A stretch of DNA of 64,000 nucleotides from an uncultured Actinomycetota bacterium (GTDB lineage: Bacteria > Actinomycetota > Acidimicrobiia > Acidimicrobiales > Palsa-688). The notes under the pieces are model-generated. The model had not been told where the DNA came from and made no database searches. It was given only the letters and a program-made list of their open reading frames with translations. The stretch spans positions 41,707 through 105,706 of the forward strand of contig CAWBSR010000004.1 in NCBI GenBank assembly GCA_963791545.1, written 5' to 3'. The position numbers and the translations under genes are program-made. This document shows, piece by piece, positions 1 to 64,000 of this stretch (the first letter of the stretch is position 1; the number at the start of each line of letters is the position of its first letter).

Positions 1-531
1 CTGACGGTGTTCGAGAACGTGCTGGCGGGGATGCACGTGCACCGCCGCAGCGACGGTTGGGCCCACCTGGTCCCCAGCCGGCGGCCCCGGGCCCCCGATG
101 AGGCGCGCCAGGAGGAGGCGTTCCGGCTCCTGACCCAGGTGGGGCTCGATCCGTCGCGGGTAGCCGACCGGCAATCGGCGACGCTGTCCTACGGCGATCA
201 GCGGCGCCTCGAGATCGCCCGGGCGCTGGCGCTGCGCCCCCGGCTGCTGCTACTGGACGAGCCCGCGGCGGGCCTCAATCCCAGCGAGAAGGCCCAGCTC
301 GGGGAACTGCTGGGCCGGCTGCGGGCCGAGGGCCTGACGGTCGTGTTGATCGACCACGACATCAAGCTGGTGCTCGGGGTATGTGACGACGTGACCGTGC
401 TGAACTTCGGGCGGCGCATCGCGGCGGGGCCGCCTACCACCGTTGCCGCCGACGAGGCGGTGGTGACGGCGTACCTCGGAGTGGGAGCCCACGCCGATGC
501 CCTTCCCACGGAGGACGCCGCGGCTCGGGAC
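1..531 (+). CDS. livG: ABC transporter ATP-binding protein, LivG-like (5' end outside window; no stop codon before the next ATPase domain)
   Basis: Frame-1 translation from nt 1 shows LSYGDQRRLEIARALALRPRLLLLDEPAAGLNP (ABC signature + Walker B), VLIDHDIKLV (H-loop) and a typical C-terminal VVTAYLG. It is part of ORF 7..1572. Confidence 0.8.
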
Positions 532-533
532 GG

Positions 534-583
534 GGGGTGCGCTGACAAATCCGTGCGTACACCCGGATTTGTCAGCGCACCCC
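534..583. repeat. Perfect 20-bp inverted repeat (GGGGTGCGCTGACAAATCCG / CGGATTTGTCAGCGCACCCC) with a 10-nt loop
   Basis: Arms 534-553 and 564-583 are exact reverse complements. The core is AT-richer than its surroundings. It sits exactly at the LivG/LivF domain junction. Confidence 0.95.
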
Positions 584-591
584 TGCTCGTC

Positions 592-1289
592 GTGGAGCAG
601 CTGGCGGTGAGTTACGGGGCGGTCGAGGCGGTGACCGACGTCAGCCTGGCGGTGGCCGAGGGCGAGATCGTCGCCCTGATCGGGGCCAACGGCGCAGGGA
701 AGTCGACGGTCCTCAACACCCTGTCGGGCCTCCTGCGGCCCCGGCGCGGTGAGGCCCGGCTGGGATCGCTGGACCTGACCTCGGCCCGGCCCCGGGCCAT
801 CGTGCGGGCGGGCCTGATCCAGGTACCCGAGGGCCGGGAGATCCTGACCCGGCTAACGGTGGAGGAGAACCTCCAACTCGGCGGATGGGCCCGTCGGGAC
901 CGGGAGGCGGCGGCAGCCGCGGTCGAGGAGATGATGGAGCGATTCCCCATCCTGCGCCAGCGGCGCCGCTTGGCCGCCGGGCAGCTCTCGGGGGGGAACA
1001 ACAGCAGCTGGCCATCGCCCGAGCCCTCATCGCCGGGCCCCGCCTGCTACTGCTCGACGAGCCCTCCCTCGGGTTGGCGCCGCAGTTGGTCGAGGAGGTG
1101 TTCGCCCTCATCTCGTCCATCCGCGACGATGGCATCACCGTCCTGCTGGTCGAGCAGAACGCCCGGCGGGCCCTCGAGCTGGCCGACCGGGCCTATGTCA
1201 TCGAGACCGGCCGGGTCGTGCTCTCCGGCACCGGGAGGGAGCTCCGCGACCACCCCCTGGTCCGCCGCGCCTACCTGGGAACCGCCTGA
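592..1289 (+). pseudogene. livF: LivF-like ABC transporter ATP-binding protein, interrupted by a -1 frameshift (or sequencing indel) in a G7 run
   Basis: Frame 1 gives VEQLAVSYG...GEIVALIGANGAGKSTVLNTLSG (Walker A) up to ...AGQLSGG. The continuation GEQQQLAIARALIAGPRLLLLDEPSLGLAP...LLVEQNARRAL...RRAYLGTA is only in the frame of ORF 885..1289. The switch is at the G run 990-996. The start (GTG 592) is uncertain. Confidence 0.75.
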
Positions 1290-2102
1290 CTCCCCGGGAT
1301 TCTCGGCGTCGAGGAAGCGACGGAACCGGGTGGGGCGCACCAGCTCCGCCAACGCCGCGAAATTGGTGATGGCCTGGTCCTGCCGGCTGGGGGTGAAGCG
1401 GACGTGTTCCGATTTGGTCGGGGCGGGGGCGAGTCCCAGCCGGGCGCAGATCCGGTCCGCCGTGGCCTGCTGGGCGGCGGGGTCGGCCAGGTCCTGTTCG
1501 TACCTCAAGGTGACATGCGGCAGGCCGGCCAGCATGGTGGCCAGGTACTGGTCGCTCTCCTCGAAGAGATAGGTCATCATCAGGACCTCGACCGGGTCGA
1601 TGTCCAAGGGCCGGAACTCGGCGCCGTCCTGGCGGCGCACGTGCCATTGAGTCCTGGCCGCGATGGTCGAAGAGATCGCCTGGGCCAGGTAGTTGTCCCG
1701 GCGGAGGAAGACCAGGTGGACGCCTGCCGCCGACAGCTGGCTCAGGTACCGGGTTCGTTCCCGCAGCACCTGGTACCCGAAATGCCCGCAGTGGATCTTG
1801 AAGCCGTAGGCCTTTGCCCCCCGGAGTCCCGCTTTGGCGGCCCTCCCCTCAATGAAGCGCTCCGGCAGGACCAGCCGGTCCCGCAGGATCTCGGCGTCGC
1901 AGATGATCTCGGGGTGCGAGCTCAGGAGGTCGGTCAACAGTTCGCTACCGGCCCGCCCCGGCGTCACGATGACGAAGCGGGCCCCCGGTTGTAGGCGCCG
2001 GCCCACCGCGCCGAGGGCGTACATCCGCAACGAGTGCGTGCGGAGCCATCCCGCCCGCGAGGCCAGGGGGTTGCGGGCACGTACCCATTCCACGGCGTGC
2101 AC
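1047..2102 (-). CDS. Stf0-like sulfotransferase family protein; the ORF runs about 85 codons past the end of the recognisable domain
   Basis: FVIVTPGRAGSELLTDLLSSHPEI (PAPS-binding-loop-like), YGFKIH, VFLRRDNYLAQAISSTIA. The start is probably Met27 (nt 2024). The tail after ...RFRRFLD is antisense to livF. Confidence 0.6.
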   Translation of the reverse strand: MHAVEWVRARNPLASRAGWLRTHSLRMYALGAVGRRLQPGARFVIVTPGRAGSELLTDLLSSHPEIICDAEILRDRLVLPERFIEGRAAKAGLRGAKAYGFKIHCGHFGYQVLRERTRYLSQLSAAGVHLVFLRRDNYLAQAISSTIAARTQWHVRRQDGAEFRPLDIDPVEVLMMTYLFEESDQYLATMLAGLPHVTLRYEQDLADPAAQQATADRICARLGLAPAPTKSEHVRFTPSRQDQAITNFAALAELVRPTRFRRFLDAENPGESGGSQVGAADQGVVAELPPGAGEHDPAGLDDIGPVGQLEGPPGVLLDQQDGDAIVADGRDEGEHLLDQLRRQPEGGLVEQ

Positions 2103-2115
2103 CGCCGAAAAGTAC

Positions 2116-2847
2116 CTAACTCCAGCGGGGCAGGTTTACCGCCCCGGCCGGGCCGGGCCGGCTGGGGAGCTCGGGCGCCGCCGCGACAGCCTTGGCCGAT
2201 CCGGGGGGCAGCGCCGGGTGCTCCACCAGTTCGTCCAGCCGGACCAAGGCGCGGTCAAGCTGGACGACGCTCTGGCGGAGCTTCCTGGTGAGCCGGGCGA
2301 TACCGTCGGCCAACTCCGAGCCGCCCCCGGCGGAGGCGGCCAGCGCCGTCACCTGTTCGTCGATGCGCAGGGCCAGGCGTTGCATCTCCTGCTCGATCGA
2401 GGTGCCGATGCGCTCGGCGGCCTGGGTCCGCCGGTCGCTGACCTCCATGCGCTCGTCGATCGACTGGAGGGCGCCGGTCGAGCGGCGTAACTGATCACCG
2501 ATGCGGTCCATCTGCACCTGCAGTTTCTCGATGGCGGCCATGATCCCCTGCCCTTCGAGACCGCCGGTCAGCTCCCCGGGGCGGCGCCGTAGCATCACCT
2601 CGGACAGCAAGGCGGTGACATCGGCCGTCACCGCTTCCGCCACTTCTCCCGGACGAGGGATCAGGGGCAGGAGGGCGTCGATCAACTCGCGGGGGTCGCT
2701 GCGCCCCAGCGACTCGCCCAGCCGGGCCGACAGCCGGCGGGCCAGCGGCTCGACGAGGTTGCGGTCGCCGGTCATGGCCCGGGCGATGAGCTCCTCGACG
2801 TCTCGGAGGTCGGGCTTGACTTTCAAGTGGGACAGGCTCTCCTGCAT
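2116..2847 (-). CDS. Coiled-coil domain ORF; either an independent gene starting at ATG 2847 or the frameshifted 3' part of the 2823..4121 gene
   Basis: The coding-looking translation begins around GGFGGGAEIAAVIAAMQESLSHLKVKPDLRDVEELIARAM and continues as heptad-like IEKLQVQMDRIGDQLRRSTGALQSIDERMEV...LDRALVRLDELVEH. The upstream part of ORF 2116..3252 is Pro/Ala/Gly off-frame-like. Confidence 0.5.
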   Translation of the reverse strand: MQESLSHLKVKPDLRDVEELIARAMTGDRNLVEPLARRLSARLGESLGRSDPRELIDALLPLIPRPGEVAEAVTADVTALLSEVMLRRRPGELTGGLEGQGIMAAIEKLQVQMDRIGDQLRRSTGALQSIDERMEVSDRRTQAAERIGTSIEQEMQRLALRIDEQVTALAASAGGGSELADGIARLTRKLRQSVVQLDRALVRLDELVEHPALPPGSAKAVAAAPELPSRPGPAGAVNLPRWS

Positions 2848-4121
2848 GGCGGCGATGACGGCGGCGATTTCGGCGCCTCCACCAAAACCCCCTGGGCGGG
2901 CGGCGGGGCCGGTGACGTGGGCGGGGGCGGTGCCGGAGCAAGCGGAGGCGGGGCCGGGGCAGGCGGAGGCGGGGCCGGGGGCGGCGGAGGCGGAGGCGGG
3001 GGCGGGGGCGGCGGAGGCGGGGCGGGGGCGGCAACCCGGTCTTGGGGCCCCGGACCCGGGCGAGGGGAGGTGCCGGCGGCGCCTGTGGCGACTCCGGTGG
3101 GGGCCGTGGCTGCGGCGGCCGGGGCGGCCGGGGCTGCTTCCCGCCGTCGTGGCGATTCCGGTCCGTCGTCCGAGACCGGACCGGTCGCCTCCGGCCCAGG
3201 GCTCCGACCGAGGTCCGCCTTGCCGTCGCCGGAGCGGACACCCCGGGCCCACCCGGTCGGGGGCCCGCCACCCTCGTCCGCCTCCTCGGAGCCGGAGTCG
3301 GAGTCGGAGTCGGAGTCGGAGTCGGAGTCGGAACGGGAATCGGAGGCGTCAAAATCGTCGGCGTCGTCGGAGTCGTCCAGTTGCGGCACCCACCAGCCCC
3401 GAAGCGGCGTCGGGGGGTGGGGCGGGTCCGAGAATGCGGCTGCGGCTGCGGCTGCGGCTGCGGTTGCGGCCTCCCACGGCCGTCCCGGCGTCTCCCACCC
3501 GTCGCCGGCGCCCGGCAGCGGCACCGGGGACCCCGGTCCGAGCTCGTCTGGCTGGCCCCGCCGCCACAGCGATTCCTGGAAATTGTCGTCCGTGTCCGCC
3601 AGCGGTGGCGGGTGCTCTTCGGCCACCCAGGACCGCCAGTCGGCCAGGGTGACGGCCCACGCCCGGCGGGCGAGGGCACACTCCTCGGGATCTCCCATGA
3701 GCGTCTCGCCACCGGCGAAGCGGAACTCGAAGTCGCCGGTCGAATCGCGCACCAGCACGCAGCGCTCCAGGCCCGAGCGACTCTGGCTCACGACCTCGAT
3801 GCCGTCGTCGCTGTCGCGCGCCGCCCGCAGGGCGATTTTCAGCGCCGCCGCGGCCGCCAGGCCCGATCGGACCTCAGTCGGCTCCAGGTTCCCCGGGCGG
3901 TACGCCCGTACCTCGAAGCTGGCAACCTCACCCGGTATCGGCACCAGGTACGGGGTGACCAGCCGGTCGCCGCCCTCGATGGCGCCGACCACCAGCAGCC
4001 GGGCCAGGATGCGCCCCGCAGTGGGACTGGAAGCGGCCCCCGGAGCCGTCAGGGCGCACCGCAACAGGAACTCGAGGAACAGATCCTGGTCGCCCGTCTC
4101 CTTCAGCAGTCGGTTCACCAT
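2823..4121 (-). CDS. Hypothetical protein: globular N-terminal domain followed by a long acidic/SD-repeat, poly-Ala and poly-Pro low-complexity region
   Basis: ORF 2823..4121 gives MVNRLLKETGDQDLFLEFLLRCALT...DSTGDFEFRFAGGETLMGDPEECALARRAWAV, then DSDSDSDSDSDS, AAAAAAAAA and PPPPPPPPPPPPPPP. I recognise no family. Confidence 0.6.
   Translation of the reverse strand: MVNRLLKETGDQDLFLEFLLRCALTAPGAASSPTAGRILARLLVVGAIEGGDRLVTPYLVPIPGEVASFEVRAYRPGNLEPTEVRSGLAAAAALKIALRAARDSDDGIEVVSQSRSGLERCVLVRDSTGDFEFRFAGGETLMGDPEECALARRAWAVTLADWRSWVAEEHPPPLADTDDNFQESLWRRGQPDELGPGSPVPLPGAGDGWETPGRPWEAATAAAAAAAAAFSDPPHPPTPLRGWWVPQLDDSDDADDFDASDSRSDSDSDSDSDSDSGSEEADEGGGPPTGWARGVRSGDGKADLGRSPGPEATGPVSDDGPESPRRREAAPAAPAAAATAPTGVATGAAGTSPRPGPGPQDRVAAPAPPPPPPPPPPPPPPPAPPPPAPAPPPLAPAPPPPTSPAPPPAQGVLVEAPKSPPSSPPCRRACPT
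2921..3033. repeat. GC-only degenerate GGCGGR/GGGGCC tandem repeat tract (encodes the poly-Pro run on the minus strand)
   Basis: GCGGAGGCGGGGCCGGGG occurs twice (2942-2959 and 2963-2980), followed by GGCGGAGGCGGAGGCGGGGGCGGGGGCGGCGGAGGCGGGG. Confidence 0.85.
3289..3348. repeat. Hexanucleotide microsatellite (GAGTCG), 6 perfect copies plus degenerate flanking units; encodes the (Asp-Ser)n run on the minus strand
   Basis: 3295-3330 is GAGTCG x6, preceded by GAGCCG and followed by GAACGG GAATCG GAGGCG. Confidence 0.95.
3436..3471. repeat. Hexanucleotide repeat (GCGGCT), 4 perfect plus 2 variant copies; encodes the poly-Ala run on the minus strand
   Basis: 3436-3459 is GCGGCT x4, followed by GCGGTT and GCGGCC. 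Confidence 0.9.
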
Positions 4122-4170
4122 AGGTGGCTACCAGTTTGTGCCCTGCGGGCGGCCTCCCGACACCGCATCC

Positions 4171-5169
4171 TCACTGCATCCGCAGTGTGATGATCTTGGC
4201 GTTGTCGGCGATGTCGGTCTCGCCTGCTGCGGTGTCGATCCGGGCCGTCAGCGTGGTCGGCTGGCCGGCCACCACCCGAAGCCCGCCCAGGGTCACGGTG
4301 CGGGTCTGACCGGGAGCCAGATCGACGAAGTCCCGGACCATCTGGGTGGGCCCGAACAGGGCAGGGGCAATCGTGGCCGACACCGTCAGGTTCTTCTCGG
4401 GCTGGTTGCCGGTGTTGGCGACCACGATCTGGAGGCTCAGCGCCTTGGCGACGGGAAGGACCTGCACCCCGTTCTGCACGTTGACCGGCTGGGGGTTGGT
4501 CGTGACCAGGACCACCCGCACGTCGTTGACCGGGGTCACGCTGTGCGCCGATCGCAGGCTGGCGACGAAGACCGACAGGGTGTCGGCGCTGTAGGCGGCG
4601 GCATTGGTGACCCACCGGGAGTCGGGGAGCGGAGGATTCATCGTCCCCATGGCCTGTTGGAACAAGCTGTAGGCCCGGTCGGCCGCCTGGAAGTCGAGGC
4701 CCACGCTGGTCAGCGCCTGGATGCCGGCGTCCTGGGTGGGGCCATTCAGCGCCACCCCGACTGCCTGGCTCAGGGCCTTGGTCCCGGTGTAGCGGATGTC
4801 CAGGGCGGCGACCAGGAGGGCGTGGACGGTCCTCATCTGGCTGGGCGGGTTGAGCTTCTGGATCGCCGTCAGGGTCTGCTGGGCCTGGGCGGCGACACCG
4901 TTGATGTGGTTCACGATGGTGGCCGGGGACAGGCCCAACGCCTGGGTGCGGACCGCGTTCAGGTCCAGTCCTTCCTGGCTCGACTGCTGGATGGCCGGGA
5001 GGGCCTGGTCCAGGTAGGACTGCTGGGCCTGCTGGCGGGCCGGGGCCGGGGAACGGGTCGACATGGCGGCATTGATCGCGATGACCAGCAGGGTGGCCAG
5101 CAGCCCGAAAAACAACCAGGGCCGGCCCCGACGGCGAGTCGTGCGTGTCGGGCGGCTTCCCAATGCCAT
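4171..5169 (-). CDS. Membrane-anchored protein with a C-terminal CARDB-like domain
   Basis: N-terminal RRRGRPWLFFGLLATLLVIAINAAM (signal anchor). The C-terminus LSLQIVVANTGNQPEKNLTVSATI...LAPGQTRTVTL...ARIDTAAGETDIADNAKIITL resembles CARDB. Confidence 0.6.
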   Translation of the reverse strand: MALGSRPTRTTRRRGRPWLFFGLLATLLVIAINAAMSTRSPAPARQQAQQSYLDQALPAIQQSSQEGLDLNAVRTQALGLSPATIVNHINGVAAQAQQTLTAIQKLNPPSQMRTVHALLVAALDIRYTGTKALSQAVGVALNGPTQDAGIQALTSVGLDFQAADRAYSLFQQAMGTMNPPLPDSRWVTNAAAYSADTLSVFVASLRSAHSVTPVNDVRVVLVTTNPQPVNVQNGVQVLPVAKALSLQIVVANTGNQPEKNLTVSATIAPALFGPTQMVRDFVDLAPGQTRTVTLGGLRVVAGQPTTLTARIDTAAGETDIADNAKIITLRMQ

Positions 5170-5268
5170 CTCCGCGAAACCCTAGTGCCGGGCTGGGCCG
5201 CAAGCGGGCCGGCCAGCCCCGGCTGGGTGGGCTGGACCGGACGCCCCTGATCGGCGACTATCTGGGGC

Positions 5269-5622
5269 ATGTTCCTGTCGCGTGGCGCTCGTTTCCTTGT
5301 TCCTGGCGCGGTGGTCATGGCGCTCCTGACGATTTCATGTGGTGGTAAGGGCAGCTCCGGCCCGAGCCAGGCGACGGTCGAGCGCGTCACCGCGGCCGGC
5401 GTGACGTCGGTGCTGAAGGCCCACAACGAGACGCTTAAGGGAGCCATCACCTGCGTAGGCGTGGCCCCGGGAATCATCGACTGCCACGGGACGACCACCA
5501 ACGGCGACGAGGTCCAGGCCACCCTGGACGCCACCACCGCAGGCCAGACCTGCCAGGGTCCCCTCGTGGTCAACGTGAAAGGCGTCAAGCTGGACGCCGT
5601 GGCCGACGAAAAATGCGCCTGA
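5269..5622 (+). CDS. Small lipoprotein, hypothetical
   Basis: MFLSRGARFLVPGAVVMALLTISCGG carries a lipobox (LTISC). The protein is 117 aa with 4 further Cys. Confidence 0.55.
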   Translation: MFLSRGARFLVPGAVVMALLTISCGGKGSSGPSQATVERVTAAGVTSVLKAHNETLKGAITCVGVAPGIIDCHGTTTNGDEVQATLDATTAGQTCQGPLVVNVKGVKLDAVADEKCA

Positions 5623-5803
5623 GCACCTTCTGAGTGCAGGAGGCGCCACGGTGCACAGCAAGGCGATAGGGGCGCGAGGAGCGGGAACCGGCCAGGTTGC
5701 CCGGGAAGGAGGCTCAGTTGTGGGCATCATTGTCCCTATGCGATTTGGGGACGGGAAGAGGCGGGCTACGGCGCGCACTCGAGCGACGGGTCGGACGGGA
5801 GCC

Positions 5804-6349
5804 ATGCGGGGCGGCCGGCTGGCGCGGGCCGGCGTGTCCGGCGCGTTGTTGCTGGCCGCCTGCAGCCATTCCGTGGCCACGGTTCCGCCGACGACGGTCG
5901 CCAGCACTACCACCACCTCGACCACGGTGGCTGTTGTCAGCAACCTCACGATCGACGGAGTGCGCCCCGCGGTGCTGCAGGCGCCCTTCTACCCCCAGGT
6001 CAAGGTGACCCAGGTGACCTGCGGGGCGGCACCCAAGGGGGGGCGGTTCGTGCGCATCGACCTTCCGGCCGGGGCCGCGGGGACGACGGGCAAATCCGTG
6101 CTCACCAAGCCCACCGCGGTGATCGTCGTCCCTGGTGCCGCGGTCCTGGTTGACCCCCGCTTCATCAACCGGGCCTTGTACGCGGAGGCCATGAAGAGCA
6201 TCGCGGTTTCCACCCAGGGCAGCTTCGTACTCAACATGGTGAATCTGGCGAAACTGGGCGGCGACGGATTGTCGGTGCAGGTCGGAAGTGTCCGCGTCGT
6301 CGGCGGCTACCAGTGCCCGGCGACCGACGTGGCCTACCCGGGCACCTGA
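5804..6349 (+). CDS. Lipoprotein, hypothetical
   Basis: MRGGRLARAGVSGALLLAACSH carries a lipobox, followed by a Thr-rich linker. The start was chosen inside ORF 5651..6349. Confidence 0.55.
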   Translation: MRGGRLARAGVSGALLLAACSHSVATVPPTTVASTTTTSTTVAVVSNLTIDGVRPAVLQAPFYPQVKVTQVTCGAAPKGGRFVRIDLPAGAAGTTGKSVLTKPTAVIVVPGAAVLVDPRFINRALYAEAMKSIAVSTQGSFVLNMVNLAKLGGDGLSVQVGSVRVVGGYQCPATDVAYPGT

Positions 6350-7174
6350 TCAGCCGCCCGTCTTGGAGAAGTGCTGATAGTCAGGGGCACTCCAACGGCC
6401 CCCCCATTGCCAGCCCACCGAGGCGAAGGCGGCCACCAGCGCCCCGCCGGGGACGGCCATGCCGGGACGGACCTTGGTCCGGTCGACGAACGCGGCGCCG
6501 GCCGGCGGCATCACGGTGCGGCCCAGCACATAGGGGTTTTCGATCGTGTTCACGTCGATCGCCTCACCGTAGGAGTGCACCGACAACCCTGACCCGCCGA
6601 CCGCGTTGCGGCAGTTGAAACCCGACGTGTTATCGGCGTCCATGGACGCCGGATCGCTGCCTTTGTAGGCGTCCACCGGTTGCATCTGGCGGATCGGAAA
6701 ATGCCCGGCGAACAGGCGGGAAAAGATCATCTGTACGTCGCTCGTCACTGCGGCATTGACGATAATGGTGCCTACGTGAGCCTGGTTGTCGAAGCCCCAA
6801 AAGCTCAGGTGCAGGAGGCGCAGCTGGCTGGGGCCGACCGGGCAACCCGGGTGGTAACTAAAGGCGATATCGGCGGCGGTCACGGGCCCTGCCGTTGCCA
6901 CGAATGAATCCGATAAGACCGTCGTGCTGGTGCTGGTGCTGATGCTGGTGCTAGTGCTCGCGGCGGTGGTCGTGGTCGGTGCCGGCCCCGCCGAGGGGGG
7001 CGCGGGCGGGGCGGTGATCACCGGTTGTGACCCGATGGTCACGCGGGGACCGGTACTCGACGGCGCCGTGGCCTGGGCCGAGGTAGGGGTCGACCGGCTG
7101 CACGCGGCGACAACGACGCTGAGGGCGGCCAAGGCCCAGCCAGCACGGTGGAGGAGTCGCCGGGACGGCCGCAT
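6350..7174 (-). CDS. Peptidase M15 family (VanY / D-Ala-D-Ala carboxypeptidase-like) lipoprotein
   Basis: MRPSRRLLHRAGWALAALSVVVAACS carries a lipobox. Zn-ligand motifs are SVHSYGEAIDVN (SxHxxGxAxD) and DYQHF. Confidence 0.75.
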   Translation of the reverse strand: MRPSRRLLHRAGWALAALSVVVAACSRSTPTSAQATAPSSTGPRVTIGSQPVITAPPAPPSAGPAPTTTTAASTSTSISTSTSTTVLSDSFVATAGPVTAADIAFSYHPGCPVGPSQLRLLHLSFWGFDNQAHVGTIIVNAAVTSDVQMIFSRLFAGHFPIRQMQPVDAYKGSDPASMDADNTSGFNCRNAVGGSGLSVHSYGEAIDVNTIENPYVLGRTVMPPAGAAFVDRTKVRPGMAVPGGALVAAFASVGWQWGGRWSAPDYQHFSKTGG

Positions 7175-7198
7175 CCCCTCACGATAAGGTCGCTGCGA

Positions 7199-8119
7199 AT
7201 GCCGAAGGGTCGAAATCGTCGGTTTCGGATGATCGCCGGGGTCGGCGCCCTCCTTTTGGCCGGCTGCGGGGCCGCCGGTCACGGTCCGGTGGAGTCGGCG
7301 AGAACGACGGCCTCCGCGCTGACGACGACTCCGATTACCACCGCCCCTCGGACCACGCCCACCACCGGGGCCTCATCGACGGCCACCGGGGCCTCGACCA
7401 CGGCCACCGCGGTGACGACCACCAAACCACCACCCACCCCGACAACGGCAACGCCCAAGGCACCCAGGTCACCCCGGGCGACGACGACCGGCTGCCCCGC
7501 GACGCTGGCCGGCCAGCTGGCCACCACCGGCGGCGGCTCCCAGCTGATCACGGTGGTCGCCAGTTCGACCGCGTCCACCTCGGCCACGGTGACCATCTGG
7601 CAAAAGACGGGCAGCTGCTGGAGTCAGGCCGGCGGCCCCTGGACTGGTCGGGTCGGGTACCACGGGCTCTCCATTCACCACCGCGAAGGCGACGGGACGA
7701 CGCCAATGGGCCTGTTCGCGGTCAGTTCCGCGTTTTACGGCATCGCCGCCAATCCCGGGGTGCACGGCTCCTACCACCAGTTGGTTTGCGGCGACTGGTG
7801 GGACGAGGACCCGGCGTCGGCCCAGTACAACACTTTCCAGCACGTCGCCTGCGACGCCACCCCCCTATTTGGCGCGGCCAGCGAGATGCTGTGGCAGCAG
7901 GAAGTCGCCTACCAGAACTTCGCCGTGGTCCAGTACAACACCGGCCCGGTCGTATCGGGCGCCGGTTCCGCCATCTTCGTACATGACGACACCGGGCGCG
8001 CAACCAATGGCTGCATAAGCCTGCCCCGTTCTGCGCTCATAACAGTCCTGCGCTGGCTGCAGCCGGGGCTGTCACCACACATCGCCATCGGCACTGAGAC
8101 TACGATTAACCAGACGTGA
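7199..8119 (+). CDS. L,D-transpeptidase (YkuD) family lipoprotein
   Basis: MPKGRNRRFRMIAGVGALLLAGCG carries a lipobox, followed by a Thr/Pro linker. The catalytic-type motif is SAIFVHDDTGRATNGCISL (H...GC). Confidence 0.7.
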   Translation: MPKGRNRRFRMIAGVGALLLAGCGAAGHGPVESARTTASALTTTPITTAPRTTPTTGASSTATGASTTATAVTTTKPPPTPTTATPKAPRSPRATTTGCPATLAGQLATTGGGSQLITVVASSTASTSATVTIWQKTGSCWSQAGGPWTGRVGYHGLSIHHREGDGTTPMGLFAVSSAFYGIAANPGVHGSYHQLVCGDWWDEDPASAQYNTFQHVACDATPLFGAASEMLWQQEVAYQNFAVVQYNTGPVVSGAGSAIFVHDDTGRATNGCISLPRSALITVLRWLQPGLSPHIAIGTETTINQT

Positions 8120-8291
8120 ATATCGGAACACCTGGAACACAAGTGGTTGGGTTACCGCTGAATGGGGGGCGCTGCGCTGACTGCAGCCACCAGTGCCCCT
8201 CCGTCGACCACCACGCCGGCCGCCCTCTCCCTGACCAGGGCCGGCGTGCACGGCCTCGTTCATCATCGGTTCACACAGCGGTGACAGGCGC

Positions 8292-9137
8292 TTGACGGGG
8301 ACGTGGGATGCTGCAGCGGTGATCACGCTCGGGGTCGGTTGCGTGTTCTCGTTCCGGGCCGAGGTGCCCACCGCCGCCGTCTTGCAGGTGGAGCCCCGCA
8401 CGGATGGACCGGAGGTGGTCCGCCACGATTGGTCGACGCGCCCCCTGGCGGGATCGCGTTCCTACATCGACCGGTTCGGCAACACCTGCCGCCGCCTGAC
8501 GCTGCCGCCCGGCGACCTCACCCTGCGCTTCGACGCTGATGTCCTGGTACCGGAAATCATCGACGCCCGGGACTTCGACGCCCCCGAGGTGGCGCCCGCC
8601 GACCTCCCCGATGACGCCCTGGCGTTCACTCTCCCCAGCCGGTTCTGCCAGTCCGATGTGCTGGGCGACGAGGCGTGGAAGAACTTCGGCCACCTGACGC
8701 CCGGGAACGCCCGGGTTCAGGCGGTATGCGACTTCGTCCATGAGCACATCACGTTCTGCGGCGAGAGCAGTTCACCGACCAAGACCGCGGTGGACGTGTT
8801 CCAATCGGGCCAAGGGGTGTGCCGGGACTTCGCCCATCTGATGATCACCTTCCTCCGGGCCCTCAACATCCCGGCTCGCTATGCCTTCGGCTACCTCCCC
8901 GACATCGGCGTGGCCCCGGCATCGGAGCCCATGGACTTCTGCGCCTGGACCGAGGTGTACCTCGGGGACCAGTGGTACACGTTCGACCCCCGCAACAACG
9001 AGGCCCGAACGGGCCGGGTCCTGATCGGCCGGGGCCGCGACGCCGTCGACGTGGCCATGGTGACTACCTATGGGGGCCCGCAGTTGACCGAGATGTCGGT
9101 GTGGGCCGAACCCCGCCCACCCGCCCCGGCGGCCTAG
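8292..9137 (+). CDS. Transglutaminase-like family protein
   Basis: GQGVCRDFAHLMITFLRALNIPARYAFGYL and DFCAWTEVYLGDQWYTFDPRNN supply the Cys-His-Asp core. Confidence 0.8.
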   Translation: MTGTWDAAAVITLGVGCVFSFRAEVPTAAVLQVEPRTDGPEVVRHDWSTRPLAGSRSYIDRFGNTCRRLTLPPGDLTLRFDADVLVPEIIDARDFDAPEVAPADLPDDALAFTLPSRFCQSDVLGDEAWKNFGHLTPGNARVQAVCDFVHEHITFCGESSSPTKTAVDVFQSGQGVCRDFAHLMITFLRALNIPARYAFGYLPDIGVAPASEPMDFCAWTEVYLGDQWYTFDPRNNEARTGRVLIGRGRDAVDVAMVTTYGGPQLTEMSVWAEPRPPAPAA

Positions 9138-9146
9138 ACCGCTCGC

Positions 9147-10472
9147 TCAGGCGAGGAACTCACGGGCCACGCCCAGCCACAGGTCGGTGGTCAAGCGAAG
9201 TGACTCCACGTCAATCCGCTCGTCGTTGCCGTGGAACCGGTTGGCGAACTGCTCGTAGGTGACCCCGGCGCTCATGAGCCCGCAGCCATAGGCCACTGTG
9301 CCCCGGGCTCGGTAATAGGTGGCGTCGGTTCCCCCGGTCGTCATCCGGGGCATCAGGGTGGCGCCCGGATAGGCGGTCGCCGACAGCCGTTCGAGGACCT
9401 CCCACATCGGCGTGTTGGTCGGCGAGGCGGTAGGCGCCACGTCGTGCAGGATCGTCACCTGGACCTGGTCGGCCAGGTCCCCCAGAGCCTCATCCAAGTA
9501 CCGCCGAACATCGTCGCTGGTCTGACCGGGCAGGGTCCGGATGTCGACGTCGAGGTCGACGACATCGGGTATCACGTTGGCCTTCACCCCGCCGTGGATC
9601 ACATTGGGGGAGAAGGTGGTGTGGGTGCACGCATGCCAGTACTTGGCCCGGCGGGGGTCGTCCTCCCGGGCACAGGCGTCCCACACCCGCCGCGCGTCGA
9701 GGAGGGCGGCGCGCAACTCCTCGTCGAAGTCGGCGGTCTCCACATAGGTCCGCCACGCCTCGCCGATCTGGGCCCGGGGCCGGAACTCGGACAGCCGCCG
9801 CACGACCTCGGCCGCCTTGACGACGGCGTTGTCGGAGCCGAAGGGCATGGAGCCGTGGGCGGGCGTCCCCCGAATCCGCAGCCGACGCCACGCCACCCCC
9901 TTCTCGGCCACCGTGACCGTGACCTTGGCGCCGGTGGCGGTGGGCATCACCACGCCTCCGGACTCACTCAGGACGTAGTCGGCGCCGATGGCATCCCAAG
10001 CGTGGTCGGCTAGCCATTCCGCACCGTGCTGGCCGCCCGACTCCTCGTCGGCCACCGCCAGGTACACCAAGGTGCCCGCGGGCCGGAACCCGGTCCGGGC
10101 CAGGTGCCGCACCGCCACCGCCATGGAGGCGGTGAGATTGAGCATGTCGATGGCGCCCCGGCCCCAGACCTCGCCATCGACAAGCTCCCCGCCGAAGGGA
10201 TCGCGAGACCAGTGTTCGGGCGTCACCGGGACCACATCGGTGTGGCCCATGAAACACACCGAGGGCGCTGCGGGGTCGTGGCCTTCGATCCGGGTGACCA
10301 ACGAGCTGCGGCCCGGCTGAGGCTCATAGATCTCGACGTCGAGGCCCGTCCCCGCCAGATAGCTGCGCAGCAGGTCGGTGCTGCGTGCTTCCTGGCCTGA
10401 CGCCACCGTCCCGTCGTTGACGCAGGCGTTCCTGATCAGCGCTTGCAACAGTTCTGTGACCTCACCCAGCAC
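9147..10472 (-). CDS. M20 family metallopeptidase (ArgE/DapE/succinyl-DAP desuccinylase-like)
   Basis: FMGHTDVVPV, WGRGAIDMLN, ADEESGG, and GGTDATYY near the C-terminus. 441 aa. Confidence 0.85.
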   Translation of the reverse strand: MLGEVTELLQALIRNACVNDGTVASGQEARSTDLLRSYLAGTGLDVEIYEPQPGRSSLVTRIEGHDPAAPSVCFMGHTDVVPVTPEHWSRDPFGGELVDGEVWGRGAIDMLNLTASMAVAVRHLARTGFRPAGTLVYLAVADEESGGQHGAEWLADHAWDAIGADYVLSESGGVVMPTATGAKVTVTVAEKGVAWRRLRIRGTPAHGSMPFGSDNAVVKAAEVVRRLSEFRPRAQIGEAWRTYVETADFDEELRAALLDARRVWDACAREDDPRRAKYWHACTHTTFSPNVIHGGVKANVIPDVVDLDVDIRTLPGQTSDDVRRYLDEALGDLADQVQVTILHDVAPTASPTNTPMWEVLERLSATAYPGATLMPRMTTGGTDATYYRARGTVAYGCGLMSAGVTYEQFANRFHGNDERIDVESLRLTTDLWLGVAREFLA

Positions 10473-11032
10473 CGCGTCAGGAATGGGCTCAGGCTAGCGC
10501 CGGGGCGATTCGGCCCGAACCACGCCCCGACGACCCGGTTACCGGCCGGGCACAGGGGACCCGAAGGACCCCGGCCGGCGAGGCTGACCGTTCCCGGCCC
10601 GCTCGTCAGCCGCGGGCTGACCCCTTTTCCCCCCCAGTTGTCCCCGGGCCGGGTCAGTCGTAACGGCGCCGGCGACGGGTGCCCAGCACCAGGAGGCAGC
10701 CGCCCAGGAGCAGTCCCCAGATCCTTCTGGCAGGTATTTTGGCCCTCGTCCGCCTCGATCGATGCGCTTTACCTTCGCCACGATGCCGGCACCATTCCCC
10801 CCGGTGCCGCGCCATGAGCCCCGGCGACGGGCAAAATGGGCCAGACTGAATGACCCCATCGGGGGGTCCGGACCGCATGCGGCGTCCGGGCCCGCGCCAG
10901 CGGTCCGGAGCCGGGCGCTGACCCGGCTTTCCTCATTGTCTGGCTCCCGCGGGCCGGTCGGTCGGGGATGCCCAGCATCGCGGGCCGCATGGCAACCGGC
11001 ACCAAGACAGGGGAGAGTATGAAGGACGCCAC

Positions 11033-12511
11033 ATGAGGACTCCGGCACCGCAAGACCTTTTGGACGCCTATTGCGACGGTGGGCTCACCCGGCGCCAGTT
11101 CGTCGCCGGGGCATTGGGACTGGGCTTTTCGGTGACGGCATCCGCCGGTCTGCTGGCGGCGTGCCACTCGCCTCGCCGGGCGGCGCCGAAGCGGCTGACC
11201 GGCCGGGTCCAAATCCTGGTGGGGTTCGACGGAGGCAACACGGCCGCCGAGCGGCAGGTCCAGCAAGCCCTGGCCCAGGCCTTCATCACCGCCCATCCCC
11301 AGGTCGGGATCGACTTCCTGCGGGCCACCTCGGCCCCGGCGGCGGCAGCCCAGCTGCGAACGTTACTCGCTCGCGCCTCGCCGCCCGACATCGTCCTCGG
11401 CGTGGGGCTGGCCGACATCTCACGATTCGCGGACCAGCACACCTGGCGAGATCTCCGCCCCCTATTGCAGCGCGACGGCATCTCGACCGGCGCCTTCGCG
11501 ACCGCGGCGGTATCGGCGTCGGCCTTGCCGAGTTACTACGGCAGCACCAAGGCCGTCCCGGGCATTCCCCTCGGCATCCACACCCACGCCCTGGCCTACA
11601 ACGCCGAGCTGTTTTCCCGGGCCGGCGCCCCGGCCCCGCCGGTGTCGTGGACGGATAACGACTGGGCCTTGACGGGCGCCTTCCTCCAAACAGCCCGGAC
11701 GCTCACCGTGGACAGTTCTGGAAAGGCCGCCGGCCAGCCGGGGTTCGACCCGACCATGGTGACCCGATATGGAGTTGGGCGCATTCGACCGGAGTCCGTG
11801 TTCTACAGCTTCGGAGGCCACCGCTATAACAGCGCCCGGCGGCAGGCCGAATTCGCCTCCCCGGCCGCCCTGCAAGGCGCCCAGTACGCGGCGGACCTCA
11901 TCAACAAGTTTCACGCCCATCCTTCTCCCGGGGCGGTGGCCCAACTCGGGGGAACCGCAGGAAAGGGCGACGACGAGCAGGCCGCCTGGCGGGCCGGAAA
12001 ACTGGCCATGATCGAAATGTGCAGTTGCGAAATCGACTCCCAGTTCGGATCCCAGGTGCCATTCGCCTGGAAGGTCGCCGCCCTGCCGGCCGGCCCGGCC
12101 CGGCGCCTCGGCGTTCTCGACGTGAGTCTCGGCTCGATCGCGGCCGCCAGCCCCCAGCCCGACCTGGCCTGGGAGGTCCTCAAATTTTTCGCCGTTGACC
12201 CCGCCAATGAACGCACGCTGGCGGTAACGGGTTTCGGTGCCATCCCCGCTCTGAGGTCCAACGTCGGCGCCTTCGCGACGGCCACCAAGCAGATACCCGG
12301 AGTCGACCCTGCGGTGTGGCTGGCGGGACTGCCCAGCGCGTCCGCGGAGAATGACACCTGGATGCCTGCCTTCGACGAGGTGGACCGCCTGTTCACCGCC
12401 GCCCTCGCCAAGATCACCGGCGGGGCCAGTGCGGCCACCGTCATGCCGCAATTGCAGCAGCAGGCCCAAGCCAGGATCGACGCCTGGTTCAAGACCAACA
12501 AACTGCCCTGA
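11033..12511 (+). CDS. ABC transporter extracellular solute-binding protein (family 1) with Tat/lipoprotein signal; no adjacent permease or ATPase
   Basis: LTRRQFVAGALGLGFSVTASAGLLAACHS is a twin-Arg signal plus lipobox. The protein is 492 aa with SBP-like composition. Confidence 0.75.
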   Translation: MRTPAPQDLLDAYCDGGLTRRQFVAGALGLGFSVTASAGLLAACHSPRRAAPKRLTGRVQILVGFDGGNTAAERQVQQALAQAFITAHPQVGIDFLRATSAPAAAAQLRTLLARASPPDIVLGVGLADISRFADQHTWRDLRPLLQRDGISTGAFATAAVSASALPSYYGSTKAVPGIPLGIHTHALAYNAELFSRAGAPAPPVSWTDNDWALTGAFLQTARTLTVDSSGKAAGQPGFDPTMVTRYGVGRIRPESVFYSFGGHRYNSARRQAEFASPAALQGAQYAADLINKFHAHPSPGAVAQLGGTAGKGDDEQAAWRAGKLAMIEMCSCEIDSQFGSQVPFAWKVAALPAGPARRLGVLDVSLGSIAAASPQPDLAWEVLKFFAVDPANERTLAVTGFGAIPALRSNVGAFATATKQIPGVDPAVWLAGLPSASAENDTWMPAFDEVDRLFTAALAKITGGASAATVMPQLQQQAQARIDAWFKTNKLP

Positions 12512-12567
12512 CAAGCGGCCGTCGCCGGCCGACCGTCGCCCACCGACCGGCGCGATACCGGCCGCGC

Positions 12568-13125
12568 CTAGCCGACCGGCGCGATACCGAGGTCCCGGTA
12601 GGTGAGCATCGGGAAGTAGGGAACGCCGGCCGCCTTGAAATACGACGCCGCCCGGTCGCCCCGGTCGACGAGGGTGGTCGCAAAGACCACCTGGGCCCCT
12701 TCCCCCTGGACCCTTTCGCAGGCCAGTTGGATGGAACCGCCGGTGGTGATCACGTCATCGACCAGCATGACCCGGGTGCCGGGACCGATTCGGGCCCCTT
12801 CGGCCCAGCGGTTGGTTCCCCGGCCCTTGGGCTCCTTGCGGATGAGGAACCACCGGCACCGGGCCGAGGCGGCCACGGCAAAGGTGAACGGGACGGCCCC
12901 GAGCACCAATCCCCCGACGGCATCGAAGCCGATATCCCGGTCGTGGGCGGCCGCGGTCATGGCCCGGCCCACCAACTCGAGGTCCTCGGGGTCGTCGACC
13001 GCCAGTTTGGCGTCGACGAAGTCCTGGCTCATTTCCCCCGACGCCAGGCGGATGGGCTCGGGCAGGTGCCGCAGCACGGCGGGGTCCATCACCAGGGCCC
13101 GCATACGGTCCATGAAGTCAGCCAT
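12568..13125 (-). CDS. pyrE: Orotate phosphoribosyltransferase-like type I PRTase
   Basis: IRLASGEMSQDFVD, FLIRKEPKGRGT and VMLVDDVITTGGSI (PRPP-binding motif). ATG 13125 was chosen because upstream codons overlap tRNA-Leu. Confidence 0.65.
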   Translation of the reverse strand: MADFMDRMRALVMDPAVLRHLPEPIRLASGEMSQDFVDAKLAVDDPEDLELVGRAMTAAAHDRDIGFDAVGGLVLGAVPFTFAVAASARCRWFLIRKEPKGRGTNRWAEGARIGPGTRVMLVDDVITTGGSIQLACERVQGEGAQVVFATTLVDRGDRAASYFKAAGVPYFPMLTYRDLGIAPVG

Positions 13126-13132
13126 TGGGGGG

Positions 13133-13216
13133 TGGGCGAGGGGGGACTTGAACCCCCACATCCTTTCGGACACAGGAACCTGAATCCTGCGCGTCTGCCT
13201 ATTCCGCCACTCGCCC
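13133..13216 (-). tRNA. tRNA-Leu (anticodon CAG), long variable arm
   Basis: The reverse complement is GGGCGAG TG GCGGAATAGGCAGACGC G CAGGA TTCAGGT TCCTG TGTCCGAAAGGATGT GGGGG TTCAAGT CCCCC CTCGCCC A. It has a 7-bp acceptor stem, a T-loop and anticodon loop TTCAGGT. Confidence 0.9.
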
Positions 13217-13319
13217 GAGTGGAAGCGTCAGGTTAGCGCCCCCCAACGCCGGTTGACCGGCCGTTCCCAGCCGTTCCGTCGGGTGGCCGTTCACGGTCCT
13301 CGATAGCATCGCGCCGACC

Positions 13320-13979
13320 ATGGGACTCCAGCAGTTCGAGCGACGGCTCGAGCGCCTCGTCGAGGGCGCCTTCGCCAAGGCGTTCCGTAGCGGCCTGCAA
13401 CCAGTTGAGATCGGCCGCCGGCTCACCCGGGAAATGGACCAGCAACGCACCATCGCGCCCCGCGGCACCCTCACTCCCAACCACTTCACCGTGATCGTCA
13501 GCCCCGCCGACCGGGAACGCTTCGCGCCCATCGAAGCGGAGCTGGTCAGCGAGCTGGTGGCCGTGGCCCGCGACTACGCCCGGGCCGAGAGCTACATTTT
13601 CCTCGGACCCGTCGAAGTCGAGATGTCCGCCGACCCCGACCTGTCGCCCGGCATCTTGCTGGTCTCGGGTGAGATGCGCTCCGCCGAGGGTGGCGGCGCC
13701 CAGCTGGTCATGGCGGACGGCACCCGCCACGAGCTGGGCGCGGCGCCGGTCACGATCGGCCGGCTGCCCGAGTGCGAGGTGGTGCTGACCGACGCCAACG
13801 CCAGCCGCCGCCATGTCGAGATCCGCCCGTCAACCGATGGCGCCGGCGGCTTCGTGCTCATCGACCTGGGTAGCACCAACGGCACCAAGGTCAATGGGGC
13901 CGGCATTCACAGCCACCACCTGCAGCATGGCGACGTCGTCACCATCGGCTCCACCCACATGCGCTTCGAGGCCCAATAG
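13320..13979 (+). CDS. fhaA: FhaA-like protein (DUF3662-type N-domain + C-terminal FHA domain)
   Basis: MGLQQFERRLERLVEGAFAKAF... plus FHA motifs TIGRLPECEVVLTDANASRRHVEI...LIDLGSTNGTKVNG. It also shows synteny with fhaB-pstP-rodA-pbpA-pknB. Confidence 0.85.
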   Translation: MGLQQFERRLERLVEGAFAKAFRSGLQPVEIGRRLTREMDQQRTIAPRGTLTPNHFTVIVSPADRERFAPIEAELVSELVAVARDYARAESYIFLGPVEVEMSADPDLSPGILLVSGEMRSAEGGGAQLVMADGTRHELGAAPVTIGRLPECEVVLTDANASRRHVEIRPSTDGAGGFVLIDLGSTNGTKVNGAGIHSHHLQHGDVVTIGSTHMRFEAQ

Positions 13980-13997
13980 GTCCCGACAGCCACCACC

Positions 13998-14518
<521 letters not shown>

Positions 14519-14522
<4 letters not shown>

Positions 14523-15832
14523 CCAAGCTGTGGGCAGGGGGCGCCACCGATGTGGGCCAGGTCCGGTCCAACAACCAGGACCAGATGCTGGTCACCATCG
14601 AACTGGAGCTGTTCGCGGTCGCCGACGGCATGGGCGGGCACGCGGCGGGCGAGGTGGCGTCGCTCACCGCGGTCGAGGCGTTGAAGGCCGCCTACCGGAA
14701 CCAGGGCGGCACCGAGGGCCTCGTTGCAGCGGCCCACGAAGCCAACCGGTCCATCTTCGCCCGGGCCCAGGGCAACCCCGAGCTGCACGGTATGGGCACC
14801 ACCCTGGTAGCGGTGGCGCTGGTCAACGAGGACGACGAGGACCGCCTGGCGGTCATCAACGTGGGCGACTCTCGTGTCTACCTTTTGCGCGACGGCGAGC
14901 TGGAGCAGCTGACGACCGACCACAGCCTGGTGCAGGAGCTGGTGGACGACGGCCAGCTCACCGAGCAGGAGGCAACGGTCCACCCCCAGCGCCACGTCCT
15001 CACCCGGGCCCTCGGCGTCGACTCCGACGTGAACGTCGACGTCCTCCAGGTCCTGCCCCTCAAGGGCGACCGGCTGATGCTCTGCAGCGACGGCCTGGTG
15101 CGGGAGCTGAACGACAGCCAGGTCGCTAGCATCATGCGCCGCCTCGGCGACCCCGAGGAGGCGGCCCGGGAGCTGGTGGCGGCCGCCAAGACCCGGGGTG
15201 GCAACGACAACATCACGGTGGTCATCGTCGACGTCGTCGACGACGACGACCTGCCGGCGGCGGCGTCGGAATCACTGGCCGCCGACCCGGGCGGCTACGT
15301 CCCGACCATGCAGCTGCGAGTGCCGGTCTTCGAGGCAGCGGTCTTCGAACCAGGAGAGGTGGGAAAAGACGCCGCCCCGCCCCCCGCCGGCGCCGCCGGG
15401 CGAGTCGAGCGCGACGCCCTCCCGGCCGCCGCCAAGGCGCCCAAACGCGGGGCCATCAATGTCCGGGTCATCGCCTTCGTGGTCCTGCTGGTGCTCCTCA
15501 TCGGCGGCGCCGCGGTGGCGGTGGCGCTGTACGCCCGGGGCAGCTACTTCGTGGGCCTCCGCAACGAGGAGCTGACGGTTTACAAGGGACGCCCCGGGGG
15601 CCTGCTGTGGTTCCAGCCGACCATCGCCCGGCACACCCAGGTGCACATCGGCGATGTCCTCCCCTCCCGGTTGAGCGACCTGAAAACCGGGAAAGAAGAG
15701 CCATCCCTCACCGCCGCCCTGGATTACATCAATCGTCTCCAGGCGGAGCGGGGCCAGCAGCTGCAGGTGACCCCCACCACCACGCCGGCAACGCTTCCGA
15801 CCGGCTCCTCCACGGCGTCGTCGGTTCCGTGA
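14519..15832 (+). CDS. pstP: PP2C-family Ser/Thr phosphatase PstP-like, with TM segment and extracellular tail
   Basis: GGATDVGQVRSNNQDQ, FAVADGMGGHAAGEVAS, GGNDNITVVIVDV and TM VIAFVVLLVLLIGGAAVAVALYA. It has a 4-nt overlap with fhaB. Confidence 0.9.
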
Positions 15833-15851
15833 TCTGTTCCCGGGGCCGGCC

Positions 15852-17198
15852 ATGGCCGTAGTCGCCGATCCCAACTACCGGTTGCCCGCCCGGCGGCGCA
15901 CCGAGTTGGGGTTGATCATCCTGGCGGTGCTGTTGACCGGCGGTCTCTACGTCCTGGCCAGCCTGGGCAAGGCGGGGTCGCTGCCCGCCAATATCGGACC
16001 CTTCCTCGCCATCGTCTGCGGGCTGCTGCTGCTGGCCCATATCGGGATGCGGAAGCTGGCCCCCTACGCGGATCCCATCCTCCTGCCCACCGTGGCGCTG
16101 CTCAACGGCGTCGGCTACGTGTTCATCGCCCGCCTCAACCGCCATCTGGCGGGGCTCCAGGCGCTGTGGACCGCGACGGGCGTGGCCGCCTTCCTGATCA
16201 CCTTGTTCGTGGTGCGCCGGGCCCGGGACCTGGAGCGCTACCGCTACATCTTCGCCCTTCTCGGCATCGGCCTGCTGCTCATGCCCCTCCTCCCCGTCGT
16301 CGGGACCAACATCAACGGAGCCCGGCTGTGGATCCGGGTGGGCGGGGTGACGTTCCAGCCCGGGGAGCTGGCCAAGATCGCCCTGGCCGTCTTCTTCGCC
16401 TCCTACATGGTCGAACGCGGGGAGCTACTGACCAAGGGCACGCTGCGCATCGGCCGTTTCCTGGTTCTCGACCCCAAGTACATCGCCCCGGTGCTGGTGG
16501 CGTGGGGGCTGTCGCTGATGATCTTCCTCTTCGAGAACGACCTGGGCTCGTCGTTCCTGTTCTTCGCCCTGTTCATCGGCATGCTCTGGGTGACCACGGG
16601 CCGCAACGCCTACCTGGGCCTGGGGGCGGTGCTATTCGGCATGGGGGCGGCCTTCGCCCTCAAGGTTATCGGCCACGCCAAAGGACGCATCCACTCCTGG
16701 ATCAATCCCTGGCCCCTCTACAACGTGCCGAACGGCGGCTACCAGACCATTCAGGGCTGGTTCGCCATGGCCGCCGGCGGGGTTTTCGGCGACGGCCCGG
16801 GGCGAGGTAGCCCCCAGCGCATCCCGGCGGTGGCCACCGACTTCGTCTTCGCCGCCATCGCCGAGGAGCTGGGCCTGCTCGGGGCGGCCGCCGTCCTCTC
16901 CGCCTACCTCCTGATGGTGGGCACCGGGCTGCGCATCGCGGTGCGCTGCGAACACGACTTCGAGAAGCTGCTGGCCACCGGGCTCTCGATCATCCTGGGC
17001 ATCCAGACCTTCGTGATCATCGGCGGGGTCACCCGGCTGATCCCCCTGACGGGCGTCACCCTGCCGTTCATCAGCTACGGCGGCAGCAGCCTGATCGCCA
17101 ACTACATCCTGCTGGCCCTATTGCTGCGCATCAGCAACGACTCCTCGACGCCGGAGATGGTGGACTCGAACGCGGCCCAGATGACGGTGGCCGTGTGA
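15852..17198 (+). CDS. rodA: SEDS family FtsW/RodA
   Basis: Polytopic membrane protein with GARLWIRVGGVTFQPGELAKI, PAVATDFVFAAIAEELGL and TGVTLPFISYGGSS. Confidence 0.9.
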   Translation: MAVVADPNYRLPARRRTELGLIILAVLLTGGLYVLASLGKAGSLPANIGPFLAIVCGLLLLAHIGMRKLAPYADPILLPTVALLNGVGYVFIARLNRHLAGLQALWTATGVAAFLITLFVVRRARDLERYRYIFALLGIGLLLMPLLPVVGTNINGARLWIRVGGVTFQPGELAKIALAVFFASYMVERGELLTKGTLRIGRFLVLDPKYIAPVLVAWGLSLMIFLFENDLGSSFLFFALFIGMLWVTTGRNAYLGLGAVLFGMGAAFALKVIGHAKGRIHSWINPWPLYNVPNGGYQTIQGWFAMAAGGVFGDGPGRGSPQRIPAVATDFVFAAIAEELGLLGAAAVLSAYLLMVGTGLRIAVRCEHDFEKLLATGLSIILGIQTFVIIGGVTRLIPLTGVTLPFISYGGSSLIANYILLALLLRISNDSSTPEMVDSNAAQMTVAV

Positions 17199-18652
17199 AC
17201 CGGCAAATACGAATCGCCGGGATCGGCATGATCGTCCTTTTCCTGATCCTGTTCTTCCAACTCAACTATGTCCAGGTCATCCGGGCCTCGGACCTCGACC
17301 ACAACCACCTGAACTCCCGGTTGGCCCTGGCCAAGTTCACCACCAAGCGGGGGGACATCGTCTCGTCCGATGGCGTGGTGCTGGCCCATTCGCTGCCCAC
17401 GACGGACGCCTACAAATGGCAGCGGACCTATCCCAGCGGGGACCTGTTCGGGCAGATCACGGGATACTTTTCCTTCACTTACGGTGAGGAGGGAGCCGAG
17501 CGGGCCTTCGATGCCGACCTGACCGGCGCCAACGCCCCCTTCCAGCTGCCCAAGAGCCTGAAAGATCTGACGCTCAAGCAGGACCCGAGCCAGACCGTCA
17601 CCCTGACGCTGTCCAACAAGCTGCAGGCGCTGGCCAAGGCCCAGATGGGTGCCAAGAAGGGGGCGGTGGTCGTCCTCGACCCGACCTCCGGCGCCATCCT
17701 GGCCCTGTGGAGCAACCCTTCCTACGACCCCGGCCCGCTGGCCGCCCACGACCAGAACCCGGTGCGCACCTACTGGCAGGCCGAGAACGCCAACCCCGAC
17801 CAGCCCCTCCTGGCAGCCGCCTTCCGGCGCCGCTTCTTCCCCGGTTCCACGTTCAAGACCGTCACCGCTTCCGCGGTCTACGAGAAGCGGCCCGACCTGG
17901 CCACCAAGGTCTACCCCCAACTCCCGGCCTTGCCGCTGCCCCAGACGGGGGGCCAGGTGCTGCGCAACTTCGGTGGCGAGGTGTGCGGAGGCACCCTGCC
18001 CGACCTGTTCCGGGTCTCCTGCAACAGCGGCTTCGCCGCCATCGGCCTCGACCTGGGCGGCCAGGCGCTGGCCGACCAGGCCAACGGCTACGGGTTCGAC
18101 CAGACACCGCCATTCGACCTGCCCGAGGCGGCCCAGTCGAGCTTCCCGGCCGGGGCCAGCTTCGCCCGTGACCTGCCGGGCCTGGCCAAGTCGGCCATCG
18201 GCCAGCAGAACGTACAGGCGGTGCCCCTCGGGATGGCGCTGGTCGCGGCCGGTATTGCCAACGGCGGGGTGATCATGACGCCTCACGTCCTGGCCTCGGT
18301 GGCCAACTCCCAGGGCCAGGTCGTGCGCAGCTATCAGCCCTCGGCGTGGCGCAGCGCCACCTCGGCCGCCACCGCATCGTCCATGACCCAGCTGATGGTT
18401 TCCGTCGTCCAGGCGGGAACCGGTACCGCGGCCCAGATCCCCGGAGTCCAAGTGGCCGGCAAGACCGGTACCGCCCAGACCGGCCTCAACACCATCCACG
18501 CCTGGTTCGTCTCCTTCGCCCCCGCCAACGCGGCCAAGGTCGTGGTGGCGGTCCTGGTGGAAAACCAACCCGAGGGCGGGGAGGCCACTGGCGGCGTCAT
18601 CGCGGCCCCCATCGCCAAGGCCATGCTGCAAGCTGCCCTGCAGGGTCCCTAG
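17195..18652 (+). CDS. pbpA: Class B penicillin-binding protein PbpA-like
   Basis: PGSTFKTVTASA (SxxK), CNSGF (SxN-like) and GKTGTAQ (KTG). It has a 4-nt overlap with rodA. Confidence 0.9.
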   Translation: MNRQIRIAGIGMIVLFLILFFQLNYVQVIRASDLDHNHLNSRLALAKFTTKRGDIVSSDGVVLAHSLPTTDAYKWQRTYPSGDLFGQITGYFSFTYGEEGAERAFDADLTGANAPFQLPKSLKDLTLKQDPSQTVTLTLSNKLQALAKAQMGAKKGAVVVLDPTSGAILALWSNPSYDPGPLAAHDQNPVRTYWQAENANPDQPLLAAAFRRRFFPGSTFKTVTASAVYEKRPDLATKVYPQLPALPLPQTGGQVLRNFGGEVCGGTLPDLFRVSCNSGFAAIGLDLGGQALADQANGYGFDQTPPFDLPEAAQSSFPAGASFARDLPGLAKSAIGQQNVQAVPLGMALVAAGIANGGVIMTPHVLASVANSQGQVVRSYQPSAWRSATSAATASSMTQLMVSVVQAGTGTAAQIPGVQVAGKTGTAQTGLNTIHAWFVSFAPANAAKVVVAVLVENQPEGGEATGGVIAAPIAKAMLQAALQGP

Positions 18653-18678
18653 GACGCTCGTGTGACAGGCTCTGACCG

Positions 18679-21306
18679 ATGACGCAGCCAACCCCGCCCG
18701 GGTCCTCGGGAACCGAGGGGGCCGCGGCCCGCGTCTTCAACGACCGCTACGAACTGGTCCGCCACGTGGCCCGGGGCGGTATGGCCCAGGTGTACCTGGC
18801 CAAGGATTTGCTGCTCAACCGGCCCGTGGCCCTGAAGGTCTTGTTCCCCGAGTTGTCGGTGGACCGGTCGTTCGTGGAACGCTTCCGCCGGGAGGCCCAG
18901 GCGGCCGCCAACCTCACCCATCCCAACATCGTCTCCATCTACGACTGGGGCGAGGGGGAACACACCTACTTCATCGTGATGGAGTACGTCAACGGGCGCA
19001 CCCTGGCCCAGCTGCTGCGCCAGGGGCCACTTGACGCCGACCAGGCGGCGGCGCTGGGGGCCGACGTCGCCCATGCCTTGAGCTTCGCCCACTCCCACGG
19101 CGTCATCCACCGCGACATCAAGCCCGCCAACGTGCTGATCGACAAGTCGGGCCAGGTCAAGGTGACCGACTTCGGCATCGCCCGGGCAGTAGGCGCCAAG
19201 GAGGGCCTGACCCAGACCGGCACGGTCATGGGGACGGCCACCTATTTCTCGCCCGAGCAGGCCCAGGGACATCCCGTCGACGCCCGCAGCGACGTGTACT
19301 CGCTCGGGGTGGTGCTCTACGAGATGGTCACCGGGCGGCCCCCCTTCAGCGGTGACAACCCGGTGGCCATCGCCTACAAGCACGTCCGCGAGGAAGCCGT
19401 CCCCCCCTCCCAGGTCAATCGGGCGGTGCCCCACTCGCTCGAGGCGATCATTCTCCAGGCCATGGCCAAGGACCCCAACGACCGCTACCTGTCGGCCGAC
19501 GACCTTCGCGCCGACCTCACCCGCTACGTGCGCGGCAGCGGCGTCCTGGCGCAGCCGGTCCGGCCCGCCGCGGCCGCCGTGACCCCGACCCGGGTCCAGG
19601 GCGGCTACGCCGGGACCCAGGTCCTTCCGGCCGGCGGCGTCGTGGTCCGCACCGGCGGAGCCGGCTCCGGGGCGGGACGGCCGGGCGGTCCCAACACCGC
19701 GGAGCTGGTCACCACCCAGCGGCGCAGCGGCGCCTATGTCGTGGTCCTGATCGTGATGCTGGCCATCCTCGGTGGCCTGTTGTTCCTGCTGGGCAAGCAG
19801 CTGGGCGTCTTCGGCAGCGCCACCGCCAGCCAGGTGGCGGTGCCCATGGACCTGGTCACCAAGTCGGTCGCCGACGCCCGCACCGAGTTGGAGGGGGTAG
19901 GCCTGAAGGCCAACCCCTCGTTGCCGGCGGGCACCGTGACCGCCACCACCCCCGCCGGCGGCACCACCGTCAACAAGGGGTCAACCGTCAACTTGACGGT
20001 GAGCCCCCCTACGGTCCAGGTGCCGGTGCCCAACGTGGTGGGCCAGGACCGCCAGACGGCCGAGAACGCCCTGCTGGCCGCCGGGCTGGTGCCGATGGAG
20101 GGACCGGCGGAGAACTCCGACACCGTCCCCGCCGGCAGTGTGATCAAGACCAATCCGGTGGCAGGCACCCAGGTGCCCAAGAACACCACCGTCACCGTCA
20201 CCCTCTCGCTGGGCAGGGCCCAGGTGAAGATCCCCGACGAGGCCGGCAAGGACCCGGCGAGCGCGGGCGCCGACCTCTCCGCCCTCGGGTTCAAGGTCGC
20301 CAGCGCCGCCGAGGCGTCCAACGCCCAACCGGCCGGCAAGGTGACCCGGACCAGCCCCGCCGCCGGGACATCGGTGGCGTCGGGCTCCGCGGTCACCATC
20401 TTCGTCTCCTCGGGCACCCAGCAGGTACCGGTCCCCGATGAACGGAACCAGACCGCCCAGGCGGCCCAGTCGGCGCTTCAGTCGGCCGGCTTCGTCGTCA
20501 ATGTGGTCAACCAAGCCACCACCAATCCCAACCGGGATGGCATCGTGATCAACCAGAACCCGGCCTCGGGAACCCAGGCCAGGGGGGCGACGGTGACCAT
20601 CACGGTCGGTCAGTTCAGCGGTACCGCCACCACGTCGTCGAACCTGAGCCAGCCAGTTACCCATCAGGCGGTGGCCCTCGTCGGTGAGGATCGACTCGGG
20701 ATGGAACTGCACCCCCTCGACGGGAAAGTCCCGGTGGCGCAGGCCCATGATGGTCCCGTCCTCGGTCCACGCGGTGACCTCCAGCTGGTCGGGCAGCGAC
20801 GCCGGGTCCACGACCAGGGAGTGGTACCGGGTGGCCCGGAACGGGTCCGGCAGGCCGGCCAGCACCCCCCGGCCGTCGTGATGGACGAGGGACGTCTTGC
20901 CGTGCATGACCGAGTCCGCCCGGACCACCCGGCCCCCGAATACCTGGCCGATGCACTGATGGCCCAGGCACACGCCGAGCACCGGCGTGCCCGCGGCACC
21001 GAGGACGGAGATCACGCGGTTGCTGGCACCGGCGTCCTCGGGTCGCCCCGGCCCTGGGGAGACGAGCACGCCGTCAGGCGCCAACGCCATCACGCCGTCG
21101 GCATCGATGGCGTCGTGGCGGAAGACCACCGGGTCGGCGCCCAGCTCCCCCAGGTACTGGACCAGGTTGTACACAAAGCTGTCGTAATTGTCGAGAACAA
21201 GTATCCGCGGGGCCACGACCGCGAGGCTAGGCGGCGATCGGCAGGACTAACCTCGGAGTTATGGCGACGAGACGGACCAAGGACGCCCCCAAAGGCGGAC
21301 GGGTGA
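18679..21306 (+). CDS. pknB: Ser/Thr protein kinase PknB-like with four PASTA repeats; the homology-supported part ends near nt 20640 but the frame stays open to 21306
   Basis: Kinase motifs VALKVL, HRDIKPANVLI, DFGIA and SPEQA. The TM is YVVVLIVMLAILGGLLFLLG. PASTA-like units run up to ...GATVTITVGQFSG. The remaining ~220 codons are antisense to trpG. Confidence 0.85.
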   Translation: MTQPTPPGSSGTEGAAARVFNDRYELVRHVARGGMAQVYLAKDLLLNRPVALKVLFPELSVDRSFVERFRREAQAAANLTHPNIVSIYDWGEGEHTYFIVMEYVNGRTLAQLLRQGPLDADQAAALGADVAHALSFAHSHGVIHRDIKPANVLIDKSGQVKVTDFGIARAVGAKEGLTQTGTVMGTATYFSPEQAQGHPVDARSDVYSLGVVLYEMVTGRPPFSGDNPVAIAYKHVREEAVPPSQVNRAVPHSLEAIILQAMAKDPNDRYLSADDLRADLTRYVRGSGVLAQPVRPAAAAVTPTRVQGGYAGTQVLPAGGVVVRTGGAGSGAGRPGGPNTAELVTTQRRSGAYVVVLIVMLAILGGLLFLLGKQLGVFGSATASQVAVPMDLVTKSVADARTELEGVGLKANPSLPAGTVTATTPAGGTTVNKGSTVNLTVSPPTVQVPVPNVVGQDRQTAENALLAAGLVPMEGPAENSDTVPAGSVIKTNPVAGTQVPKNTTVTVTLSLGRAQVKIPDEAGKDPASAGADLSALGFKVASAAEASNAQPAGKVTRTSPAAGTSVASGSAVTIFVSSGTQQVPVPDERNQTAQAAQSALQSAGFVVNVVNQATTNPNRDGIVINQNPASGTQARGATVTITVGQFSGTATTSSNLSQPVTHQAVALVGEDRLGMELHPLDGKVPVAQAHDGPVLGPRGDLQLVGQRRRVHDQGVVPGGPERVRQAGQHPPAVVMDEGRLAVHDRVRPDHPAPEYLADALMAQAHAEHRRARGTEDGDHAVAGTGVLGSPRPWGDEHAVRRQRHHAVGIDGVVAEDHRVGAQLPQVLDQVVHKAVVIVENKYPRGHDREARRRSAGLTSELWRRDGPRTPPKADG
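19981..21216 (-). CDS. trpG: Glutamine amidotransferase TrpG/PabA (anthranilate synthase component II); homology ends near nt 20630 but the frame stays open to 19981
   Basis: MAPRILVLDNYDSFVYNLVQYLGELG, GVCLGHQCIG (catalytic Cys) and VQFHPESILT. The tail is antisense to the pknB PASTA region. Confidence 0.8.
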   Translation of the reverse strand: MAPRILVLDNYDSFVYNLVQYLGELGADPVVFRHDAIDADGVMALAPDGVLVSPGPGRPEDAGASNRVISVLGAAGTPVLGVCLGHQCIGQVFGGRVVRADSVMHGKTSLVHHDGRGVLAGLPDPFRATRYHSLVVDPASLPDQLEVTAWTEDGTIMGLRHRDFPVEGVQFHPESILTDEGHRLMGNWLAQVRRRGGGTAELTDRDGHRRPPGLGSRGRVLVDHDAIPVGIGGGLVDHIDDEAGRLKRRLGRLGGLVPFIGDRYLLGARGDEDGDRGARRHRCPGGGAGPGHLAGRLGVGRLGGAGDLEPEGGEVGARARRVLAGLVGDLHLGPAQREGDGDGGVLGHLGACHRIGLDHTAGGDGVGVLRRSLHRHQPGGQQGVLGRLAVLAHHVGHRHLDRRGAHRQVDG

Positions 21307-21563
21307 CCCCCAAGGGCGGCCACAAGCCGGTCGCCCGGTCGGTGCCCGCCCCGTCGGGTCGCTACACGCCTCCGATCCCGAAGGAGTACAAGGAGAGCCC
21401 CCGCTGGGTGCCCGTCCTGCTGTTGACGTTCCTCGTGCTCGGCATGTGCACCATCGTGGGCAACTACCTGGGCCTGCTCCCCGGTGGCGCCCAGAACGGC
21501 TACCTGTTCCTGGGGCTGGGCTTGATCACGTGCGGCTTCATTACCGCCACCCGCTACCGGTGA
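21261..21563 (+). CDS. crgA: Cell division protein CrgA
   Basis: A 100-aa protein: SGRYTPPIPKEYKESPRWVPVLLLTFLVLGMCTIVGNYLGLLPGG plus a second TM. It lies in the conserved position next to trpG/pknB. Confidence 0.85.
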   Translation: MATRRTKDAPKGGRVTPKGGHKPVARSVPAPSGRYTPPIPKEYKESPRWVPVLLLTFLVLGMCTIVGNYLGLLPGGAQNGYLFLGLGLITCGFITATRYR

Positions 21564-21600
21564 CCCTCAGGTAGACGCAAAGTTACAGGCGTGTGACACT

Positions 21601-21625
21601 CCCCAACCTTATCCACAGGCTGGGG
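21601..21625. terminator. Imperfect hairpin between convergent crgA and the 82-aa gene (possible bidirectional terminator)
   Basis: CCCCAACC ttatccaca GGCTGGGG pairs at 7 of 8 positions. There is no clear U-tract. Confidence 0.3.
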
Positions 21626-21630
21626 AGAAG

Positions 21631-21879
21631 TCACTCGATGGTGGGGGCCAGCAGATTCATGTCCTCCAGACAGTGCCTGGGGGGCGCCGGCAGGTCCTCG
21701 CCCGCCTTGGTCATCCGCACCTGGGCCCCGCAAATGGCGCACTCGTATTTCAGATTCACCCGGCGCAGCTCCCCTTCATCGGGGGCGGGCACGGGCGTGG
21801 CCAGGGCCCGCAGGAAGAACACCCCGATGCGGATGATGACCGCGAAGGCCACCAAGGCGACGATGATCTTGATCACCAT
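21631..21879 (-). CDS. Small membrane protein with a Cys-x2-Cys...His-Cys motif, hypothetical
   Basis: MVIKIIVALVAFAVIIRIGVFFLRAL (TM), then YECAICGAQVRMTKAGEDLPAPPRHC. Confidence 0.5.
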   Translation of the reverse strand: MVIKIIVALVAFAVIIRIGVFFLRALATPVPAPDEGELRRVNLKYECAICGAQVRMTKAGEDLPAPPRHCLEDMNLLAPTIE

Positions 21880-21904
21880 GGGCGGCGCTCCTCTCCGCTG
21901 ACCG

Positions 21905-23110
21905 CTAACCCAGGCGCTCGATGATCATGGCGTTGGCCAGGCCGCCGCCCTCGCACATGGTCTGGAGGCCGTAACGGCCACCGCGACGTTCCAGCTCGTT
22001 CAACAGGGTCGCCAGAAGTTTGGTTCCCGACGCCCCCAGGGGGTGCCCCAGGGCGATGGCACCCCCGTTGACGTTCACCCGGGACAGGTCGGCGTGGTGC
22101 TCTTTTTCCCATGCCAACACCACACAGGCGAAGGCCTCGTTGATCTCGATCAAGTCGATGTCGTCGAGTTTCAGCTTGGCCCGCTCCAGGACCTGGGTGG
22201 TGGCCGGGATGGGACCGGTGAGCATGGTGACCGGGTCCACGCCGGCCAGGGCGAAGCTGTGGAACCGGGCCCGGGGGGTGAGCCCCAGGGTGGCGGCCCG
22301 TTCCTCGCTCATGATGAGCACCGCCGAGGCGCCGTCGGTGATCTGCGACGAGTTGCCCGCCGTCACCTTGCCCCCCTCGCCCTCGGGCCGGAAGGCGGTC
22401 TTTAGGTTGGCCAGCGTCTCCACCGTCGTGCCGGGCCGGATCCCCTCGTCGCGGGTCAACAGCCCGTCGGGCTCGATGACCTGGCCGCTGTCGCGGTCGC
22501 GGACCTTCATCTGCACCGGGATGATCTCGTGGTCGAATCGCCCCTCCTCGGTGGCGGCCTGAGCCAGCCCCTGGCTGCGGGCACCAAAGGCGTCCAGGTC
22601 GGTGCGCGACAGGCCCCAGCGGTCGGCGATCATCTCCGCCGAGATCCCCTGGGGCACGAGGCCTCCGGCCGGCTCGTAGCGGGCCATCATCCGGGGCCCG
22701 AAGGGGATCCCGGTATTGGGGGCGAACATGGTGGCCCCCATCGGCACCAGGCTCATCACCTCGACGCCGGCCGCGATCACCACGTCATAGGCGCCCGCCA
22801 TGACCCCCTGGGCCGCGAAGTGCACGCTCTGCTGGGACGACCCGCACTGGCGGTCGATGGTCGTCGCCGGCACCGACTCCGGGAAGCCGGCCGCCAGCAC
22901 CGCGTTGCGGGCCACGTTGACGCCCTGGGCGCCGATCTGCATGACGCAGCCCATGATCACATCGTCCACCGTCGCCGGGTCGAGGTCGTTGCGCTCGACC
23001 AGGGCGGTCAGGGTTTCCGCAGCCAGGTCGGCGGGGTGCCAGCCCGACAGCTTGCCGTTGCGCTTGCCTCCCGCGGTCCTTACCGCGTCCACGATGACTG
23101 CTGCGGGCAT
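21905..23110 (-). CDS. Acetyl-CoA C-acetyltransferase (thiolase)
   Basis: MPAAVIVDAVRTAGGKRNG, IDRQCGSSQQS (active-site Cys), NEAFA, NVNGGAIALGHPLGASG and MCEGGGLANA. Confidence 0.9.
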   Translation of the reverse strand: MPAAVIVDAVRTAGGKRNGKLSGWHPADLAAETLTALVERNDLDPATVDDVIMGCVMQIGAQGVNVARNAVLAAGFPESVPATTIDRQCGSSQQSVHFAAQGVMAGAYDVVIAAGVEVMSLVPMGATMFAPNTGIPFGPRMMARYEPAGGLVPQGISAEMIADRWGLSRTDLDAFGARSQGLAQAATEEGRFDHEIIPVQMKVRDRDSGQVIEPDGLLTRDEGIRPGTTVETLANLKTAFRPEGEGGKVTAGNSSQITDGASAVLIMSEERAATLGLTPRARFHSFALAGVDPVTMLTGPIPATTQVLERAKLKLDDIDLIEINEAFACVVLAWEKEHHADLSRVNVNGGAIALGHPLGASGTKLLATLLNELERRGGRYGLQTMCEGGGLANAMIIERLG

Positions 23111-23202
23111 GGGCCCTCCTTCAGGGTCGGGACCATCTTTCCCCAAAATTGGCAAGAGCCGAGGTCGGTGACCCCGGCTCTTGCCTCAGTTGCGCCGCTT
23201 GA

Positions 23203-23838
23203 TTACAGGTTGGGCTGCGGGGTGAGGCGGAGGTAGGGCTTTTTGGCGTCCCAACCCTTGGGGAACTTGTCCTTGGCGGCCTCATCGGAGACCGCGGGGA
23301 CGATGATGACGTCCTCGCCCCACTGCCAGTCGGCGGGGGTCGACACCTGGTAGCCGGCCGTCAGCTGCAGCGAGTCGATGACCCGCAGGATCTCCTGGAA
23401 GTTGCGCCCCGTGCTCTGGGGATAGGTGATCATGAGCTTGACCTTCTTGTCGGGGCCGACGACGAAGACCGACCGCACGGTGACGGTGTCGCCGGCGTTG
23501 GGGTGGATCATGCCGTAGAGGTCGGCGACCTTGCGGTCCGGGTCGGCGATGATCGGGAAGTTGACGGTCGTGTTCTGGGTCTCGTTGATGTCGGGGACCC
23601 AGCGCTCATGAGACTCGAGCGGGTCGACGCTGATGGCGATCACCTTGGCGTTGCGCTTGGCGAAGTCGTCCTTCAGCTTGGCCACGGTGCCAAGTTCGGT
23701 GGTACATACCGGGGTGAAGTCCTTGGGGTGGGAGAACAGCACACCCCAACCGTCGCCCAGCCACTCGTGAAACACGATGGTGCCTTCGGTGGTGTCCGCG
23801 GTGAAGTCGGGAGCTACGTCCCCGAGCTGGAGAGCCAT
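23203..23838 (-). CDS. 1-Cys peroxiredoxin (Prx6-like)
   Basis: MALQLGDVAPDFTADTTEG...WGVLFSHPKDFTPVCTTELG. GGAGGA lies 9 nt upstream of ATG 23838. Confidence 0.9.
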   Translation of the reverse strand: MALQLGDVAPDFTADTTEGTIVFHEWLGDGWGVLFSHPKDFTPVCTTELGTVAKLKDDFAKRNAKVIAISVDPLESHERWVPDINETQNTTVNFPIIADPDRKVADLYGMIHPNAGDTVTVRSVFVVGPDKKVKLMITYPQSTGRNFQEILRVIDSLQLTAGYQVSTPADWQWGEDVIIVPAVSDEAAKDKFPKGWDAKKPYLRLTPQPNL

Positions 23839-23947
23839 TCGGTGGTTCCTCCTGAAAATGTCCGGTCTCGTTTCCTGGTCCACCCTACCGCCGCCCCGAA
23901 TGAATGTCGACCGGTTGACTCAGGAATCGGTCGGGTAGGCTCGACGG

Positions 23948-24931
23948 ATGCCCAGCGGCGGCACCATCTACGACTTCCTCACCGACCACGGGGTGTCGAC
24001 AGGGACCGCCCACACCATCCAGTCCCTCTCGGTGGCGCCGCTGCGCATCGCGGTGGTCGTGGTCGTCGCCTTCCTCGTCGCCCGCCTGGTCCCCCGCAGC
24101 ACCCGGAGGATGATCCGGTCGCTGCAACTCCGGACCCCCCTCCGAATGACGTCACCCCGGGCCGCGGAGCGGGCCAGCACGGTGGGAACGGTGCTGGCCG
24201 GCATCTTCCGCACCCTCGTCTGGGTCATTGCCTTCCTGACCATCTTGGGGATCATCGGCATCAACCTGGGACCGTTCGTAGCCACGGCCACCGTCATCGG
24301 CGCCGCGGTCGGCTTCGGCGCCCAGTCGCTGGTCAAGGACTTCCTGTCGGGCATGTTGATCGTGATCGAGGATCAGTACGGGGTGGGCGACACCATCACC
24401 ACCAACGACCTGACCGGGACGGTAGAGGGCCTCAACCTGCGCACCACCCGGATCCGGGTGGCCGACGGGACGGTGTGGTACGTCGCCAACGGCGAGATCC
24501 GCAAGGTGGGCAACGCCTCTGAGGACTACAACCAGGCGGTCGTGGACATCGTGGTGCCCCCGGGCACCGACCTGTCCAAGGTGGAGGCGCTGGCCTCCGA
24601 GGAGGCGGCCGCCCTGGCCGGCGACGGCGCGTGGGAGGCCAAGATCCTCGAGCCGCCCTCGGTCCTCGGGGTCCAGGGGGTGGCCGCCGACGGCATCACC
24701 ATCCGGGTGGTGGCCAAGACCGCGGTCGGCGCCCATTTCGCGGTGGCCCGGGAGCTGCGGGCCCGCATCACCGAGCGCCTCCGCCGCGAGGCCGTGGCCT
24801 GGAACCCCGCTGCCACCGCCGCCGCCGGGACCAGTGACGCGCCGGCGGCACCGGCGGCACCGGCCGCACCCGCACCCGCAACCGACGCCGCGGCGGCGCC
24901 GGCCGCAGCCGCCACTGATGGGCCGGTCTGA
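23948..24931 (+). CDS. Mechanosensitive ion channel, MscS family
   Basis: TM helices, then LVKDFLSGMLIVIEDQYGVGDTI and GTVEGLNLRTTRIRVADGTVWYVANGEI. The C-terminal tail is Ala/Pro-rich. Confidence 0.85.
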   Translation: MPSGGTIYDFLTDHGVSTGTAHTIQSLSVAPLRIAVVVVVAFLVARLVPRSTRRMIRSLQLRTPLRMTSPRAAERASTVGTVLAGIFRTLVWVIAFLTILGIIGINLGPFVATATVIGAAVGFGAQSLVKDFLSGMLIVIEDQYGVGDTITTNDLTGTVEGLNLRTTRIRVADGTVWYVANGEIRKVGNASEDYNQAVVDIVVPPGTDLSKVEALASEEAAALAGDGAWEAKILEPPSVLGVQGVAADGITIRVVAKTAVGAHFAVARELRARITERLRREAVAWNPAATAAAGTSDAPAAPAAPAAPAPATDAAAAPAAAATDGPV

Positions 24932-24934
24932 GAG

Positions 24935-24980
24935 CGTTTTGCCAAAAAGTGATGTCCTGACAACACTTTTTGGCAAAACG
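24935..24980. terminator. AT-rich perfect 17-bp inverted repeat between convergent genes (likely bidirectional intrinsic terminator)
   Basis: CGTTTTGCCAAAAAGTG atgtcctgacaa CACTTTTTGGCAAAACG. It lies 4 nt after the mscS-family stop and 8 nt before the VIT1-like stop. Confidence 0.7.
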
Positions 24981-24987
24981 GTCCCTG

Positions 24988-25725
24988 TCAGCCGAGTCGA
25001 GTGCCCACCAGGGCGCCCAGCCCGTAGGTGACGCTCGCGGCGGCTATGGTCACGATGAGCTGGCGGACGGAGCTGTGAACCCAGGACCGGCCCGTGTAGC
25101 GGGACAGGGCGACGCCGATCAGGACGGCCGCCACCGCCCCGACCATCATGGAGATCAGGACCGCGGTCGTGCCGTGGACGAAGAACCACGGCAGCAAGGG
25201 CACCAGGGCACCGACCGCGAAGCTGCCGGCCGAGGCTCCCGCCGCCTGGTACGGGTTACCGAGCGAGCTGGGGTCGACGCCGAGTTCCTCCCGGGCGTGG
25301 GTTTCCAGAGCCAGTTCCGGAGTGCGCATCATTTCCTCGGCCAGCTCGTCGGCCACCCCGGGATCGACCCCCCGGGAGGCGTACAGCTGGGACAGCTCGG
25401 CCCGCTCGGCGTCGGGCGAGCGCTTGAGCTCGATCCGCTCCATCTCCAGCTCCCGCTGCAGCAACTCCTGCTGGGCCTTCATGGAAACGTATTCACCGGC
25501 CGCCATCGAGAATGCCCCCGCGGCCAGCCCGGCCAGGCCGGCCAGCCGGACCGACCCGGGCCCGGTGTTGGCCCCTGCCACTCCCAAGATGAGCGAGACG
25601 TTGGTGACCAGGCCGTCGCTCACGCCGAGCACGGCCGCCCGGGCGGCACCGCCTTGGATGTCGCGGTGGTGACTCTCGGGCGGTTCGGGAAGGGACTTGT
25701 TGCGAGGCGTGCTCGGTGCAGTCAT
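24988..25725 (-). CDS. VIT1/CCC1 family iron/manganese transporter
   Basis: AARAAVLGVSDGLVTNVSLILGVAGA, EYVSMKAQQELLQRELEMERIEL and C-terminal TM helices. ATG 25725 was chosen as the start. Confidence 0.8.
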   Translation of the reverse strand: MTAPSTPRNKSLPEPPESHHRDIQGGAARAAVLGVSDGLVTNVSLILGVAGANTGPGSVRLAGLAGLAAGAFSMAAGEYVSMKAQQELLQRELEMERIELKRSPDAERAELSQLYASRGVDPGVADELAEEMMRTPELALETHAREELGVDPSSLGNPYQAAGASAGSFAVGALVPLLPWFFVHGTTAVLISMMVGAVAAVLIGVALSRYTGRSWVHSSVRQLIVTIAAASVTYGLGALVGTRLG

Positions 25726-25994
25726 CTGATGACTCCGATGATCGTGAGAGTGACGAAGAGGTTGAACAATCGGGGCCCCCACGGCGGCAATGATGGTAAC
25801 AACGGCGACACCAACGGTGTTCCCCCGCTGGCCGTTGATGATGCGGGTATTGCTCCCGGAGAAACGAGTGCCGCTGAGGGGCGGGGCGTTACCAGCCGGG
25901 GGGTGGTTGGCTGCCGGCGTCCCAGGCCATTGGACTGAACGTACCCGTCCCGGGTCGTTCCATATACCTGCGGGATTTCGGTCATGCTCGTCTC

Positions 25995-27284
25995 GTGCGG
26001 ACCATGCGGGTGACCGTGAGCCGGCTCGACCGGCACCACTGGTTCCTGCTGATCCTTCTCGGGTCGGCGTCGTTCTTCCAGGGTTATGACCTCAACCTGG
26101 TGGCGGTGGCCCTGAAGCAGATCCGGGCCACGTTCGGCCTGACCCAGTCCAGCGCCTCGCTGTGGCTGGGGGTCCTGTACCTGGGGGCCCTCCCGGCGGT
26201 GTACCTGACCCGCCAGGCCGACCGCCAGGGCCGCCGGGCGGTACTCATGCTTTCTGTCCTCGGCTATTCAATCGCCACCGGCGTGACCGCCCTGGCCCCG
26301 ACCATCGCGGTGTTCGCGGGCTGCCAATTCCTCGCCCGAGGCTTCCTGGGGACCGAACAGGCGGTGGCCTGGACGATGGTGGCCGAGGAACTTCCGGCAT
26401 CGTCGCGGGGGCTCGGGTTCGGCTTCCTCGCCATGTTGGCGGCGCTCGGCGTGGGGGCCAGCTCCATCCTGTACGGCCCCGTCGGGCTGCCCTGGCGGTG
26501 GCTCTACGCCGTGGCCGCCCCGCCCCTCCTCGGATTGGCGGTGCTGCGCCGCCGGCTGCCGGAAAGCCAGCGCTTCGTGCAGGCCCGCCAGGCCGGGGTG
26601 CTGGCCGATCGGTGGCGCCAGATCCTGCAACCCCCCAACCGGCGCTGGCTGGTCCTGCTGTCGGCCACCGCCATGCTGGGTGCTCTCACGACGCACGCGG
26701 TGGCGTTGGCGCCCGACTTCCTGCAGACCCAGCGACATTTGTCTTCGGCGACGGTGGGGTGGCTGGTGACCCTGGGCGGGATACCGGCGATCCTGGTTCA
26801 GCTGGCCGCGGGTCCCCTGTCGGACCACTTCGGGCGCAAGGTGGTGGGGTGCTCCTTCGCCGGCTTGGCGGTGATCGGGGCGCTGTTGTTCTTCTTCGTC
26901 GCCCGCAGCCCGCTGGCCTTCGTGGGCTGCATCGCCCTCACCCTGAGCGGCACCCTGGGGGCTCGCCCCGCTTTGGGGGCCTTCACCTCAGAGCTGTTCA
27001 CCACGCCCATGCGAGCCTTCGGTGGCGCTGCGGTGTCGGTTTCCATCGTGATCGGCGAGGTGATCAGCCTGGGCCTGGGCGCAATGCTGCTCCGGGTGTT
27101 CGGGAACCTCCCCGATGTGGTGGCCATCTTGATACTGGGGCCGATCAGCGTGATCTTCATCGTGGCCCGTTTCTTCCCCGAGACCAAGGGGCGGGAGTTG
27201 GAGGAGATCAACCTGGCTCTGGTGGGCCCGCCGGTGGTGGCACCGCCGGTCGTGGTGACGACGCCCGATGCTCAGCACCCCTAG
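25995..27284 (+). CDS. MFS transporter
   Basis: A 12-TM-like profile, with HHWFLLILLGSASFFQGYDLNLVAVAL and LTRQADRQGRRAVL (MFS motif A-like). Confidence 0.8.
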   Translation: MRTMRVTVSRLDRHHWFLLILLGSASFFQGYDLNLVAVALKQIRATFGLTQSSASLWLGVLYLGALPAVYLTRQADRQGRRAVLMLSVLGYSIATGVTALAPTIAVFAGCQFLARGFLGTEQAVAWTMVAEELPASSRGLGFGFLAMLAALGVGASSILYGPVGLPWRWLYAVAAPPLLGLAVLRRRLPESQRFVQARQAGVLADRWRQILQPPNRRWLVLLSATAMLGALTTHAVALAPDFLQTQRHLSSATVGWLVTLGGIPAILVQLAAGPLSDHFGRKVVGCSFAGLAVIGALLFFFVARSPLAFVGCIALTLSGTLGARPALGAFTSELFTTPMRAFGGAAVSVSIVIGEVISLGLGAMLLRVFGNLPDVVAILILGPISVIFIVARFFPETKGRELEEINLALVGPPVVAPPVVVTTPDAQHP

Positions 27285-28306
27285 TGGGGCAGGTGCCAGA
27301 GCTGGTCGATAGCGGCCAGGAGAGTCGGCGTGATCAGATTGGACCCGGCCAGGGTGATGTGGATCCCGTCGGACTCGCGCACCGTGATCGCCTTGCCGCT
27401 GGAGTTGGTCAGGTAGGTCTGGAAGCTGTTGTCCGCCCCGTCTAGCAAGGGACCGGTGTCCGCGAAGCTGGCATTGGGGTGGGCAGGCAGGGCCCCTTTG
27501 ACGATGAAGTTGACATAGTCCTTGGTCTGGTTGAGCCGGGGCCGGCGCACCGCTGGTATCCCGAGCCAGATGACCTGGCGGCTCCCGTTGGCGGTGGCGT
27601 CGAGAATGGCGTTGACCCGCCGGGCGTACTCCTGCTTCCACGGTTCACTTATAAGCGACAGCCGGTGGCCGCCTGCCTCCATGTCCTGGTCGTCATTGGC
27701 GCCGAAGATCAAGATCACCACGTCGGGGTTGACGGTAGCCATCTCGTGACTGATGGCCCCGGGCCAGTCGTAGACGTCGGGGCGGGCCAGGCCGGTGCCG
27801 ATGCGGAAGTCCGAGGTGGCATTGATGAGCGGATTGCCACCGGCCTTGTCGATGAACGACTCCGCGATCGTCCCCATGAGGGAGTCGCCGGCCAGCCACA
27901 CCTTGAGCGGCTTTTGGGCGGTCGGCGTCCGCAGGGCAGTGGTGGTCGTCGTGGTGGCGGGCACCGTGGACCCCGCCGCCCCGGCGACGGTAGTCAGCGT
28001 CGGACGGGGAACGGTGGTCGGGGCGGCGATCGGCGTCGGGGGCGCCGAGCCCGGCTGGCGGGACAGGGTGTCGATGAACTTCCGGGGCAGGTTGAGCCCC
28101 GTCCAGTGGCTGACGGTCCTCACCGGCCGGGCCAGCGCCAAGCCGACCGAGCGGGAGGTGCCGAACGACTGGCCCTCGATCGAAGCCACCAGCGAATCGG
28201 CGTTGAGGAAGGCGGCAATCAGCAGGCCCAACAAGACCACCATGATCGCCTGGCCCGCGGACACGGTGCGGCGGCCGTCAACCTCGAGGGGTAGGCGGCG
28301 GGCCAT
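27281..28306 (-). CDS. SGNH/GDSL-like hydrolase (DUF459-type), partner of the upstream MBOAT
   Basis: MARRLPL...TM IMVVLLGLLIAAFL, VWLAGDSLMG (GDS block), ILIFGANDD and SDGIHIT (DxxH block). Its ATG overlaps the MBOAT stop (ATGA at 28304-28308). Confidence 0.8.
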   Translation of the reverse strand: MARRLPLEVDGRRTVSAGQAIMVVLLGLLIAAFLNADSLVASIEGQSFGTSRSVGLALARPVRTVSHWTGLNLPRKFIDTLSRQPGSAPPTPIAAPTTVPRPTLTTVAGAAGSTVPATTTTTTALRTPTAQKPLKVWLAGDSLMGTIAESFIDKAGGNPLINATSDFRIGTGLARPDVYDWPGAISHEMATVNPDVVILIFGANDDQDMEAGGHRLSLISEPWKQEYARRVNAILDATANGSRQVIWLGIPAVRRPRLNQTKDYVNFIVKGALPAHPNASFADTGPLLDGADNSFQTYLTNSSGKAITVRESDGIHITLAGSNLITPTLLAAIDQLWHLPH

Positions 28307-30279
28307 CAGAACCGGAAGTAGATGAAGGGGGCAATGCCGGCCGGTCCCAGCAGGTCGATGACGGTCAGGGCACCCGCCAGCAGCAATGCCTGCACCCAGA
28401 ACGGTGTCCGGGAGAACAGCACCTGGAGGCGGGGCCCGACGCCACGGGGGCCCAGTTGGGCGCCCAGGGCGCCGCAGATCACGGCGGCCACCTTCCAGTT
28501 GAAGGGCCGATGGTGCCCGGTGACGACCGCGATGCGGCCCAGGACCTCGATGGCGTTGTGGAACGAGCTGGCCCGGAAGAAGATCCACGCCAGGCAGACG
28601 ACGTGGAAGGTGATGAGCCGGCCCATCCACAGCCGGGCGGTGGGTGACAACGGTCGCCGGCCTCGGCGCACGGGGCCGGCACCGCTGGTCGAGGGCGGCT
28701 CTCCCACCTGGGGCCCGTCGGGGGCAGGCCCCGCCCCGCCCCCCGCGTCGGCCGCCCCAGCAACGGGCTCGGCGGGCTCGGTCTCGGTTGTTGTTGTTGT
28801 CGCGACTGCGCCGGTTGGTTCGGGGTCCGGTTGTCCGGCTGCCATGGCGGCCGACAGGGACCTCGAACCGGCGGGCCGGGCGCGGCTGGCCACGATGGCG
28901 TCCCACAGTTCGCCGCCCGACAGCTCCGTCTCTGATAGCTCCGGCCCCGGGGTCGCCGCAGGTGCCTCCTGCCCGGGGGCGTCTTCGGCGGGCGGCGGCG
29001 GTTCGGAGTCCTTGCCGTTGGGGATCCCGACGCGGTGGGTGACCAGGACCTCATCGCGCCGGGCGCCGAGGACCCGCTGGCCGGGGCTCTCCTCGGTCGC
29101 CGGGGCGGGGGACAGGGGTGGAGGGCTCCCCGCCACCGGGACCTGGCCCGATGTCGGGGCGCCACCGGCCACCCCGGCGCTCAGCGCCACGACGGCGGGC
29201 CCTTTTCCCCCATCCTCGGTCGCCACCCGGCGCTCGCCGCGCAACCGCTCCACGATCAGCCCGGTGCCGTGCAGCGCCCCCCACGCCACGAACGTCCACG
29301 CCGCCCCGTGCCACAGGCCCCCCAGCAGCATGGTGATCATGATGTTGAGGTAGGTCCGGACCTTGCCCCGGCGGCTGCCGCCCAACGGGATGTACAGGTA
29401 GTCCCGCAGCCAGCGCGACAGGGTCATGTGCCAGCGGCGCCAGAAGTCCTGGAGGCTGGCGGCCGCGTAGGGGGCGTTGAAGTTCTGGGGGAACCGGATG
29501 CCGAGCAGCAGCGCCAGGCCGATGGCGATGTCGGTGTAGCCGCTGAAGTCGGCGTAGATCTGGATGGCGTAGGCGTACACCCCGAACAGCGCCTCCACGC
29601 CGGCATGCTGGCGGGGGAAGCCGAACAGCGGGTCGGCGGCGTAGGTGCCCAGGTAGCTGGCGATGACCACCTTCTTGAACAGCCCGAGCGAGATGAGCCA
29701 GAACGCCTTGCCGACATCGATGTGGCGGGGGCTGATCTTCTCCTTGATCTGGGGCAGGAATTCCGTGGCCCGCACGATCGGCCCCGCCACCAGGTGGGGG
29801 AAGAAGGACAGGTAGACCGCGAACTCGATCAGGGAGACCGGGTGGATCTTGCCGCGCGAGGTGTCGATCACGTAGCTCAAGGCTTGGAAGGTGAAAAAAG
29901 AGATCCCGATGGGCAGGAGCACCTCGGGCAAGGGGACGTGAGCGTGGATCCCGAGGTAGCGCAGCGAGCTCTGGGCGCTCAACGACAGGAAGCCGATGTA
30001 CTTGAACCAGGCCAGCACCACCAGGTTGGTGGACACCGCGGTGATGGTCCAGGCCCGCCGTTTATTGCCCCGGGCCCGGTCGATGCGGCGGGCGAAGTAA
30101 TGGTTGACGACAGTTGAGCCGGCCAGCAGGGGCACGAAGCGCCAGTCGGCGGCGCCGTAGAAGAACCAGCTGGCCGCGATCATGAACAGCCGCCACTGGA
30201 CGCGATGGGGCATCAGCAGCCAGCTGACCGGCAACACCAGAGCAAAGAAGGCGGCGAAGGAGAGTGTCGGAAAAAGCAT
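28306..30279 (-). CDS. MBOAT family O-acyltransferase (AlgI/DltB/PatA-like) with a ~200-aa low-complexity insertion
   Basis: FFTFQALSYVID, FFPHLVAGPI, FWRRWHMTLSRWLRDYLYIPLGG and LLGGLWHGAAW (conserved His). Residues ~351-547 are Pro/Ala/Gly/Glu-rich. Confidence 0.85.
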   Translation of the reverse strand: MLFPTLSFAAFFALVLPVSWLLMPHRVQWRLFMIAASWFFYGAADWRFVPLLAGSTVVNHYFARRIDRARGNKRRAWTITAVSTNLVVLAWFKYIGFLSLSAQSSLRYLGIHAHVPLPEVLLPIGISFFTFQALSYVIDTSRGKIHPVSLIEFAVYLSFFPHLVAGPIVRATEFLPQIKEKISPRHIDVGKAFWLISLGLFKKVVIASYLGTYAADPLFGFPRQHAGVEALFGVYAYAIQIYADFSGYTDIAIGLALLLGIRFPQNFNAPYAAASLQDFWRRWHMTLSRWLRDYLYIPLGGSRRGKVRTYLNIMITMLLGGLWHGAAWTFVAWGALHGTGLIVERLRGERRVATEDGGKGPAVVALSAGVAGGAPTSGQVPVAGSPPPLSPAPATEESPGQRVLGARRDEVLVTHRVGIPNGKDSEPPPPAEDAPGQEAPAATPGPELSETELSGGELWDAIVASRARPAGSRSLSAAMAAGQPDPEPTGAVATTTTTETEPAEPVAGAADAGGGAGPAPDGPQVGEPPSTSGAGPVRRGRRPLSPTARLWMGRLITFHVVCLAWIFFRASSFHNAIEVLGRIAVVTGHHRPFNWKVAAVICGALGAQLGPRGVGPRLQVLFSRTPFWVQALLLAGALTVIDLLGPAGIAPFIYFRF

Positions 30280-30485
30280 CAGGTTGAGGCGGTGCCGGCA
30301 CCGGCGCGGGGCCGCGCCTTCATCGACGTTGCGTTTTACCCCCGAGTTGGCTTGAGGGTTGCGGTCCCTGGAGAAGAATCTGGCGGGGCCGGATCAAAAC
30401 GACCGAAACCGCCAGGGAGCAGGTTACTTGCTGGTCGCGGCAGGGGCCGCGCATAGGGGCCCCCGCCGGAGTCGTGATTCGTGCC

Positions 30486-33437
30486 CTAGTGGGCGATGAT
30501 GTTGCCGCTGATCGTGGTCACATCGCCGGGGAACGGCCCGGGGCCGGAGTTCCCGAACGCCACCAGGCCGCCCACCGTGTTGCCGATGGCCTCCACGCCG
30601 TTGGTGTTGTTCTCCAGCACCAGGGTGCCCGACATGGTGTTGACGGCGCAGCCGGCGTCAACGGTGTCGCCCACGATGACCAGGCCCTGAGCCTTGATGA
30701 CGCTGACGGCACCGCCGACGAAAGTACTCCCGCACACCTCGATGGCGTTGGGCGTGTTGGTGGCGTTGATCGACCCGTGGACGGTGGAGTTGATGACCGC
30801 CAGCGAGGTGCCCTTGGACACGATGATCGATCCGCCCACGTCGGCGCCGATGACGCAGGTGCTGTCACCCGAGGCGATCACTGCGCCGGGGTGGTTGCCG
30901 GTGATCGTGACGGTGCAGGTGACGGTGTAGTTCAGGGTGCCGGTGGAGGCGAGGAAGTTGCCGTCCCCCTGGTAGGCAGCCTGGATCACGTGGGTGCCCG
31001 GGCTGAGCGAGGACGTGGTCACGCTGGCCTGCTGGGTTGGGTTGAGATTCACCGTCTGCACCGGGGTGCCGTCCACCGAGAAGATCACGGGGCCCGTCGG
31101 CTGGGCCGGCGGGTTGGTGCTCGGGGGTGCCGGCGCCACCGTGGCCGTGAAGGTCACCGGGTGCCCGAAGCCCACCGAGCCGGGCGGGTTGGCGGTGAGG
31201 GTAGTGGTGGTGGGGGCCTTGTTGACCACCTGGTTGACCACGGCGCTGGTGCTGTCGAGGAAGTTGCCGTCGCCGCCGTACACCGCCGTGATCGGGTGGG
31301 TGGCCACGCTGAAGTTCGACTTGACGATGCTGAACTGGCCCCCGACCAGTGTCCCCGAGCCGATCGGCGTCACGCCGTCGAAGAACTGGACGCTGCCCGT
31401 CGGGGTGCCGGCGCCGGGCGGGTTGGCGGCGACGGTGGCCGTCAGGGTGACGGGCTGGCCGAACACGGCTGGGTTGTGGTCGCTCGTGACCACGGTGGTG
31501 GTCGGAGCCTTGTTGACCACCTGGTTGAGGACGGCGCTGGTGCTGCCGAGGAAGTTGCCATCGCCGGCGTAGACGGCGGTGATCGGGTGGGTGCTCACGC
31601 TCAGCGTCACCGTGGTGATGCTGAAGGTGGGCGGGTTGGTGGCCGTGAGGGTGCCCGAGCCAATCGGCGTCACGCCGTCGAAGAACTGGACGCTGCCCGT
31701 CGGGACCCCGACACCGGGGGAGTTGACGGTGACGGTGGCCTTGAAGGTCACCGGCTGGCCGAACACGCTCGGATTGTGGTCGGACGCCACGACCGTGGTC
31801 GTGGCCGCCTGGGACACGGTGGTGGCGGCACAAGCTCCTCCACTGCCCCCGCCCGTGAAGCTGTTGAGGCCGAGCAGGTCCTTCCAGCTGTCACCGGCGC
31901 AGTTGTTGATCGATTGGGGATTGGAAGTGGCCTGGAAGGTGATGGTGACGTGATCGTGCACCGCCAGGGTCCCCAGGTTCCACGTCAGGGGCGAGAGGCT
32001 GTCGGGGGCCGGGTTGGCGGAGCCGCTCTTGTAGGTGACCCCGGCCGGCAGGGCATCGGTAACGGTGGTCACGGTCGAGGCGTCGGTGTTGCTGGGGTTG
32101 GTCACCGTGACGCTGTAGTTGAGGGTCTGGCCGGTCACCGCGGTGGCGGGGCCGGTCTTGGTGAGGGTGAGGGCGGGCGGGACGATGCCGTTCTTGGCCC
32201 CGTTGAGATCCATGGCGCAGCCCGAGACGGCGTTGCTCCATTGCTCCTGCACGTCGTAGGGGTTGCCGTTCAGGTACACGTCGGCGCCCGGGGCAAGGAC
32301 GTTGTGGGGCCCGTCGGTGCGGTTGCACAGGTCACCGATCTCCTGCTGGTCGGTGGCGGCCGACGTGAGCCAGTTGTTGATCTTGGGATCGGTGACCGAC
32401 TCGATGAACTCGTGGGTGGCGCTGCTGATCTCGGCGTCGGCGGCGGCGTCACCGTTGGGGGCCTGGCCGTTGCTGCACCCGCCGGGCTCGCCCGACATGT
32501 CGTCGTTGCCCATGAAGGAGTAGATCGTGGAGCCGAAGAAAAAGTGGTAGGCGCAGTAGGCGCTGGTGTGGCCGGACTTGAAGAAGTTGCAGTCCGACGA
32601 ACCGGTCTGGCACTGGAAGATGTTGAAGCCGGTGTACACCAGGTAGATGTGGTCGCTGTCGGAGACCCAACCCTTGACGGCCGCCGCGTGGGTCGCTTCG
32701 GCCTGAATGTCGGCGTCCGAGAGCGGGTCGGCCTGGGTGCCGGCATGGGGATAGGCGGCGGTGTCGAGGAACGAGCCGCCGAAGGCCACCGAGTTGGCGG
32801 GGGTGCCGTTGCTGCCCGGGTACTGGGTGACGATGTTGTAGTAGTCGTTGCCGCCGATGTCGGCCGCCCAGCGGTTGAGCAGGCTCTGGTAGCTGGTGTC
32901 GCCGGCCGCGGTGGCGCCGCTCTCATAGTGGACGCCGGTTGGGAGCCAGAAGACGTTGTAGATGACCGGGTTCTTCATGATCGGGCCGCTGCCCTGGATC
33001 AGGTTGCAGGTCGGCTGCGGGGGCGAGTTGGACCGGCAGGCATCGCCCGCCGCCGAGGGGCCGGGCACCGGGGCGGCCGCCTTGTTGGTGGGGGCCTTTG
33101 CCGTCGGGGCGGCGGCGGGATGGGAGCCGGCCCGCAGGGCCATGCCTCTCGTTCCCGGCGCCAGGTTGGGAGCCGAGCTGCCGCCGGTGGGGGCCCCGGC
33201 GATCTTGCCGGCGCTCGAGGTCGTGTGTGTGCCCACGCCCGAGGGCGTGGCCGTGGTTGCGTGGTGGCCGACCGCGGTGGCCACCTTGGCGGTGCCCGCC
33301 GCCTTCGGCGTGCCGGTGGCGGCCGCGCTGGTGGCGGCCGCGCCGGCGACGGCCGGGAAGAATCCGCCGATGGTCAAGGTGGCCGCCGCCATGGCCAGCC
33401 CCGCGAGCGTACGACCCGCAAACCGTTGCAACTTCAT
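30486..33437 (-). CDS. 983-aa secreted multidomain protein: N-terminal Cys-rich domain (EXORDIUM/PHI-1-like?), DUF11-like domain, three Ig-like repeats, C-terminal beta-helix-like region
   Basis: The signal peptide is MKLQRFAGRTLAGLAMAAATLTIGGFFPAVAGA. The DUF11-like segment is LTLTKTGPATAVTGQTLNYSVTVTNPSNTDASTVTTVTDALPAGVTY. Repeated units read TGSVQFFDGVTPIGSGTL...HPITAVYxGDGNFLxSTS. The tail reads GSINATN...GNTVGGLVAFGN. Confidence 0.8.
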   Translation of the reverse strand: MKLQRFAGRTLAGLAMAAATLTIGGFFPAVAGAAATSAAATGTPKAAGTAKVATAVGHHATTATPSGVGTHTTSSAGKIAGAPTGGSSAPNLAPGTRGMALRAGSHPAAAPTAKAPTNKAAAPVPGPSAAGDACRSNSPPQPTCNLIQGSGPIMKNPVIYNVFWLPTGVHYESGATAAGDTSYQSLLNRWAADIGGNDYYNIVTQYPGSNGTPANSVAFGGSFLDTAAYPHAGTQADPLSDADIQAEATHAAAVKGWVSDSDHIYLVYTGFNIFQCQTGSSDCNFFKSGHTSAYCAYHFFFGSTIYSFMGNDDMSGEPGGCSNGQAPNGDAAADAEISSATHEFIESVTDPKINNWLTSAATDQQEIGDLCNRTDGPHNVLAPGADVYLNGNPYDVQEQWSNAVSGCAMDLNGAKNGIVPPALTLTKTGPATAVTGQTLNYSVTVTNPSNTDASTVTTVTDALPAGVTYKSGSANPAPDSLSPLTWNLGTLAVHDHVTITFQATSNPQSINNCAGDSWKDLLGLNSFTGGGSGGACAATTVSQAATTTVVASDHNPSVFGQPVTFKATVTVNSPGVGVPTGSVQFFDGVTPIGSGTLTATNPPTFSITTVTLSVSTHPITAVYAGDGNFLGSTSAVLNQVVNKAPTTTVVTSDHNPAVFGQPVTLTATVAANPPGAGTPTGSVQFFDGVTPIGSGTLVGGQFSIVKSNFSVATHPITAVYGGDGNFLDSTSAVVNQVVNKAPTTTTLTANPPGSVGFGHPVTFTATVAPAPPSTNPPAQPTGPVIFSVDGTPVQTVNLNPTQQASVTTSSLSPGTHVIQAAYQGDGNFLASTGTLNYTVTCTVTITGNHPGAVIASGDSTCVIGADVGGSIIVSKGTSLAVINSTVHGSINATNTPNAIEVCGSTFVGGAVSVIKAQGLVIVGDTVDAGCAVNTMSGTLVLENNTNGVEAIGNTVGGLVAFGNSGPGPFPGDVTTISGNIIAH
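30920..31810. repeat. Three tandem ~300-bp intragenic repeats encoding Ig-like (Big-type) domains
   Basis: Two units are near-identical at protein level (TTTVV[AT]SDHNP[SA]VFGQPVT...NQVVNKAP) and a third is diverged. Boundaries are approximate. Confidence 0.7.
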
Positions 33438-33588
33438 CTATGTGCCCCTTTACCTGTTGGCTGCCTGAAGCAGACCCCAGTGGTTGTAGACGGCGGTCTT
33501 TGCGAAGTCAAGGATTCACGGGAGATGTAGCCATGCGGATACGTCTTGTATCTGTCGCTCGAGGAGCATTGGTAGCGTCGGTGGAAGA

Positions 33589-34179
33589 GTGATCAAACGC
33601 CTCCTCCTCCTGACCGTCGCCCTTGCGCTCCCGCTGGGAATGCTTCCCGGGTGCGGGTCCAGTACCTCGACCAAGGCGACCGCCACGACGGCCTCAACCG
33701 GGTCGACCACGACGACGGTGGCGGCCCCGTCGTCCACTGGGGTCGCGGGCCCCGGGAGTACCGTTGGCGGCCCCGGTTCGACGGTCGGCGCGACGGCGAC
33801 CACCAGGGTCGCCAGCTCGCCGACCACCCGCATCGTGCCTGCCCGGACAACGGTGCACCTCACCGATGCCGACAACCGAACCACGATCGCAGTCGCCAGG
33901 GGGACGACCATCGTGGTCGTCCTCAACAGCACCTCGTGGAACTTCACGAACCCCGACGCGGCGGTATTGCCGGCCCAGGGCGACCCGGTCATCGTGAGGG
34001 CGCCGATCGGCTCCTGCGGACCGCCGGGACAGGCGTGCGGCACGGAATCGGTGACCTACATCGCGGTCGGTGCCGGCCGTGCCGAGATCCGGGCCACCCG
34101 CACCCAGTGCGGTGAGGCGAGAGTCTGTATCGGGTCCGAGGGCGTGTATTCAGTTCAGGTGAACGTCTCGGCCGGCTGA
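33589..34179 (+). CDS. Lipoprotein, hypothetical (Thr/Ser/Gly linker + ~110-aa Cys-containing domain)
   Basis: MIKRLLLLTVALALPLGMLPGCGSS carries a lipobox. The protein is 196 aa. Confidence 0.6.
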   Translation: MIKRLLLLTVALALPLGMLPGCGSSTSTKATATTASTGSTTTTVAAPSSTGVAGPGSTVGGPGSTVGATATTRVASSPTTRIVPARTTVHLTDADNRTTIAVARGTTIVVVLNSTSWNFTNPDAAVLPAQGDPVIVRAPIGSCGPPGQACGTESVTYIAVGAGRAEIRATRTQCGEARVCIGSEGVYSVQVNVSAG

Positions 34180-34259
34180 GCCGCGGTCGCGAGGTGTCGG
34201 TTTGCATCTGACCGCTGCCGCCAGCCACGGGGCGCTCGGTACAGTGGGATGGACAGGGA

Positions 34260-34505
34260 GTGCGATTCGCCCAAGGGCGAGCAAGGTGGTCAGGTGTGTC
34301 GGCTGAGGCCGGGAACATCGTCGGGGTCATCGGGCGGGTGACAGTGCCGATTCCCGCCGACGGGCCGGGCGAGGTGCTGTTGCCGGTACGAGGCGGCACC
34401 GAGGCGTTCGCGGCTTGGTCCGACGAACCGATCCCAAAGCACGCGCGGGTGCTGGTGGTCGAGTGCACCTCCGCCCGTTCGGTGATCGTCACACCCTTTC
34501 CGTAA
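34260..34505 (+). CDS. NfeD-like OB-fold protein (soluble C-terminal domain only, no TM segment seen)
   Basis: GNIVGVIGRVTVPIPADGPGEVLLPVRGGTEAFAAWSDEPIPKHARVLVVECTSARSVIVTP. It lies directly upstream of flotillin. Confidence 0.65.
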   Translation: MRFAQGRARWSGVSAEAGNIVGVIGRVTVPIPADGPGEVLLPVRGGTEAFAAWSDEPIPKHARVLVVECTSARSVIVTPFP

Positions 34506-34527
34506 CCCGACCCAAGGGGGTCCCCTG

Positions 34528-35796
34528 ATGTTCTTCTGGCACGTTCCCGCACCCAACGAGGCGCTGCTGATCTCCGGATCGAAGCGCCAGGCTCAGGACA
34601 CGCAGTTCCGCATCGTCACCGGGCACGGCACCTTTGTCCTGCCGGTCAAGCAAAAGGCCCGACTGCTCTCCCTGGCCCTGCGGGAGGCGGAGATCGTCGA
34701 GGAGTGCATCACCATCCAGGGCATCCGCCTCAATGTGCGAGCGGTGGCGGTGTTCAAGGTGGGCGACGACCCGGTGTCGATCGCCAACGCGGCCCGACGG
34801 TTCCTGGCCGAGCAGAACCGGGTGGAGGAGCTGGTCGGGAGGGTCTTCGCGGGCCACCTCCGCTCCATCATCGGCGGCCTCACCGTTGAGCAGATCATCC
34901 GCGAGCGCGACCGCGTGGCCCAGGAGATCAAGGACGGCAGCCACGGCGAGATGGAAAAACTGGGGATCGTCGTCGACGCCCTCCAGATCCAGGAGATCGA
35001 GGATGCCACCGGATATATCAACAACCTGGCGGCACCCCATGCCGCCGCCGTCGCCAGCCAGGCCCGCATCGCCCAGGCCAAGGCCGACCAGGAGGCCGCG
35101 GAGCGCGAGCAGGAGGCCCAGGCTTTGAAGGCCCAGTACGAGCGGGACGTGGCCATCAAGACGGCAGGGTTCATGGCCGAGACCGAGCAGGCCAAGGCGG
35201 AGGCGGCCCAGGCGGGACCGCTGGCCGCGGCCAAGGCCTCGCAGAACGTCATCGCCGAGCAGACCAAGCTGGCTCAGCGCCAGGCCGAGCTGGCCGCCCA
35301 GCGCCTCGAGGCCGAGGTGCGCCGCCCCGCCGACGCCGAGGCCTACAAGCAGCGGACCCTCGCCGAGGCCAACCGGGACCAGGCCAAGTTTGCGGCCGAT
35401 GGCGCCGCCTATGCCGAGCGGACGACAGCCGAGGCCCAGGCGGACGCCAACAAGGCCCGAGCCGAATCGCTGCGTTCCGGTAATCAGGAGCTCATCGCGG
35501 CCAGCCGCATCATCGACAACCTGCCGACGCTGGTACAGGCGGCGGCCCGCGGGCTGGCGGGTTCCAACCTGACGATCCTCAACGGCACCGAAGGTGTCAA
35601 CGAAGTGCTGGTCGGTCTGGTCGGCCAGGCCATGTCGATCCTGGAGGCGCTGAAGAAGTCGACCGGGACGGCCGCCCCGGCCACGAGCAATGGGGCCGGC
35701 GGGGCGGGCGGGGCCGGGGCTGGGGATGGCGCCGGGCCGACGACCGTGCAGTCGGCGTCGCGACCCATTCCGACCCCCACCCACCGCCAGAGCTGA
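34528..35796 (+). CDS. Flotillin / SPFH (band 7) domain protein
   Basis: MFFWHVPAPNEALLISG...IQGIRLNVRAVAVFKV...LGIVVDALQIQEIEDATGYINNLAAPHAA, followed by an Ala/Glu/Gln-rich coiled coil. Confidence 0.85.
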   Translation: MFFWHVPAPNEALLISGSKRQAQDTQFRIVTGHGTFVLPVKQKARLLSLALREAEIVEECITIQGIRLNVRAVAVFKVGDDPVSIANAARRFLAEQNRVEELVGRVFAGHLRSIIGGLTVEQIIRERDRVAQEIKDGSHGEMEKLGIVVDALQIQEIEDATGYINNLAAPHAAAVASQARIAQAKADQEAAEREQEAQALKAQYERDVAIKTAGFMAETEQAKAEAAQAGPLAAAKASQNVIAEQTKLAQRQAELAAQRLEAEVRRPADAEAYKQRTLAEANRDQAKFAADGAAYAERTTAEAQADANKARAESLRSGNQELIAASRIIDNLPTLVQAAARGLAGSNLTILNGTEGVNEVLVGLVGQAMSILEALKKSTGTAAPATSNGAGGAGGAGAGDGAGPTTVQSASRPIPTPTHRQS

Positions 35797-35859
35797 CCCG
35801 GCAATGGCGGCCCCAACTTCCTGCTCGGTGAGGTCACCATGCCCAGCTCGCTGATAACG

Positions 35860-36102
35860 CCCGGGATCGACGTCCGGCGGGCCGACGACCGGTTCAAGAC
35901 ACTCGGTGGACGGAAATCACGCCGTCGTCGGCCCCGCCTCGGGTGGCTGGACTCGAAGCACTCCTTTTCGCCGCCCTGCACGCGGCCCGCCTGGGCCCGG
36001 GCGACACCGTCACGTTGCCGGAGGCGCCCTACCTGCAGCGGGTTACTGCTACGGAACCGGCCGAGATCCTGCTGGGGGAGATGCACGCCGCCGTCGCCTA
36101 GC
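35860..36102 (+). pseudogene. Pirin-family gene remnant (N-terminal ~35 codons joined out of frame to C-terminal ~45 codons)
   Basis: One frame gives IDVRRADDRFKTLGG...GWLDSKHSFS (pirin N-terminal signature). Another frame gives ALHAARLGPGDTVTLPEAPYLQRVTATEPAEILLGEMHAAVA-stop (pirin C-terminal-like). The cupin core is missing. Confidence 0.45.
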
Positions 36103-36429
36103 CAACCGCGGCTGGGGTCCCCGATGACGAGCCAGGGCGACTTGGCGACCCGACGGCCACCTCCAGCCTCGTGGTAGCCGTTTGGACCCGATAGCTGGAC
36201 ACGATCGTGGATTGCTGGCAGGCTGAGGAAAGCTGAAGAAGGCAGAGGGCCAGGGCGAGGAGGGGGGCGCCGTGCCGAGGGGCATCGAGGTCGCGTCAGC
36301 GACGGCACGCGGGATCACGTTGATGGGCGAATCTGAGAAAAATAGAAAAACAGGCCACCGAAAGCCCGATTCTTTGGCCTAAGCGATACGGATGCTTGCC
36401 ATCCGCATTCGGAACAGAGTTATCACCTA

Positions 36430-39400
36430 TTGACGACGGACTACGCGCGTCCTTCTTTCAACCTTGCCAGGCCGCGGAGGGAACGGTTGGACTCTCTGAT
36501 CAAATCGAGCATCAAGCACCGATGGGTGCTGGTTGTAGCCGCCCTGTTGGTGTTCCTGGGCGGCTTCACCCAGCTGCGGCACGCCCGGGTCGATGCCCTT
36601 CCCGAGTTCAACGCCCCGAGGGTCGAGGTGCAAACCGAGGCGCTCGGGCTATCCGCCCAGGAGGTCGAGCAGCTTCTCACGGTCCCCCTGGAGCGCAACC
36701 ACCTCAACGGAATCCCGTTCCTGAAGTCGATCAAGTCACGGTCGGTGCCCGGGCTGTCCTCGATTGAAATGATCTTCGAGCCGGGCACCGACCTCTTCAC
36801 GGCCCGGCAGCTGGTGCAGGAGCACCTCAGCACGACCAACGAGCTGCCCAATGTCTCCAAGCCACCGCAGATGCTCCAGTCCGTCTCCTCGGCCGGCCGG
36901 GTGATGATCATCGGGATCTCGACGGACAAACTCACTCCCATCGAGCTGTCGGTGCTCACCGAGTTCACCATCCGGCCGCGGCTGCTCGGCGTCCCCGGCG
37001 TGGCCGGCGTTTCCGTTTTCGGTGCTCGCGACCTCCAGCTGCAGATCCAGCTCGACCCGGCCCGGTTGCTCTCCCAGGGCGTTTCGGTGGATCAGGTCAT
37101 CACGACGGCCGGGAACGCATTGTTCGTCTCGCCGCTCACGTTCCTGGAGGCTTCTACCCCGGGCAGCGGCGGCTTCTTCGATTCGCCGACCCAGCGCCTG
37201 GGCGTCCAGCACATCCTCCCGATCAGGACGCCGGCAGATCTTGCCCAGGTGGCCATCGCCGACGCCAAGACGCCGCTGCGGCTAGGTGATGTTGCCACCG
37301 TGGTCGAAGACCATCAGCCCCTCATCGGAGATGGGTCCTTGGCGAGCGGGAAGGCACTGCTGTTGGTCGTCGAGAAGCTGCCCGGGGCCAATACCGGGGA
37401 GGTCACCCACCGGTTGGACGCCGCCTTGGGCCAGTTGAAGCCCAGCCTCAAAGGCATCCAGGTCGACGGGTCCCTGTACCGGCCCCAGACGTTCATAGAA
37501 CAGGCGATCGGCAACCTTCGAGGTGCCGCCACCGCCGGCGCCATCCTGGGACTGCTCCTCCTCGCCCTGCTCGTGTTGTCGTGGCGGGCGGCCGTGGTGG
37601 CCGCAGTCACCATCCCGCTGTCGGTGGTAGCTGCCGCCACCGTGTTGGCCCTGCGGGGCGCAACCTTCGACTCGGTCGTGGTCGCGGGGCTTATGGCGGC
37701 CATGGCGCTGGTGGTATTCGACGTCGTCGTCACCACCACAGCCATGCACCGGCGGGGCTCGCCACGCGGCAGCGATCCGCCCTCGTTTGCCGCCGTCGTC
37801 GGCCAGGTGGGACGACCGCTCGCCAGCGCGACCGTCATCGTCGGCATCGGGCTGACCCCGTTTTTGCTCCTGAACGGCGTGTCGGTACAACCGTTCGTGA
37901 CGCCAGCGGTGATGTCCTTTGGCCTCGCCGTCCTGGCCTCGCTCGTCGTGGCCCTCACCATCGCCCCCGCCGTCGGCGCCGTGGTATTCCGGCCCGCCAA
38001 ACTCGTAGCCGGACCACGCCAGGGCGCGCAAGGCCAGGCCCGCGAACCCCACCCCGGCCAACCCCAGCCCGGCCCACTTCGGACCGCCCGGCGGGGGGCC
38101 GCCCAGGGCCGGCTCACCCGTCGCCGGCCACCACTGCTGGCCGCGGGCGGTGTCTACCGCTCCTTCCTGGCCAGGGGGCTGAGGCGACCGCTGTGGGCCG
38201 CGGCGGTACCGGCGCTGCTCCTGGCCTCGCTGGGTACCGCCTCGATCACCCAGCTGCGGGCGTCTCTCGTGCCGTCGTTCCAGGAGACCGACCTGCTGGT
38301 CCACTGGGACGGCCCGCCCGGTACCTCTCTCGCCGAAATGGGCCGGGTCATCGACCGGGCCGCCGTGGAGGTGCGCCACCTTGCCGGTATCCGGGCCGTC
38401 GGTACCCACACCGGCCGGGCCATCACCGGCGACCAGGTGGTGGGAGCCAGCTCCGGGGAGATGTGGATCAGCGTGAAACCCTCGGTGGACCACGAGGCCA
38501 CCGTCGACCGGGTCAAGGAGGTCGTCAACGGCTACCCGGGCTTCCGCACCGCCGTTTCGACCTTCTTCAATGATCGGATCCGTGAGCTCGAAGGTCAGAG
38601 CGGAGCCGACCTCGTCGTGCGCGTCGAGGGCGTCGACTTCGACGTCATGAACGCCAAGGGCGCCGAGATCGTGCGCCTCCTGGCGGGCGTGAAGGGCGTC
38701 ACCAACACCCACCTCGAGGCCCAGCCACAACAACCCACGATCCAGGTGACCGTCGATCTGGCCGCGGCCGAGAAGGCGGGCATCAAACCCGGAGAGATCC
38801 GGCGGGGGGCCACAACCCTGGTGTCCGGTCTCACCGTGGGGAGCCTCTACCAGGACCAAAAGGTCTTCCAGGTCGTCGTGGTGGGATCGCCCGCCCTACG
38901 TCACGATCTCACCACCATCTCCGACATCAGTATCGACACGCCCGGCGGCGGGCAGGTCCGGCTGGGCGACGTGGCCAAGATCACGGTCGGCTCGAGCGTC
39001 AGTGTCATCAAGCACAACGACGTGGCCCGGAGCCTCGACGTCGCCGCCAACGTCAAGGGCCGCAGCCTCGCCTCGGCGGTGCGGGAGATCAACGCCAGGT
39101 TGAGGGGCGTCAGCTTTCCGGCCGAGTATGACGCCCGGGTGCTCGCCGACCACAGCGAACGTACGGCAGCGCACCGGCGCCTCCTGCTGGCCGGGATGCT
39201 CGCCCTCGTCATCATCTTCCTCGTCTTCCAGGCCACGTTTTCCAGCTGGCGTCTGGCGGCGCTGGCCGTCCTGGCACTCCCGCTGGCGGTCGCCGGCGGC
39301 GCCGTATCCAGCTGGGGAGACGGCCCCACCTTCCAGCTGGGATCGCTCCTCGGTGTCCTCGCGGTGGGCGGGCTGGCAGTCCGCAGCATCACCGTCCTCC

Positions 39401-39741
39401 TGGCCGGGTTCCGGCAGTTGGAACGCGACGAGCCCCGCTTGAGCCGCCTCGCGGTGGCCCAGCAAGCCTCGGTGGAGGCGGGGCTGCCAAGCATCCTGGC
39501 GGCCCTCGTGATCGGGGCCGCCTTCCTGCCCTTCATCGCCATCGGGAGCCTTCCCGGTACCGAGATCATCCGGCCCCTGGCCGTGACCCTGATCGGCGGC
39601 GCGCTGACCACGACTCTCGTGACGCTCGTCGTCCTTCCCGCCGGCTACCTCGTGGGCCGCAGCCGGCGCCCGATGCCCGCCGGCGCCGCCCCGTTCGAAT
39701 CCGCCGCCGGGGCCCACCGTGAGGACGACCTCCATGCCTAG
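36430..39741 (+). CDS. RND efflux permease, CusA/CzcA-like, divergent (TM4 acidic pair and EN motif absent)
   Basis: 1103 aa, TTG start. The N-terminus IKHRWVLVVAALLVFLGGFTQLRHARVDALPEFNAPRVEVQTEALGLSAQEVEQLLTVPLE is typical. The TM4 region reads LMAAMALVVFDVVVTTTAM instead of ...VDDAIV..EN. Confidence 0.8.
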   Translation: MTTDYARPSFNLARPRRERLDSLIKSSIKHRWVLVVAALLVFLGGFTQLRHARVDALPEFNAPRVEVQTEALGLSAQEVEQLLTVPLERNHLNGIPFLKSIKSRSVPGLSSIEMIFEPGTDLFTARQLVQEHLSTTNELPNVSKPPQMLQSVSSAGRVMIIGISTDKLTPIELSVLTEFTIRPRLLGVPGVAGVSVFGARDLQLQIQLDPARLLSQGVSVDQVITTAGNALFVSPLTFLEASTPGSGGFFDSPTQRLGVQHILPIRTPADLAQVAIADAKTPLRLGDVATVVEDHQPLIGDGSLASGKALLLVVEKLPGANTGEVTHRLDAALGQLKPSLKGIQVDGSLYRPQTFIEQAIGNLRGAATAGAILGLLLLALLVLSWRAAVVAAVTIPLSVVAAATVLALRGATFDSVVVAGLMAAMALVVFDVVVTTTAMHRRGSPRGSDPPSFAAVVGQVGRPLASATVIVGIGLTPFLLLNGVSVQPFVTPAVMSFGLAVLASLVVALTIAPAVGAVVFRPAKLVAGPRQGAQGQAREPHPGQPQPGPLRTARRGAAQGRLTRRRPPLLAAGGVYRSFLARGLRRPLWAAAVPALLLASLGTASITQLRASLVPSFQETDLLVHWDGPPGTSLAEMGRVIDRAAVEVRHLAGIRAVGTHTGRAITGDQVVGASSGEMWISVKPSVDHEATVDRVKEVVNGYPGFRTAVSTFFNDRIRELEGQSGADLVVRVEGVDFDVMNAKGAEIVRLLAGVKGVTNTHLEAQPQQPTIQVTVDLAAAEKAGIKPGEIRRGATTLVSGLTVGSLYQDQKVFQVVVVGSPALRHDLTTISDISIDTPGGGQVRLGDVAKITVGSSVSVIKHNDVARSLDVAANVKGRSLASAVREINARLRGVSFPAEYDARVLADHSERTAAHRRLLLAGMLALVIIFLVFQATFSSWRLAALAVLALPLAVAGGAVSSWGDGPTFQLGSLLGVLAVGGLAVRSITVLLAGFRQLERDEPRLSRLAVAQQASVEAGLPSILAALVIGAAFLPFIAIGSLPGTEIIRPLAVTLIGGALTTTLVTLVVLPAGYLVGRSRRPMPAGAAPFESAAGAHREDDLHA

Positions 39742-40222
39742 CCCCCGGCAGCTGGCGGCGATGTCCGCCTGTGTACTGGTCATCGCCGGCTGCGCCAGAG
39801 CCAAGGCCAGCCACGGAGGCGCGGTCTCGAGGGCCGCCAGCGTGAGCGCGGTCGCCGGGACCAACCGGGTGCAGGTCCACGTCACGTCCGAGGCCGTGAA
39901 ACGCCTGGACATCCAAGTCGGCACCGTGCGCGATGCCGCAGTGGCGCCCCGGCGGGCTGCCGCCGGCGATGGCGGGGCGGCCCCGGTGGCCAGCCCGGTC
40001 CCGCGCCGGGTCATCCCCTTCGCCGCCGTCATGTACGCGCCCGCCGGCGATGCCTTCACCTATGTCGTGGCCGGGCCGGGTCTCTATGAGAGAGCGCCCC
40101 TCGCCGTCGAGTACGTGGCCGGTGACCTCGCGGTGCTGATCTCGGGGCCAACGGCGGGTACGCCCGTCGTCACTGTCGGCGGCCCCGAGCTTCTCGGCAT
40201 CGAGTTCGGCACCGGCGAGTAG
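39734..40222 (+). CDS. Short lipoprotein resembling only the C-terminal barrel/membrane-proximal part of an RND periplasmic adaptor
   Basis: MPSPRQLAAMSACVLVIAGCAR carries a lipobox. RVIPFAAVMYAPAGDAFTYVVAGPGLYERAPLAVEYVAGDLAVLISGPTAGTPVVTVGGPELLG is MFP C-terminus-like. Its ATG overlaps the RND1 stop. Confidence 0.5.
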   Translation: MPSPRQLAAMSACVLVIAGCARAKASHGGAVSRAASVSAVAGTNRVQVHVTSEAVKRLDIQVGTVRDAAVAPRRAAAGDGGAAPVASPVPRRVIPFAAVMYAPAGDAFTYVVAGPGLYERAPLAVEYVAGDLAVLISGPTAGTPVVTVGGPELLGIEFGTGE

Positions 40223-40239
40223 CGGCGGCCGGTCCCGCC

Positions 40240-43200
40240 ATGATGCGCCGGATCGTCGGCATGAGCCTCAGGCTTCGGTTCCTGATGGTGGCCATCGCGG
40301 CCGTCCTGGTCCTGATCGGGGTCGGACAGATCCGAAAGGCGCCGGTCGACGTCTTCCCGGAGTTCGCACCCCCGACGGTCGAGGTTCAGACCGAATGCGT
40401 CGGTCTGTCGCCGGCCGAGGTCGAGCAGGTGGTGACCACCCCCCTCGAGCAGGCGCTGAGCGGGATCCCGGGCATCAAGGTCATGCGGTCGCAGTCGATC
40501 GGCCAGTTGTCCGACATCACGATGCAGTTCCAGCCCGGCACCGATCCTCTCCGGGCGCGGGAACAAGTACAGGAGAAGCTGTCCATCGTCCGGCCCACGC
40601 TGCCGAACTGGGCGGCGCCGCCTGCCATCATCCAGCCGAAATCGGCGACCAGCCGGATCATGGAGATCGGCGTCTCGTCCACGTCCCTCAGCCCGATCGA
40701 AGCCTCCATCCTGGCCGACGTCAAGCTCCGGCCCCGGCTCCTGCGGGTGCCCGGGGTGGCCAACGTCCCCATCTGGGGTGAGAAGCAACAGATCCTCCAA
40801 GTGGAGGCGGACCCCGTCCGGCTCCGCGCCAGCGGCATCTCCCTGGCCCGGCTGATGGAGGTCACGTCGAACGCACTGGACAACGGCGTGCTGCGCTTCG
40901 AACGATCCGGGGTCGGCGCCAGCGGCGGCTTTGTCGACACCGCGACCCAGCGCCTCCAGGTCGAGCACAAGGTTCCGATTGTGACCGCTGAGGAGCTGGC
41001 GGCGACGGTTGTCGACGTCAAACCCGATGGCACACCCCTTCGGATCGGGGACGTGGCCACCGTGGTGTCCGACCATCCACCCCTCATTGGCGATGCGGTC
41101 ATAAATGGCCGGGTCGGGATGATGCTCATCGTCGAAAAGTTCCCGTGGGGCAACACGCGGGCGGTCACCAAGGGGGTCGAGGCCGCCCTGGCCGAGATGA
41201 AGCCCGGTCTGCCGGACCTCCAGATCGACGCCACCATCTTCCGGCCCGCCACCTTCATCGACGACGCCATTCACAACCTCACCAATTCTCATCGTCCTCG
41301 GCTCCCTGCTCGTCCTCCTGGTGCTGGCCCTGTTCCTGTTCGAGTGGCGCAGTGCCGTCATCAGCATCGTGACCATCCCGGTCTCGCTGACGGCCGCCCT
41401 GCTCGTCCTGCGGGCCCGCCACGTGACGATCAATACCTTGATCCTGGCCGGGCTGGTCATCGCCCTGGGGGCCATCGTCGATGACGCCATCGTCGACATC
41501 GAGAACATCGTCAGGCGGCTCCGGCTGGCGCGCGCCAGCGGCACGCCTCTGTCAACCGCCCAAGTGATTATCGAGGCTTCGGTCGAGGTGCGCAGTGCCG
41601 TCGTTTACGCCTCGTTTATCGAAATCGTGGCGCTCATCCCTATCTTTTTCCTGAGGAGCCTCACGGGATCGTTCTTCCGCCCGCTGGCCACCGCCTACGC
41701 CCTATCGGTGCTGGTTTCGCTCCTCGTCGCCCTCCTGCTCACGCCGGCGCTGGCCATGTTGCTCCTGCACGGCGCCAAGCTGGAGCGCCACCAGTCGCCC
41801 CTCGCGCCCATCCTGCAGCGGGGCTACGGCCGGATGCTGGGCGCCATCCTCCGCCGGCCCGCACCGGCGGTGGTCCTCACCCTCGCCATCATCGCCTCGG
41901 GCGCCGTCGTGTTGCCCAGGATGGGCCAGGAATTGTTTCCCACGTTCAAAGAGCGCGACTTCCTTATCCATTTCGTCACCAAGCCGGGCACATCGCATCC
42001 CGAGGAGGTCCGGATCGTCCGCCAGGTCAGCAACGAGCTGACGGCCATCCCCGGTGTGCGCAATTTCGGTTCGCATATCGGGCGAGCGCTGCAGGGCGAG
42101 GAGATCTCCGGCGTCAACTTCGGCGAGAACTGGATCAGCATCGACAAGAACGCCGACTATGACCGAACCTTGGCCCGCATCCAAGCGGTCGTCGACGGGT
42201 ATCCGGGCCTGTTCCGGGATGTGCAGACCTATTTGCGGGAGCGCACCAAGGAGGTGCTGACGGGCTCCAGTGATGCCATCGTGGTGCGAATATTCGGCGA
42301 CAATCTCCAGGTCCTGCAGGACAAGGGCAAGGAGATCGAGGCCGCGGTGGCGGGCATCGCCGGGACCAAGGACGTCCACCTGGAGTTCGAGGAGAACGTG
42401 CCCCAGATCGAGGTCCAGGTCGATCTGGAAAAACTCCAGGCCAGCGGCCTGAAGCCGGGCGACGTCCGCCGGGACGCCTCCACCCTCATAGGCGGTGAGG
42501 AGGTCGGTACCGTCTTCAAGAACGGGAGAAAGGTCGACGTGTGGGTGTGGAGCACCCCGAGCAACCGCTCCAGCGTCAGCGACGTCCAGGACCTTCTCAT
42601 CGACACACCGGCCGGCACCCAGATCCGCCTCGGTGACGTGGCCCGGGTCGAGGTTCGGCCGGCACCGAACGTGGTCCGCCACGAGGGCGGGTTCCGCCGC
42701 CTCGACGTGGGCACCAATGTGGGCGGCCGCGACCTGGGTTCGGTGGCGCGAGACGTCCAGCTGGCGGTCGGCAAGGTGCCCCTTCCGCTCGGGTACCACG
42801 TCGAGGTGCTGGGGGAGTATGCCGAGCGCCGCCAAGCCCAGCGGAGCATCGTCCTCTACGGGCTGGTGGCGGCGCTGGCCATTCTGCTCCTGCTGCGAAT
42901 TTCATTCCACCGCTGGCGGCTCGCGCTTCTCGCCTTCTTCACCCTTCCGGTCGCATTGGTGGGTGGCCTTCTAACCGCGTTCCTGTTCTCCTCCGCCCGC
43001 ATTTCCCTCGGCTCCCTGGTGGGGTTCTTCACGGTGCTCGGGATCGTGGCCCGCAACGGCATCATGATGATCAGCCATTACCATCATCTCGAGAGCCAGG
43101 AGGGCATGGAGTTCGGGCCCGCCCTCGTAATCCGGGGCGCCCAGGAGCGACTGGCGCCTATTTTGATGACCGGTCTCGCGACCGGACTCGCCCTCATTCC

Positions 43201-43468
43201 ACTGGCGCTGAGGGGCAACATCCCGGGCCAGGAGATCGAGTTCCCCCTAGCCATCGTGATCTTGGGCGGCCTCCTGAGCTCCGCCCTGCTCAACCTCTTT
43301 ATCCTGCCCGTGCTGTACCTCCGCTTCGGGAAGGCGAGGGCTGAACGGGCTGTGATCCTCGAACCAGGAACCCTTACGCTACAAGGGTTTTCACCACTCG
43401 GTGGAGACGATGGTGGAGACGATGGGACTCGAACCCACGACCCCCTGCGTGCAAAGCAGGTGCTCTAG
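40240..43468 (+). pseudogene. RND efflux permease, CusA/CzcA-like, split by a +1 frameshift near nt 41290; the 3' end reads antisense into tRNA-Ala
   Basis: ORF 40240..41484 is RND-like up to ...FIDDAIHNLTNS. The continuation IVLGSLLVLLVLALFLFEWRSAVISIVTIPVSL...LGAIVDDAIVDIENIVRRL is in the frame of ORF 41321..43468. Confidence 0.8.
43401..43424. repeat. Tandem duplication (2 x 12 nt, GTGGAGACGATG) of the tRNA-Ala 3' acceptor/T-stem end
   Basis: 43401-43412 and 43413-43424 are identical. The second copy is part of the tRNA. Confidence 0.9.
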
Positions 43469-43486
43469 CCACTGAGCTACGTCCCC
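43411..43486 (-). tRNA. tRNA-Ala (anticodon TGC), CCA encoded
   Basis: The reverse complement is GGGGACGTAGCTCAGTGGCTAGAGCACCTGCTTTGCACGCAGGGGGTCGTGGGTTCGAGTCCCATCGTCTCCACCA. It has the G3:U70 pair and anticodon loop TTTGCAC. Confidence 0.95.
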
Positions 43487-43597
43487 GCAACGGCCAGGTG
43501 GCCCCGAATCTACTCGTCCGAGGTTGGATGTCGTCCTGGCGGGTGGCAAACTTTCCCGGGCGACGGGACGGCCCGGGGCGGAAGTAGAGTCATCGCG

Positions 43598-44008
43598 GTG
43601 CCCGGCTCGTTCCGCCTGCTTCTGGCGACGGGCTTGGCCGTGTCCGCAGGGCTGGTGATCGTGGCCGGCGCCGGTAGCGGCGGCGGGGGCTGGGCGATCG
43701 GGATCGGCGGCGGGCAGGCCGCCCTGGCCGGGGCGCTTCTGCTGCGCCCTCGATCCACGGGCCCGCTGGCGGGGGCGGTCTTGTTCCTCATCCCGGCGCC
43801 ACTGGCGGCGGTTCGACATTGGAGCGCCCGGCTGCCCGGGGCGTGCCAGTGCGCCCGCCTGCCCCAGCCGGCGCCGGGGCTGGTGAGCCTGACGGGTCTG
43901 GTGGTGGTCATCGACCTGGCCCTGCTCGGCTTGACGCTGCGGTTGGCCGCCACCCGGCGGCGACTGGCGGCCATTCCCCCGGCCGAGGTGGAAAAATCCC
44001 CGGCGTGA
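43598..44008 (+). CDS. Hydrophobic membrane protein, hypothetical
   Basis: 136 aa with 3-4 predicted TM segments (LLLATGLAVSAGLVIVAGAG, GAVLFLIPAPLAAV, LVSLTGLVVVIDLALLGLTL). Its stop overlaps the response-regulator ATG (TGATG). Confidence 0.5.
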   Translation: MPGSFRLLLATGLAVSAGLVIVAGAGSGGGGWAIGIGGGQAALAGALLLRPRSTGPLAGAVLFLIPAPLAAVRHWSARLPGACQCARLPQPAPGLVSLTGLVVVIDLALLGLTLRLAATRRRLAAIPPAEVEKSPA

Positions 44009-44730
44009 TGCGATCACAGGGGCACAGGGAGGGGATCGATCTGGCGACGGTGACCACGACGACAGCGTCCCGAGCGCTACTCATCGAAGACGACCTTTCG
44101 GTGCGGGAGGCGGTGGCCATCGCTTTCGAGGGCCTGGGCTTTTTGGTACGGGCGTCGGCGACAGGCGAGGCGTTGGCGGACAGCATTCAGGAGTTCCGTC
44201 CCGATGTGGCCATCATCGATCTCCAGTTGCCGTCCGGGCCCGACGGCTTCGAGCTGGCCCGCCAGGTGATCTCGATGGCTGGGATACCAGTGGTCTTCCT
44301 CACCGCCTCCGACGGGCTCGACGACCGGCTGGCCGGCTTCGAGGCGGGCGGCGACGACTACATCGTCAAGCCCTTTGCCATGGCGGAGCTGCTGGCCCGG
44401 GTGCGGGCGGTGCTGCGCCGCAGCGGTCGCCTGCAGTCGCCGGTCATCGAGGTCCGCGACCTGCTCATCGACGACAACGCCAAGCTGGCCATGCGCGACG
44501 GGGTCCTCCTCGACCTGACCCCGACCGAGTTCGAGTTGCTTTCGGTGCTGGTCCGGACACCCAACCACGTCTTTTCCAAGGGCCAGCTGCTGTCGCAGAT
44601 CTGGGGGTTTGACTCCTACGACCCCAACTTGGTGGAGGTCCATGTCAGTGCCCTGCGTCGCAAGTTGGACGCCCTCGGCCCGAGGTTGGTGCACACGGTG
44701 CGCAGCCGCGGGTACGTCTTTCGTGTTTGA
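44008..44730 (+). CDS. OmpR-family response regulator
   Basis: ALLIEDDLSVREAV, PDVAIIDLQLPSGPDGF, FLTASD and the winged-helix segment LTPTEFELLSVL...VHVSALRRKL...VRSRGYVF. Confidence 0.9.
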   Translation: MRSQGHREGIDLATVTTTTASRALLIEDDLSVREAVAIAFEGLGFLVRASATGEALADSIQEFRPDVAIIDLQLPSGPDGFELARQVISMAGIPVVFLTASDGLDDRLAGFEAGGDDYIVKPFAMAELLARVRAVLRRSGRLQSPVIEVRDLLIDDNAKLAMRDGVLLDLTPTEFELLSVLVRTPNHVFSKGQLLSQIWGFDSYDPNLVEVHVSALRRKLDALGPRLVHTVRSRGYVFRV

Positions 44731-45776
44731 TGGCCAGGGGCTGGGGCGGGGCTAGACGCCTGCTGGCCGGGGACCTGGGGACCGGCGAGGTTGTCTGGGG
44801 CTGGAACAATTCCCGCCTGGCGCTCATCGCCCTTGCTCTCGTGGTACTGGGGCTGGGGGTGGCGGACTACATCACCGGGCCGGTGCTGTCGCTGGCGCTG
44901 TTCTACCTGGTGCCGACCGCCATCGGGACGGTGCTGGCGGGGCGCCGGATCGGTTTCGCCTTGGCGCTCGGCAGCGCGGTGGCGTCGACGGTGGCCGCGT
45001 TCTTCAGCCAGAGCCATGAAGAGGTGATCTTCGTGCTCAATGGGGTCCTCCTGCTGCTCATCCTGTCGGTGATCGTGGTGCTGATCGGTGCCGCCCGCCA
45101 GACCGCCTTGGCGGCCGGCGTGGCCGCCCGGCAGCGCAAGGAGTTCCTGGCTTACGCCGCCCACCAGTTGCGGACCCCGCTGGCGGGCATCCGTGCGTCG
45201 ACCGACGCCCTGCTGGTGGGCGGTGCCACCAGCCAGCAGGAACGTTTGCTGGTCAACCTGTCGCGCGAGGCGGATCGGGCGGGGCGGCTGTTGTCATCCC
45301 TGCTGCAGATGGCGCGTGTGGATCAGGGAGAGGTGGGGGTCCCCCAGGCGATTGACGTGGTCGAGATCTGTCAAGCCGAGCTCGACCGGAACCGGTCGGT
45401 GGCGGCCAAGTTGGTCATCCGGGGCCATCGCCCCCCGCCCGTACTGGCCTCGGGTGACGCGGTGAAGAACGCTTTGGCGAACCTGCTCGACAATGCCCGC
45501 CGCCACGCCCGGCAACACGTCACCGTCGAGGTGGCAACGACGCCGGCGTCGGTGGAGATCGCGGTTATCGACGACGGCCCCGGGCTGCCGGACGGGATGA
45601 GCGAGCGGGTCTTCGAGCGGTTCGTCTCCCTGGACGGCGAGGGCGGCAGCGGGCTCGGCCTCCCTATCGCCCGGGGCCTCATCGAAGCTCAAGGGGGCCG
45701 TCTGGTGTACGAGGACCATCACTTCGTGATCCGGCTCCCCAACCGCCGCTCGGCTTCCGAACACCGGTCCGGCTGA
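44727..45776 (+). CDS. Sensor histidine kinase (membrane N-domain, HisKA + HATPase_c)
   Basis: The H-box is FLAYAAHQLRTPLAGI, the N-box is LANLLDNARRHA, and the G-boxes are DDGPGLP and GGSGLGLPIARGL. It overlaps the regulator gene at ATGA. Confidence 0.9.
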   Translation: MMARGWGGARRLLAGDLGTGEVVWGWNNSRLALIALALVVLGLGVADYITGPVLSLALFYLVPTAIGTVLAGRRIGFALALGSAVASTVAAFFSQSHEEVIFVLNGVLLLLILSVIVVLIGAARQTALAAGVAARQRKEFLAYAAHQLRTPLAGIRASTDALLVGGATSQQERLLVNLSREADRAGRLLSSLLQMARVDQGEVGVPQAIDVVEICQAELDRNRSVAAKLVIRGHRPPPVLASGDAVKNALANLLDNARRHARQHVTVEVATTPASVEIAVIDDGPGLPDGMSERVFERFVSLDGEGGSGLGLPIARGLIEAQGGRLVYEDHHFVIRLPNRRSASEHRSG

Positions 45777-45825
45777 GCCTGCCGCTGGGCCCCGAATCCC
45801 ACCGGAGGGGGACTGCCTCGGGCGG

Positions 45826-48243
45826 TCAGAGGCCTCGGAGGAACCGGGCCGCGATCGGAGCCGCCACCGCCCCGCCGACGCCCCCGCCCTCGACCACCAC
45901 CGCGAAGGCCACATCGCCACGGAAGCCGATGAACCAGGCGTGGGTCATGGGCGGGATGGCGTTGCCGAACTCGGCGGTCCCGGTCTTGCCGTACACCGTC
46001 CCGCCTCCCGAGATATTGGCCGCGGTGCCGGTGCCGCCCGAGACGACCGACGCCATCATGGTTCGCAGCCCGTTGACCACCTCCGGTGCCAGCGGCACCG
46101 GTTTGGCGGTGTCGTCGGGGGCCCCCACGACCAGGCGGGGGGCGTGAACAACCCCGCTGTCGACTCCCGCCGCCACGGTCGCCATCTGGAGGGGACTGGC
46201 GAGCACCCGCCCCTGGCCGATGGCGCTCGCCACCTTGTCCACATCATCGATCGGCTGCGGGATTTGGCCGCCGAAGACGGGTAACCCCGGTTGTGGAGGC
46301 GTGCCGAACCCGAATTGTTGGGCCGCCGTGATCAGCTGCTTCGAGGTCAGGTTGCTCGCCAAGGTGATAAAGGCGGTGTTGCAGGAAACCGCGAAGGCCC
46401 GCTGCAGGGAAAGGTTCATCGCCGACTCCCCTTCGAAGTTCTTGAAGGTCTTGCCCGAAACCACGATGGTTTTGGGGCACGTGGTCGGGCTGCCAGGAGC
46501 GAGGCCACTGGCCAGCAGGGCCGAGGTGGTCACGACCTTGAACGTGGAGCCGGGCGGATACTGACCGGTCAGGGACCGGTCAAACGGCGTGGTGTCGGGC
46601 CGGCTCACCGCCGCCAGTACCTCGCCGGTCGAAGCCCGGATGGCCACCAGGGCGGCCGGGAGTTTGGTCGCGTTCAGGGCCGCTTCCGCCGCCTGCTCGG
46701 TGTGAAGGTCGATGGTGGTCTGCACCGGTGTCCCGGGCTTGCCCGGGGAGGAGAAAAGGGGCGCACTGCCGACGACCGCTCCGTTGGCGGCGACGACATT
46801 GATGGCGGCGGCGGGTAGGCCCGCCAGTTGGCGCTCGTATTGGGCCTCGATCCCGGTCTGGCCCACCGTGTCCCCACTCCCGTACGGCGAGGCCAACTTG
46901 GTTAGCTCCTCGGACGTGATGGGCCCGACCGAGCCGACCACGTGGGCCGCCAGGTCGGGCGTCGCGATGGTCTGGCCGGTGCGGCGCTGGAAGCGGGTGC
47001 CCGGGACCCGGAAGATGATTGTCCTCACCTGCTGGTAACGGGCGTCGGGGAGGTCGGCCACCGGCACGAACTGGGTCGGGTGAAGGGCCGCCGTCCTGAG
47101 GGCGCTGGCGATGGCGGCGGGGTCGATACCGGCCTGGGTCAGGGCGGTGGTCAGGTCGGTGGGGCTGGCGATGGCGTTGCCCTGGAGGCCGACGGTGACG
47201 ACATCGGAGGGACCGGCGAGGACGGTCCCGCCCGCCCCGAGAACGTTGGATCTGGTGTTCCAGGTGCGCTGGAGGCTGAGGTGGCCCCCGATCGGCAGCG
47301 ACGGGAAGATGGTTGCCGGGGTCCACTCGACCATCCAGTGGCCGAACACCTTGGCCAGGTGGACGGTGCCCGGATAAGTCCAGGTTCCCAATGGGCCCAG
47401 GACCAGGTGGGCGGTGAACGCGGCGTCGGCGGTGCTGCCGTGGGTCCTTACCGAACCCAACTGGTATTGCCAGGTCGAAATGCCCAGGTCGTCGACGACC
47501 CGTTGGTGGTTGGCCACGAAGTCGGGCGGGGGGTGCTCGACCATGCCCGCCATCGTCGTGAACTCACGATGAGTCCAGGCGGTGAGGTAGGACGAGGCGA
47601 CGGGTGCCGGCGACACCGGGCTCGGGCGGAGCAGGGTGATGGCGACGAGGGCGGCGCCGACCAGGGCAACGACGACGATGATCGCCAGCACCAGCGTCGA
47701 TCTGGGGAGGGGGATCCGGCCTCCCGGGGCGGAGTGACTCCCGGCGCCGCGGTTGAACCGAGGCGGGCGAGGGCCGGGATCGGAGCCAGTAGTGGGCGCG
47801 GCGGCAGTGGTGGGAGCGGCGGGGCCGGCGGCAGTCGGGGGCGCCGAGGCTCGGGAGGCGGCGAAAGGGCGGCGCAGTGAACGGCGCCAGGAGGGCCCAT
47901 CCCGCGGCGGAGCACCGCTCGCAACGGCGGGATCCCGTAGGAGTCCCCGGGGAGCGGGCCCATCGCCAGCCGGCGGCGACGGCGCCGCCCCGCCGGGCGG
48001 GGCACCGGGGCCTCGGCGTGACGGGCGGGGGCCGGCGGCGCCGGCGGGTCCGGGACCGGCTTTGGGGTCGGAGGCGGAGGCGGGAGCGCTCCCGGGTGGC
48101 GGATGCCCGGGTGAGGTCGGATCGGCGGGAGCGCGACGCCGCGGTTGACCACCCGAGGGCCCGAGCGGCGGATACCCCGGCGCGGGCCGGGCAAGCCGGC
48201 GGGTCGACGAGGGATCAGACAGCGGCGGGCCGGGGGGCGGCAC
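45826..48243 (-). CDS. Class B penicillin-binding protein with long Pro-rich cytoplasmic N-terminus and NTF2-like (MecA_N-type) domain
   Basis: The TM is LVLAIIVVVALVGAALVAITLL. Catalytic motifs are PPGSTFKVVTTSAL (SxxK), SCNTAF (SxN) and GKTGTAEF (KTG). The start codon is uncertain. Confidence 0.8.
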   Translation of the reverse strand: MPPPGPPLSDPSSTRRLARPAPGYPPLGPSGGQPRRRAPADPTSPGHPPPGSAPASASDPKAGPGPAGAAGPRPSRRGPGAPPGGAAPSPPAGDGPAPRGLLRDPAVASGAPPRDGPSWRRSLRRPFAASRASAPPTAAGPAAPTTAAAPTTGSDPGPRPPRFNRGAGSHSAPGGRIPLPRSTLVLAIIVVVALVGAALVAITLLRPSPVSPAPVASSYLTAWTHREFTTMAGMVEHPPPDFVANHQRVVDDLGISTWQYQLGSVRTHGSTADAAFTAHLVLGPLGTWTYPGTVHLAKVFGHWMVEWTPATIFPSLPIGGHLSLQRTWNTRSNVLGAGGTVLAGPSDVVTVGLQGNAIASPTDLTTALTQAGIDPAAIASALRTAALHPTQFVPVADLPDARYQQVRTIIFRVPGTRFQRRTGQTIATPDLAAHVVGSVGPITSEELTKLASPYGSGDTVGQTGIEAQYERQLAGLPAAAINVVAANGAVVGSAPLFSSPGKPGTPVQTTIDLHTEQAAEAALNATKLPAALVAIRASTGEVLAAVSRPDTTPFDRSLTGQYPPGSTFKVVTTSALLASGLAPGSPTTCPKTIVVSGKTFKNFEGESAMNLSLQRAFAVSCNTAFITLASNLTSKQLITAAQQFGFGTPPQPGLPVFGGQIPQPIDDVDKVASAIGQGRVLASPLQMATVAAGVDSGVVHAPRLVVGAPDDTAKPVPLAPEVVNGLRTMMASVVSGGTGTAANISGGGTVYGKTGTAEFGNAIPPMTHAWFIGFRGDVAFAVVVEGGGVGGAVAAPIAARFLRGL

Positions 48244-48345
48244 CCGGCGGGTGGCCCTCGGATCGTCAGGCGCTGGACCCGGGGGCGGCCCCCGGCGATT
48301 GATCGTCCTGGCCGCCGTCGTCGGCCATGCCGGTCCCGGGCCCCT

Positions 48346-49479
48346 TTAGCCCTGGCTGGCCCGCATCGAACCGGGGCGGGGCTGGCCCGTACCCCGGGGA
48401 GGGGGACCGAGGCCGGAGAACCCGTGAGGTCCTCGTCCCCGGTGCCCGTCAGCCGGCTCCGCTCGGTAGCTGTCGCCTTCGAACACCGCCGCCCGCACCC
48501 CACGGCGAGCCAATTCCTGCAGGAAGGGGACGGGCTCGTCAATCAATTCCGCCAGGCCGCCGGCGCCGAGCCGGGACAGCCGCCCGTCGGTCGTCCACGC
48601 GGCAGCAACCGACGCCACCGTCCCCGCCGCCACCGCGGGCCGGTCCAAGGCGCCGTACACCTCGACGCCATGGCCCACGCCCCGCCGGCCCCGGACCTCG
48701 ACGCGTACCGCCCCCAACATCCCCTCGGGATGCGGCTTGCGCAACATCGGCAGCCACGCCGTCAAGCGGTCCCGGCGGGTGGCGCCCATGCGGGCGGTCA
48801 CCCGGGTGACACCTGGAAAGGCGGGAACCAGGAGCAACGCGTCGGGCCGGGCCGCCCGGTAGCAATCGGCTCCACCGACGGGGTCGGGAAACCAGCACAA
48901 CTCCCGACCCGACCCGCCCCGGCGCCGCCGCCACGCTCCGTCGCGCCAGTCGACGGCCGTCTCCGACAGCGCCGCGTGGTGCCTCCGGGCGCAGGCGGGA
49001 CCACCGGTCCCGATGCTGGCCACGTGCACCTCCTCGACCGTGTCGAAGGCGCTGGCGGCATGGCGAGCCAGGAGACAACTCAAGCCTGGGGCGAAGGCGG
49101 CCCCGATGACGATCGACACGCCCCGCTCCCGCGCTTCGGCGTCGAGGGCCAGCAGGCCCCGCACCTCCTCCACCTCGTCGCTGACCGACACCACGTGGAC
49201 GCTCCGCTCGAGGGCGACCTCGGCAGTGGGCCGGTGGCCTTTCGGCATCGTCAGCACGATGACGTCGGCGTCCGCCAGCGCCTCGGGAGGCGGCGGGCCG
49301 GCGCCGCGGCCCCACACGATGGACTCGACCCGGGAGGGACTATTGAGGGCGTCGGTGATTTCGGCCAGCTTGGCCCGGTCGTGATGGACCAGGGTCAGCC
49401 GGTCGAGGCCGTCGGTCGCAACCAATTGCCGGGCCGCCCGAATGCCGACCGCTCCCATGCCGAGCAGGACTGCACGCAT
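48346..49479 (-). CDS. Saccharopine dehydrogenase-like NAD(P)-binding protein
   Basis: MRAVLLGMGAVGIRAARQL (Rossmann GxGxxG) and IVIGAAFAPGLSCLLARH. The last ~40 codons look low-complexity. Confidence 0.6.
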   Translation of the reverse strand: MRAVLLGMGAVGIRAARQLVATDGLDRLTLVHHDRAKLAEITDALNSPSRVESIVWGRGAGPPPPEALADADVIVLTMPKGHRPTAEVALERSVHVVSVSDEVEEVRGLLALDAEARERGVSIVIGAAFAPGLSCLLARHAASAFDTVEEVHVASIGTGGPACARRHHAALSETAVDWRDGAWRRRRGGSGRELCWFPDPVGGADCYRAARPDALLLVPAFPGVTRVTARMGATRRDRLTAWLPMLRKPHPEGMLGAVRVEVRGRRGVGHGVEVYGALDRPAVAAGTVASVAAAWTTDGRLSRLGAGGLAELIDEPVPFLQELARRGVRAAVFEGDSYRAEPADGHRGRGPHGFSGLGPPPRGTGQPRPGSMRASQG

Positions 49480-49482
49480 GAC

Positions 49483-49665
49483 TTAGCGCAGGTCCGGGCC
49501 CGACAACTCCCGCCAGCCACCGGTTTGCGGCGGGGTGCCCCCGCTGCCGCGCAGCCGCACGATCACTGCGATCAGCGCAGTGGCAACCAGAGCTACCGTC
49601 GCCCGTCGAAAAGCTCGCACGAGGGACCGGCCGGAGTCGAACCGACCTTCAGCATTGCTGACCAC
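49483..49665 (-). CDS. Possible 60-aa single-TM protein, hypothetical
   Basis: RRATVALVATALIAVIVRLR is hydrophobic. The stop lies 3 nt upstream of the next gene's ATG. There is no family evidence. Confidence 0.3.
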   Translation of the reverse strand: MVSNAEGRFDSGRSLVRAFRRATVALVATALIAVIVRLRGSGGTPPQTGGWRELSGPDLR

Positions 49666-49768
49666 CTGGATGGCCCCGAGACGCCGATACTACCGGCTGA
49701 ACCCTCACTTCCCTCGGTTGCGCCGCGGATCCGCCGGTGCCGGGAGGGCGATCACTAGGGTCCCGGAG

Positions 49769-50752
49769 GTGACCACCATCGCAGCGGTGAGCGAGCCGAT
49801 ACCGAGCCTCCTGCGGGGGACGAAGACATCACGTTTTGGCGTCGGGCGGCGAGAGAACCACGACTCGTCGGCTTTTTACGATCAGTTCGCGGATCCGATC
49901 ATCTGCAACGACGACGAAATCGGCGCCGCCCCGACGAGGGACAGATTGTTCGTGGGCGATGCCCGGGATATGTCGGCGGTGGCATCGAAATCGGTGGCCC
50001 TGGTCGTCACCTCGCCTCCCTATTTCGCGGGAAAGGACTACGAAGCGGCACTGGGGACCGGCCATATCCCGGCTTCCTATGTCGACTACCTGAAAATGCT
50101 GGGCGAGGTGTTCGCGGAGTGCGTCCGGTGCCTGGAGCCCGGCGGTCGCATCGCGGTCAACGTGGCGAACTTGGGCCGCAAGCCCTACCGGTCCCTTGCC
50201 GGGGACGTGACACGGATCTTGCAGGACCATCTGGGCCTGCTGCTGCGGGGCGAGCTGGTGTGGATCAAAGGAGCCGGCGCCAACGGCAGTTGCGCCTGGG
50301 GCTCCTACGCCTCGGCCGCCAACCCGGTGCTGCGGGACGTGACCGAACGAGTGGTGATCGCCAGCAAGGGACGCTTCGACCGGGCCGTCACTCGCCAGAC
50401 GCGCCGGGAGCGGGGCCTCCCCTGGGAGAACTCCATCACACCGGAACAGTTCCGGACCTGGACCCTTGATACGTGGCGGATCGCCCCCGAGCGAGCCCGG
50501 CGGGTCGGGCATCCGGCGCCGTTCCCCGTCGAGTTGCCCCGGCGGCTCATGGAACTGTTCACCTACGTCGACGACCTGGTCGTCGATCCCTTCGTGGGGT
50601 CGGGGCAAACGGCGATCGCCTGCCTCCAGTCCCAACGCCATTACATCGGCTACGACACCGACGCCGACTACATCGCCCTGGCCGAGCGTCGCATTGCCAC
50701 AGAAAGGCAACGCCGGGCCGGCCAACCCCAGCTGCCCGAGGTGGCGGACTGA
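49769..50752 (+). CDS. Beta-class N4/N6 DNA methyltransferase with SPPY motif IV (N4-cytosine type suggested); no adjacent restriction gene
   Basis: LVVTSPPYFAGKDY (motif IV) precedes VVDPFVGSGQTAIA (motif I). HPAPFPVELPRRLMELFT is also present. The start (GTG 49769) is uncertain within ORF 49535..50752. Confidence 0.8.
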   Translation: MTTIAAVSEPIPSLLRGTKTSRFGVGRRENHDSSAFYDQFADPIICNDDEIGAAPTRDRLFVGDARDMSAVASKSVALVVTSPPYFAGKDYEAALGTGHIPASYVDYLKMLGEVFAECVRCLEPGGRIAVNVANLGRKPYRSLAGDVTRILQDHLGLLLRGELVWIKGAGANGSCAWGSYASAANPVLRDVTERVVIASKGRFDRAVTRQTRRERGLPWENSITPEQFRTWTLDTWRIAPERARRVGHPAPFPVELPRRLMELFTYVDDLVVDPFVGSGQTAIACLQSQRHYIGYDTDADYIALAERRIATERQRRAGQPQLPEVAD

Positions 50753-50794
50753 CGACTCAAGGGGTCCTCGCGGTGATGCTCCGCTGACCCCATC

Positions 50795-51952
50795 GTGTGT
50801 CCCGCGAAGGATGTCCATGACCAGCTGGCTGCCTATTGTGGATGGGTGAACCTGGACGAGGCACTCGAGCGACTGCCGAAGGTCGAGCTCCACTGCCACG
50901 TCGAAGGCACCATGCGGCCGGCGACGGTGCTCGAGTTGGCGGCTCGCAACGGCGTCCCATTGCCGACCAACGACCTGGACAGGCTGTACCGGTATCGATC
51001 GCTCGATGAATTCCTGGCCGTCTTCTGGTTGGTTCAGGCGTGCCTGCGGACCCGGGACGATTGGGCCCGGCTGGCCTACGAGAGCGTGATCGACGGGGCC
51101 GCCCACGGCCGGGTGTACGCCGAGACGTTCTTCACCCCGGCCCGCCATCTGGCCGCCGGGCAGCGGCTCGGCGACATCGTGGCGGGGCTGGCGGCGGGGA
51201 TCGACGCGGCCGAGGCAGAGACGGGTGCCCGCTGCTACCTGATCGCGGATATGGACCGCGCCTTCGGTCCCGAGGCGGGCCGGGAACTGGTGTCCGGCGT
51301 CGTCGAGTTGCGCCGGGCCGGGACAGCCGGCGCCGAGCGCATCCTCGGAATCGGGATGGACTCCACCGAGATCGGGGTCGACCCTCGCTCTTTCGCCCCC
51401 GCCTACCGCGCCGCCCAGGCGGTGGGACTGCGCTTGACGGCCCATCAGGGCGAGGACACCGGGCCCGGGAAGATCGCGGCCTGTGTCGATGTGCTGGGGG
51501 CGGAACGTATCGACCACGGCCTGTCCCTGATGAACGATCCCGACCTGGTGCGCCGTTTCGCGGCGGAGCGGATCCCCCTCACGGTGTGCCCGACGTCCAA
51601 CATGGTCATCGCCAATCGGGTCAGAACGCTTTCGGAACACCCGTTTGCCGCCATGCGCTCCGCGGGCCTGCTGGCCACATTGAATACTGACGATCCGGCG
51701 ATGACCGACCTCGACCTGGGCCAGGAGTACCGGGCGGTGGCCGCCGCCTACGGGTGGGGATTCGACGAGATGGTCGCGGTCGCCCACGACGGCATCGACG
51801 CCACCTGGATGAGCGATGACAGCAAGTCCCGTCTCCACCAGGAGACCGACGAGCAAGCGGCCGCCTTACGCAAGGAGTTGTCCCCGTCGCCGCTTCGCGG
51901 CCGCAGGCCAGATTCTCCCCTCCCAGGCCAGCCCCCGGAGTCCTCGGTCTGA
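50795..51952 (+). CDS. add: Adenosine deaminase
   Basis: LPKVELHCHVEGTMRP, LTAHQGE, IDHG and ATLNTDDPAM. The start codon is uncertain (alternative GTG near 50846). Confidence 0.85.
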   Translation: MCPAKDVHDQLAAYCGWVNLDEALERLPKVELHCHVEGTMRPATVLELAARNGVPLPTNDLDRLYRYRSLDEFLAVFWLVQACLRTRDDWARLAYESVIDGAAHGRVYAETFFTPARHLAAGQRLGDIVAGLAAGIDAAEAETGARCYLIADMDRAFGPEAGRELVSGVVELRRAGTAGAERILGIGMDSTEIGVDPRSFAPAYRAAQAVGLRLTAHQGEDTGPGKIAACVDVLGAERIDHGLSLMNDPDLVRRFAAERIPLTVCPTSNMVIANRVRTLSEHPFAAMRSAGLLATLNTDDPAMTDLDLGQEYRAVAAAYGWGFDEMVAVAHDGIDATWMSDDSKSRLHQETDEQAAALRKELSPSPLRGRRPDSPLPGQPPESSV

Positions 51953-51954
51953 GG

Positions 51955-54300
51955 TCAGCCGAGGCGCTCGGTCAAGACCTTGTTGACGACCTGGGGATTG
52001 GCCTTGCCCTTTGACGCCCGAATCGCCTGGCCGACGAAGAACCCCAGCAGCGCGGTCTTGCCATCCCGATACATACCGACCTTGTCGGGGTTGGCCGCCA
52101 GCACCTGATCGACGATCGCCGCGATTGCCTCTTCGTCGCTCACCTGCGCCAGGCCCCGGGCCGCGATGATCTCCTCGGGCTCGCCGCCGCACCGGAGCAA
52201 TTCCGAGAAAACCTCCTTGGCTGCGGCCCCACTGACCGTCCCCCCCTCAGCCGCCAGGATGAGGCGACCGAAGGCGCCGCCTGTCATCGGCACCCCGGCC
52301 AGATCCCGGTCATCGAGCTCATGCGGCAGCTCATTGATGATCCAGCGGGCCACCGCCTTCGCCGGCGCGCCGGCTGCTGCCGCCCCGACAAAGAGTTCTC
52401 CTGTGGCGCGGTCACCGGTCAACAACTCGGCGTCGTCCGTCGAGATCCCGTATTCGCCCGGCCATCGGGCCAGGCGCTCGGCCAGCACCGGATCCCGCAC
52501 CCGAGCCTCGGCCCGATACTCGAGACGGCTCTTCCGGGGCGGCCGGGTGGTGGCCTTGGCCGCCCGAGTTCGGGTCTCGTCCGCGGGCACCGGCGTCGGC
52601 GCCTCCTTGGGGCCGCCCTGCCACGAGGCGCCCAGGGAGACGATCCGGTTGAGTACCGGTGCGAGCGGGCCTGAGGATTCGCCGTCGAAAATGAAATAGC
52701 CGACCCGCTCCAGCTGCCACCGGCTGCCGGGCTCGGCGCCAGCCAGGCTGGCCTCGAGCATGGCGCCCTTGACGACCCGTAGGGAGTCGGCGTTGAGGGC
52801 GTCCTTGATGTCCCCGTCGGTGTCCTCGGGGCGGGCGGCGCTGAACAACCGATCGTAGAGCCGCACTTCGGCGGGCATCGCCTGCGCCGCCGACACCCAG
52901 TGAATGACGCCCCACACCTTGACGTCGGCCGGCGCCTGGCCGACCGTGCCGGGGATGTGATGGGCCCGCACCTCGACGACCTCACCGCCCACCACGCTCA
53001 CCTCGTCACAGGTGATGCAGTAGCCGTGGCGCAGCCGCACTGTCCGCCCCGGGGCCAGCCGCTGGTAGCCGGCCGGCGGTTCGAGGGCGAAGTCCTCGCG
53101 GTCGATCAGGATCTCGCGCCCGAACGGCACCAGCCGCTCGCCCCCCTTGGCCACGTCGGGGGGAAAATAGGGCCCGCTGAGTTGCTCCACCTCATCCCCG
53201 GGCCATGACGTGATCGTCACCGGGAGTGGGTCCAGCACCCCCATGACCCGCGGCGCCACCCAGTTGAGATCGTCGCGAACGCAGAACTCCAGCTTCGCCA
53301 GATCCACCGTCGAGTTGACCTTGGCCACGCCGATGAGGTCCGCGAAGGCGCGAATCGCTTCCGGGCGGTAGCCGCGGCGGCGCATGCCGGCGATCGTCGG
53401 CATTCTCGGATCGTCCCAGCCCGACACCAGGCCCTGGTCGACCAGCAACCGCAGCTTGCGCTTGCTCATCACCGTGTAATCGAGGTTGAGGCGGGCGAAT
53501 TCGATCTGCCTCGGCGGGCGGAACCCGTGGCGCTCGGCAACCCCCGTGTGGGCGACCACCCAGTCATACAGGTCACGGTTGCTCTCGAACTCCAGGGTGC
53601 AGATCGAATGGGTGATCCCCTCGATGGCGTCGGAGATCGGGTGGGCCCAGTCGTACATCGGATAGATGGGCCAGGCGTCGCCGGTTCGATGGTGGTGGGC
53701 GTGGCGGATCCGATAGAGCAACGGATCGCGCATCTTCATGTTGGGGGCGCCGAGATCGATTCGGGCCCGAAGGACACAGGCGCCGTCGGGCAGGTCGCCG
53801 GCCCGCATCTGCCGGAACCGGGCCAGGTTCTCCTCCACGCCACGATCTCGGGACGGCGACGGCTGACCCGGGGTGGAAATGGTGCCCCGGTATTCCTTGA
53901 TCTGCTCGTCGCTCGACTCGTCGACATACGCCTCGCCCGCCCGGATCAGGTGTTCCGCGAGTTCGTACATCTCCTCGAAGTAGTCCGAGGCGTACTTCGC
54001 CCTATCCCCGAAGGAGAATCCCAGCCAGGCAATATCCCGCTCTATCGCGTCGACATATTCGACGTCTTCCTGGGTCGGGTTGGTGTCGTCGAATCGAAGG
54101 TTCGTCACCGACCCGTACTGGTCGGCGATACCGAAGTTCAAGCAGATCGACTTGGCATGTCCGATATGCAGATAGCCGTTCGGCTCGGGCGGGAAACGGG
54201 TGACCACCCGACCGCGGTGGGTGCCGGCTCGCAGGTCGTCGTCGATGATGTCACGGATGAAGTCGGAGCGCACGGGCGCCGCACGGTCGTCGCTGGTCAC
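51955..54300 (-). CDS. glnS: Glutaminyl-tRNA synthetase fused to a C-terminal GatB/YqeY-like domain
   Basis: RFPPEPNGYLHIGHAKS (HIGH), NLRFDDTNP and TVMSKRKL (KMSKS). The C-terminal ~150 aa read ...IINELPHEL...GTVSGAAAKEVFSELL...IIAARGLAQVSDEEAIAAIVDQVLAANPDKV...LLGFFVGQAIRASKGKANPQVVNKVL. Confidence 0.9.
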   Translation of the reverse strand: MTSDDRAAPVRSDFIRDIIDDDLRAGTHRGRVVTRFPPEPNGYLHIGHAKSICLNFGIADQYGSVTNLRFDDTNPTQEDVEYVDAIERDIAWLGFSFGDRAKYASDYFEEMYELAEHLIRAGEAYVDESSDEQIKEYRGTISTPGQPSPSRDRGVEENLARFRQMRAGDLPDGACVLRARIDLGAPNMKMRDPLLYRIRHAHHHRTGDAWPIYPMYDWAHPISDAIEGITHSICTLEFESNRDLYDWVVAHTGVAERHGFRPPRQIEFARLNLDYTVMSKRKLRLLVDQGLVSGWDDPRMPTIAGMRRRGYRPEAIRAFADLIGVAKVNSTVDLAKLEFCVRDDLNWVAPRVMGVLDPLPVTITSWPGDEVEQLSGPYFPPDVAKGGERLVPFGREILIDREDFALEPPAGYQRLAPGRTVRLRHGYCITCDEVSVVGGEVVEVRAHHIPGTVGQAPADVKVWGVIHWVSAAQAMPAEVRLYDRLFSAARPEDTDGDIKDALNADSLRVVKGAMLEASLAGAEPGSRWQLERVGYFIFDGESSGPLAPVLNRIVSLGASWQGGPKEAPTPVPADETRTRAAKATTRPPRKSRLEYRAEARVRDPVLAERLARWPGEYGISTDDAELLTGDRATGELFVGAAAAGAPAKAVARWIINELPHELDDRDLAGVPMTGGAFGRLILAAEGGTVSGAAAKEVFSELLRCGGEPEEIIAARGLAQVSDEEAIAAIVDQVLAANPDKVGMYRDGKTALLGFFVGQAIRASKGKANPQVVNKVLTERLG

Positions 54301-54478
54301 GGACCCGCCACTGTACCCAGGGCCGCCACCGTGGAGGCTGTGGCGACCGCGCGCTCATTGCGGCACCGCTTCCGGCACCGCCGGCTTATCGTGGCGGCCC
54401 GGCCGGCCCGGTAGGCGGCCGCCGGGGACACGGGGTGGCGAGGCGTGGTGGCGAGGCGGGGTCGCCGGCCGGCTGCGC

Positions 54479-54766
54479 TCAAGCGCGGTCGAGCTCGGAG
54501 CCGAGGATGACGCCCGCATCGCTGGCATGGGCCCGAAACGGGTGGACCACGCCACTGGCGGTCGTCAGCGTGCCGATGATGTCATTGCCGTCGATGTCGT
54601 CCGACCGGACGACGACGCCCTCACCAACTCGTTCCCGGAGGTGGGCGACCAGGTTGGCGAAGACGTCACCTCACAGGCTTCATCAGAAATGAAACCAGAC
54701 ACCGTCGATTTCCAAGTTGTAATCGCCCCACGTCGAACCGCACAGCTCACACCCGTCACCGCTCAT
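54479..54766 (-). other. 95-codon reading frame for a TRASH/zinc-ribbon-like small protein containing three in-frame TGA codons (codons 28, 29, 32); either a 27-aa ORF plus orphan coding remnant, a pseudogene, or a recoded (Sec?) gene
   Basis: ATG 54766 has GGAGGA 6 nt upstream. The frame reads MSGDGCELCGSTWGDYNLEIDGVWFHF TGA TGA S L TGA GDVFANLVAHLRERVGEG...GSELDRA, with the terminal TGA at 54479-54481, all in one frame. Confidence 0.6.
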
Positions 54767-55463
54767 GGGTCCTCCACATTCCGTCCATCATGCGCCGCAG
54801 GTGGTCGATCGACTCGCCCAGCACGTCGAGCACCTCCGTCTCCCGTCCCGGGCCGGTATAACGGGCGATGATGGCAACGGAGGCATTTCCATGGGCGGCG
54901 TCGGCCTCGTCGCTCACCCGAAAGAACTCCAGGGCTTCGGCGTCGAGCCCGGTGGCGGCCCACGGGTCCACGGCCAGCCCGGTGCCCTGCCGGAGGCCGT
55001 GGCGGCGGGGCAGGTTGCGGTCACCCATGATTTCGAGGCCGTTCACCGCGGTGAACCCGAGCAGCCAGTCGGGCTGGCGGGCCCAGCGGTCCCAATACCG
55101 GAAGGCGGCGACGGATTCCGCGCCCGGCCGGTGAAGCTCGATCGTCTCCCGGTCGAGCCCCGCGCCCGCTCCGAGACGGATGAGCAGTTCGTAGTGGTTG
55201 GTCCCCGCCGCCGGGTCCCGCACCACCTCCGACATCAGGTTCTCCACCTCAAACGCCAGAACGTCGAACTCCGGGCAGTTCGACATCACCGCCCCGACCC
55301 AGCGCGGGAACCACCGGGAGAACTTGGTCCACTCGAGCACAAACGCCCTCGCTATCGCGAGCGTCGGTGCCGAGGCCATTGACTGGAGAAAAAGGGGCGG
55401 GTCGCGAAACCAGCGCTCGATAACCAACTCCTCGACCTGGACGGCGAAGTCCCCGCCGATCAC
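54756..55463 (-). CDS. Heme-oxygenase-like / PqqC-TenA-like helical protein (putative diiron-type oxidase family)
   Basis: The helix motifs are FEVENLMSEVV, TNHYELLIRLG, AVNGLEIMGD and FFRVSDEADAAHGN. GTG 55463 overlaps the stop of the upstream 71-aa ORF (GTGA). The longer ORF 54756..55571 would overlap that ORF by 112 nt. Confidence 0.65.
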   Translation of the reverse strand: MIGGDFAVQVEELVIERWFRDPPLFLQSMASAPTLAIARAFVLEWTKFSRWFPRWVGAVMSNCPEFDVLAFEVENLMSEVVRDPAAGTNHYELLIRLGAGAGLDRETIELHRPGAESVAAFRYWDRWARQPDWLLGFTAVNGLEIMGDRNLPRRHGLRQGTGLAVDPWAATGLDAEALEFFRVSDEADAAHGNASVAIIARYTGPGRETEVLDVLGESIDHLRRMMDGMWRTHER

Positions 55464-55675
55464 CGGTTCACGCGCTCCCCAACCGTCGGCCGCCCCTCGG
55501 CACGGCGCCTCAACAACGCCGCCAGCTCGACCGCGTCGACCTGGTACTTCGTGACGCTGCGGTTGAGCCACATGACGTGGGCCCCGTCGCTGGCGGCCGC
55601 CTCGGCTACCAGATGCTCCGCCAGTGCTTCCAGCCCGCCGGCGGTCAGGCCGCAGACCTCACAAGGAATGTCCAT
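55460..55675 (-). CDS. 71-aa protein with N-terminal C-E-V-C-G motif, hypothetical
   Basis: MDIPCEVCGLTAGGLEALAEHLVAEAAASDGAHVMWLNRSV.... It is tightly packed between the reductase (3-nt gap) and the oxidase-like gene. Confidence 0.55.
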   Translation of the reverse strand: MDIPCEVCGLTAGGLEALAEHLVAEAAASDGAHVMWLNRSVTKYQVDAVELAALLRRRAEGRPTVGERVNR

Positions 55676-55678
55676 CTC

Positions 55679-56260
55679 TCATCCCTCCAGGAGTCGCAAT
55701 GCCAGGCGGCGACCGCGCCGCTGCTTCATGGCTAAGGCAATCCACAGCCGGAAGAGACAGTCGATAAGGGCCTCGTCGTCGGCCCCGACATAGATGGGAC
55801 GGAGGCCGACGCCCTCGATCACCGCCTCCACCGTCGATCGGTCGGCCTCGGGGGCGGAGAAAAACATGTCGGCCCGCTCGTCGCCGAAAACCGGCTCCGC
55901 CAGGTTCTCGCCGCCCACGGTGTTGAACGCCCGGGCGTAGCGGACTTCTGCCGGCAGCGCCGCCCGGCTGTTGGCGACCGGGGCGGCCATCTGGTTGGTG
56001 GCATCTATCACCAGCTTGCCGCGGAGCGCGTCACCGTGGCTGGCCGACAACTCGACCACCGCGGCTCCCGGCAACGCCAGGATGATCACCACCGCGCCGG
56101 CCAGGGCGTCGGGGATCGAGGTGACGGTGGCCGTTGACGGGCCGGCTACGTCGTCGTCGTCGGGATGGCGAGAACCGAACGTGACCCGATGGCCGGCGCC
56201 GGCCAGGGCCCGCCCGAGGATCCCGCCGATGAACCCGGTTCCGATGACCGCGATGTCCAT
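55679..56260 (-). CDS. NADP oxidoreductase, coenzyme F420-dependent-type (NpdG/F420_oxidored-like Rossmann protein)
   Basis: MDIAVIGTGFIGGILGRALAGAGHRVTFGSRHP, VIDATN and AFNTVG. ATG 56260 is preceded by GGTGAGGAG. Confidence 0.75.
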   Translation of the reverse strand: MDIAVIGTGFIGGILGRALAGAGHRVTFGSRHPDDDDVAGPSTATVTSIPDALAGAVVIILALPGAAVVELSASHGDALRGKLVIDATNQMAAPVANSRAALPAEVRYARAFNTVGGENLAEPVFGDERADMFFSAPEADRSTVEAVIEGVGLRPIYVGADDEALIDCLFRLWIALAMKQRRGRRLALRLLEG

Positions 56261-56457
56261 CCTCGACTCCTCACCGAGCGCCATTGAATCCCTTTTCCCC
56301 CATCCTTACAGCCGCGGCGAATGTGCGGTGGCCGTGTCGATTTGGGCGCAGCCGTTGGTTTGGGAGGTGGGAGCCGCTCGGAGCCGGTCGTCAGGCAAGG
56401 AGAGACCAATGAGCACCTCCGCCCGCTCAGGGGCTTACTCTCGGTAGCGTTACCCAG

Positions 56458-57696
56458 GTGTCTGGCGGGCATTTGTTCCAGCAGCGGGACTTTCGCTTGC
56501 TCTGGGGCGGCGAAACGGTCAGCGAAGTCGGTACTCAGGTGAGCCTGCTCGCCATCCCGCTGGTGGCGGTGCGCACCCTGCACGCCACCACCTTCGAAGT
56601 GGGCGTCCTCTCGGCGGCGTCGACGGCGGCATTTCTGCTCGTCGGGCTCCCTGCCGGGGTCTGGGTGGATCGGCTTCGCCGGCGGTGGGTCATGATCGTG
56701 GCGGACCTGGGCCGGCTCGGGGCCCTGGGTTCCATCCCCGCGGCCTATGCCCTCGGACACCTCACGCTCCTCCAGCTCTACCTGGTCGCCCTCCTAACGG
56801 GCCTGTTGACGGTGTTCTTTGACATCGCCTACCAGTCCTATCTGCCCTCACTCGTCGGCCGCGAGCATCTGGTCGAAGGCAACGCCAAGCTGGCCGGTAG
56901 CGCCCAGGTGGCCCAGGTGGCGGGCCCGAGCATCGCCGGAGTGCTCATCCAGGCCATCGGGGGCTCGTACGCGGTCGCCGTCGACGCCGCCAGCTTCCTC
57001 GTCTCCGCGGTTGCGGTGGGAGCCATCACCACGCCGGAACCGCAGCCCGCGGTGCCCGAGGGTGGCCACGGGAGGCTGCACCGCGACATCGGCGAGGGGT
57101 TGCGGTTCGTCTTCGGCCACCCTCTGCTGCGGGCCATCGCGTTGACCACCGCGACCTCCAACTTCTTCAGCGGCGTCGGCGTGGCGGTCGAGATCGTCTT
57201 CCTGGTCCGGGTTGTCCACGCCTCCCCCGGGATCATCGGGCTCATCTTCGCGGCAGGCAGCGCCGGCGGAGTTGTCGCCGCCTTGTTGGCGGCGCCCTTC
57301 GCCCGGCGCATCGGTGGCGCCCGGGCCACGATCGTCGCCATCTTCGTCACCGCCGGTGGCGTCGTCGAACCCCTGGCCAGGCCCGGGGCCGGATTGCTGT
57401 TCTTCGCCGGCGGTCTCTTCCTGCTCTCCTTCGGCAGCGTGCTGTACAACATCAACCAGGTCAGCTTCCGGCAGCGCCTCTGTCCCGACCATCTGCTGGG
57501 GCGCATGAATGCCACAATTCGATTTATTGTGTGGGGAGTGCTGCCAATAGGTGCACTCGCCGGCGGCGTTATCGGCAGCGGCCTCGGGATTCGATTCGCC
57601 CTCTGGGTTGCGGTCCTGGGCCAGACCCTCGCGGGCGGCTGGCTCCTCGCCTCGCCGCTGCGGCGGATGCGGGACTTTCCCGAGACCGAGGAGTGA
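56458..57696 (+). CDS. MFS transporter (EntS/MFS_3-like)
   Basis: FRLLWGGETVSEVGTQVSLLAIPLVAV, GVWVDRLRRRWVMIVADL and a 12-TM-like profile. Confidence 0.8.
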   Translation: MSGGHLFQQRDFRLLWGGETVSEVGTQVSLLAIPLVAVRTLHATTFEVGVLSAASTAAFLLVGLPAGVWVDRLRRRWVMIVADLGRLGALGSIPAAYALGHLTLLQLYLVALLTGLLTVFFDIAYQSYLPSLVGREHLVEGNAKLAGSAQVAQVAGPSIAGVLIQAIGGSYAVAVDAASFLVSAVAVGAITTPEPQPAVPEGGHGRLHRDIGEGLRFVFGHPLLRAIALTTATSNFFSGVGVAVEIVFLVRVVHASPGIIGLIFAAGSAGGVVAALLAAPFARRIGGARATIVAIFVTAGGVVEPLARPGAGLLFFAGGLFLLSFGSVLYNINQVSFRQRLCPDHLLGRMNATIRFIVWGVLPIGALAGGVIGSGLGIRFALWVAVLGQTLAGGWLLASPLRRMRDFPETEE

Positions 57697-57732
57697 GTGC
57701 GCTAGGTTCGCTCGAGATCGAAGGGGACGGTA

Positions 57733-59392
57733 ATGCTTAACTCGAAATCGGGGCGGCTCGCGGCTGCCGTACTGCTTTTCTCCGGGGTGGCGATTGCGGG
57801 TTCCGCGTCCTTCGACCGTTCCCGCGGCGCTAATGGCTCGGTTGCGGCCGCGAGTGTGGTCCGTTACCCACCGGGGACCCCTGGGATTGTCACTCCTCTG
57901 CCCGCGGGCGCCTCGTCACCGGCGCCGATTGCCGGCGCCCGCCAAGGTCCGATGGCGCCGCGACGCCTGTCCCCTCGAGCGGGACGGGCGTCAGCGCTGT
58001 CGGTCCCGGTCGCCTCGGCGTCGCCGCCGGTAGGCGCCTCGACAATGCAGCGAACCTTCGTCGGCGTCGGGAGCCTGGACAGCGCCGTCACCAACTTCGG
58101 GCACCAGTTCGAGCCGCCCGACCAAGGCCTGTGCGTCGGTAATGGATTCGTACTGGAGCCCGTCAACTCGGCCTATCGCATCTACGGGACCAATGGCCGG
58201 GCGATCGCGGGACCGTTCAACGTGAATGACCTCTTCAACGAAGGACCGGCGGAGTACACGAGCGACCCGCGGTGCTACTTCGATGCCAGCACCAACACGT
58301 GGTTCGCCATCATTCTGTTCATCAGCAGCGACAACAACTCCTCCCATCTCGACATCGCGGTCAACAACTCCGGAGACCCGACCACCCCCTGGCGGCAGTA
58401 CCGCGTGGACACGACGGAAACTGAACAGCCGGGACACGCCGGTTGCCCGTGCTTCGGTGATCAGCCCCGGTTGGGGATCGATCAGACAAACTTCTATGTC
58501 AGTGCCGACGAATTTTCCATTCTCGGACCGGAATTCAACGGGGCGCAGATCTACGCCTTCTCGAAGGCCGATCTGGCGGCGTCCTCACCGGCCCGGTTCG
58601 TGCATTTCGAGAACCTGAGCATTGCAGGAGGCCCGGCGTTTTCCGTGCAGCCGGCCACGAGCAGCGGAAACCCCGACGCCGAGTACTTCATGAACTCGAT
58701 CGACCCGAATTCGTCGCTTGACAACCGACTCGGCATATGGGCGATGACAAATCGCGACGCGGTCGCCAGCGGGCATTCGCCGGTTCTCACGAGCACCATC
58801 ATTGCCTCCGAGACCTTCGGCGTACCGCCCAATGCCCAGCAACAGGGATCCAGCCGGCTGATCAACACCGGCGACGACAGGATGCAGCAGGTCCAGTTCA
58901 TCGGCGGCAGCGTTTGGGGTGCCCTCGGCACCGCCGTGACTACCCCGGGCGACAACGCGGTGAGGGCCGGGGCCGCCTGGTTCCGCGTCCATCCAAGTCT
59001 GAATGGCGACAGCATCGATGACGCCGCCATCCAGCACCAGGGATACGTCGTGACTCCGGGGAACTATTTGTACTATCCCGCGATACAGGCCAACGCCTCG
59101 GGGGCTGCCGCCATGGTGTTCACAATTCAGTGGAGCGCGGTATTTCCCGAGCGCCGACTATGCCGTCCTCAGCCCGGGGCAGTCCAACTTCGGCCCGCCC
59201 CGCGAGGCGGCCCACGGAACCGGCCCGTACAGCCCTACCGCGGGCCGCTGGGGGGACTATTCCTATGCCACCCTCGATCCGGTCACCGGCTCGTTCTGGA
59301 TGGCCACCGAGTACGTGCCGCCGACCTCTGAGCAGACCGTCGACCGGCGCCGCAACTGGGGGACCCGCGTCTTCGAGGTAAGCGTCCGGTAG
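57733..59392 (+). pseudogene. Secreted hypothetical protein, interrupted by a +1 frameshift near nt 59120-59131
   Basis: The signal peptide is MLNSKSGRLAAAVLLFSGVAIAGSA. The ORF 57733..59331 is coding-like up to ...AAAMVFT. The continuation SGARYFPSADYAVLSPGQSNFGPPREAAHGTGPYSPTAGRWGDYSYATLDPVTGSFWMATEYVPP...RVFEVSVR-TAG is in the next frame and ends at 59392. Confidence 0.65.
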
Positions 59393-59630
59393 CAGCCGCA
59401 CTTCAGGACGTCGGATGGACTCGAACCATCGGCCTCAGCATTATCAGGGCCGAACCCTGCTCAGCCTAATAGGCCTCTCAACCTGCGGTTTTGTGGACTT
59501 CGTCGCCGCTCAAAATCGGTTTTTGTGCCCGCTGCATGCCCGTTGATCGGACAACACCGGAACCGGCATCCGGCCTCGTCCCGGGGCAAGGGCGCGACAT
59601 GATGGTCGAATCGTGACCGGAGGAGACGAG

Positions 59631-60140
59631 ATGGAACGCGAAGAGATTGACCGGGAGCTGGCCGCGGCGCAGGAGGTACTCGCGTCGACGTCGGCGGCTC
59701 ACCTGGCGTACACCGCGATCGACGGGACGCCCCGTGTGGTCGTGGTCGGGTTCTACTGGACCAGCGACGAGTTCGTGATCTCGACCGCGGCCACCGCACC
59801 GAAGGTCGCCGCCCTGGCAGCACGCCCGGAGGTTGCGCTCGCTATCGACGCGGGCGACACACCGGGCGGAGCGCGTTCGTTGTCGGTGCGGGGTCAGGCG
59901 ACTGTCGAGATCGTCGACGGTGTCGTGCCGGAGTATCTCGCCGCCGCGAGACGGTCGATGGACACTGATGCCGCGGCGAAGTTCGAGCAGAACGTGCGCC
60001 GCATGTACGACCAGATGGCTCGCATCGCGATCACGCCAACGTGGGTCCGCTTCTACGACTTCGGTGCCGGCCGGATGCCGCGATTCCTGCAGGAGCTCGC
60101 GGCGCGGAGCCTGATGACCGAGGCGGACTGGGCTGACTGA
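59631..60140 (+). CDS. Pyridoxamine 5'-phosphate oxidase (PPOX)-like family protein
   Basis: ASTSAAHLAYTAIDGTPRVVVVGFYWTSDEFVISTAATAPKVAALAARPEVALAID...VRGQATV. GGAGGAG lies 6 nt before ATG 59631. Confidence 0.6.
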   Translation: MEREEIDRELAAAQEVLASTSAAHLAYTAIDGTPRVVVVGFYWTSDEFVISTAATAPKVAALAARPEVALAIDAGDTPGGARSLSVRGQATVEIVDGVVPEYLAAARRSMDTDAAAKFEQNVRRMYDQMARIAITPTWVRFYDFGAGRMPRFLQELAARSLMTEADWAD

Positions 60141-60289
60141 GGGCGACTAATGACGCCCCGCGAGCGGGCGACGGTAACGCCTGCGGGCCGTCGCGGCGAT
60201 GAGTTCTCATCGCGCTCACCGTCTCACGATCGGGGCCGGGCGGAGAAGAAGTGGTCCGGCCTCCGAATTCGGAACCGTAGGAGGTAATT

Positions 60290-60961
60290 GTGGCAGAGCT
60301 GCTTGTCGACTTCATCACGTCGCTGGATGGCTACGCGTCGGGGGAGGGCTGGCCGGGATGGTGGGGGCTGCAGGGACCTGAGTACCTGGCCTGGCTCGAC
60401 GAGCAGCCCGAGGTCACCTACTTGATGGGCGCGAACACCTACCGGCTAATGGCTGGCTTCGCGGCCGGTAAGCCCCCTGCCGGCCAGGAGGAGATCGCCG
60501 CTGACGAGGAGGCATCCGTCGGCGGTCTCACGCAGGCATCGAAGGTGGTGTTCTCTGCGTCGTTGGACGAGCCGCTCATATGGGCGAACAGTCGCCTCGT
60601 GCGCAACGACGCCGTCGAGGCGGTCCGAGCGATGAAGGCGGACGGTGCCGGGATCCTGTCCACGATCGGCAGCCTGAGCCTGTGCCGGTCCTTGCTGCGG
60701 GCCCGGCTCGTGGATCGGCTCCGCGTCGTGATGTTCCCGGTCATCACCGGCGCCACCGGCGCCGAGCGGATCTATGACGGGTACCCGGACGTCGCGCTCG
60801 AGATGATCGACAGCCGCATCTTCGATGGCCGCACCCAACTCGTCGAGTACCGGCCCCGCGTCCTCGACCGCCCGCCGCTCGCGCCCTCACCGGGCGCCGA
60901 CGGCGATCGTGGCAATCCTGGCGGCGCCCGCGGCGAGGGCGATACGGCGCCCGCAGCCTGA
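60290..60961 (+). CDS. Dihydrofolate reductase-like (RibD C-terminal domain) family protein
   Basis: VDFITSLDGYASGEG...YLMGANTYRLM...VFSASL...ILSTIGSLSLCRSLLRARLVDRLRVVMFPVITG. GTG 60290 has an upstream GGAGG. Confidence 0.7.
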   Translation: MAELLVDFITSLDGYASGEGWPGWWGLQGPEYLAWLDEQPEVTYLMGANTYRLMAGFAAGKPPAGQEEIAADEEASVGGLTQASKVVFSASLDEPLIWANSRLVRNDAVEAVRAMKADGAGILSTIGSLSLCRSLLRARLVDRLRVVMFPVITGATGAERIYDGYPDVALEMIDSRIFDGRTQLVEYRPRVLDRPPLAPSPGADGDRGNPGGARGEGDTAPAA

Positions 60962-61177
60962 AGCACTCGCCGTTAGTCTCCCAAACGGCGGAGGCCAACG
61001 CGGTGTGGCCGCTCGAGAATGCGTATCCGATGAAGTGCGTTACGGCCAGGTGTGCAATGGCGAGACATGAGCGGCTCGGGCCCGTCTTTGAGGTCACGGC
61101 CCACCGTTTGTTCTCGCAGAAATTGTGCGCACAAGCACGCCACTCTGGCTCGATGTGCCCCGTCGAGCAGCCGGTGG

Positions 61178-61206
61178 TTGACTATTTAACCGTACTGTTA
61201 TATAAC
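61178..61206 (+). promoter_or_regulatory. Near-consensus sigma-70-type promoter (TTGACT - 17 nt - TATAAC) overlapping a 10-bp palindrome GTTATATAAC
   Basis: TTGACT is at 61178-61183, TATAAC at 61201-61206, and the palindrome at 61197-61206. It lies 27 nt upstream of the arsR-family ATG (61233), which has a GAAGGAG ribosome-binding site. Confidence 0.55.
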
Positions 61207-61232
61207 TACTCTATGAAGTATCTGAAGGAGCG

Positions 61233-61607
61233 ATGGCAACGATGGCGGTGACGGCCCCCGATCGGTTCGACGTCGTCTTCGCCGCCTTGTCGGACCCCAC
61301 CCGGCGCTCGATCGTGCGCCGGCTGGCCGACGGTGACGCAACCGTGCTCGAGTTGGCCGAGCCGTTCCCGATCAGTCTCCCGGCTATCTCCCGTCATCTG
61401 AAGGTCCTCGAGCAGGCCGGTCTGATCAGCCGCAGCCGAGACGGACAACGGCGGCCATGCCAGCTGCGGCCGGGGCCTCTCGTAGAGATCGCGGCATGGG
61501 CCGAGCACACCCAAGCTGCCTGGGAGCACCGCCTCGACCGCCTCGAGGCACACCTCCGGCGCCCATCTGACCGAACCGCAACCCCACCGACATTGGAGAA
61601 ACCATGA
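61233..61607 (+). CDS. ArsR/SmtB family transcriptional regulator
   Basis: FAALSDPTRRSIVRRLADGDATVLELAEPFPISLPAISRHLKVLEQAGLI is a winged helix-turn-helix. Confidence 0.85.
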   Translation: MATMAVTAPDRFDVVFAALSDPTRRSIVRRLADGDATVLELAEPFPISLPAISRHLKVLEQAGLISRSRDGQRRPCQLRPGPLVEIAAWAEHTQAAWEHRLDRLEAHLRRPSDRTATPPTLEKP

Positions 61608-62092
61608 GCAATACCCCGACCATCACCAACCCGACGACGTGGGCTCTCGACCGTGAGATCGTCCTCGCACGGGTCTACGACGCTCCACGCGAAGCGGTGT
61701 TCGCGGCGTGGACCGATGCAGATGCCTTCTGCCAATGGTTCGGCCCCGAGGGCTTCACCTGCACAGTCCGGGAGATGGACGTGCGCCCGGGCGGCCGAGC
61801 GTGCTTCGACATGACCTCCGGAAACGGCACCATGTTCACCAATCGCTTCGACTACCTCGAAGTCGTTCCAGGCGAAAGGCTGGTCCTGGATCACGGCTCC
61901 GACGCCGACGATGACCCGGCACGCTTTCGAGTGACGATCACCCTCGACGAACAAGGCGACGGGAAGACGGTGCTGACCCTGCGACAGCTTCACCCAACCG
62001 TCGAGCAGCGAAATGCAACCATCGGCTTCGGCGCAGTCGAACTCGGTCTGCAGACGATGCACAAGCTCGCTCGCCATCTCGGAGTCGCCTGA
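61604..62092 (+). CDS. SRPBCC (AHSA1 / activator of Hsp90 ATPase homolog-like) family protein
   Basis: LDREIVLARVYDAPREAVFAAWTDADAFCQWFGPEGF...VVPGERLV. It overlaps arsR at ATGA. Confidence 0.75.
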   Translation: MSNTPTITNPTTWALDREIVLARVYDAPREAVFAAWTDADAFCQWFGPEGFTCTVREMDVRPGGRACFDMTSGNGTMFTNRFDYLEVVPGERLVLDHGSDADDDPARFRVTITLDEQGDGKTVLTLRQLHPTVEQRNATIGFGAVELGLQTMHKLARHLGVA

Positions 62093-62763
62093 TGTCGCAG
62101 CTGGTGCGAGTGCAGAACTTCTTCGTGTCGATGGACGGGTTCGGCGCCGGCGAAGGCCAGAGCCTGGAGGCGCCCTTCGGGCATGCCGAGCCCCGCGGTG
62201 GTGGCATCGCCAGTCTCCCGGCCGACCTGGCCTCGTGGGCGTTCGCCACCGCGAGCTGGCCGAACCGAACCGAGCCCGGCGGATCCCGAGGGCTGGACGA
62301 CTACTTCACTCGCGACTTCACCCGGAACATCGGCGCCGAGATCATGGGCCGCAACAAGTTCGGGCCGCAGCGGGGCCCGTGGGAGAACCTCGACTGGAAG
62401 GGGTGGTGGGGAGACACCCCGCCCTTCCACACCCCCGTGTTCGTCCTCACCCACCATCTCCGACCCAGCTTCACGCTGGCCGACACCACGTTCCACTTCC
62501 TCGACGCGACGCCCGCGGAGGCGTTGCGGCAAGCCAAGGACGCCGCTGAGGGGAAGGACGTACGGGTTGGAGGCGGCGTCGCCACCGTTCGGCAGTTCCT
62601 CGAGACGGATCTCATCGACACCATCCATGTCGCCGTCGCGCCGATCGAGATCGGCCGAGGGGAGCGACTCTGGACCTCCCACGAGGACCTGCTCGACCGG
62701 TTCCACCTCGAGTCCGTGCCCAGCCCCAGCGGGGTTACTCACATTCTCTTCTGGCGGCGCTAA
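62092..62763 (+). CDS. Dihydrofolate reductase-like (RibD C-terminal domain) family protein, second copy
   Basis: VQNFFVSMDGFGAGEGQSLEAPFG...IMGRNKFGP...VFVLTHH...DVRVGGGVATVRQFLETDLIDTIHVAVAPIEIG. It overlaps the upstream gene at TGATG. Confidence 0.7.
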   Translation: MSQLVRVQNFFVSMDGFGAGEGQSLEAPFGHAEPRGGGIASLPADLASWAFATASWPNRTEPGGSRGLDDYFTRDFTRNIGAEIMGRNKFGPQRGPWENLDWKGWWGDTPPFHTPVFVLTHHLRPSFTLADTTFHFLDATPAEALRQAKDAAEGKDVRVGGGVATVRQFLETDLIDTIHVAVAPIEIGRGERLWTSHEDLLDRFHLESVPSPSGVTHILFWRR

Positions 62764-63095
62764 GCGTCGCGGACGACGACGGCTGACCGAGGGCGGAGCG
62801 GGCTCGGGCGATGCACTGGTCAGCATCGGCACAGCTGTGACAAACAAAGGCGATTGTTTAACGCACTATCGAGAGAATTGATCGGCAAGCCCACAATTAT
62901 TGACGTACTTCGACGGAGCCGTAACTCAGCTTACGTTGGTCCCAACTCGATCCGTGCTGGGGCATCCAGTCACAGCCATGTGAGCTCTACATCAAACACC
63001 GGGATCGTCGCACCTGCCATCCAGCAACTGACTCCGAGCCCTGCGGTCACCGACGCGTTGGGCAGCTCCATCGACCCTGGGACCACGTCACGGAC

Positions 63096-63314
63096 TTGGC
63101 CGGTTACATGTCCGAGCGTTCATCGAAACTGGACGCGCCCCCGCCCCGCCGTCCTCCTGCTCCAACTGAGGATCGCCTCTTACGTGAAGATCTCGGCGTC
63201 CCCTCATACGACTACGCACTCAGTCCCGAGTTGTTTCATTGGGAATCGCAGAGTTTCACGACGGAGCGATCGGCCGACCCGGGTGCGGGGACTGGGCAGT
63301 TCGGGATCGCTTGA
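63096..63314 (+). pseudogene. Possible gene remnant in a lower-GC stretch (C-terminal-like fragment)
   Basis: The only coding-like stretch in 62.8-63.35 kb is ...EDRLLREDLGVPSYDYALSPELFHWESQSFTTERSADPG.... I could not assign a family, and the surrounding frames are broken by stops. Confidence 0.25.
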
Positions 63315-63367
63315 GTTGGCCCGGGCGTCAGTGCCACCCCTGGGATGTGGGCAAGATCCCACATTGA

Positions 63368-63916
63368 TCATCTGTGTGGTCGGGTGGTCGTCGTTCGGAA
63401 CGTCGGCCTGGTGAGGGTTGGTAACGTTATTGTCGTTCGCCCTGGCGTGGTCGTTGTAATGCCCTTAGGAGCGGTTACGGGCGGTCTCGTTGGCGGGGCC
63501 GTCGGCGGTGTGGTAGTCGGGGGCTGGGTCGTGCCAGTGGTCGTAACTTTCGGTGGGATACGAGCCGGCGGGGTGATCGGACCCGTGTCCGTGCCCGGTA
63601 CCCCGGGTACTGGCGCACCCGCCGCAGGTGGCAATGGTGTACCCCCCGCAACTGGACCCGCCGCAACTGGCCCGAGCGGCGGCTGAGCGATCACAGGGAA
63701 GGCGGAGTTCGTCGAGCCAGCTGGAATGGTATTGGTTCCGGCGGCCGACGTCGTGTCCGAGGCGATCGTGTCGGTTGGAAGGGTTGGCACCTGTCCGAGG
63801 CTCGTTGTGGACGAGTCGATGGGCCCGACCGCAACCGGATTTCGGGGTTTACGACCCCCCTCGGTGCTGCCGGCCCAGATGACAGCGGTGCCCACTACCA
63901 GACAGACGGCAGCCAC
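63368..63916 (-). CDS. Membrane-anchored Pro/Thr-rich protein, hypothetical; the frame stays open to the window end, so the true start may lie beyond nt 64000
   Basis: VAAVCLVVGTAVIWAGS (TM) is followed by Pro/Thr/Gly-rich sequence. The upstream in-frame codons (RRPTLNFRAAAAG) contain no stop up to nt 64000. Confidence 0.4.
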   Translation of the reverse strand: MAAVCLVVGTAVIWAGSTEGGRKPRNPVAVGPIDSSTTSLGQVPTLPTDTIASDTTSAAGTNTIPAGSTNSAFPVIAQPPLGPVAAGPVAGGTPLPPAAGAPVPGVPGTDTGPITPPARIPPKVTTTGTTQPPTTTPPTAPPTRPPVTAPKGITTTTPGRTTITLPTLTRPTFRTTTTRPHR

Positions 63917-64000
63917 GCCGGCGGCGGCTCGGAAGTTGAGGGTCGGCCGGCGGGTGATCGGCCGAATTGGGGGGAGGCGGGACCAGAGAGGGACGATCCG

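Follow-up and report, generated by a model that had tools for sequence, protein, structure and literature searches.

A gene on the minus strand of the DNA analyzed here, a stretch of 64,000 nucleotides (the window), carries three TGA codons within five codons of a single reading frame. We consider it probable (roughly 0.7) that this is an intact, uncatalogued selenoprotein gene, Ta0938/TRASH-like, whose UGAs are read as selenocysteine (Sec) by the SelB pathway, with a hairpin in the coding region, hairpin B, serving as the SECIS. The stops coincide with three cysteines that are invariant in its relatives and are kept in every relative found. Judged by these comparisons of sequence, they are therefore almost certainly not damage. 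The best reading of the family is that it comprises (C/U)UxxU selenoproteins of uncultured Acidimicrobiia.

A Ta0938-family gene containing three in-frame UGA codons

Read from ATG 54766, the minus strand encodes MSGDGCELCGSTWGDYNLEIDGVWFHF-TGA-TGA-Ser-Leu-TGA-GDVFANLV...DRA-TGA in one frame throughout, as a preliminary description of this DNA had reported. The gene (54766-54479) consists of 27 codons, TGA-TGA-AGC-CTG-TGA, and 63 further codons, and the conceptual peptide over the recoded site is ...GVWFHF-U-U-S-L-U-GDVFANLVAHLR, which gives the protein the motif C6-x2-C9 ... U28-U29-S-L-U32 (Table 1). Its ATG sits within the last codons of the upstream gene (an overlap of 11 nt in the ORF list). 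The distance from GGAGGA to this ATG, first given as 6 nt, measures 3 nt (54775-54770). The 63 codons 3' of the third TGA had been described as coding, poor in start codons, and preceded by an AT-richer segment, and each of these observations was borne out: G at first positions is 0.54 and GC3 is 0.83, the sole in-frame start-type codon after UGA32 is a GTG at codon 73, and the GC content at 54670-54729 is 0.48. This dip reflects mostly the three TGAs themselves and a few synonymous A/T choices specific to the window. UGA has not been reassigned genome-wide, as it is the stop codon of 19 of the 29 window genes whose stop was read and of the recoded gene itself; the terminal codon is likewise TGA in 12 of 16 full-length family members.

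Table 1 Features of the recoded gene and its upstream neighbors
Feature	Position in window	Strand	Basis or comment
Whole recoded gene	54479..54766	minus	95 sense positions and terminal TGA; translation, PF11494 score, alignments with 2FQH and Cys-form proteins
Shine-Dalgarno-like GGAGGA	54770..54775	minus	Sequence; 3 nt 5' of ATG 54766
CxxC half-site, Cys6 and Cys9	54740..54751	minus	Ordinary TGT/TGC codons; columns invariant in family
UGA codon 28	54683..54685	minus	TGA in 12/17 distinct TGA-form genes including the window's, TGC in 5
UGA codon 29	54680..54682	minus	TGA in 17/17 TGA-form genes, Cys in all Cys-form relatives
UGA codon 32	54671..54673	minus	TGA in 17/17 TGA-form genes, Cys in all Cys-form relatives
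Hairpin A ("spacer")	54614..54667	minus	MFE folds; begins 3 nt past UGA32, abuts hairpin B
Hairpin B, candidate SelB-binding SECIS apex	54596..54613, loop 54606-54603	minus	GUCGUCC-GGUC-GGACGAC
True terminator TGA	54479..54481	minus	115 nt (center to center) beyond hairpin B
Haem-oxygenase-like di-iron enzyme (Haem_oxygenas_2 / CADD-like)	54756..55463	minus	Pfam, NCBIfam; upstream, translationally coupled
71-aa zf-C2H2_9 / DUF5810 protein	55460..55675	minus	Pfam, 47.7 bits; first gene of conserved three-gene cassette
F420/NADP-type oxidoreductase-like gene	55679..56284	minus	Pfam; directly upstream of zf-C2H2_9 gene

The product matches the Ta0938 profile (PF11494) over residues 4-65, corresponding to profile positions 2-62 of 92. 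The score is 38.9 bits when the TGAs are entered as X and rises to 56.1 bits when they are entered as Cys (Pfam gathering threshold, 27). The homolog L013 covers profile positions 2-86. No NCBIfam model matches the gene product. Alignment with PDB 2FQH, the NMR structure of Thermoplasma acidophilum Ta0938, places FFCCDIC opposite F-H-F-U-U-S-L-U, and the TGAs align with the invariant cysteines of the Ta0938 FFCCxxC motif. In a full-length alignment reaching the C-terminus, CCxxC occupies the UGA columns of all eight Cys-form proteins, and the five-cysteine pattern CxxC...CCxxC is complete only if each UGA is read as Sec or Cys. The second half of this site would thus be UGA-coded, as UUxxU here and as CUxxU in other lineages. 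The protein resembles the Ta0938 family from end to end in its similar length (~95 aa) and its order of elements (G-C-x-L/I-C-G-S/A-T-W-G-D, F-F/H-F-C-C-x-x-C, and a predicted helix and beta-sheet). It differs in that two or three of the five invariant cysteines are UGA-coded, a variable stretch gives way to a VVRSDD peptide set by an RNA hairpin, the host belongs to the actinobacteria (Acidimicrobiia-like) and not to the Thermoplasmata, and no annotation has treated the gene as a single ORF.

The protein had originally been compared with TRASH/YHS-type metal-binding proteins. The resemblance in spacing stands (C9-x18-U28-x3-U32, against a TRASH-clan pattern of C-x2-C-x19-22-C-x3-C), but membership, judged by a score above the Pfam threshold, does not. 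TRASH_HVO_1752_C scored 17.9 bits with the window's protein and 25.4 bits with L013, below its cut-off of 27, and YHS scored 13.5 bits, below its cut-off of 30.3; the significant family is Ta0938.

Three stops placed at random in 95 codons would all land on three of the family's five invariant cysteine columns with a chance of C(5,3)/C(95,3) = 7e-5. Together with the recurrence of the TGAs in TGA-form homologs, this value upholds the earlier argument that stops on or near ligand positions do not look like random decay. The local GC dip to 0.48 could instead suggest that the stops were created by a small insertion, the AT-richer 60-nt segment, an idea partly favored in the preliminary description, or by an assembly or sequencing error. 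This explanation is refuted and carries almost no weight for us, as the segment lies within the Ta0938 domain, is present without gaps relative to the Cys forms in all Cys-form and Sec-form relatives, and contains TGAs on which independent assemblies agree. When the segment was omitted, the Ta0938 score fell from 38.9 to 17 bits. The 71-aa neighbor, which had been taken for a paralog lacking about 20 aa of this segment, belongs to a different Pfam family (zf-C2H2_9) and has only a 19-residue CxxCG stretch in common with the protein.

Conservation of the UGA codons and selection across them

Each of the 17 distinct TGA-form genes, namely, the window's and 16 relatives from independent assemblies (JGI, ENA, NCBI, and Logan), has TGA at codons 29 and 32, and codon 28 switches between TGA and TGC within the clade (12 versus 5). 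The same columns contain Cys in the Cys form. The option of UGA recoding, one of several in the preliminary description, is strongly supported by this placement of conserved TGAs on the Ta0938 CCxxC cysteines and by the alternation of codon 28 with TGC. The relatives share roughly 47-80% protein identity with the window's protein, and they include a lineage of low GC content (45%) that also keeps the TGAs at codons 29 and 32. One homolog comes from an Acidimicrobiales metagenome-assembled genome (MAG), and the TGA form is also carried by GCA_050744165.1 (contig JBOGGN010000057.1). The GlnRS encoded in the window has its closest matches among proteins of Acidimicrobiales/Acidimicrobiia MAGs. 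A scan of GTDB species genomes yielded no isolate or representative genome with the gene, only a spurious antisense match in a Bradyrhizobium SDR gene.

An ORF that is intact except for three nonsense codons might be a Ta0938 gene that was recently or deliberately inactivated. We regard such a pseudogene as very improbable because 17 distinct genes, that of the 45% GC lineage among them, share these nonsense codons, the operon context is conserved, and pN/pS is below 1 on both sides (0.27 upstream of the UGAs and 0.475 between and after them). The divergence of the homologous loci excludes their being copies of one recently spread dead element. Further, the codons flanking the TGAs differ synonymously among relatives; because independent assemblies share the TGAs amid such differences, both assembly error and recent inactivation, which had been listed as alternatives to recoding, are refuted.

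The data show that one reading frame across the UGAs is under selection. The residues that directly follow UGA32 (G/A-D/E/Q-A-F-A) are conserved while their codons vary synonymously, and they fall within a confidently predicted helix. An AlphaFold2 model of residues 33-95, the 63 aa after UGA32, has a pLDDT of 93.5 and consists of one helix and four strands; a Foldseek search of the PDB with this C-terminal model returned no significant match, and 2FQH was not returned. Gene callers split the gene into ORFs of 30 aa and 53-57 aa, and relatives of the C-terminal domain among 1.84 billion representatives were all called as fragments of 29-79 aa, consistent with an interrupted gene. If the family is confirmed, its gene is misannotated everywhere as two tiny hypothetical ORFs.

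If the stops were real, the locus would instead encode a CxxC peptide of 27-29 residues and a separate C-terminal protein made by re-initiation or from an internal start, and the hairpins described below would serve termination, re-initiation, or mRNA stability. The unanimous split by gene callers is in line with this possibility, as is the truncated homolog L016, in which the C-terminal domain stands alone with its own Shine-Dalgarno (SD) sequence and ATG, has neither the UGAs nor the Cys half-site, and still bears hairpin B. In addition, selA, selB, selD, and tRNA-Sec were not found in the 64-kb window or in the fetched loci, and no tRNA-Sec was found in 21 loci. Complete Sec machinery is present in one order of the class Acidimicrobiia (bioRxiv 10.64898/2026.04.03.716425). 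Real stops nevertheless seem unlikely to us. Downstream of UGA32, neither a start codon nor an SD is conserved, the starts chosen by gene callers vary between loci, and the first start-type codon in the window's gene is codon 73. The conserved, synonymously variable residues begin immediately after UGA32 in the predicted helix, the stops fall exactly on three invariant cysteine columns, one of which alternates with TGC, and half of a five-cysteine site on a separate peptide would make no structural sense for the fold.

RNA hairpins downstream of the UGA codons

The stem of hairpin B is 7 bp long and its loop is the 4-nt GGUC; its ΔG is -10.8 kcal/mol, and it encodes V-V-R-S-D-D. Its sequence, synonymous sites included, does not vary among the 13 distinct sequences of alignment A2. 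pS is 0.05 within the hairpin versus 0.37-0.58 nearby, and among 30 comparable codon columns of the gene next to it in these loci, taken as a control, none was invariant. In the low-GC lineage, the pairing survives two wobble (G-U) changes, and the rare codons CGG and TCG are retained. Hairpin B was the sole bSECIS-type hairpin found in all 16 full-length Sec-form genes. A GGUC hairpin is missing from the Cys-form gene, which folds weakly, and L016 preserves hairpin B exactly. The data show that, with L016 as the exception, nucleotide-level conservation of the GGUC hairpin is confined to the form with UGAs. Hairpin B yields no covariation because it does not vary, and covariation over the whole structure is weak. 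With so little variation in the alignment and so strong a constraint from coding, synonymous-site tests were used in place of covariation.

When folded, the 17-nt SECIS of E. coli (ggttgcaggtctgcacc; PMC3834832) presents the same GGUC loop as hairpin B. A Moorella SECIS sequence, for which the literature gave no confirmation, is left out of this comparison. Like SECIS elements of the E. coli fdhF type, hairpin B is a coding-region hairpin 3' of the UGA, with G and then G/U first in its loop; unlike them, it has no bulged U comparable to E. coli U17. The preliminary description had suggested a bacterial SECIS prediction on the minus strand, and its outcome was divided. The shape of hairpin B agrees with the bSECIS criteria (loop of 3-9 nt, stem of 4-16 bp, G in the first two loop positions, and MFE of -7.5 kcal/mol or lower), but its spacing does not. 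The bSECIS model (Zhang and Gladyshev, as summarized in PMC13188914) places the apical loop 16-37 nt from the UGA, whereas the loop of hairpin B is 64, 73, and 76 nt from UGA32, UGA29, and UGA28, respectively. No model-fitting hairpin is conserved at the canonical 16-37 nt, where a weak one (-4.1 kcal/mol) occurs in 10 of 16 genes, and no G is conserved at the apex of hairpin A. Rfam returned nothing at gathering thresholds across the window and nothing SECIS-like in a permissive search of the gene.

Given the 64-76 nt between the UGAs and the loop of hairpin B, the 57-nt segment between them would have to fold as a closed hairpin, hairpin A. In every one of the 16 full-length Sec-form genes, this segment folds as a single closed hairpin, in several registers, with a ΔG of -21 to -38 kcal/mol; 21% of 57-nt windows in neighboring genes also do so. 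The closing helix of the MFE folds, UGAUG/CAUCA, was not supported as an element of the structure, as it is broken without compensation in the TGC variants. We infer that the effective spacing would be about 10-22 nt, but only if hairpin A is folded and skipped. Closure of hairpin A could bring the three UGAs to a distance of 3-15 nt from the base of hairpin B, and hairpin B would act as the SelB-binding apex of a single SECIS that serves all three. As the ribosome advances, it would melt the base of hairpin A, and hairpin B would probably remain tethered. Such an element would depart from bSECIS elements not only in spacing but also in the 54-nt closed hairpin that precedes it, which may act as a spacer, and in serving three UGAs, two of them adjacent. 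It would resemble eukaryotic selenoprotein P in having several UGAs per mRNA, read processively, and an RNA element that is not immediately adjacent. In contrast to selenoprotein P, with its SBP2/eEFSec and 3'-UTR SECIS, the element here lies within the coding region and is probably brought close by folding.

Our proposal that this is a new architecture for Sec insertion, in which a distant GGUC hairpin is docked by a spacer hairpin and three Sec residues are inserted in five codons, two of them consecutive (UUxxU), is tentative, and we lean slightly against it. In the literature, we found no experimentally documented bacterial precedent for three successive SelB-dependent insertions, two on adjacent codons. 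If the docked-hairpin architecture is true, adjacent Sec residues would be seen here for the first time in a bacterial protein, and its SECIS would represent a class excluded by the design of predictors, which require a spacing of 16-37 nt and reject ORFs with extra stops. The pipeline of PMC1976440, for example, discards candidates with extra in-frame stops. Confirmation would challenge both the rule that a SECIS must lie 16-37 nt from the UGA and the rule that extra in-frame stops disqualify selenoprotein candidates, and it would suggest that further multi-Sec proteins were filtered out. A natural element driving three close Sec insertions would also be of interest for selenoprotein engineering.

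Identity of the inserted residue and gene neighborhood

The sequence evidence specifies only a Cys-like residue, so that sulfur and selenium are indistinguishable by it. The UGAs could be recoded to cysteine or another residue rather than to Sec, in which case the recoding machinery would gate the synthesis of what is chemically an ordinary CCxxC Ta0938 protein. Cysteine could be delivered by a tRNA-Cys-like tRNA that SelB accepts or could be carried on tRNA-Sec under selenium scarcity. SelB-dependent insertion of cysteine by a tRNA-Sec-like tRNA-Cys has been described in Clostridia. That codon 28 is freely Cys in 5 of the 17 genes also fits this alternative. Against it, two or three costly UGAs have been retained over long divergence, in the low-GC lineage as well, which is hard to explain if plain cysteine sufficed, because TGC is one mutation away. 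In addition, a Cys/UGA pair with a SECIS-like hairpin usually means Sec in every known family (PMC13188914). We judge recoding to cysteine or another residue to be unlikely, to about the same degree as real stops, and favor Sec.

As a Sec-containing protein, the product would join other small metal proteins with clustered Sec, namely, the UxxU protein NF041115, the FmdB zinc ribbon (UxxU), MbdU/SaoC ("CU"), and the YHS protein NF041384 (GxU) (PMC13188914, Table 1). It resembles these in its small size, its Cys-rich metal site, the use of Sec for ligand Cys, and CU or UxxU motifs. It differs in fold and family, in its (C/U)UxxU motif with up to three Sec in five residues, and in being partnered not by a transporter or a Hg/As system but by a di-iron oxygenase-like enzyme. 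The 119 selenoprotein families cataloged in PMC13188914 do not include PF11494. If confirmed, the family would be one that is missing both from this 2026 catalog of prokaryotic families and from the NCBI naming models.

Translation of the small protein would be coupled to that of the di-iron enzyme and the C2H2 zinc-finger protein, whose genes precede its own. Translation of the di-iron enzyme is likely to start at GTG 55463, a position inferred in part from how long the gene is in homologous loci; this codon and the stop of the zinc-finger gene overlap as GTGA. All-Cys orthologs were also found, and P0040 (FFCCEIC) is the one whose gene context was read. Its gene overlaps by 4 nt the gene before it, a fusion of zf-C2H2_9 and the di-iron enzyme that characterizes the Cys-form lineage. 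The cassette of zf-C2H2_9, haem-oxygenase-like di-iron enzyme, and Ta0938 is the same in P0040 and the Sec-form loci, and the window's protein thus shares its partner enzyme with a Cys-form Ta0938 protein. The most likely role of the small protein, although speculative, is that of a dedicated metal/redox partner that delivers electrons or metal to the di-iron enzyme. If the docked-hairpin architecture is true, the partner of the haem-oxygenase-like di-iron enzyme would be a protein of Ta0938 fold whose metal/redox site is rich in selenolate. The strict linkage to this enzyme offers a testable lead on how such enzymes are supplied with electrons or metal in vivo. The F420/NADP-type oxidoreductase-like neighbor lies outside the conserved core and occurs in this lineage only (also in L015); other loci have different genes at this position.

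A Ta0938-like gene with three in-frame TGA codons

The minus-strand frame from ATG 54766 reads MSGDGCELCGSTWGDYNLEIDGVWFHF before the first TGA, and sequence and translation bear out the preliminary description of a single frame with three internal TGAs (UGA28, UGA29, and UGA32, numbered by codon). The ATG lies inside the end of the upstream gene, with an 11-nt overlap, and 3 nt from a GGAGGA, rather than the 6 nt first given. The scarcity of start codons past the third TGA was correctly noted, codon 73 being the sole in-frame ATG, GTG, or TTG among those 63 codons, as were their GC-rich third positions (GC3 = 0.83) and the local dip in GC content. The 3' flank (54400-54478, minus strand) is very GC-rich (0.80 to 0.85) and contains a near-tandem repeat, two copies of GCCTCGCCACC(A/C)C (cgcctcgccaccacgcctcgccacccc).

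Features of the mini-gene and its cassette (window coordinates)
Feature	Position	Strand	Remark
zf-C2H2_9/DUF5810 gene	55460-55675	minus	71 aa; cassette gene 1
Haem-oxygenase-like di-iron enzyme gene	54756-55463	minus	Haem_oxygenas_2, CADD-like; cassette gene 2; start probable
Ta0938-like mini-gene	54479-54766	minus	last cassette gene
In-frame TGA codons	54685-54683, 54682-54680, 54673-54671	minus	AGC and CTG between second and third
Hairpin A (long)	54667-54614	minus	begins 3 nt past UGA32
Hairpin B	54613-54596	minus	GUCGUCC-GGUC-GGACGAC; directly after hairpin A
Terminal TGA	54481-54479	minus	after 63 sense codons

With X at the TGAs, the 95-residue conceptual protein matched Ta0938 (PF11494) in Pfam at 38.9 bits over residues 4 to 65 (cut-off, 27 bits), and with Cys written at the three TGA positions the score was 56.1 bits. 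The TRASH/YHS-like zinc ribbon proposed earlier survives only as sub-threshold Pfam matches to TRASH_HVO_1752_C and YHS, the passing family being Ta0938; no NCBIfam model matched the protein. In the solved Ta0938 structure (PDB 2FQH), FFCCDIC aligns exactly with F-H-F-TGA-TGA-S-L-TGA. Eight full-length relatives with Cys at these positions (the Cys form; 94 to 117 aa), mostly from Thermoplasmata and many titled "TA0938 family protein," align with the mini-gene protein from N to C terminus, and all eight have CCxxC at the TGA columns. Were three stops placed at random among 95 codons, the probability of all three landing on invariant Cys columns, of which there are five, would be 7e-5. An AlphaFold2 model of the 63 residues past UGA32 has a pLDDT of 93.5, with a helix beginning two residues beyond the UGA. 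A 20-residue segment had been suspected of being a small insertion; its deletion cuts the Ta0938 score from 38.9 to 17 bits, indicating that it is part of the domain.

Conservation of the TGA codons and their probable recoding

Protein searches returned as close relatives only C-terminal fragments of 52 to 62 residues, which are gene-caller artifacts. We compared DNA from 16 further distinct genes (L001 to L005, L007 to L014, L017, L020, and L021) in JGI, ENA, NCBI, and Logan assemblies. At the columns singled out in the preliminary description, all 16 have TGA at codons 29 and 32 in one continuous frame (17/17 with the window), and codon 28 varies, with 12 of the 17 genes carrying TGA and 5 carrying TGC. 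The surrounding codons vary synonymously (AGC/AGT, CTG/CTC, GGT GAC/GGC GAT). L017, from an organism of ~45% GC, reads TGC TGA GAT CTC TGA, and L021, from an NCBI MAG labelled Acidimicrobiales, reads TGA TGA AGC CTC TGA and is annotated by NCBI as a hypothetical protein of 54 aa. A HMMER search of 1.84 billion representatives with a C-terminal profile yielded only fragments of 29 to 79 aa and unrelated repeat proteins, with no uninterrupted relative of this domain; the more distant Cys-form proteins were found only by a full-length profile. The pN/pS ratio is 0.27 upstream of the TGAs and 0.475 between and beyond them.

Inactivation, insertion, and error had each been offered as the source of the stops, and all three are excluded: a pseudogene by the same TGAs in 17 genes and by these pN/pS values, a sequencing error by their recurrence across the four assembly sources, and an insertion by the Ta0938 score. 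TGA is the commonest stop read in the window (19 of 29 genes) and also ends the mini-gene; there is therefore no genome-wide code reassignment. With the TGAs on invariant Cys columns and retained in 17/17 genes, UGA recoding, also among the original options, is by far the best-supported interpretation of what is a real finding, and we put the probability that the mini-gene is translated through its UGAs at about 0.8. Alternation of Cys and UGA within an orthologous family is the classical signature of selenocysteine (Sec). The UGAs are quite probably read as Sec via SelB, on sequence evidence that does not itself separate Sec from Cys insertion. No selA, selB, selD, or tRNA-Sec gene was found within the 64-kb window or any fetched locus. 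Support on this point is indirect: complete Sec machinery occurs in one order of Acidimicrobiia (bioRxiv 10.64898/2026.04.03.716425) and in about 40% of mycobacteria (PMC13449736).

The mini-gene appears to represent a new family of selenoproteins, in which as many as three Sec residues cluster and two of these are neighbors. Among the 119 families in a 2026 review of prokaryotic selenoproteomes, we found neither PF11494 nor a motif of the type UUxxU or CUxxU. The families mostly carry one Sec, a few carrying two or three, and the sole entry listed with three is an arsenite methyltransferase/AhpD fusion with separate UxxG and CxxU motifs (PMC13188914). The closest counterparts are small selenoproteins that bind metal, namely the UxxU metal-binding protein, the FmdB zinc ribbon, MbdU and SaoC (both CU proteins), and the YHS GxU protein. 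Classical pipelines drop candidates with extra in-frame stops (PMC1976440), which would explain how a UUxxU/CUxxU family was missed.

RNA hairpins downstream of the TGA codons

The RNA downstream of UGA28 adopts a common fold in every Sec-form gene. Its candidate SECIS apex, hairpin B, is identical in all 13 distinct aligned Sec-form sequences and, being invariant, lacks covariation, which is modest over the whole structure. In the low-GC lineage it reads GUUGUCC-GGUC-GGAUGAC: each of the two substitutions creates a G-U pair, and CGG and TCG, which are rare codons locally, persist. Synonymous variation is absent from the four 4- or 6-fold degenerate codons of hairpin B (V, V, R, S); of 30 degenerate columns with an invariant amino acid in the neighboring di-iron enzyme gene of these loci, a control, none is codon invariant. 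Likewise, pS is 0.05 within hairpin B versus 0.37 to 0.58 on both flanks. The Cys-form orthologue has no GGUC hairpin, its peptide there is different and variable, and its fold is weak (-15.8 kcal/mol over 110 nt, compared with -33 for the Sec form at a similar GC content).

The 17-nt E. coli SECIS (from PMC3834832), when folded here, has the same GGUC loop, in which SelB contacts G23 and U24 (PMC8659212). The loop, stem, energy, and G placement of hairpin B all fit the published bSECIS model, but its distance does not: the loop is 64 nt from UGA32, 73 nt from UGA29, and 76 nt from UGA28, versus 16 to 37 nt in the model (PMC13188914). The Sec-form genes have no other conserved G-loop hairpin at the canonical distance, and Rfam gave no match at gathering thresholds over the window, nor any SECIS-like match to the mini-gene under permissive settings. 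A shortened homolog, L016 (500-nt contig, 1-500), codes for the C-terminal domain alone, behind AAAGGAGG and an ATG of its own; it lacks the CxxC and the UGAs and does not adjoin the di-iron enzyme, and it keeps hairpin B (GTCGTCCGGTCGGACGAC) exactly. L016 may be a recent truncation or a chimera, or it may hint at another role for hairpin B.

In each of the 16 full-length Sec-form genes the spacer after UGA32 measures exactly 57 nt and forms one closed hairpin (hairpin A) that leaves 0 to 5 nt single-stranded on the 5' side and 0 to 3 nt on the 3' side. Its folding energy is -21 to -38 kcal/mol, with a z-score below -1.9 in 14/16, and its pairing registers vary between clades. Of 57-nt control windows in neighboring genes, 21% fold into such a closed hairpin, and their 5th-percentile energy is -28.5 kcal/mol. 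We tentatively suggest an atypical, spacer-assisted SECIS. Folding of hairpin A would place the base of hairpin B 3 nt from UGA32, 12 nt from UGA29, and 15 nt from UGA28, distances comparable to the 11-nt spacing in E. coli; the ribosome would melt the foot of hairpin A while hairpin B remained tethered, so that a single SelB site could act on all three UGAs.

The three-gene cassette and its surroundings

The overlapping zf-C2H2_9, di-iron enzyme, and Ta0938-like genes form a cassette conserved across homologous loci. The 71-aa zf-C2H2_9/DUF5810 protein, once taken for a paralog of the mini-gene product, belongs to another family. The raw ORF of the di-iron enzyme (54756-55571, minus strand; 271 aa) overlaps the zinc-finger gene by 112 nt; translation probably begins instead at GTG 55463, whose GTGA overlaps the stop of the zinc-finger gene, and the product would then be ~235 aa, consistent with 239 to 248 aa in other loci. 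The gene for P0040, a Cys-form protein, follows with a 4-nt overlap a single 303-residue fusion of zinc finger and di-iron enzyme. The fusion locus (L022, 4093-5291; ~46% GC, 514-kb contig) has zf-C2H2_9 plus the haem-oxygenase-like enzyme and then the Cys-form Ta0938 gene. Because both forms sit in this cassette, they are orthologous parts of one module, and the fusion argues that all three proteins work together. Judging by linkage, the mini-gene product may serve the di-iron enzyme as a metal or redox partner.

The remainder of the window is ordinary actinobacterial chromosome. The conserved cluster fhaA-fhaB-pstP(PP2C)-rodA-pbpA-pknB (13257-21306, plus strand) marks it as Actinomycetota and probably as near the origin. 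GlnRS (51955-54300, minus strand) has a C-terminal YqeY/GatB_Yqey domain (PF02637; "glutamine--tRNA ligase/YqeY domain fusion") and shares 71 to 78% identity with its nearest relatives; those that are named (71 to 75%) come from Acidimicrobiales, Acidimicrobiia, and Actinomycetota MAGs. An identical GlnRS is encoded on a 107-kb NCBI/ENA contig. An N6/N4 DNA methylase (PF01555; 49487-50752, plus strand) lies between an unassigned upstream ORF and a downstream adenosine deaminase gene, and none of its annotated neighbors is an obvious restriction partner. A second AcrB/RND-type transporter gene (PF00873; 40126-43468, plus strand), adjoining an intact paralog (36346-39741), is split over two frames that overlap by ~280 nt (40126-41484, profile 3-334; 41201-43468, profile 338-1020). 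The split may reflect frameshift decay into a pseudogene, misassembly, or a programmed shift.

Follow-up and report, generated by a model that had tools for sequence, protein, structure and literature searches.

The third gene of a conserved module in Acidimicrobiia probably encodes an undescribed selenoprotein with several selenocysteines (Sec). The module is translationally coupled and consists of three genes, which encode a zinc finger, a heme-oxygenase-like enzyme, and a small protein of the Ta0938 family with in-frame TGA codons. It was found in the window, the 64,000-nucleotide stretch of Acidimicrobiales DNA that was analyzed here. The best overall explanation, to which we give slightly better than even confidence, is that the conserved module uses Sec at the TGA codons and that the resulting cluster would form a redox or soft-metal relay serving the enzyme.

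In the window, the genes lie on the minus strand within a row of four ORFs that are almost without spacing. The first ORF (55679..56260) encodes an NAD(P)H/F420-type Rossmann oxidoreductase of 193 aa (Pfam F420_oxidored, 5.8e-11) and has an alternative ATG at 56284. It is separated by a 3-nt gap from the C2H2 zinc-finger gene (55460..55675, 71 aa; Pfam zf-C2H2_9, 1.5e-12), which in turn shares a GTGA start/stop overlap with the GTG-started enzyme gene (54756..55463, 235 aa; Pfam Haem_oxygenas_2, 2.3e-12). The enzyme is a heme-oxygenase-like protein of the HDO/TENA/PqqC superfamily and of the SSO2700 type. An 11-nt overlap, ATGAGCGGTGA, connects it to the fourth ORF, which starts at 54766 and belongs to a 95-codon gene of the Ta0938 family (54479..54766; PF11494, 5.1e-15) with three in-frame TGA codons. 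Coordinates, gap, overlaps, and tight coupling all agree with the original prediction, and Pfam supports a domain in each of the four ORFs. The divergent MFS transporter gene that it placed on the plus strand (56458..57696) is likewise real (EntS/MFS_3-like; MFS_1 1.2e-25, MFS_3 2.6e-23), with an NCBIfam EntS match (1.1e-28) that stays under the cut-off of that model. A promoter and terminator scan gave no signal above chance.

In 37 loci, the zinc-finger gene, the enzyme gene, and the Ta0938-like gene follow one another in this order wherever the contig reaches far enough. This order was observed in the window and 17 loci retrieved via the enzyme, in 15 loci found independently via a DNA pattern in the Ta0938-like gene, and additionally in L038, L043, and L044. 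Every locus that is long enough on that side has the zinc-finger gene upstream of the enzyme gene. Assemblies and contigs with the module include GCA_963777395.1, GCA_004299235.1, GCA_035559415.1, CAWHFG010000004.1, and CAWAEC010000007.1. Beyond these three genes there are no conserved neighbors. No flanking family recurs in more than three loci, neither the MFS exporter nor GlnRS is a conserved neighbor (no MFS homolog occurs in the other loci), and pqq, radical-SAM, folate, and thiamin genes are not recurrent near the module in the loci compared.

The reductase is a lineage-specific addition to the operon and stands outside the conserved module. Besides the window, a homolog lies upstream of the module only in L037, whose enzyme is 91% identical to that of the window, and in L042, a short contig with the window's own 71-aa protein; none was found in the other loci compared. 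The protein matches only the general F420_oxidored Rossmann domain and is no member of NCBIfam npdG (TIGR01915, NADPH-dependent F420 reductase), where it scores 28.1 bits against a cut-off of 149.8. Originally, all four genes had been combined into a multicomponent oxidase or oxygenase made of the reductase, two paralogous Cys proteins, and a diiron enzyme, perhaps acting on a 27-aa peptide. Such an assembly is quite unlikely, even though the reductase is immediately upstream on the same strand in the window and its two relatives, FMN-reductase genes are found near the module in L001 and L038, and the enzyme keeps most of its dimetal ligands. The reductase is missing from the other loci, the small proteins are not paralogs, one of them being a detached domain of the enzyme, and the 27-aa ORF belongs to a conserved frame that continues beyond it. 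The expected co-occurrence thus held only for the two small Cys proteins, which accompany the enzyme in every locus examined, and failed for the reductase, which is confined to near-identical relatives.

The nearest relative of the enzyme is the archaeal protein SSO2700 (PDB 4LQX), not PqqC, TenA, or CADD. A search returned 167 homologs, mostly from Acidimicrobiales MAGs. The AF2 model (pLDDT 94.1) predicts a seven-helix heme-oxygenase-like fold as in HDOs. Foldseek gives 4LQX as the best fold match (TM 0.85) and additionally matches CADD, BesC, UndA, HrmI, FlcD, and PolF at a probability of 1.00, as well as PqqC. Profile comparisons yield 3.9e-28 against 4LQX, 6.5e-7 against CADD, and 6e-4 against PqqC. 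The heme-oxygenase-like diiron enzyme that had been proposed is supported in its fold, but its dimetal ligand set is incomplete. Five of the six CADD dimetal ligands are kept (E79, H90, E144, D188, and H191), and the position of the sixth, His174 of CADD, is taken by the nearly invariant Ser184. As D148 is also invariant, the predicted ligands are two His and three carboxylates, or four carboxylates when D148 is counted. The enzyme thereby departs from the three-His/three-carboxylate or three-His/four-carboxylate set of HDOs (PMC13108848).

It is highly improbable that the enzyme is an ordinary member of a characterized family, namely PqqC, the TenA thiaminase II, or the p-aminobenzoate synthase CADD. 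JGI and NCBI names on homologs (“PQQ biosynthesis protein C,” “TenA family”) suggest such a membership, as do a Pfam TENA_THI-4 match above the cut-off (5.9e-6, 26.6 bits versus 22) and the weak profile matches to the CADD and PqqC structures. The family models themselves speak against it. The enzyme reaches 36.9 bits in NCBIfam CADD (TIGR04305), where the cut-off is 200, and has no match to PqqC (TIGR02111) at E up to 1; the archaeal fused homolog scores 16.7 bits for PqqC against a cut-off of 240. Moreover, Tyr27 and Lys152, the residues that CADD self-sacrifices (PMC9522330, PMC13108848), are replaced by non-Tyr residues and Gln159, and pqq, folate, and thiamin genes do not recur nearby. 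The PqqC and TenA labels on the homologs are thus wrong, and the earlier view that the enzyme belongs to no nameable pathway is borne out.

The zinc finger can be read as a part of this enzyme. The 71-aa protein belongs to zf-C2H2_9 (PF16293; 47.7 bits, cut-off 29) and follows the consensus C-x2-C-x12-H-x11-H(V/I)MWLNRxxTK, in which C5, C8, H21, and H33 do not vary among the 12 sequences aligned. It aligns with residues 23–76 of 4LQX/SSO2700 including the HVMWLNR motif, and the window's zinc finger and enzyme both match one chain of this structure. In SSO2700 and in the archaeal homologs of L039–L041, the zinc finger is fused to the N terminus of the enzyme. By sequence, the first two genes of the module together represent a split form of a single archaeal polypeptide. 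On the archaeal contigs, a 4-nt overlap joins the fused gene to a Ta0938 gene of the Cys type. The proteins of two orphan structures (4LQX and 2FQH) prove to have neighboring genes. The two small C-E-x-C-G proteins had been regarded as paralogs; a profile–profile comparison gave a probability of only 4.9% over 19 columns, and the idea was dropped.

The first stop of the fourth ORF follows after 27 codons (TGA, 54685–54683). The same frame continues with a second TGA (54682–54680), AGC CTG, and a third TGA (54673–54671), so that three candidate recoded stop codons stand within five codons (54671..54685, minus strand). Another 64 sense codons follow before the frame ends in TGA at 54481–54479. 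When TGA is read as Cys, the protein falls within the Ta0938 family (56.1 bits, cut-off 27), and the Pfam match covers residues 4–65, straight across the TGA cluster. In the alignment to PDB 2FQH, the motif FCCDIC faces F-TGA-TGA-S-L-TGA without an indel. The 27-aa product, which had been suggested as a possible peptide substrate, is instead the N-terminal part of this 95-codon frame, as the homology crosses the cluster. The original prediction had mentioned the TGA codons and missed their conservation at Cys positions across dozens of genomes.

Among the 37 loci, the CCxxC motif of the family is written as (TGA or TGY)-TGA-x-x-TGA, and TAA or TAG never occurs; the first 19 loci contain 49 in-frame stops, each of them TGA. 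In none of the 37 loci do positions 2 and 3 deviate from TGA, even where the search pattern permitted any TGN. Position 1 is TGA, TGC, or TGT, with at least five changes of state on the enzyme tree. Between the stops, the two codons conform to the family pattern CC-[polar]-[hydrophobic]-C; like the 60 codons downstream, they evolve as coding sequence, and the cluster positions are conserved in the alignment. Full-length family members from elsewhere (about 30 Cys-form representatives) carry Cys at all three TGA positions. As expected for a selenoprotein gene, in-frame UGA is thus found at the Cys of homologs, and the coding sequence is conserved to either side of it. Recoding can only be local, as the neighboring genes and the Ta0938-like gene itself end in TGA. 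Purifying selection in the 37 loci rejects a pseudogene, independent assemblies reject an assembly error, and the indel-free alignment to Ta0938 across the motif rejects a double frameshift. A split-looking CMD gene in L002 was considered as a second selenoprotein candidate and discarded, being out of frame.

Gene callers fragment the Ta0938-like gene, and for this reason the whole family is missing from protein databases, and with it the third member of the module. When the 95-aa protein with Cys in place of TGA was used to look for homologs, the result was limited to six truncated fragments, and the Ta0938 fragment retrieved one protein; the exhaustive family search used the archaeal protein P0127 as the lone query. 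Representatives of the family that are likewise truncated include P0133, P0138, P0143, P0148, P0158, P0164, P0166, P0168, and P0175. NCBIfam models, which include known selenoprotein families, gave no match at E up to 10.

The TGA cluster could alternatively be a true, reinforced terminator. The gene would then produce a 27–34-aa CxxC peptide and, from a start of its own, a C-terminal protein of about 55 aa, and the hairpins described below would serve mRNA stability, reinitiation, or termination. It is known that tandem stops can secure termination, and gene callers predict pieces of this kind (53–57-aa proteins and 29–30-aa ORFs). This alternative is nonetheless unlikely. The break falls inside the Ta0938 domain and its metal-binding cluster, and no conserved in-frame start codon follows the last TGA. 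One stop would suffice, yet two or three are kept, all of them TGA and exactly at Cys positions, while position 1 alternates with Cys codons and the codons between the stops retain the family pattern.

Two RNA hairpins follow the cluster within the coding sequence. Hairpin 1 is a long stem-loop (54614..54667, minus strand; RNAalifold consensus) that begins 4 nt after the third TGA; its lower stem of 12 bp is followed by an inner stem and a variable loop at the apex. In the alignment, 85.9% of cells pair, compared with 32–55% after sliding of the partner. Covariation has a score of 0.190 (at most 0.079 after sliding), which 0 of 500 shuffles reached; this covariation is modest, and protein constraint also acts on the region. 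Hairpin 1 lies at the right distance for a SECIS element, though its apical loops hold no conserved G. Hairpin 2 (54596..54613, minus strand; GUCGUCC-GGUC-GGACGAC) combines a 7-bp stem with a GGUC tetraloop at 54606–54603 and is a candidate SelB-binding apex of a SECIS element. Its sequence, TCCGGTCGGA, is invariant in 18 of 18 enzyme-anchored loci. Even its synonymous sites are frozen (Val GTC in 17/17, Arg CGG and Ser TCG each in 18/18), whereas conserved residues elsewhere in the gene use three to four codons each.

The whole RNA element folds at −46 kcal/mol (z = −2.67), whereas the archaeal Cys-form gene has no comparable structure (z = −0.54). Only three GGUC hairpins with a stem of at least 6 bp exist on both strands of the window, and the other two are not associated with an interrupted ORF. 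The consensus model of bacterial SECIS elements covers loop, stem, energy, and spacing (PMC13188914, section 5). Hairpin 2 fits the published rules for the first three (PMC13188914), but its loop lies 64–76 nt after the TGA codons and violates the consensus spacing of 16–37 nt unless hairpin 1 acts as a compact spacer. Rfam yielded no SECIS or other family at the gathering level or at E up to 10, apart from chance miRNA and snoRNA matches.

Since TGA always falls on Cys positions and is followed by conserved RNA hairpins, the gene probably encodes an undescribed selenoprotein. The sequence comparison strongly suggests that the TGA codons are translated as Sec, with two or three Sec within five codons. 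The protein of the window is a candidate selenoprotein of the form CxxC...U-U-S-L-U, in which two Sec would be adjacent. The directing element may be bipartite and located inside the coding sequence, with hairpin 1 followed by the invariant GGUC-tetraloop hairpin 2, which is similar to the apex that SelB binds in known bacterial SECIS elements. SelA, SelB, and SelD (tblastn with E. coli queries) and tRNA-Sec (ARAGORN) were not found in the window or in about 300 kb of flanks, which amount to about 12 kb per genome. All four genes, selA, selB, selC, and selD, are present in another order of Acidimicrobiia (bioRxiv 10.64898/2026.04.03.716425).

The codons could also be translated as something other than Sec, either as Cys, through a SelB-like factor and a tRNA whose anticodon is UCA, or as Trp or Cys, through structure-stimulated read-through. 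The sequence data themselves comprise only the equivalence to Cys positions and the conserved RNA structure behind them, and the Söll laboratory has reportedly described Sec-to-Cys recoding variants of the Sec system in other bacteria. We consider these routes improbable, as plain Cys is obtainable from TGY, which some lineages use at position 1. The invariable TGA of positions 2 and 3 across the 37 loci points toward a residue other than Cys. Additionally, the GGUC hairpin corresponds to the apex that SelB canonically binds, and Sec machinery occurs within the class (bioRxiv 10.64898/2026.04.03.716425).

If the TGA codons encode Sec, the Ta0938-like proteins would form a new selenoprotein family in Actinomycetota with adjacent Sec. 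Three successive Sec insertions are inefficient by E. coli standards. The chances are about even that a single bipartite SECIS element inserts up to three Sec within five codons, two of them adjacent, and that a Ta0938-type protein with a Cys2Sec2–3 cluster is the dedicated partner of the enzyme, which Acidimicrobiia have in common with thermoacidophilic archaea. The gene would then offer a natural test case for one SECIS/SelB cycle that serves several neighboring UGA codons. It would also challenge the current spacing rule, as the SECIS element would lie unusually far downstream behind a structured spacer. The weakest step concerns the role of the cluster, which by analogy may be chemically active and not a structural zinc site; Sec in place of cluster Cys would argue in this direction for the Cys cluster of Ta0938 as well. 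The Sec/Cys cluster might act as a redox or soft-metal relay for the five-ligand metal site of the enzyme, similar to a rubredoxin-type domain that serves a diiron center. In the lineage of the window, the reductase may supply electrons to the cluster.

Among known proteins, SSO2700 from Sulfolobus solfataricus (a structural-genomics entry deposited as “TENA/THI-4 domain-containing protein”) is the best match to the enzyme in sequence and fold, and no mention of it was found in the literature searched. It shares E79, H90, E144, D148, D188, and H191 and likewise does not have the sixth His. Unlike SSO2700, which is one fused polypeptide, the window encodes two overlapping genes, and the Acidimicrobiia enzymes carry an extra loop (GLxQGTGL...PW). 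CADD (CT610), a self-sacrificing p-aminobenzoate synthase and dimetal oxidase, has the same seven-helix fold and five of six aligned ligands; it differs by the ligand His that is Ser in the enzyme and by its sacrificial Tyr27 and Lys152. Characterized HDOs mostly act without a dedicated protein partner (PMC13108848), whereas the window-type enzyme is always encoded together with two small proteins.

Ta0938 from Thermoplasma acidophilum (PDB 2FQH) aligns with the fourth gene over residues 4–65 (E 5.6e-9), and both share GCxLCGxTWGDY and F-CC-x-x-C. Its archaeal homolog P0127 is encoded directly downstream of the fused zinc-finger and enzyme gene. All five cluster positions are Cys in the archaeal proteins and in most of the remaining family. 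In the genes from Acidimicrobiia, two or three of these positions are TGA, and the genes also carry conserved RNA hairpins, which the archaeal gene does not possess.

A published table already contains zinc-ribbon and metal-binding selenoproteins that have a UxxU motif, some with two Sec (PMC13188914, Table 1). Known examples are the FmdB family (TIGR02605), the metal-binding protein NF041115, MbdU, and a YHS-domain selenoprotein. Like the Ta0938-like protein, they are small and have a Cys cluster, and Cys of a CxxC-type motif is exchanged for Sec, as is proposed for the Ta0938-like protein. PF11494 is not among the 119 selenoprotein families tabulated there (PMC13188914, Table 1), and the portions of the literature text that were searched contain no description of adjacent Sec-Sec or of three Sec within five codons. 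The SECIS element of E. coli fdhF is also an intragenic stem-loop after UGA with a G+C-rich stem and a GGUC apical loop, and its apex, GCA-GGUC-UGC, has the same loop as hairpin 2. The two differ in their spacing: about 20 nt separate the loop of fdhF from one UGA, whereas the loop in the window follows a cluster of three UGA codons at 64–76 nt, beyond a conserved 54-nt hairpin.

The original prediction described a tightly packed minus-strand operon, and its four reading frames, with their positions, spacing and overlaps, are all confirmed in the sequence. The operon starts with a reductase gene (56260-55679, minus strand, Pfam F420_oxidored), which is followed after 3 nt by the gene for a 71-aa protein (55675-55460, minus strand, zf-C2H2_9). 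The stop codon of the latter is overlapped as GTGA by the GTG start of a 235-aa enzyme (55463-54756, minus strand, Haem_oxygenas_2 and TENA_THI-4). The fourth frame (54766-54479, minus strand) overlaps the enzyme gene by 11 nt, reaches its first stop after 27 codons, runs through TGA TGA AGC CTG TGA and continues for 64 more sense codons to 54479. With TGA read as Cys it matches the Pfam family Ta0938 (PF11494, E 5e-15) over residues 4-65, and the match therefore spans the TGA cluster. The two small Cys proteins had been taken for paralogs, which they are not (hhalign probability 4.9%). Directly downstream, a 781-aa class I Glu/Gln-tRNA synthetase with a C-terminal GatB/YqeY domain is encoded (51955-54300, minus strand; tRNA-synt_1c 8.8e-97, GatB_Yqey 3.5e-39), whose adjacency to the other genes is not conserved. 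A 532-aa ORF on the plus strand (57733-59331) has a signal-like hydrophobic N-terminus and matches nothing in Pfam at E up to 0.001.

Close homologs of the enzyme number 167 and stem almost entirely from Acidimicrobiales/Acidimicrobiia metagenome-assembled genomes. The compared loci come from direct look-up of homolog-encoding sites (L001-L003, L037, L038, L043, and L044), from 15 GTDB species representatives reached via the enzyme alignment, and from 15 independent metagenome contigs found with a DNA pattern of the fourth gene in which each of the three motif positions could be any TGN. In every locus long enough, zinc finger, enzyme, and Ta0938-like gene follow each other in this order on a single strand. 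Of the predicted partners of the enzyme, both small Cys proteins recur and the reductase is not conserved. No homologs of the window's reductase, MFS transporter, or GlnRS occur in the other loci, except for the reductase in two close relatives: one with a 91%-identical enzyme and a short contig that encodes the same 71-aa protein as the window. When flanking ORFs are compared all against all, no family turns up in more than three loci. Almost certainly, then, what is conserved is a module of three genes, to which the reductase is a recent local addition; what had been observed stands, and its interpretation only in part. One locus labeled as a Dehalococcoidia bacterium (L043, GCA_035559415.1) has the module on a 2.4-kb contig with C-TGA-x-x-TGA and the invariant hairpin, the result of mis-binning or else of horizontal transfer from Acidimicrobiia. 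In two metagenome contigs (L019 2362-3059, L029 2780-3483), the match to the enzyme gene falls into two pieces that lie in different frames, probably owing to sequencing-error frameshifts or decay of the copies.

A profile of the enzyme retrieves 4LQX from the PDB (E 3.9e-28), followed by the self-sacrificing p-aminobenzoate synthase CADD (6.5e-7) and PqqC (6e-4). Its AF2 model (pLDDT 94) matches 4LQX at a TM score of 0.85, which upholds the predicted heme-oxygenase-like fold. 4LQX is SSO2700 from Sulfolobus solfataricus, with 'TENA/THI-4 domain-containing protein' as its sole label. Residues 23-76 of that chain align with the window's 71-aa protein, and the C..C, H, and HVMWLNR motifs are shared. 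On archaeal-type contigs (L039-L041), one 304-aa gene holds both Pfam domains and is followed, with a 4-nt overlap, by a Cys-type Ta0938 gene ('FFCCDIC', P0127). In archaea a single polypeptide takes the place of zinc finger and enzyme, and these two parts of the module, beside which the Ta0938-type protein is always encoded, correspond to a structural-genomics orphan.

The operon had been said to match no nameable pathway, and the enzyme is no member of a characterized family, CADD and PqqC included. In the NCBIfam search, the window enzyme scores far under the CADD threshold and PqqC is unlisted; the archaeal fused homolog reaches 16.7 bits for PqqC against a cut-off of 240. Of the six dimetal ligands of CADD, five are kept and invariant (E79, H90, E144, D188, and H191), and His174 of CADD corresponds to a nearly invariant Ser184. 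CADD sacrifices Tyr27 and Lys152 (PMC9522330, PMC13108848), neither of which is present in the window enzyme. The superfamily of heme-oxygenase-like dimetal oxidases/oxygenases is defined by a three-His/three-carboxylate set (PMC13108848) that the enzyme has only in part. Most homologs from JGI carry the name 'pyrroloquinoline quinone (PQQ) biosynthesis protein C', and a single NCBI entry is called 'TenA family transcriptional regulator'; the family scores support neither name, and the PQQ labels are over-annotations.

Of greatest interest is the fourth gene, a conserved Ta0938-type gene with several TGA codons and accompanying hairpins. In the alignment with the solved structure 2FQH, the three TGA codons sit exactly at CC..C of 'FCCDIC'. 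All 49 motif stops in the first 19 loci are TGA. The second and third positions are TGA in 37 of 37 loci, and the first is TGA, TGC, or TGT, switching state at least five times on a neighbor-joining tree built from the adjacent enzyme. Between the TGAs, the two codons vary but still encode a polar and then a hydrophobic residue, as in the family's CC-x-x-C motif. With P0127 as the query, an exhaustive HMMER search found just 50 clusters in 1.84 billion representatives, and every full-length member has Cys at the cluster positions. On comparative grounds, this pattern is the standard signature of selenocysteine (Sec), and Sec decoding of the TGA codons is probable. The fourth gene and its neighbors end at TGA, so any recoding must be local. 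The roughly 60 codons 3′ of the cluster show ordinary synonymous variation at conserved residues. That translation terminates at the cluster, giving separate products, is unlikely, and a pseudogene is excluded. Several low-G+C family members are truncated N-terminally, starting at 'MFFCC' (P0133, P0138, P0143, P0148, and P0158) or just past CCxxC (P0164, P0166, P0168, and P0175); in-frame TGA codons may have split these genes as well, in other lineages. The 490-aa P0132 from a high-G+C organism fuses a Ta0938 domain with all Cys to an alpha/beta-hydrolase (Abhydrolase_3), an architecture unrelated to the heme-oxygenase-like module.

Two RNA hairpins follow the cluster. Hairpin 1 (54667-54614, minus strand) begins 4 nt past the third TGA; across 34 sequences 85.9% of its cells are paired, compared with 32-55% when partners are slid, and its covariation score of 0.190 (at most 0.079 slid) is reached by none of 500 shuffles. 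Its apical loops are heterogeneous. Hairpin 2 (54613-54596, minus strand, GUCGUCC-GGUC-GGACGAC) is one of three of its type on both strands of the window. Its sequence, TCCGGTCGGA, is invariant in 18 of 18 loci that are unbiased for this feature because they were retrieved through the enzyme. The codons beneath it are fixed (Val GTC 17/17, Arg CGG 18/18, and Ser TCG 18/18), whereas three or four different codons serve each of the conserved N-terminal Gly, Ser, and Thr of the gene. As a whole, the element has a folding energy of −46 kcal/mol (z = −2.67), and the corresponding part of the archaeal Cys-form gene shows no structure (z = −0.54). The loop of hairpin 2 is identical to that of the Escherichia coli fdhF SECIS apex (GCA-GGUC-UGC in the genome). 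The published bacterial SECIS consensus covers loop, stem, energy, and a spacing of 16-37 nt (PMC13188914, section 5); hairpin 2 agrees with the first three, and its linear distance of 64-76 nt falls outside the last. Effective distances would be 22, 19, and 10 nt if hairpin 1 acts as a compact spacer.

Zinc finger, enzyme, and Ta0938-type protein would act together. Generally it is Cys with a redox or metal-ligating role that Sec replaces, and structural Cys far less often, the thesis carried by the title of PMC1794560. This makes it probable that the Ta0938 cluster is a working redox or soft-metal center, serving the five-ligand metal site of the enzyme. As the weakest step, electrons may come from the NAD(P)H/F420-type reductase in the window's lineage. 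The proposed function as a whole is tentative. The archaeal pair is followed by feoC, feoA, feoB, and a YHS-domain gene (L039 7235-10625) and preceded by PadR and TrmB regulators, a setting that may point to iron or metal homeostasis. Genes for metal uptake or export near the module, i.e., feoCAB and YHS in L039, ZnuA/ABC-3 in L001, and an EntS-like MFS transporter in the window, are an anecdotal hint in the same direction. FMN_red/Flavodoxin_2 reductase genes lie near the module on the opposite strand in two homolog loci (L001 1430-2317, L038 2620-3276) and differ in type from the window's linked reductase.

Neither selA, selB, selD, nor tRNA-Sec was found within the window or the fetched flanks. 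Another order within Acidimicrobiia has documented Sec machinery (bioRxiv 10.64898/2026.04.03.716425), which makes Sec use here plausible, short of proof. The arrangement is unusual in its coding, with adjacent UGA codons and three within five codons, and in the SECIS layout of the candidate selenoprotein. The Ta0938-like protein matches no NCBIfam model at E up to 10, and PF11494 is absent from the 119 prokaryotic selenoprotein families tabulated in a 2026 review (PMC13188914); the gene is therefore rated a candidate new selenoprotein family. The closest entries in that table are zinc ribbons of the FmdB type and UxxU-containing metal-binding proteins (PMC13188914).
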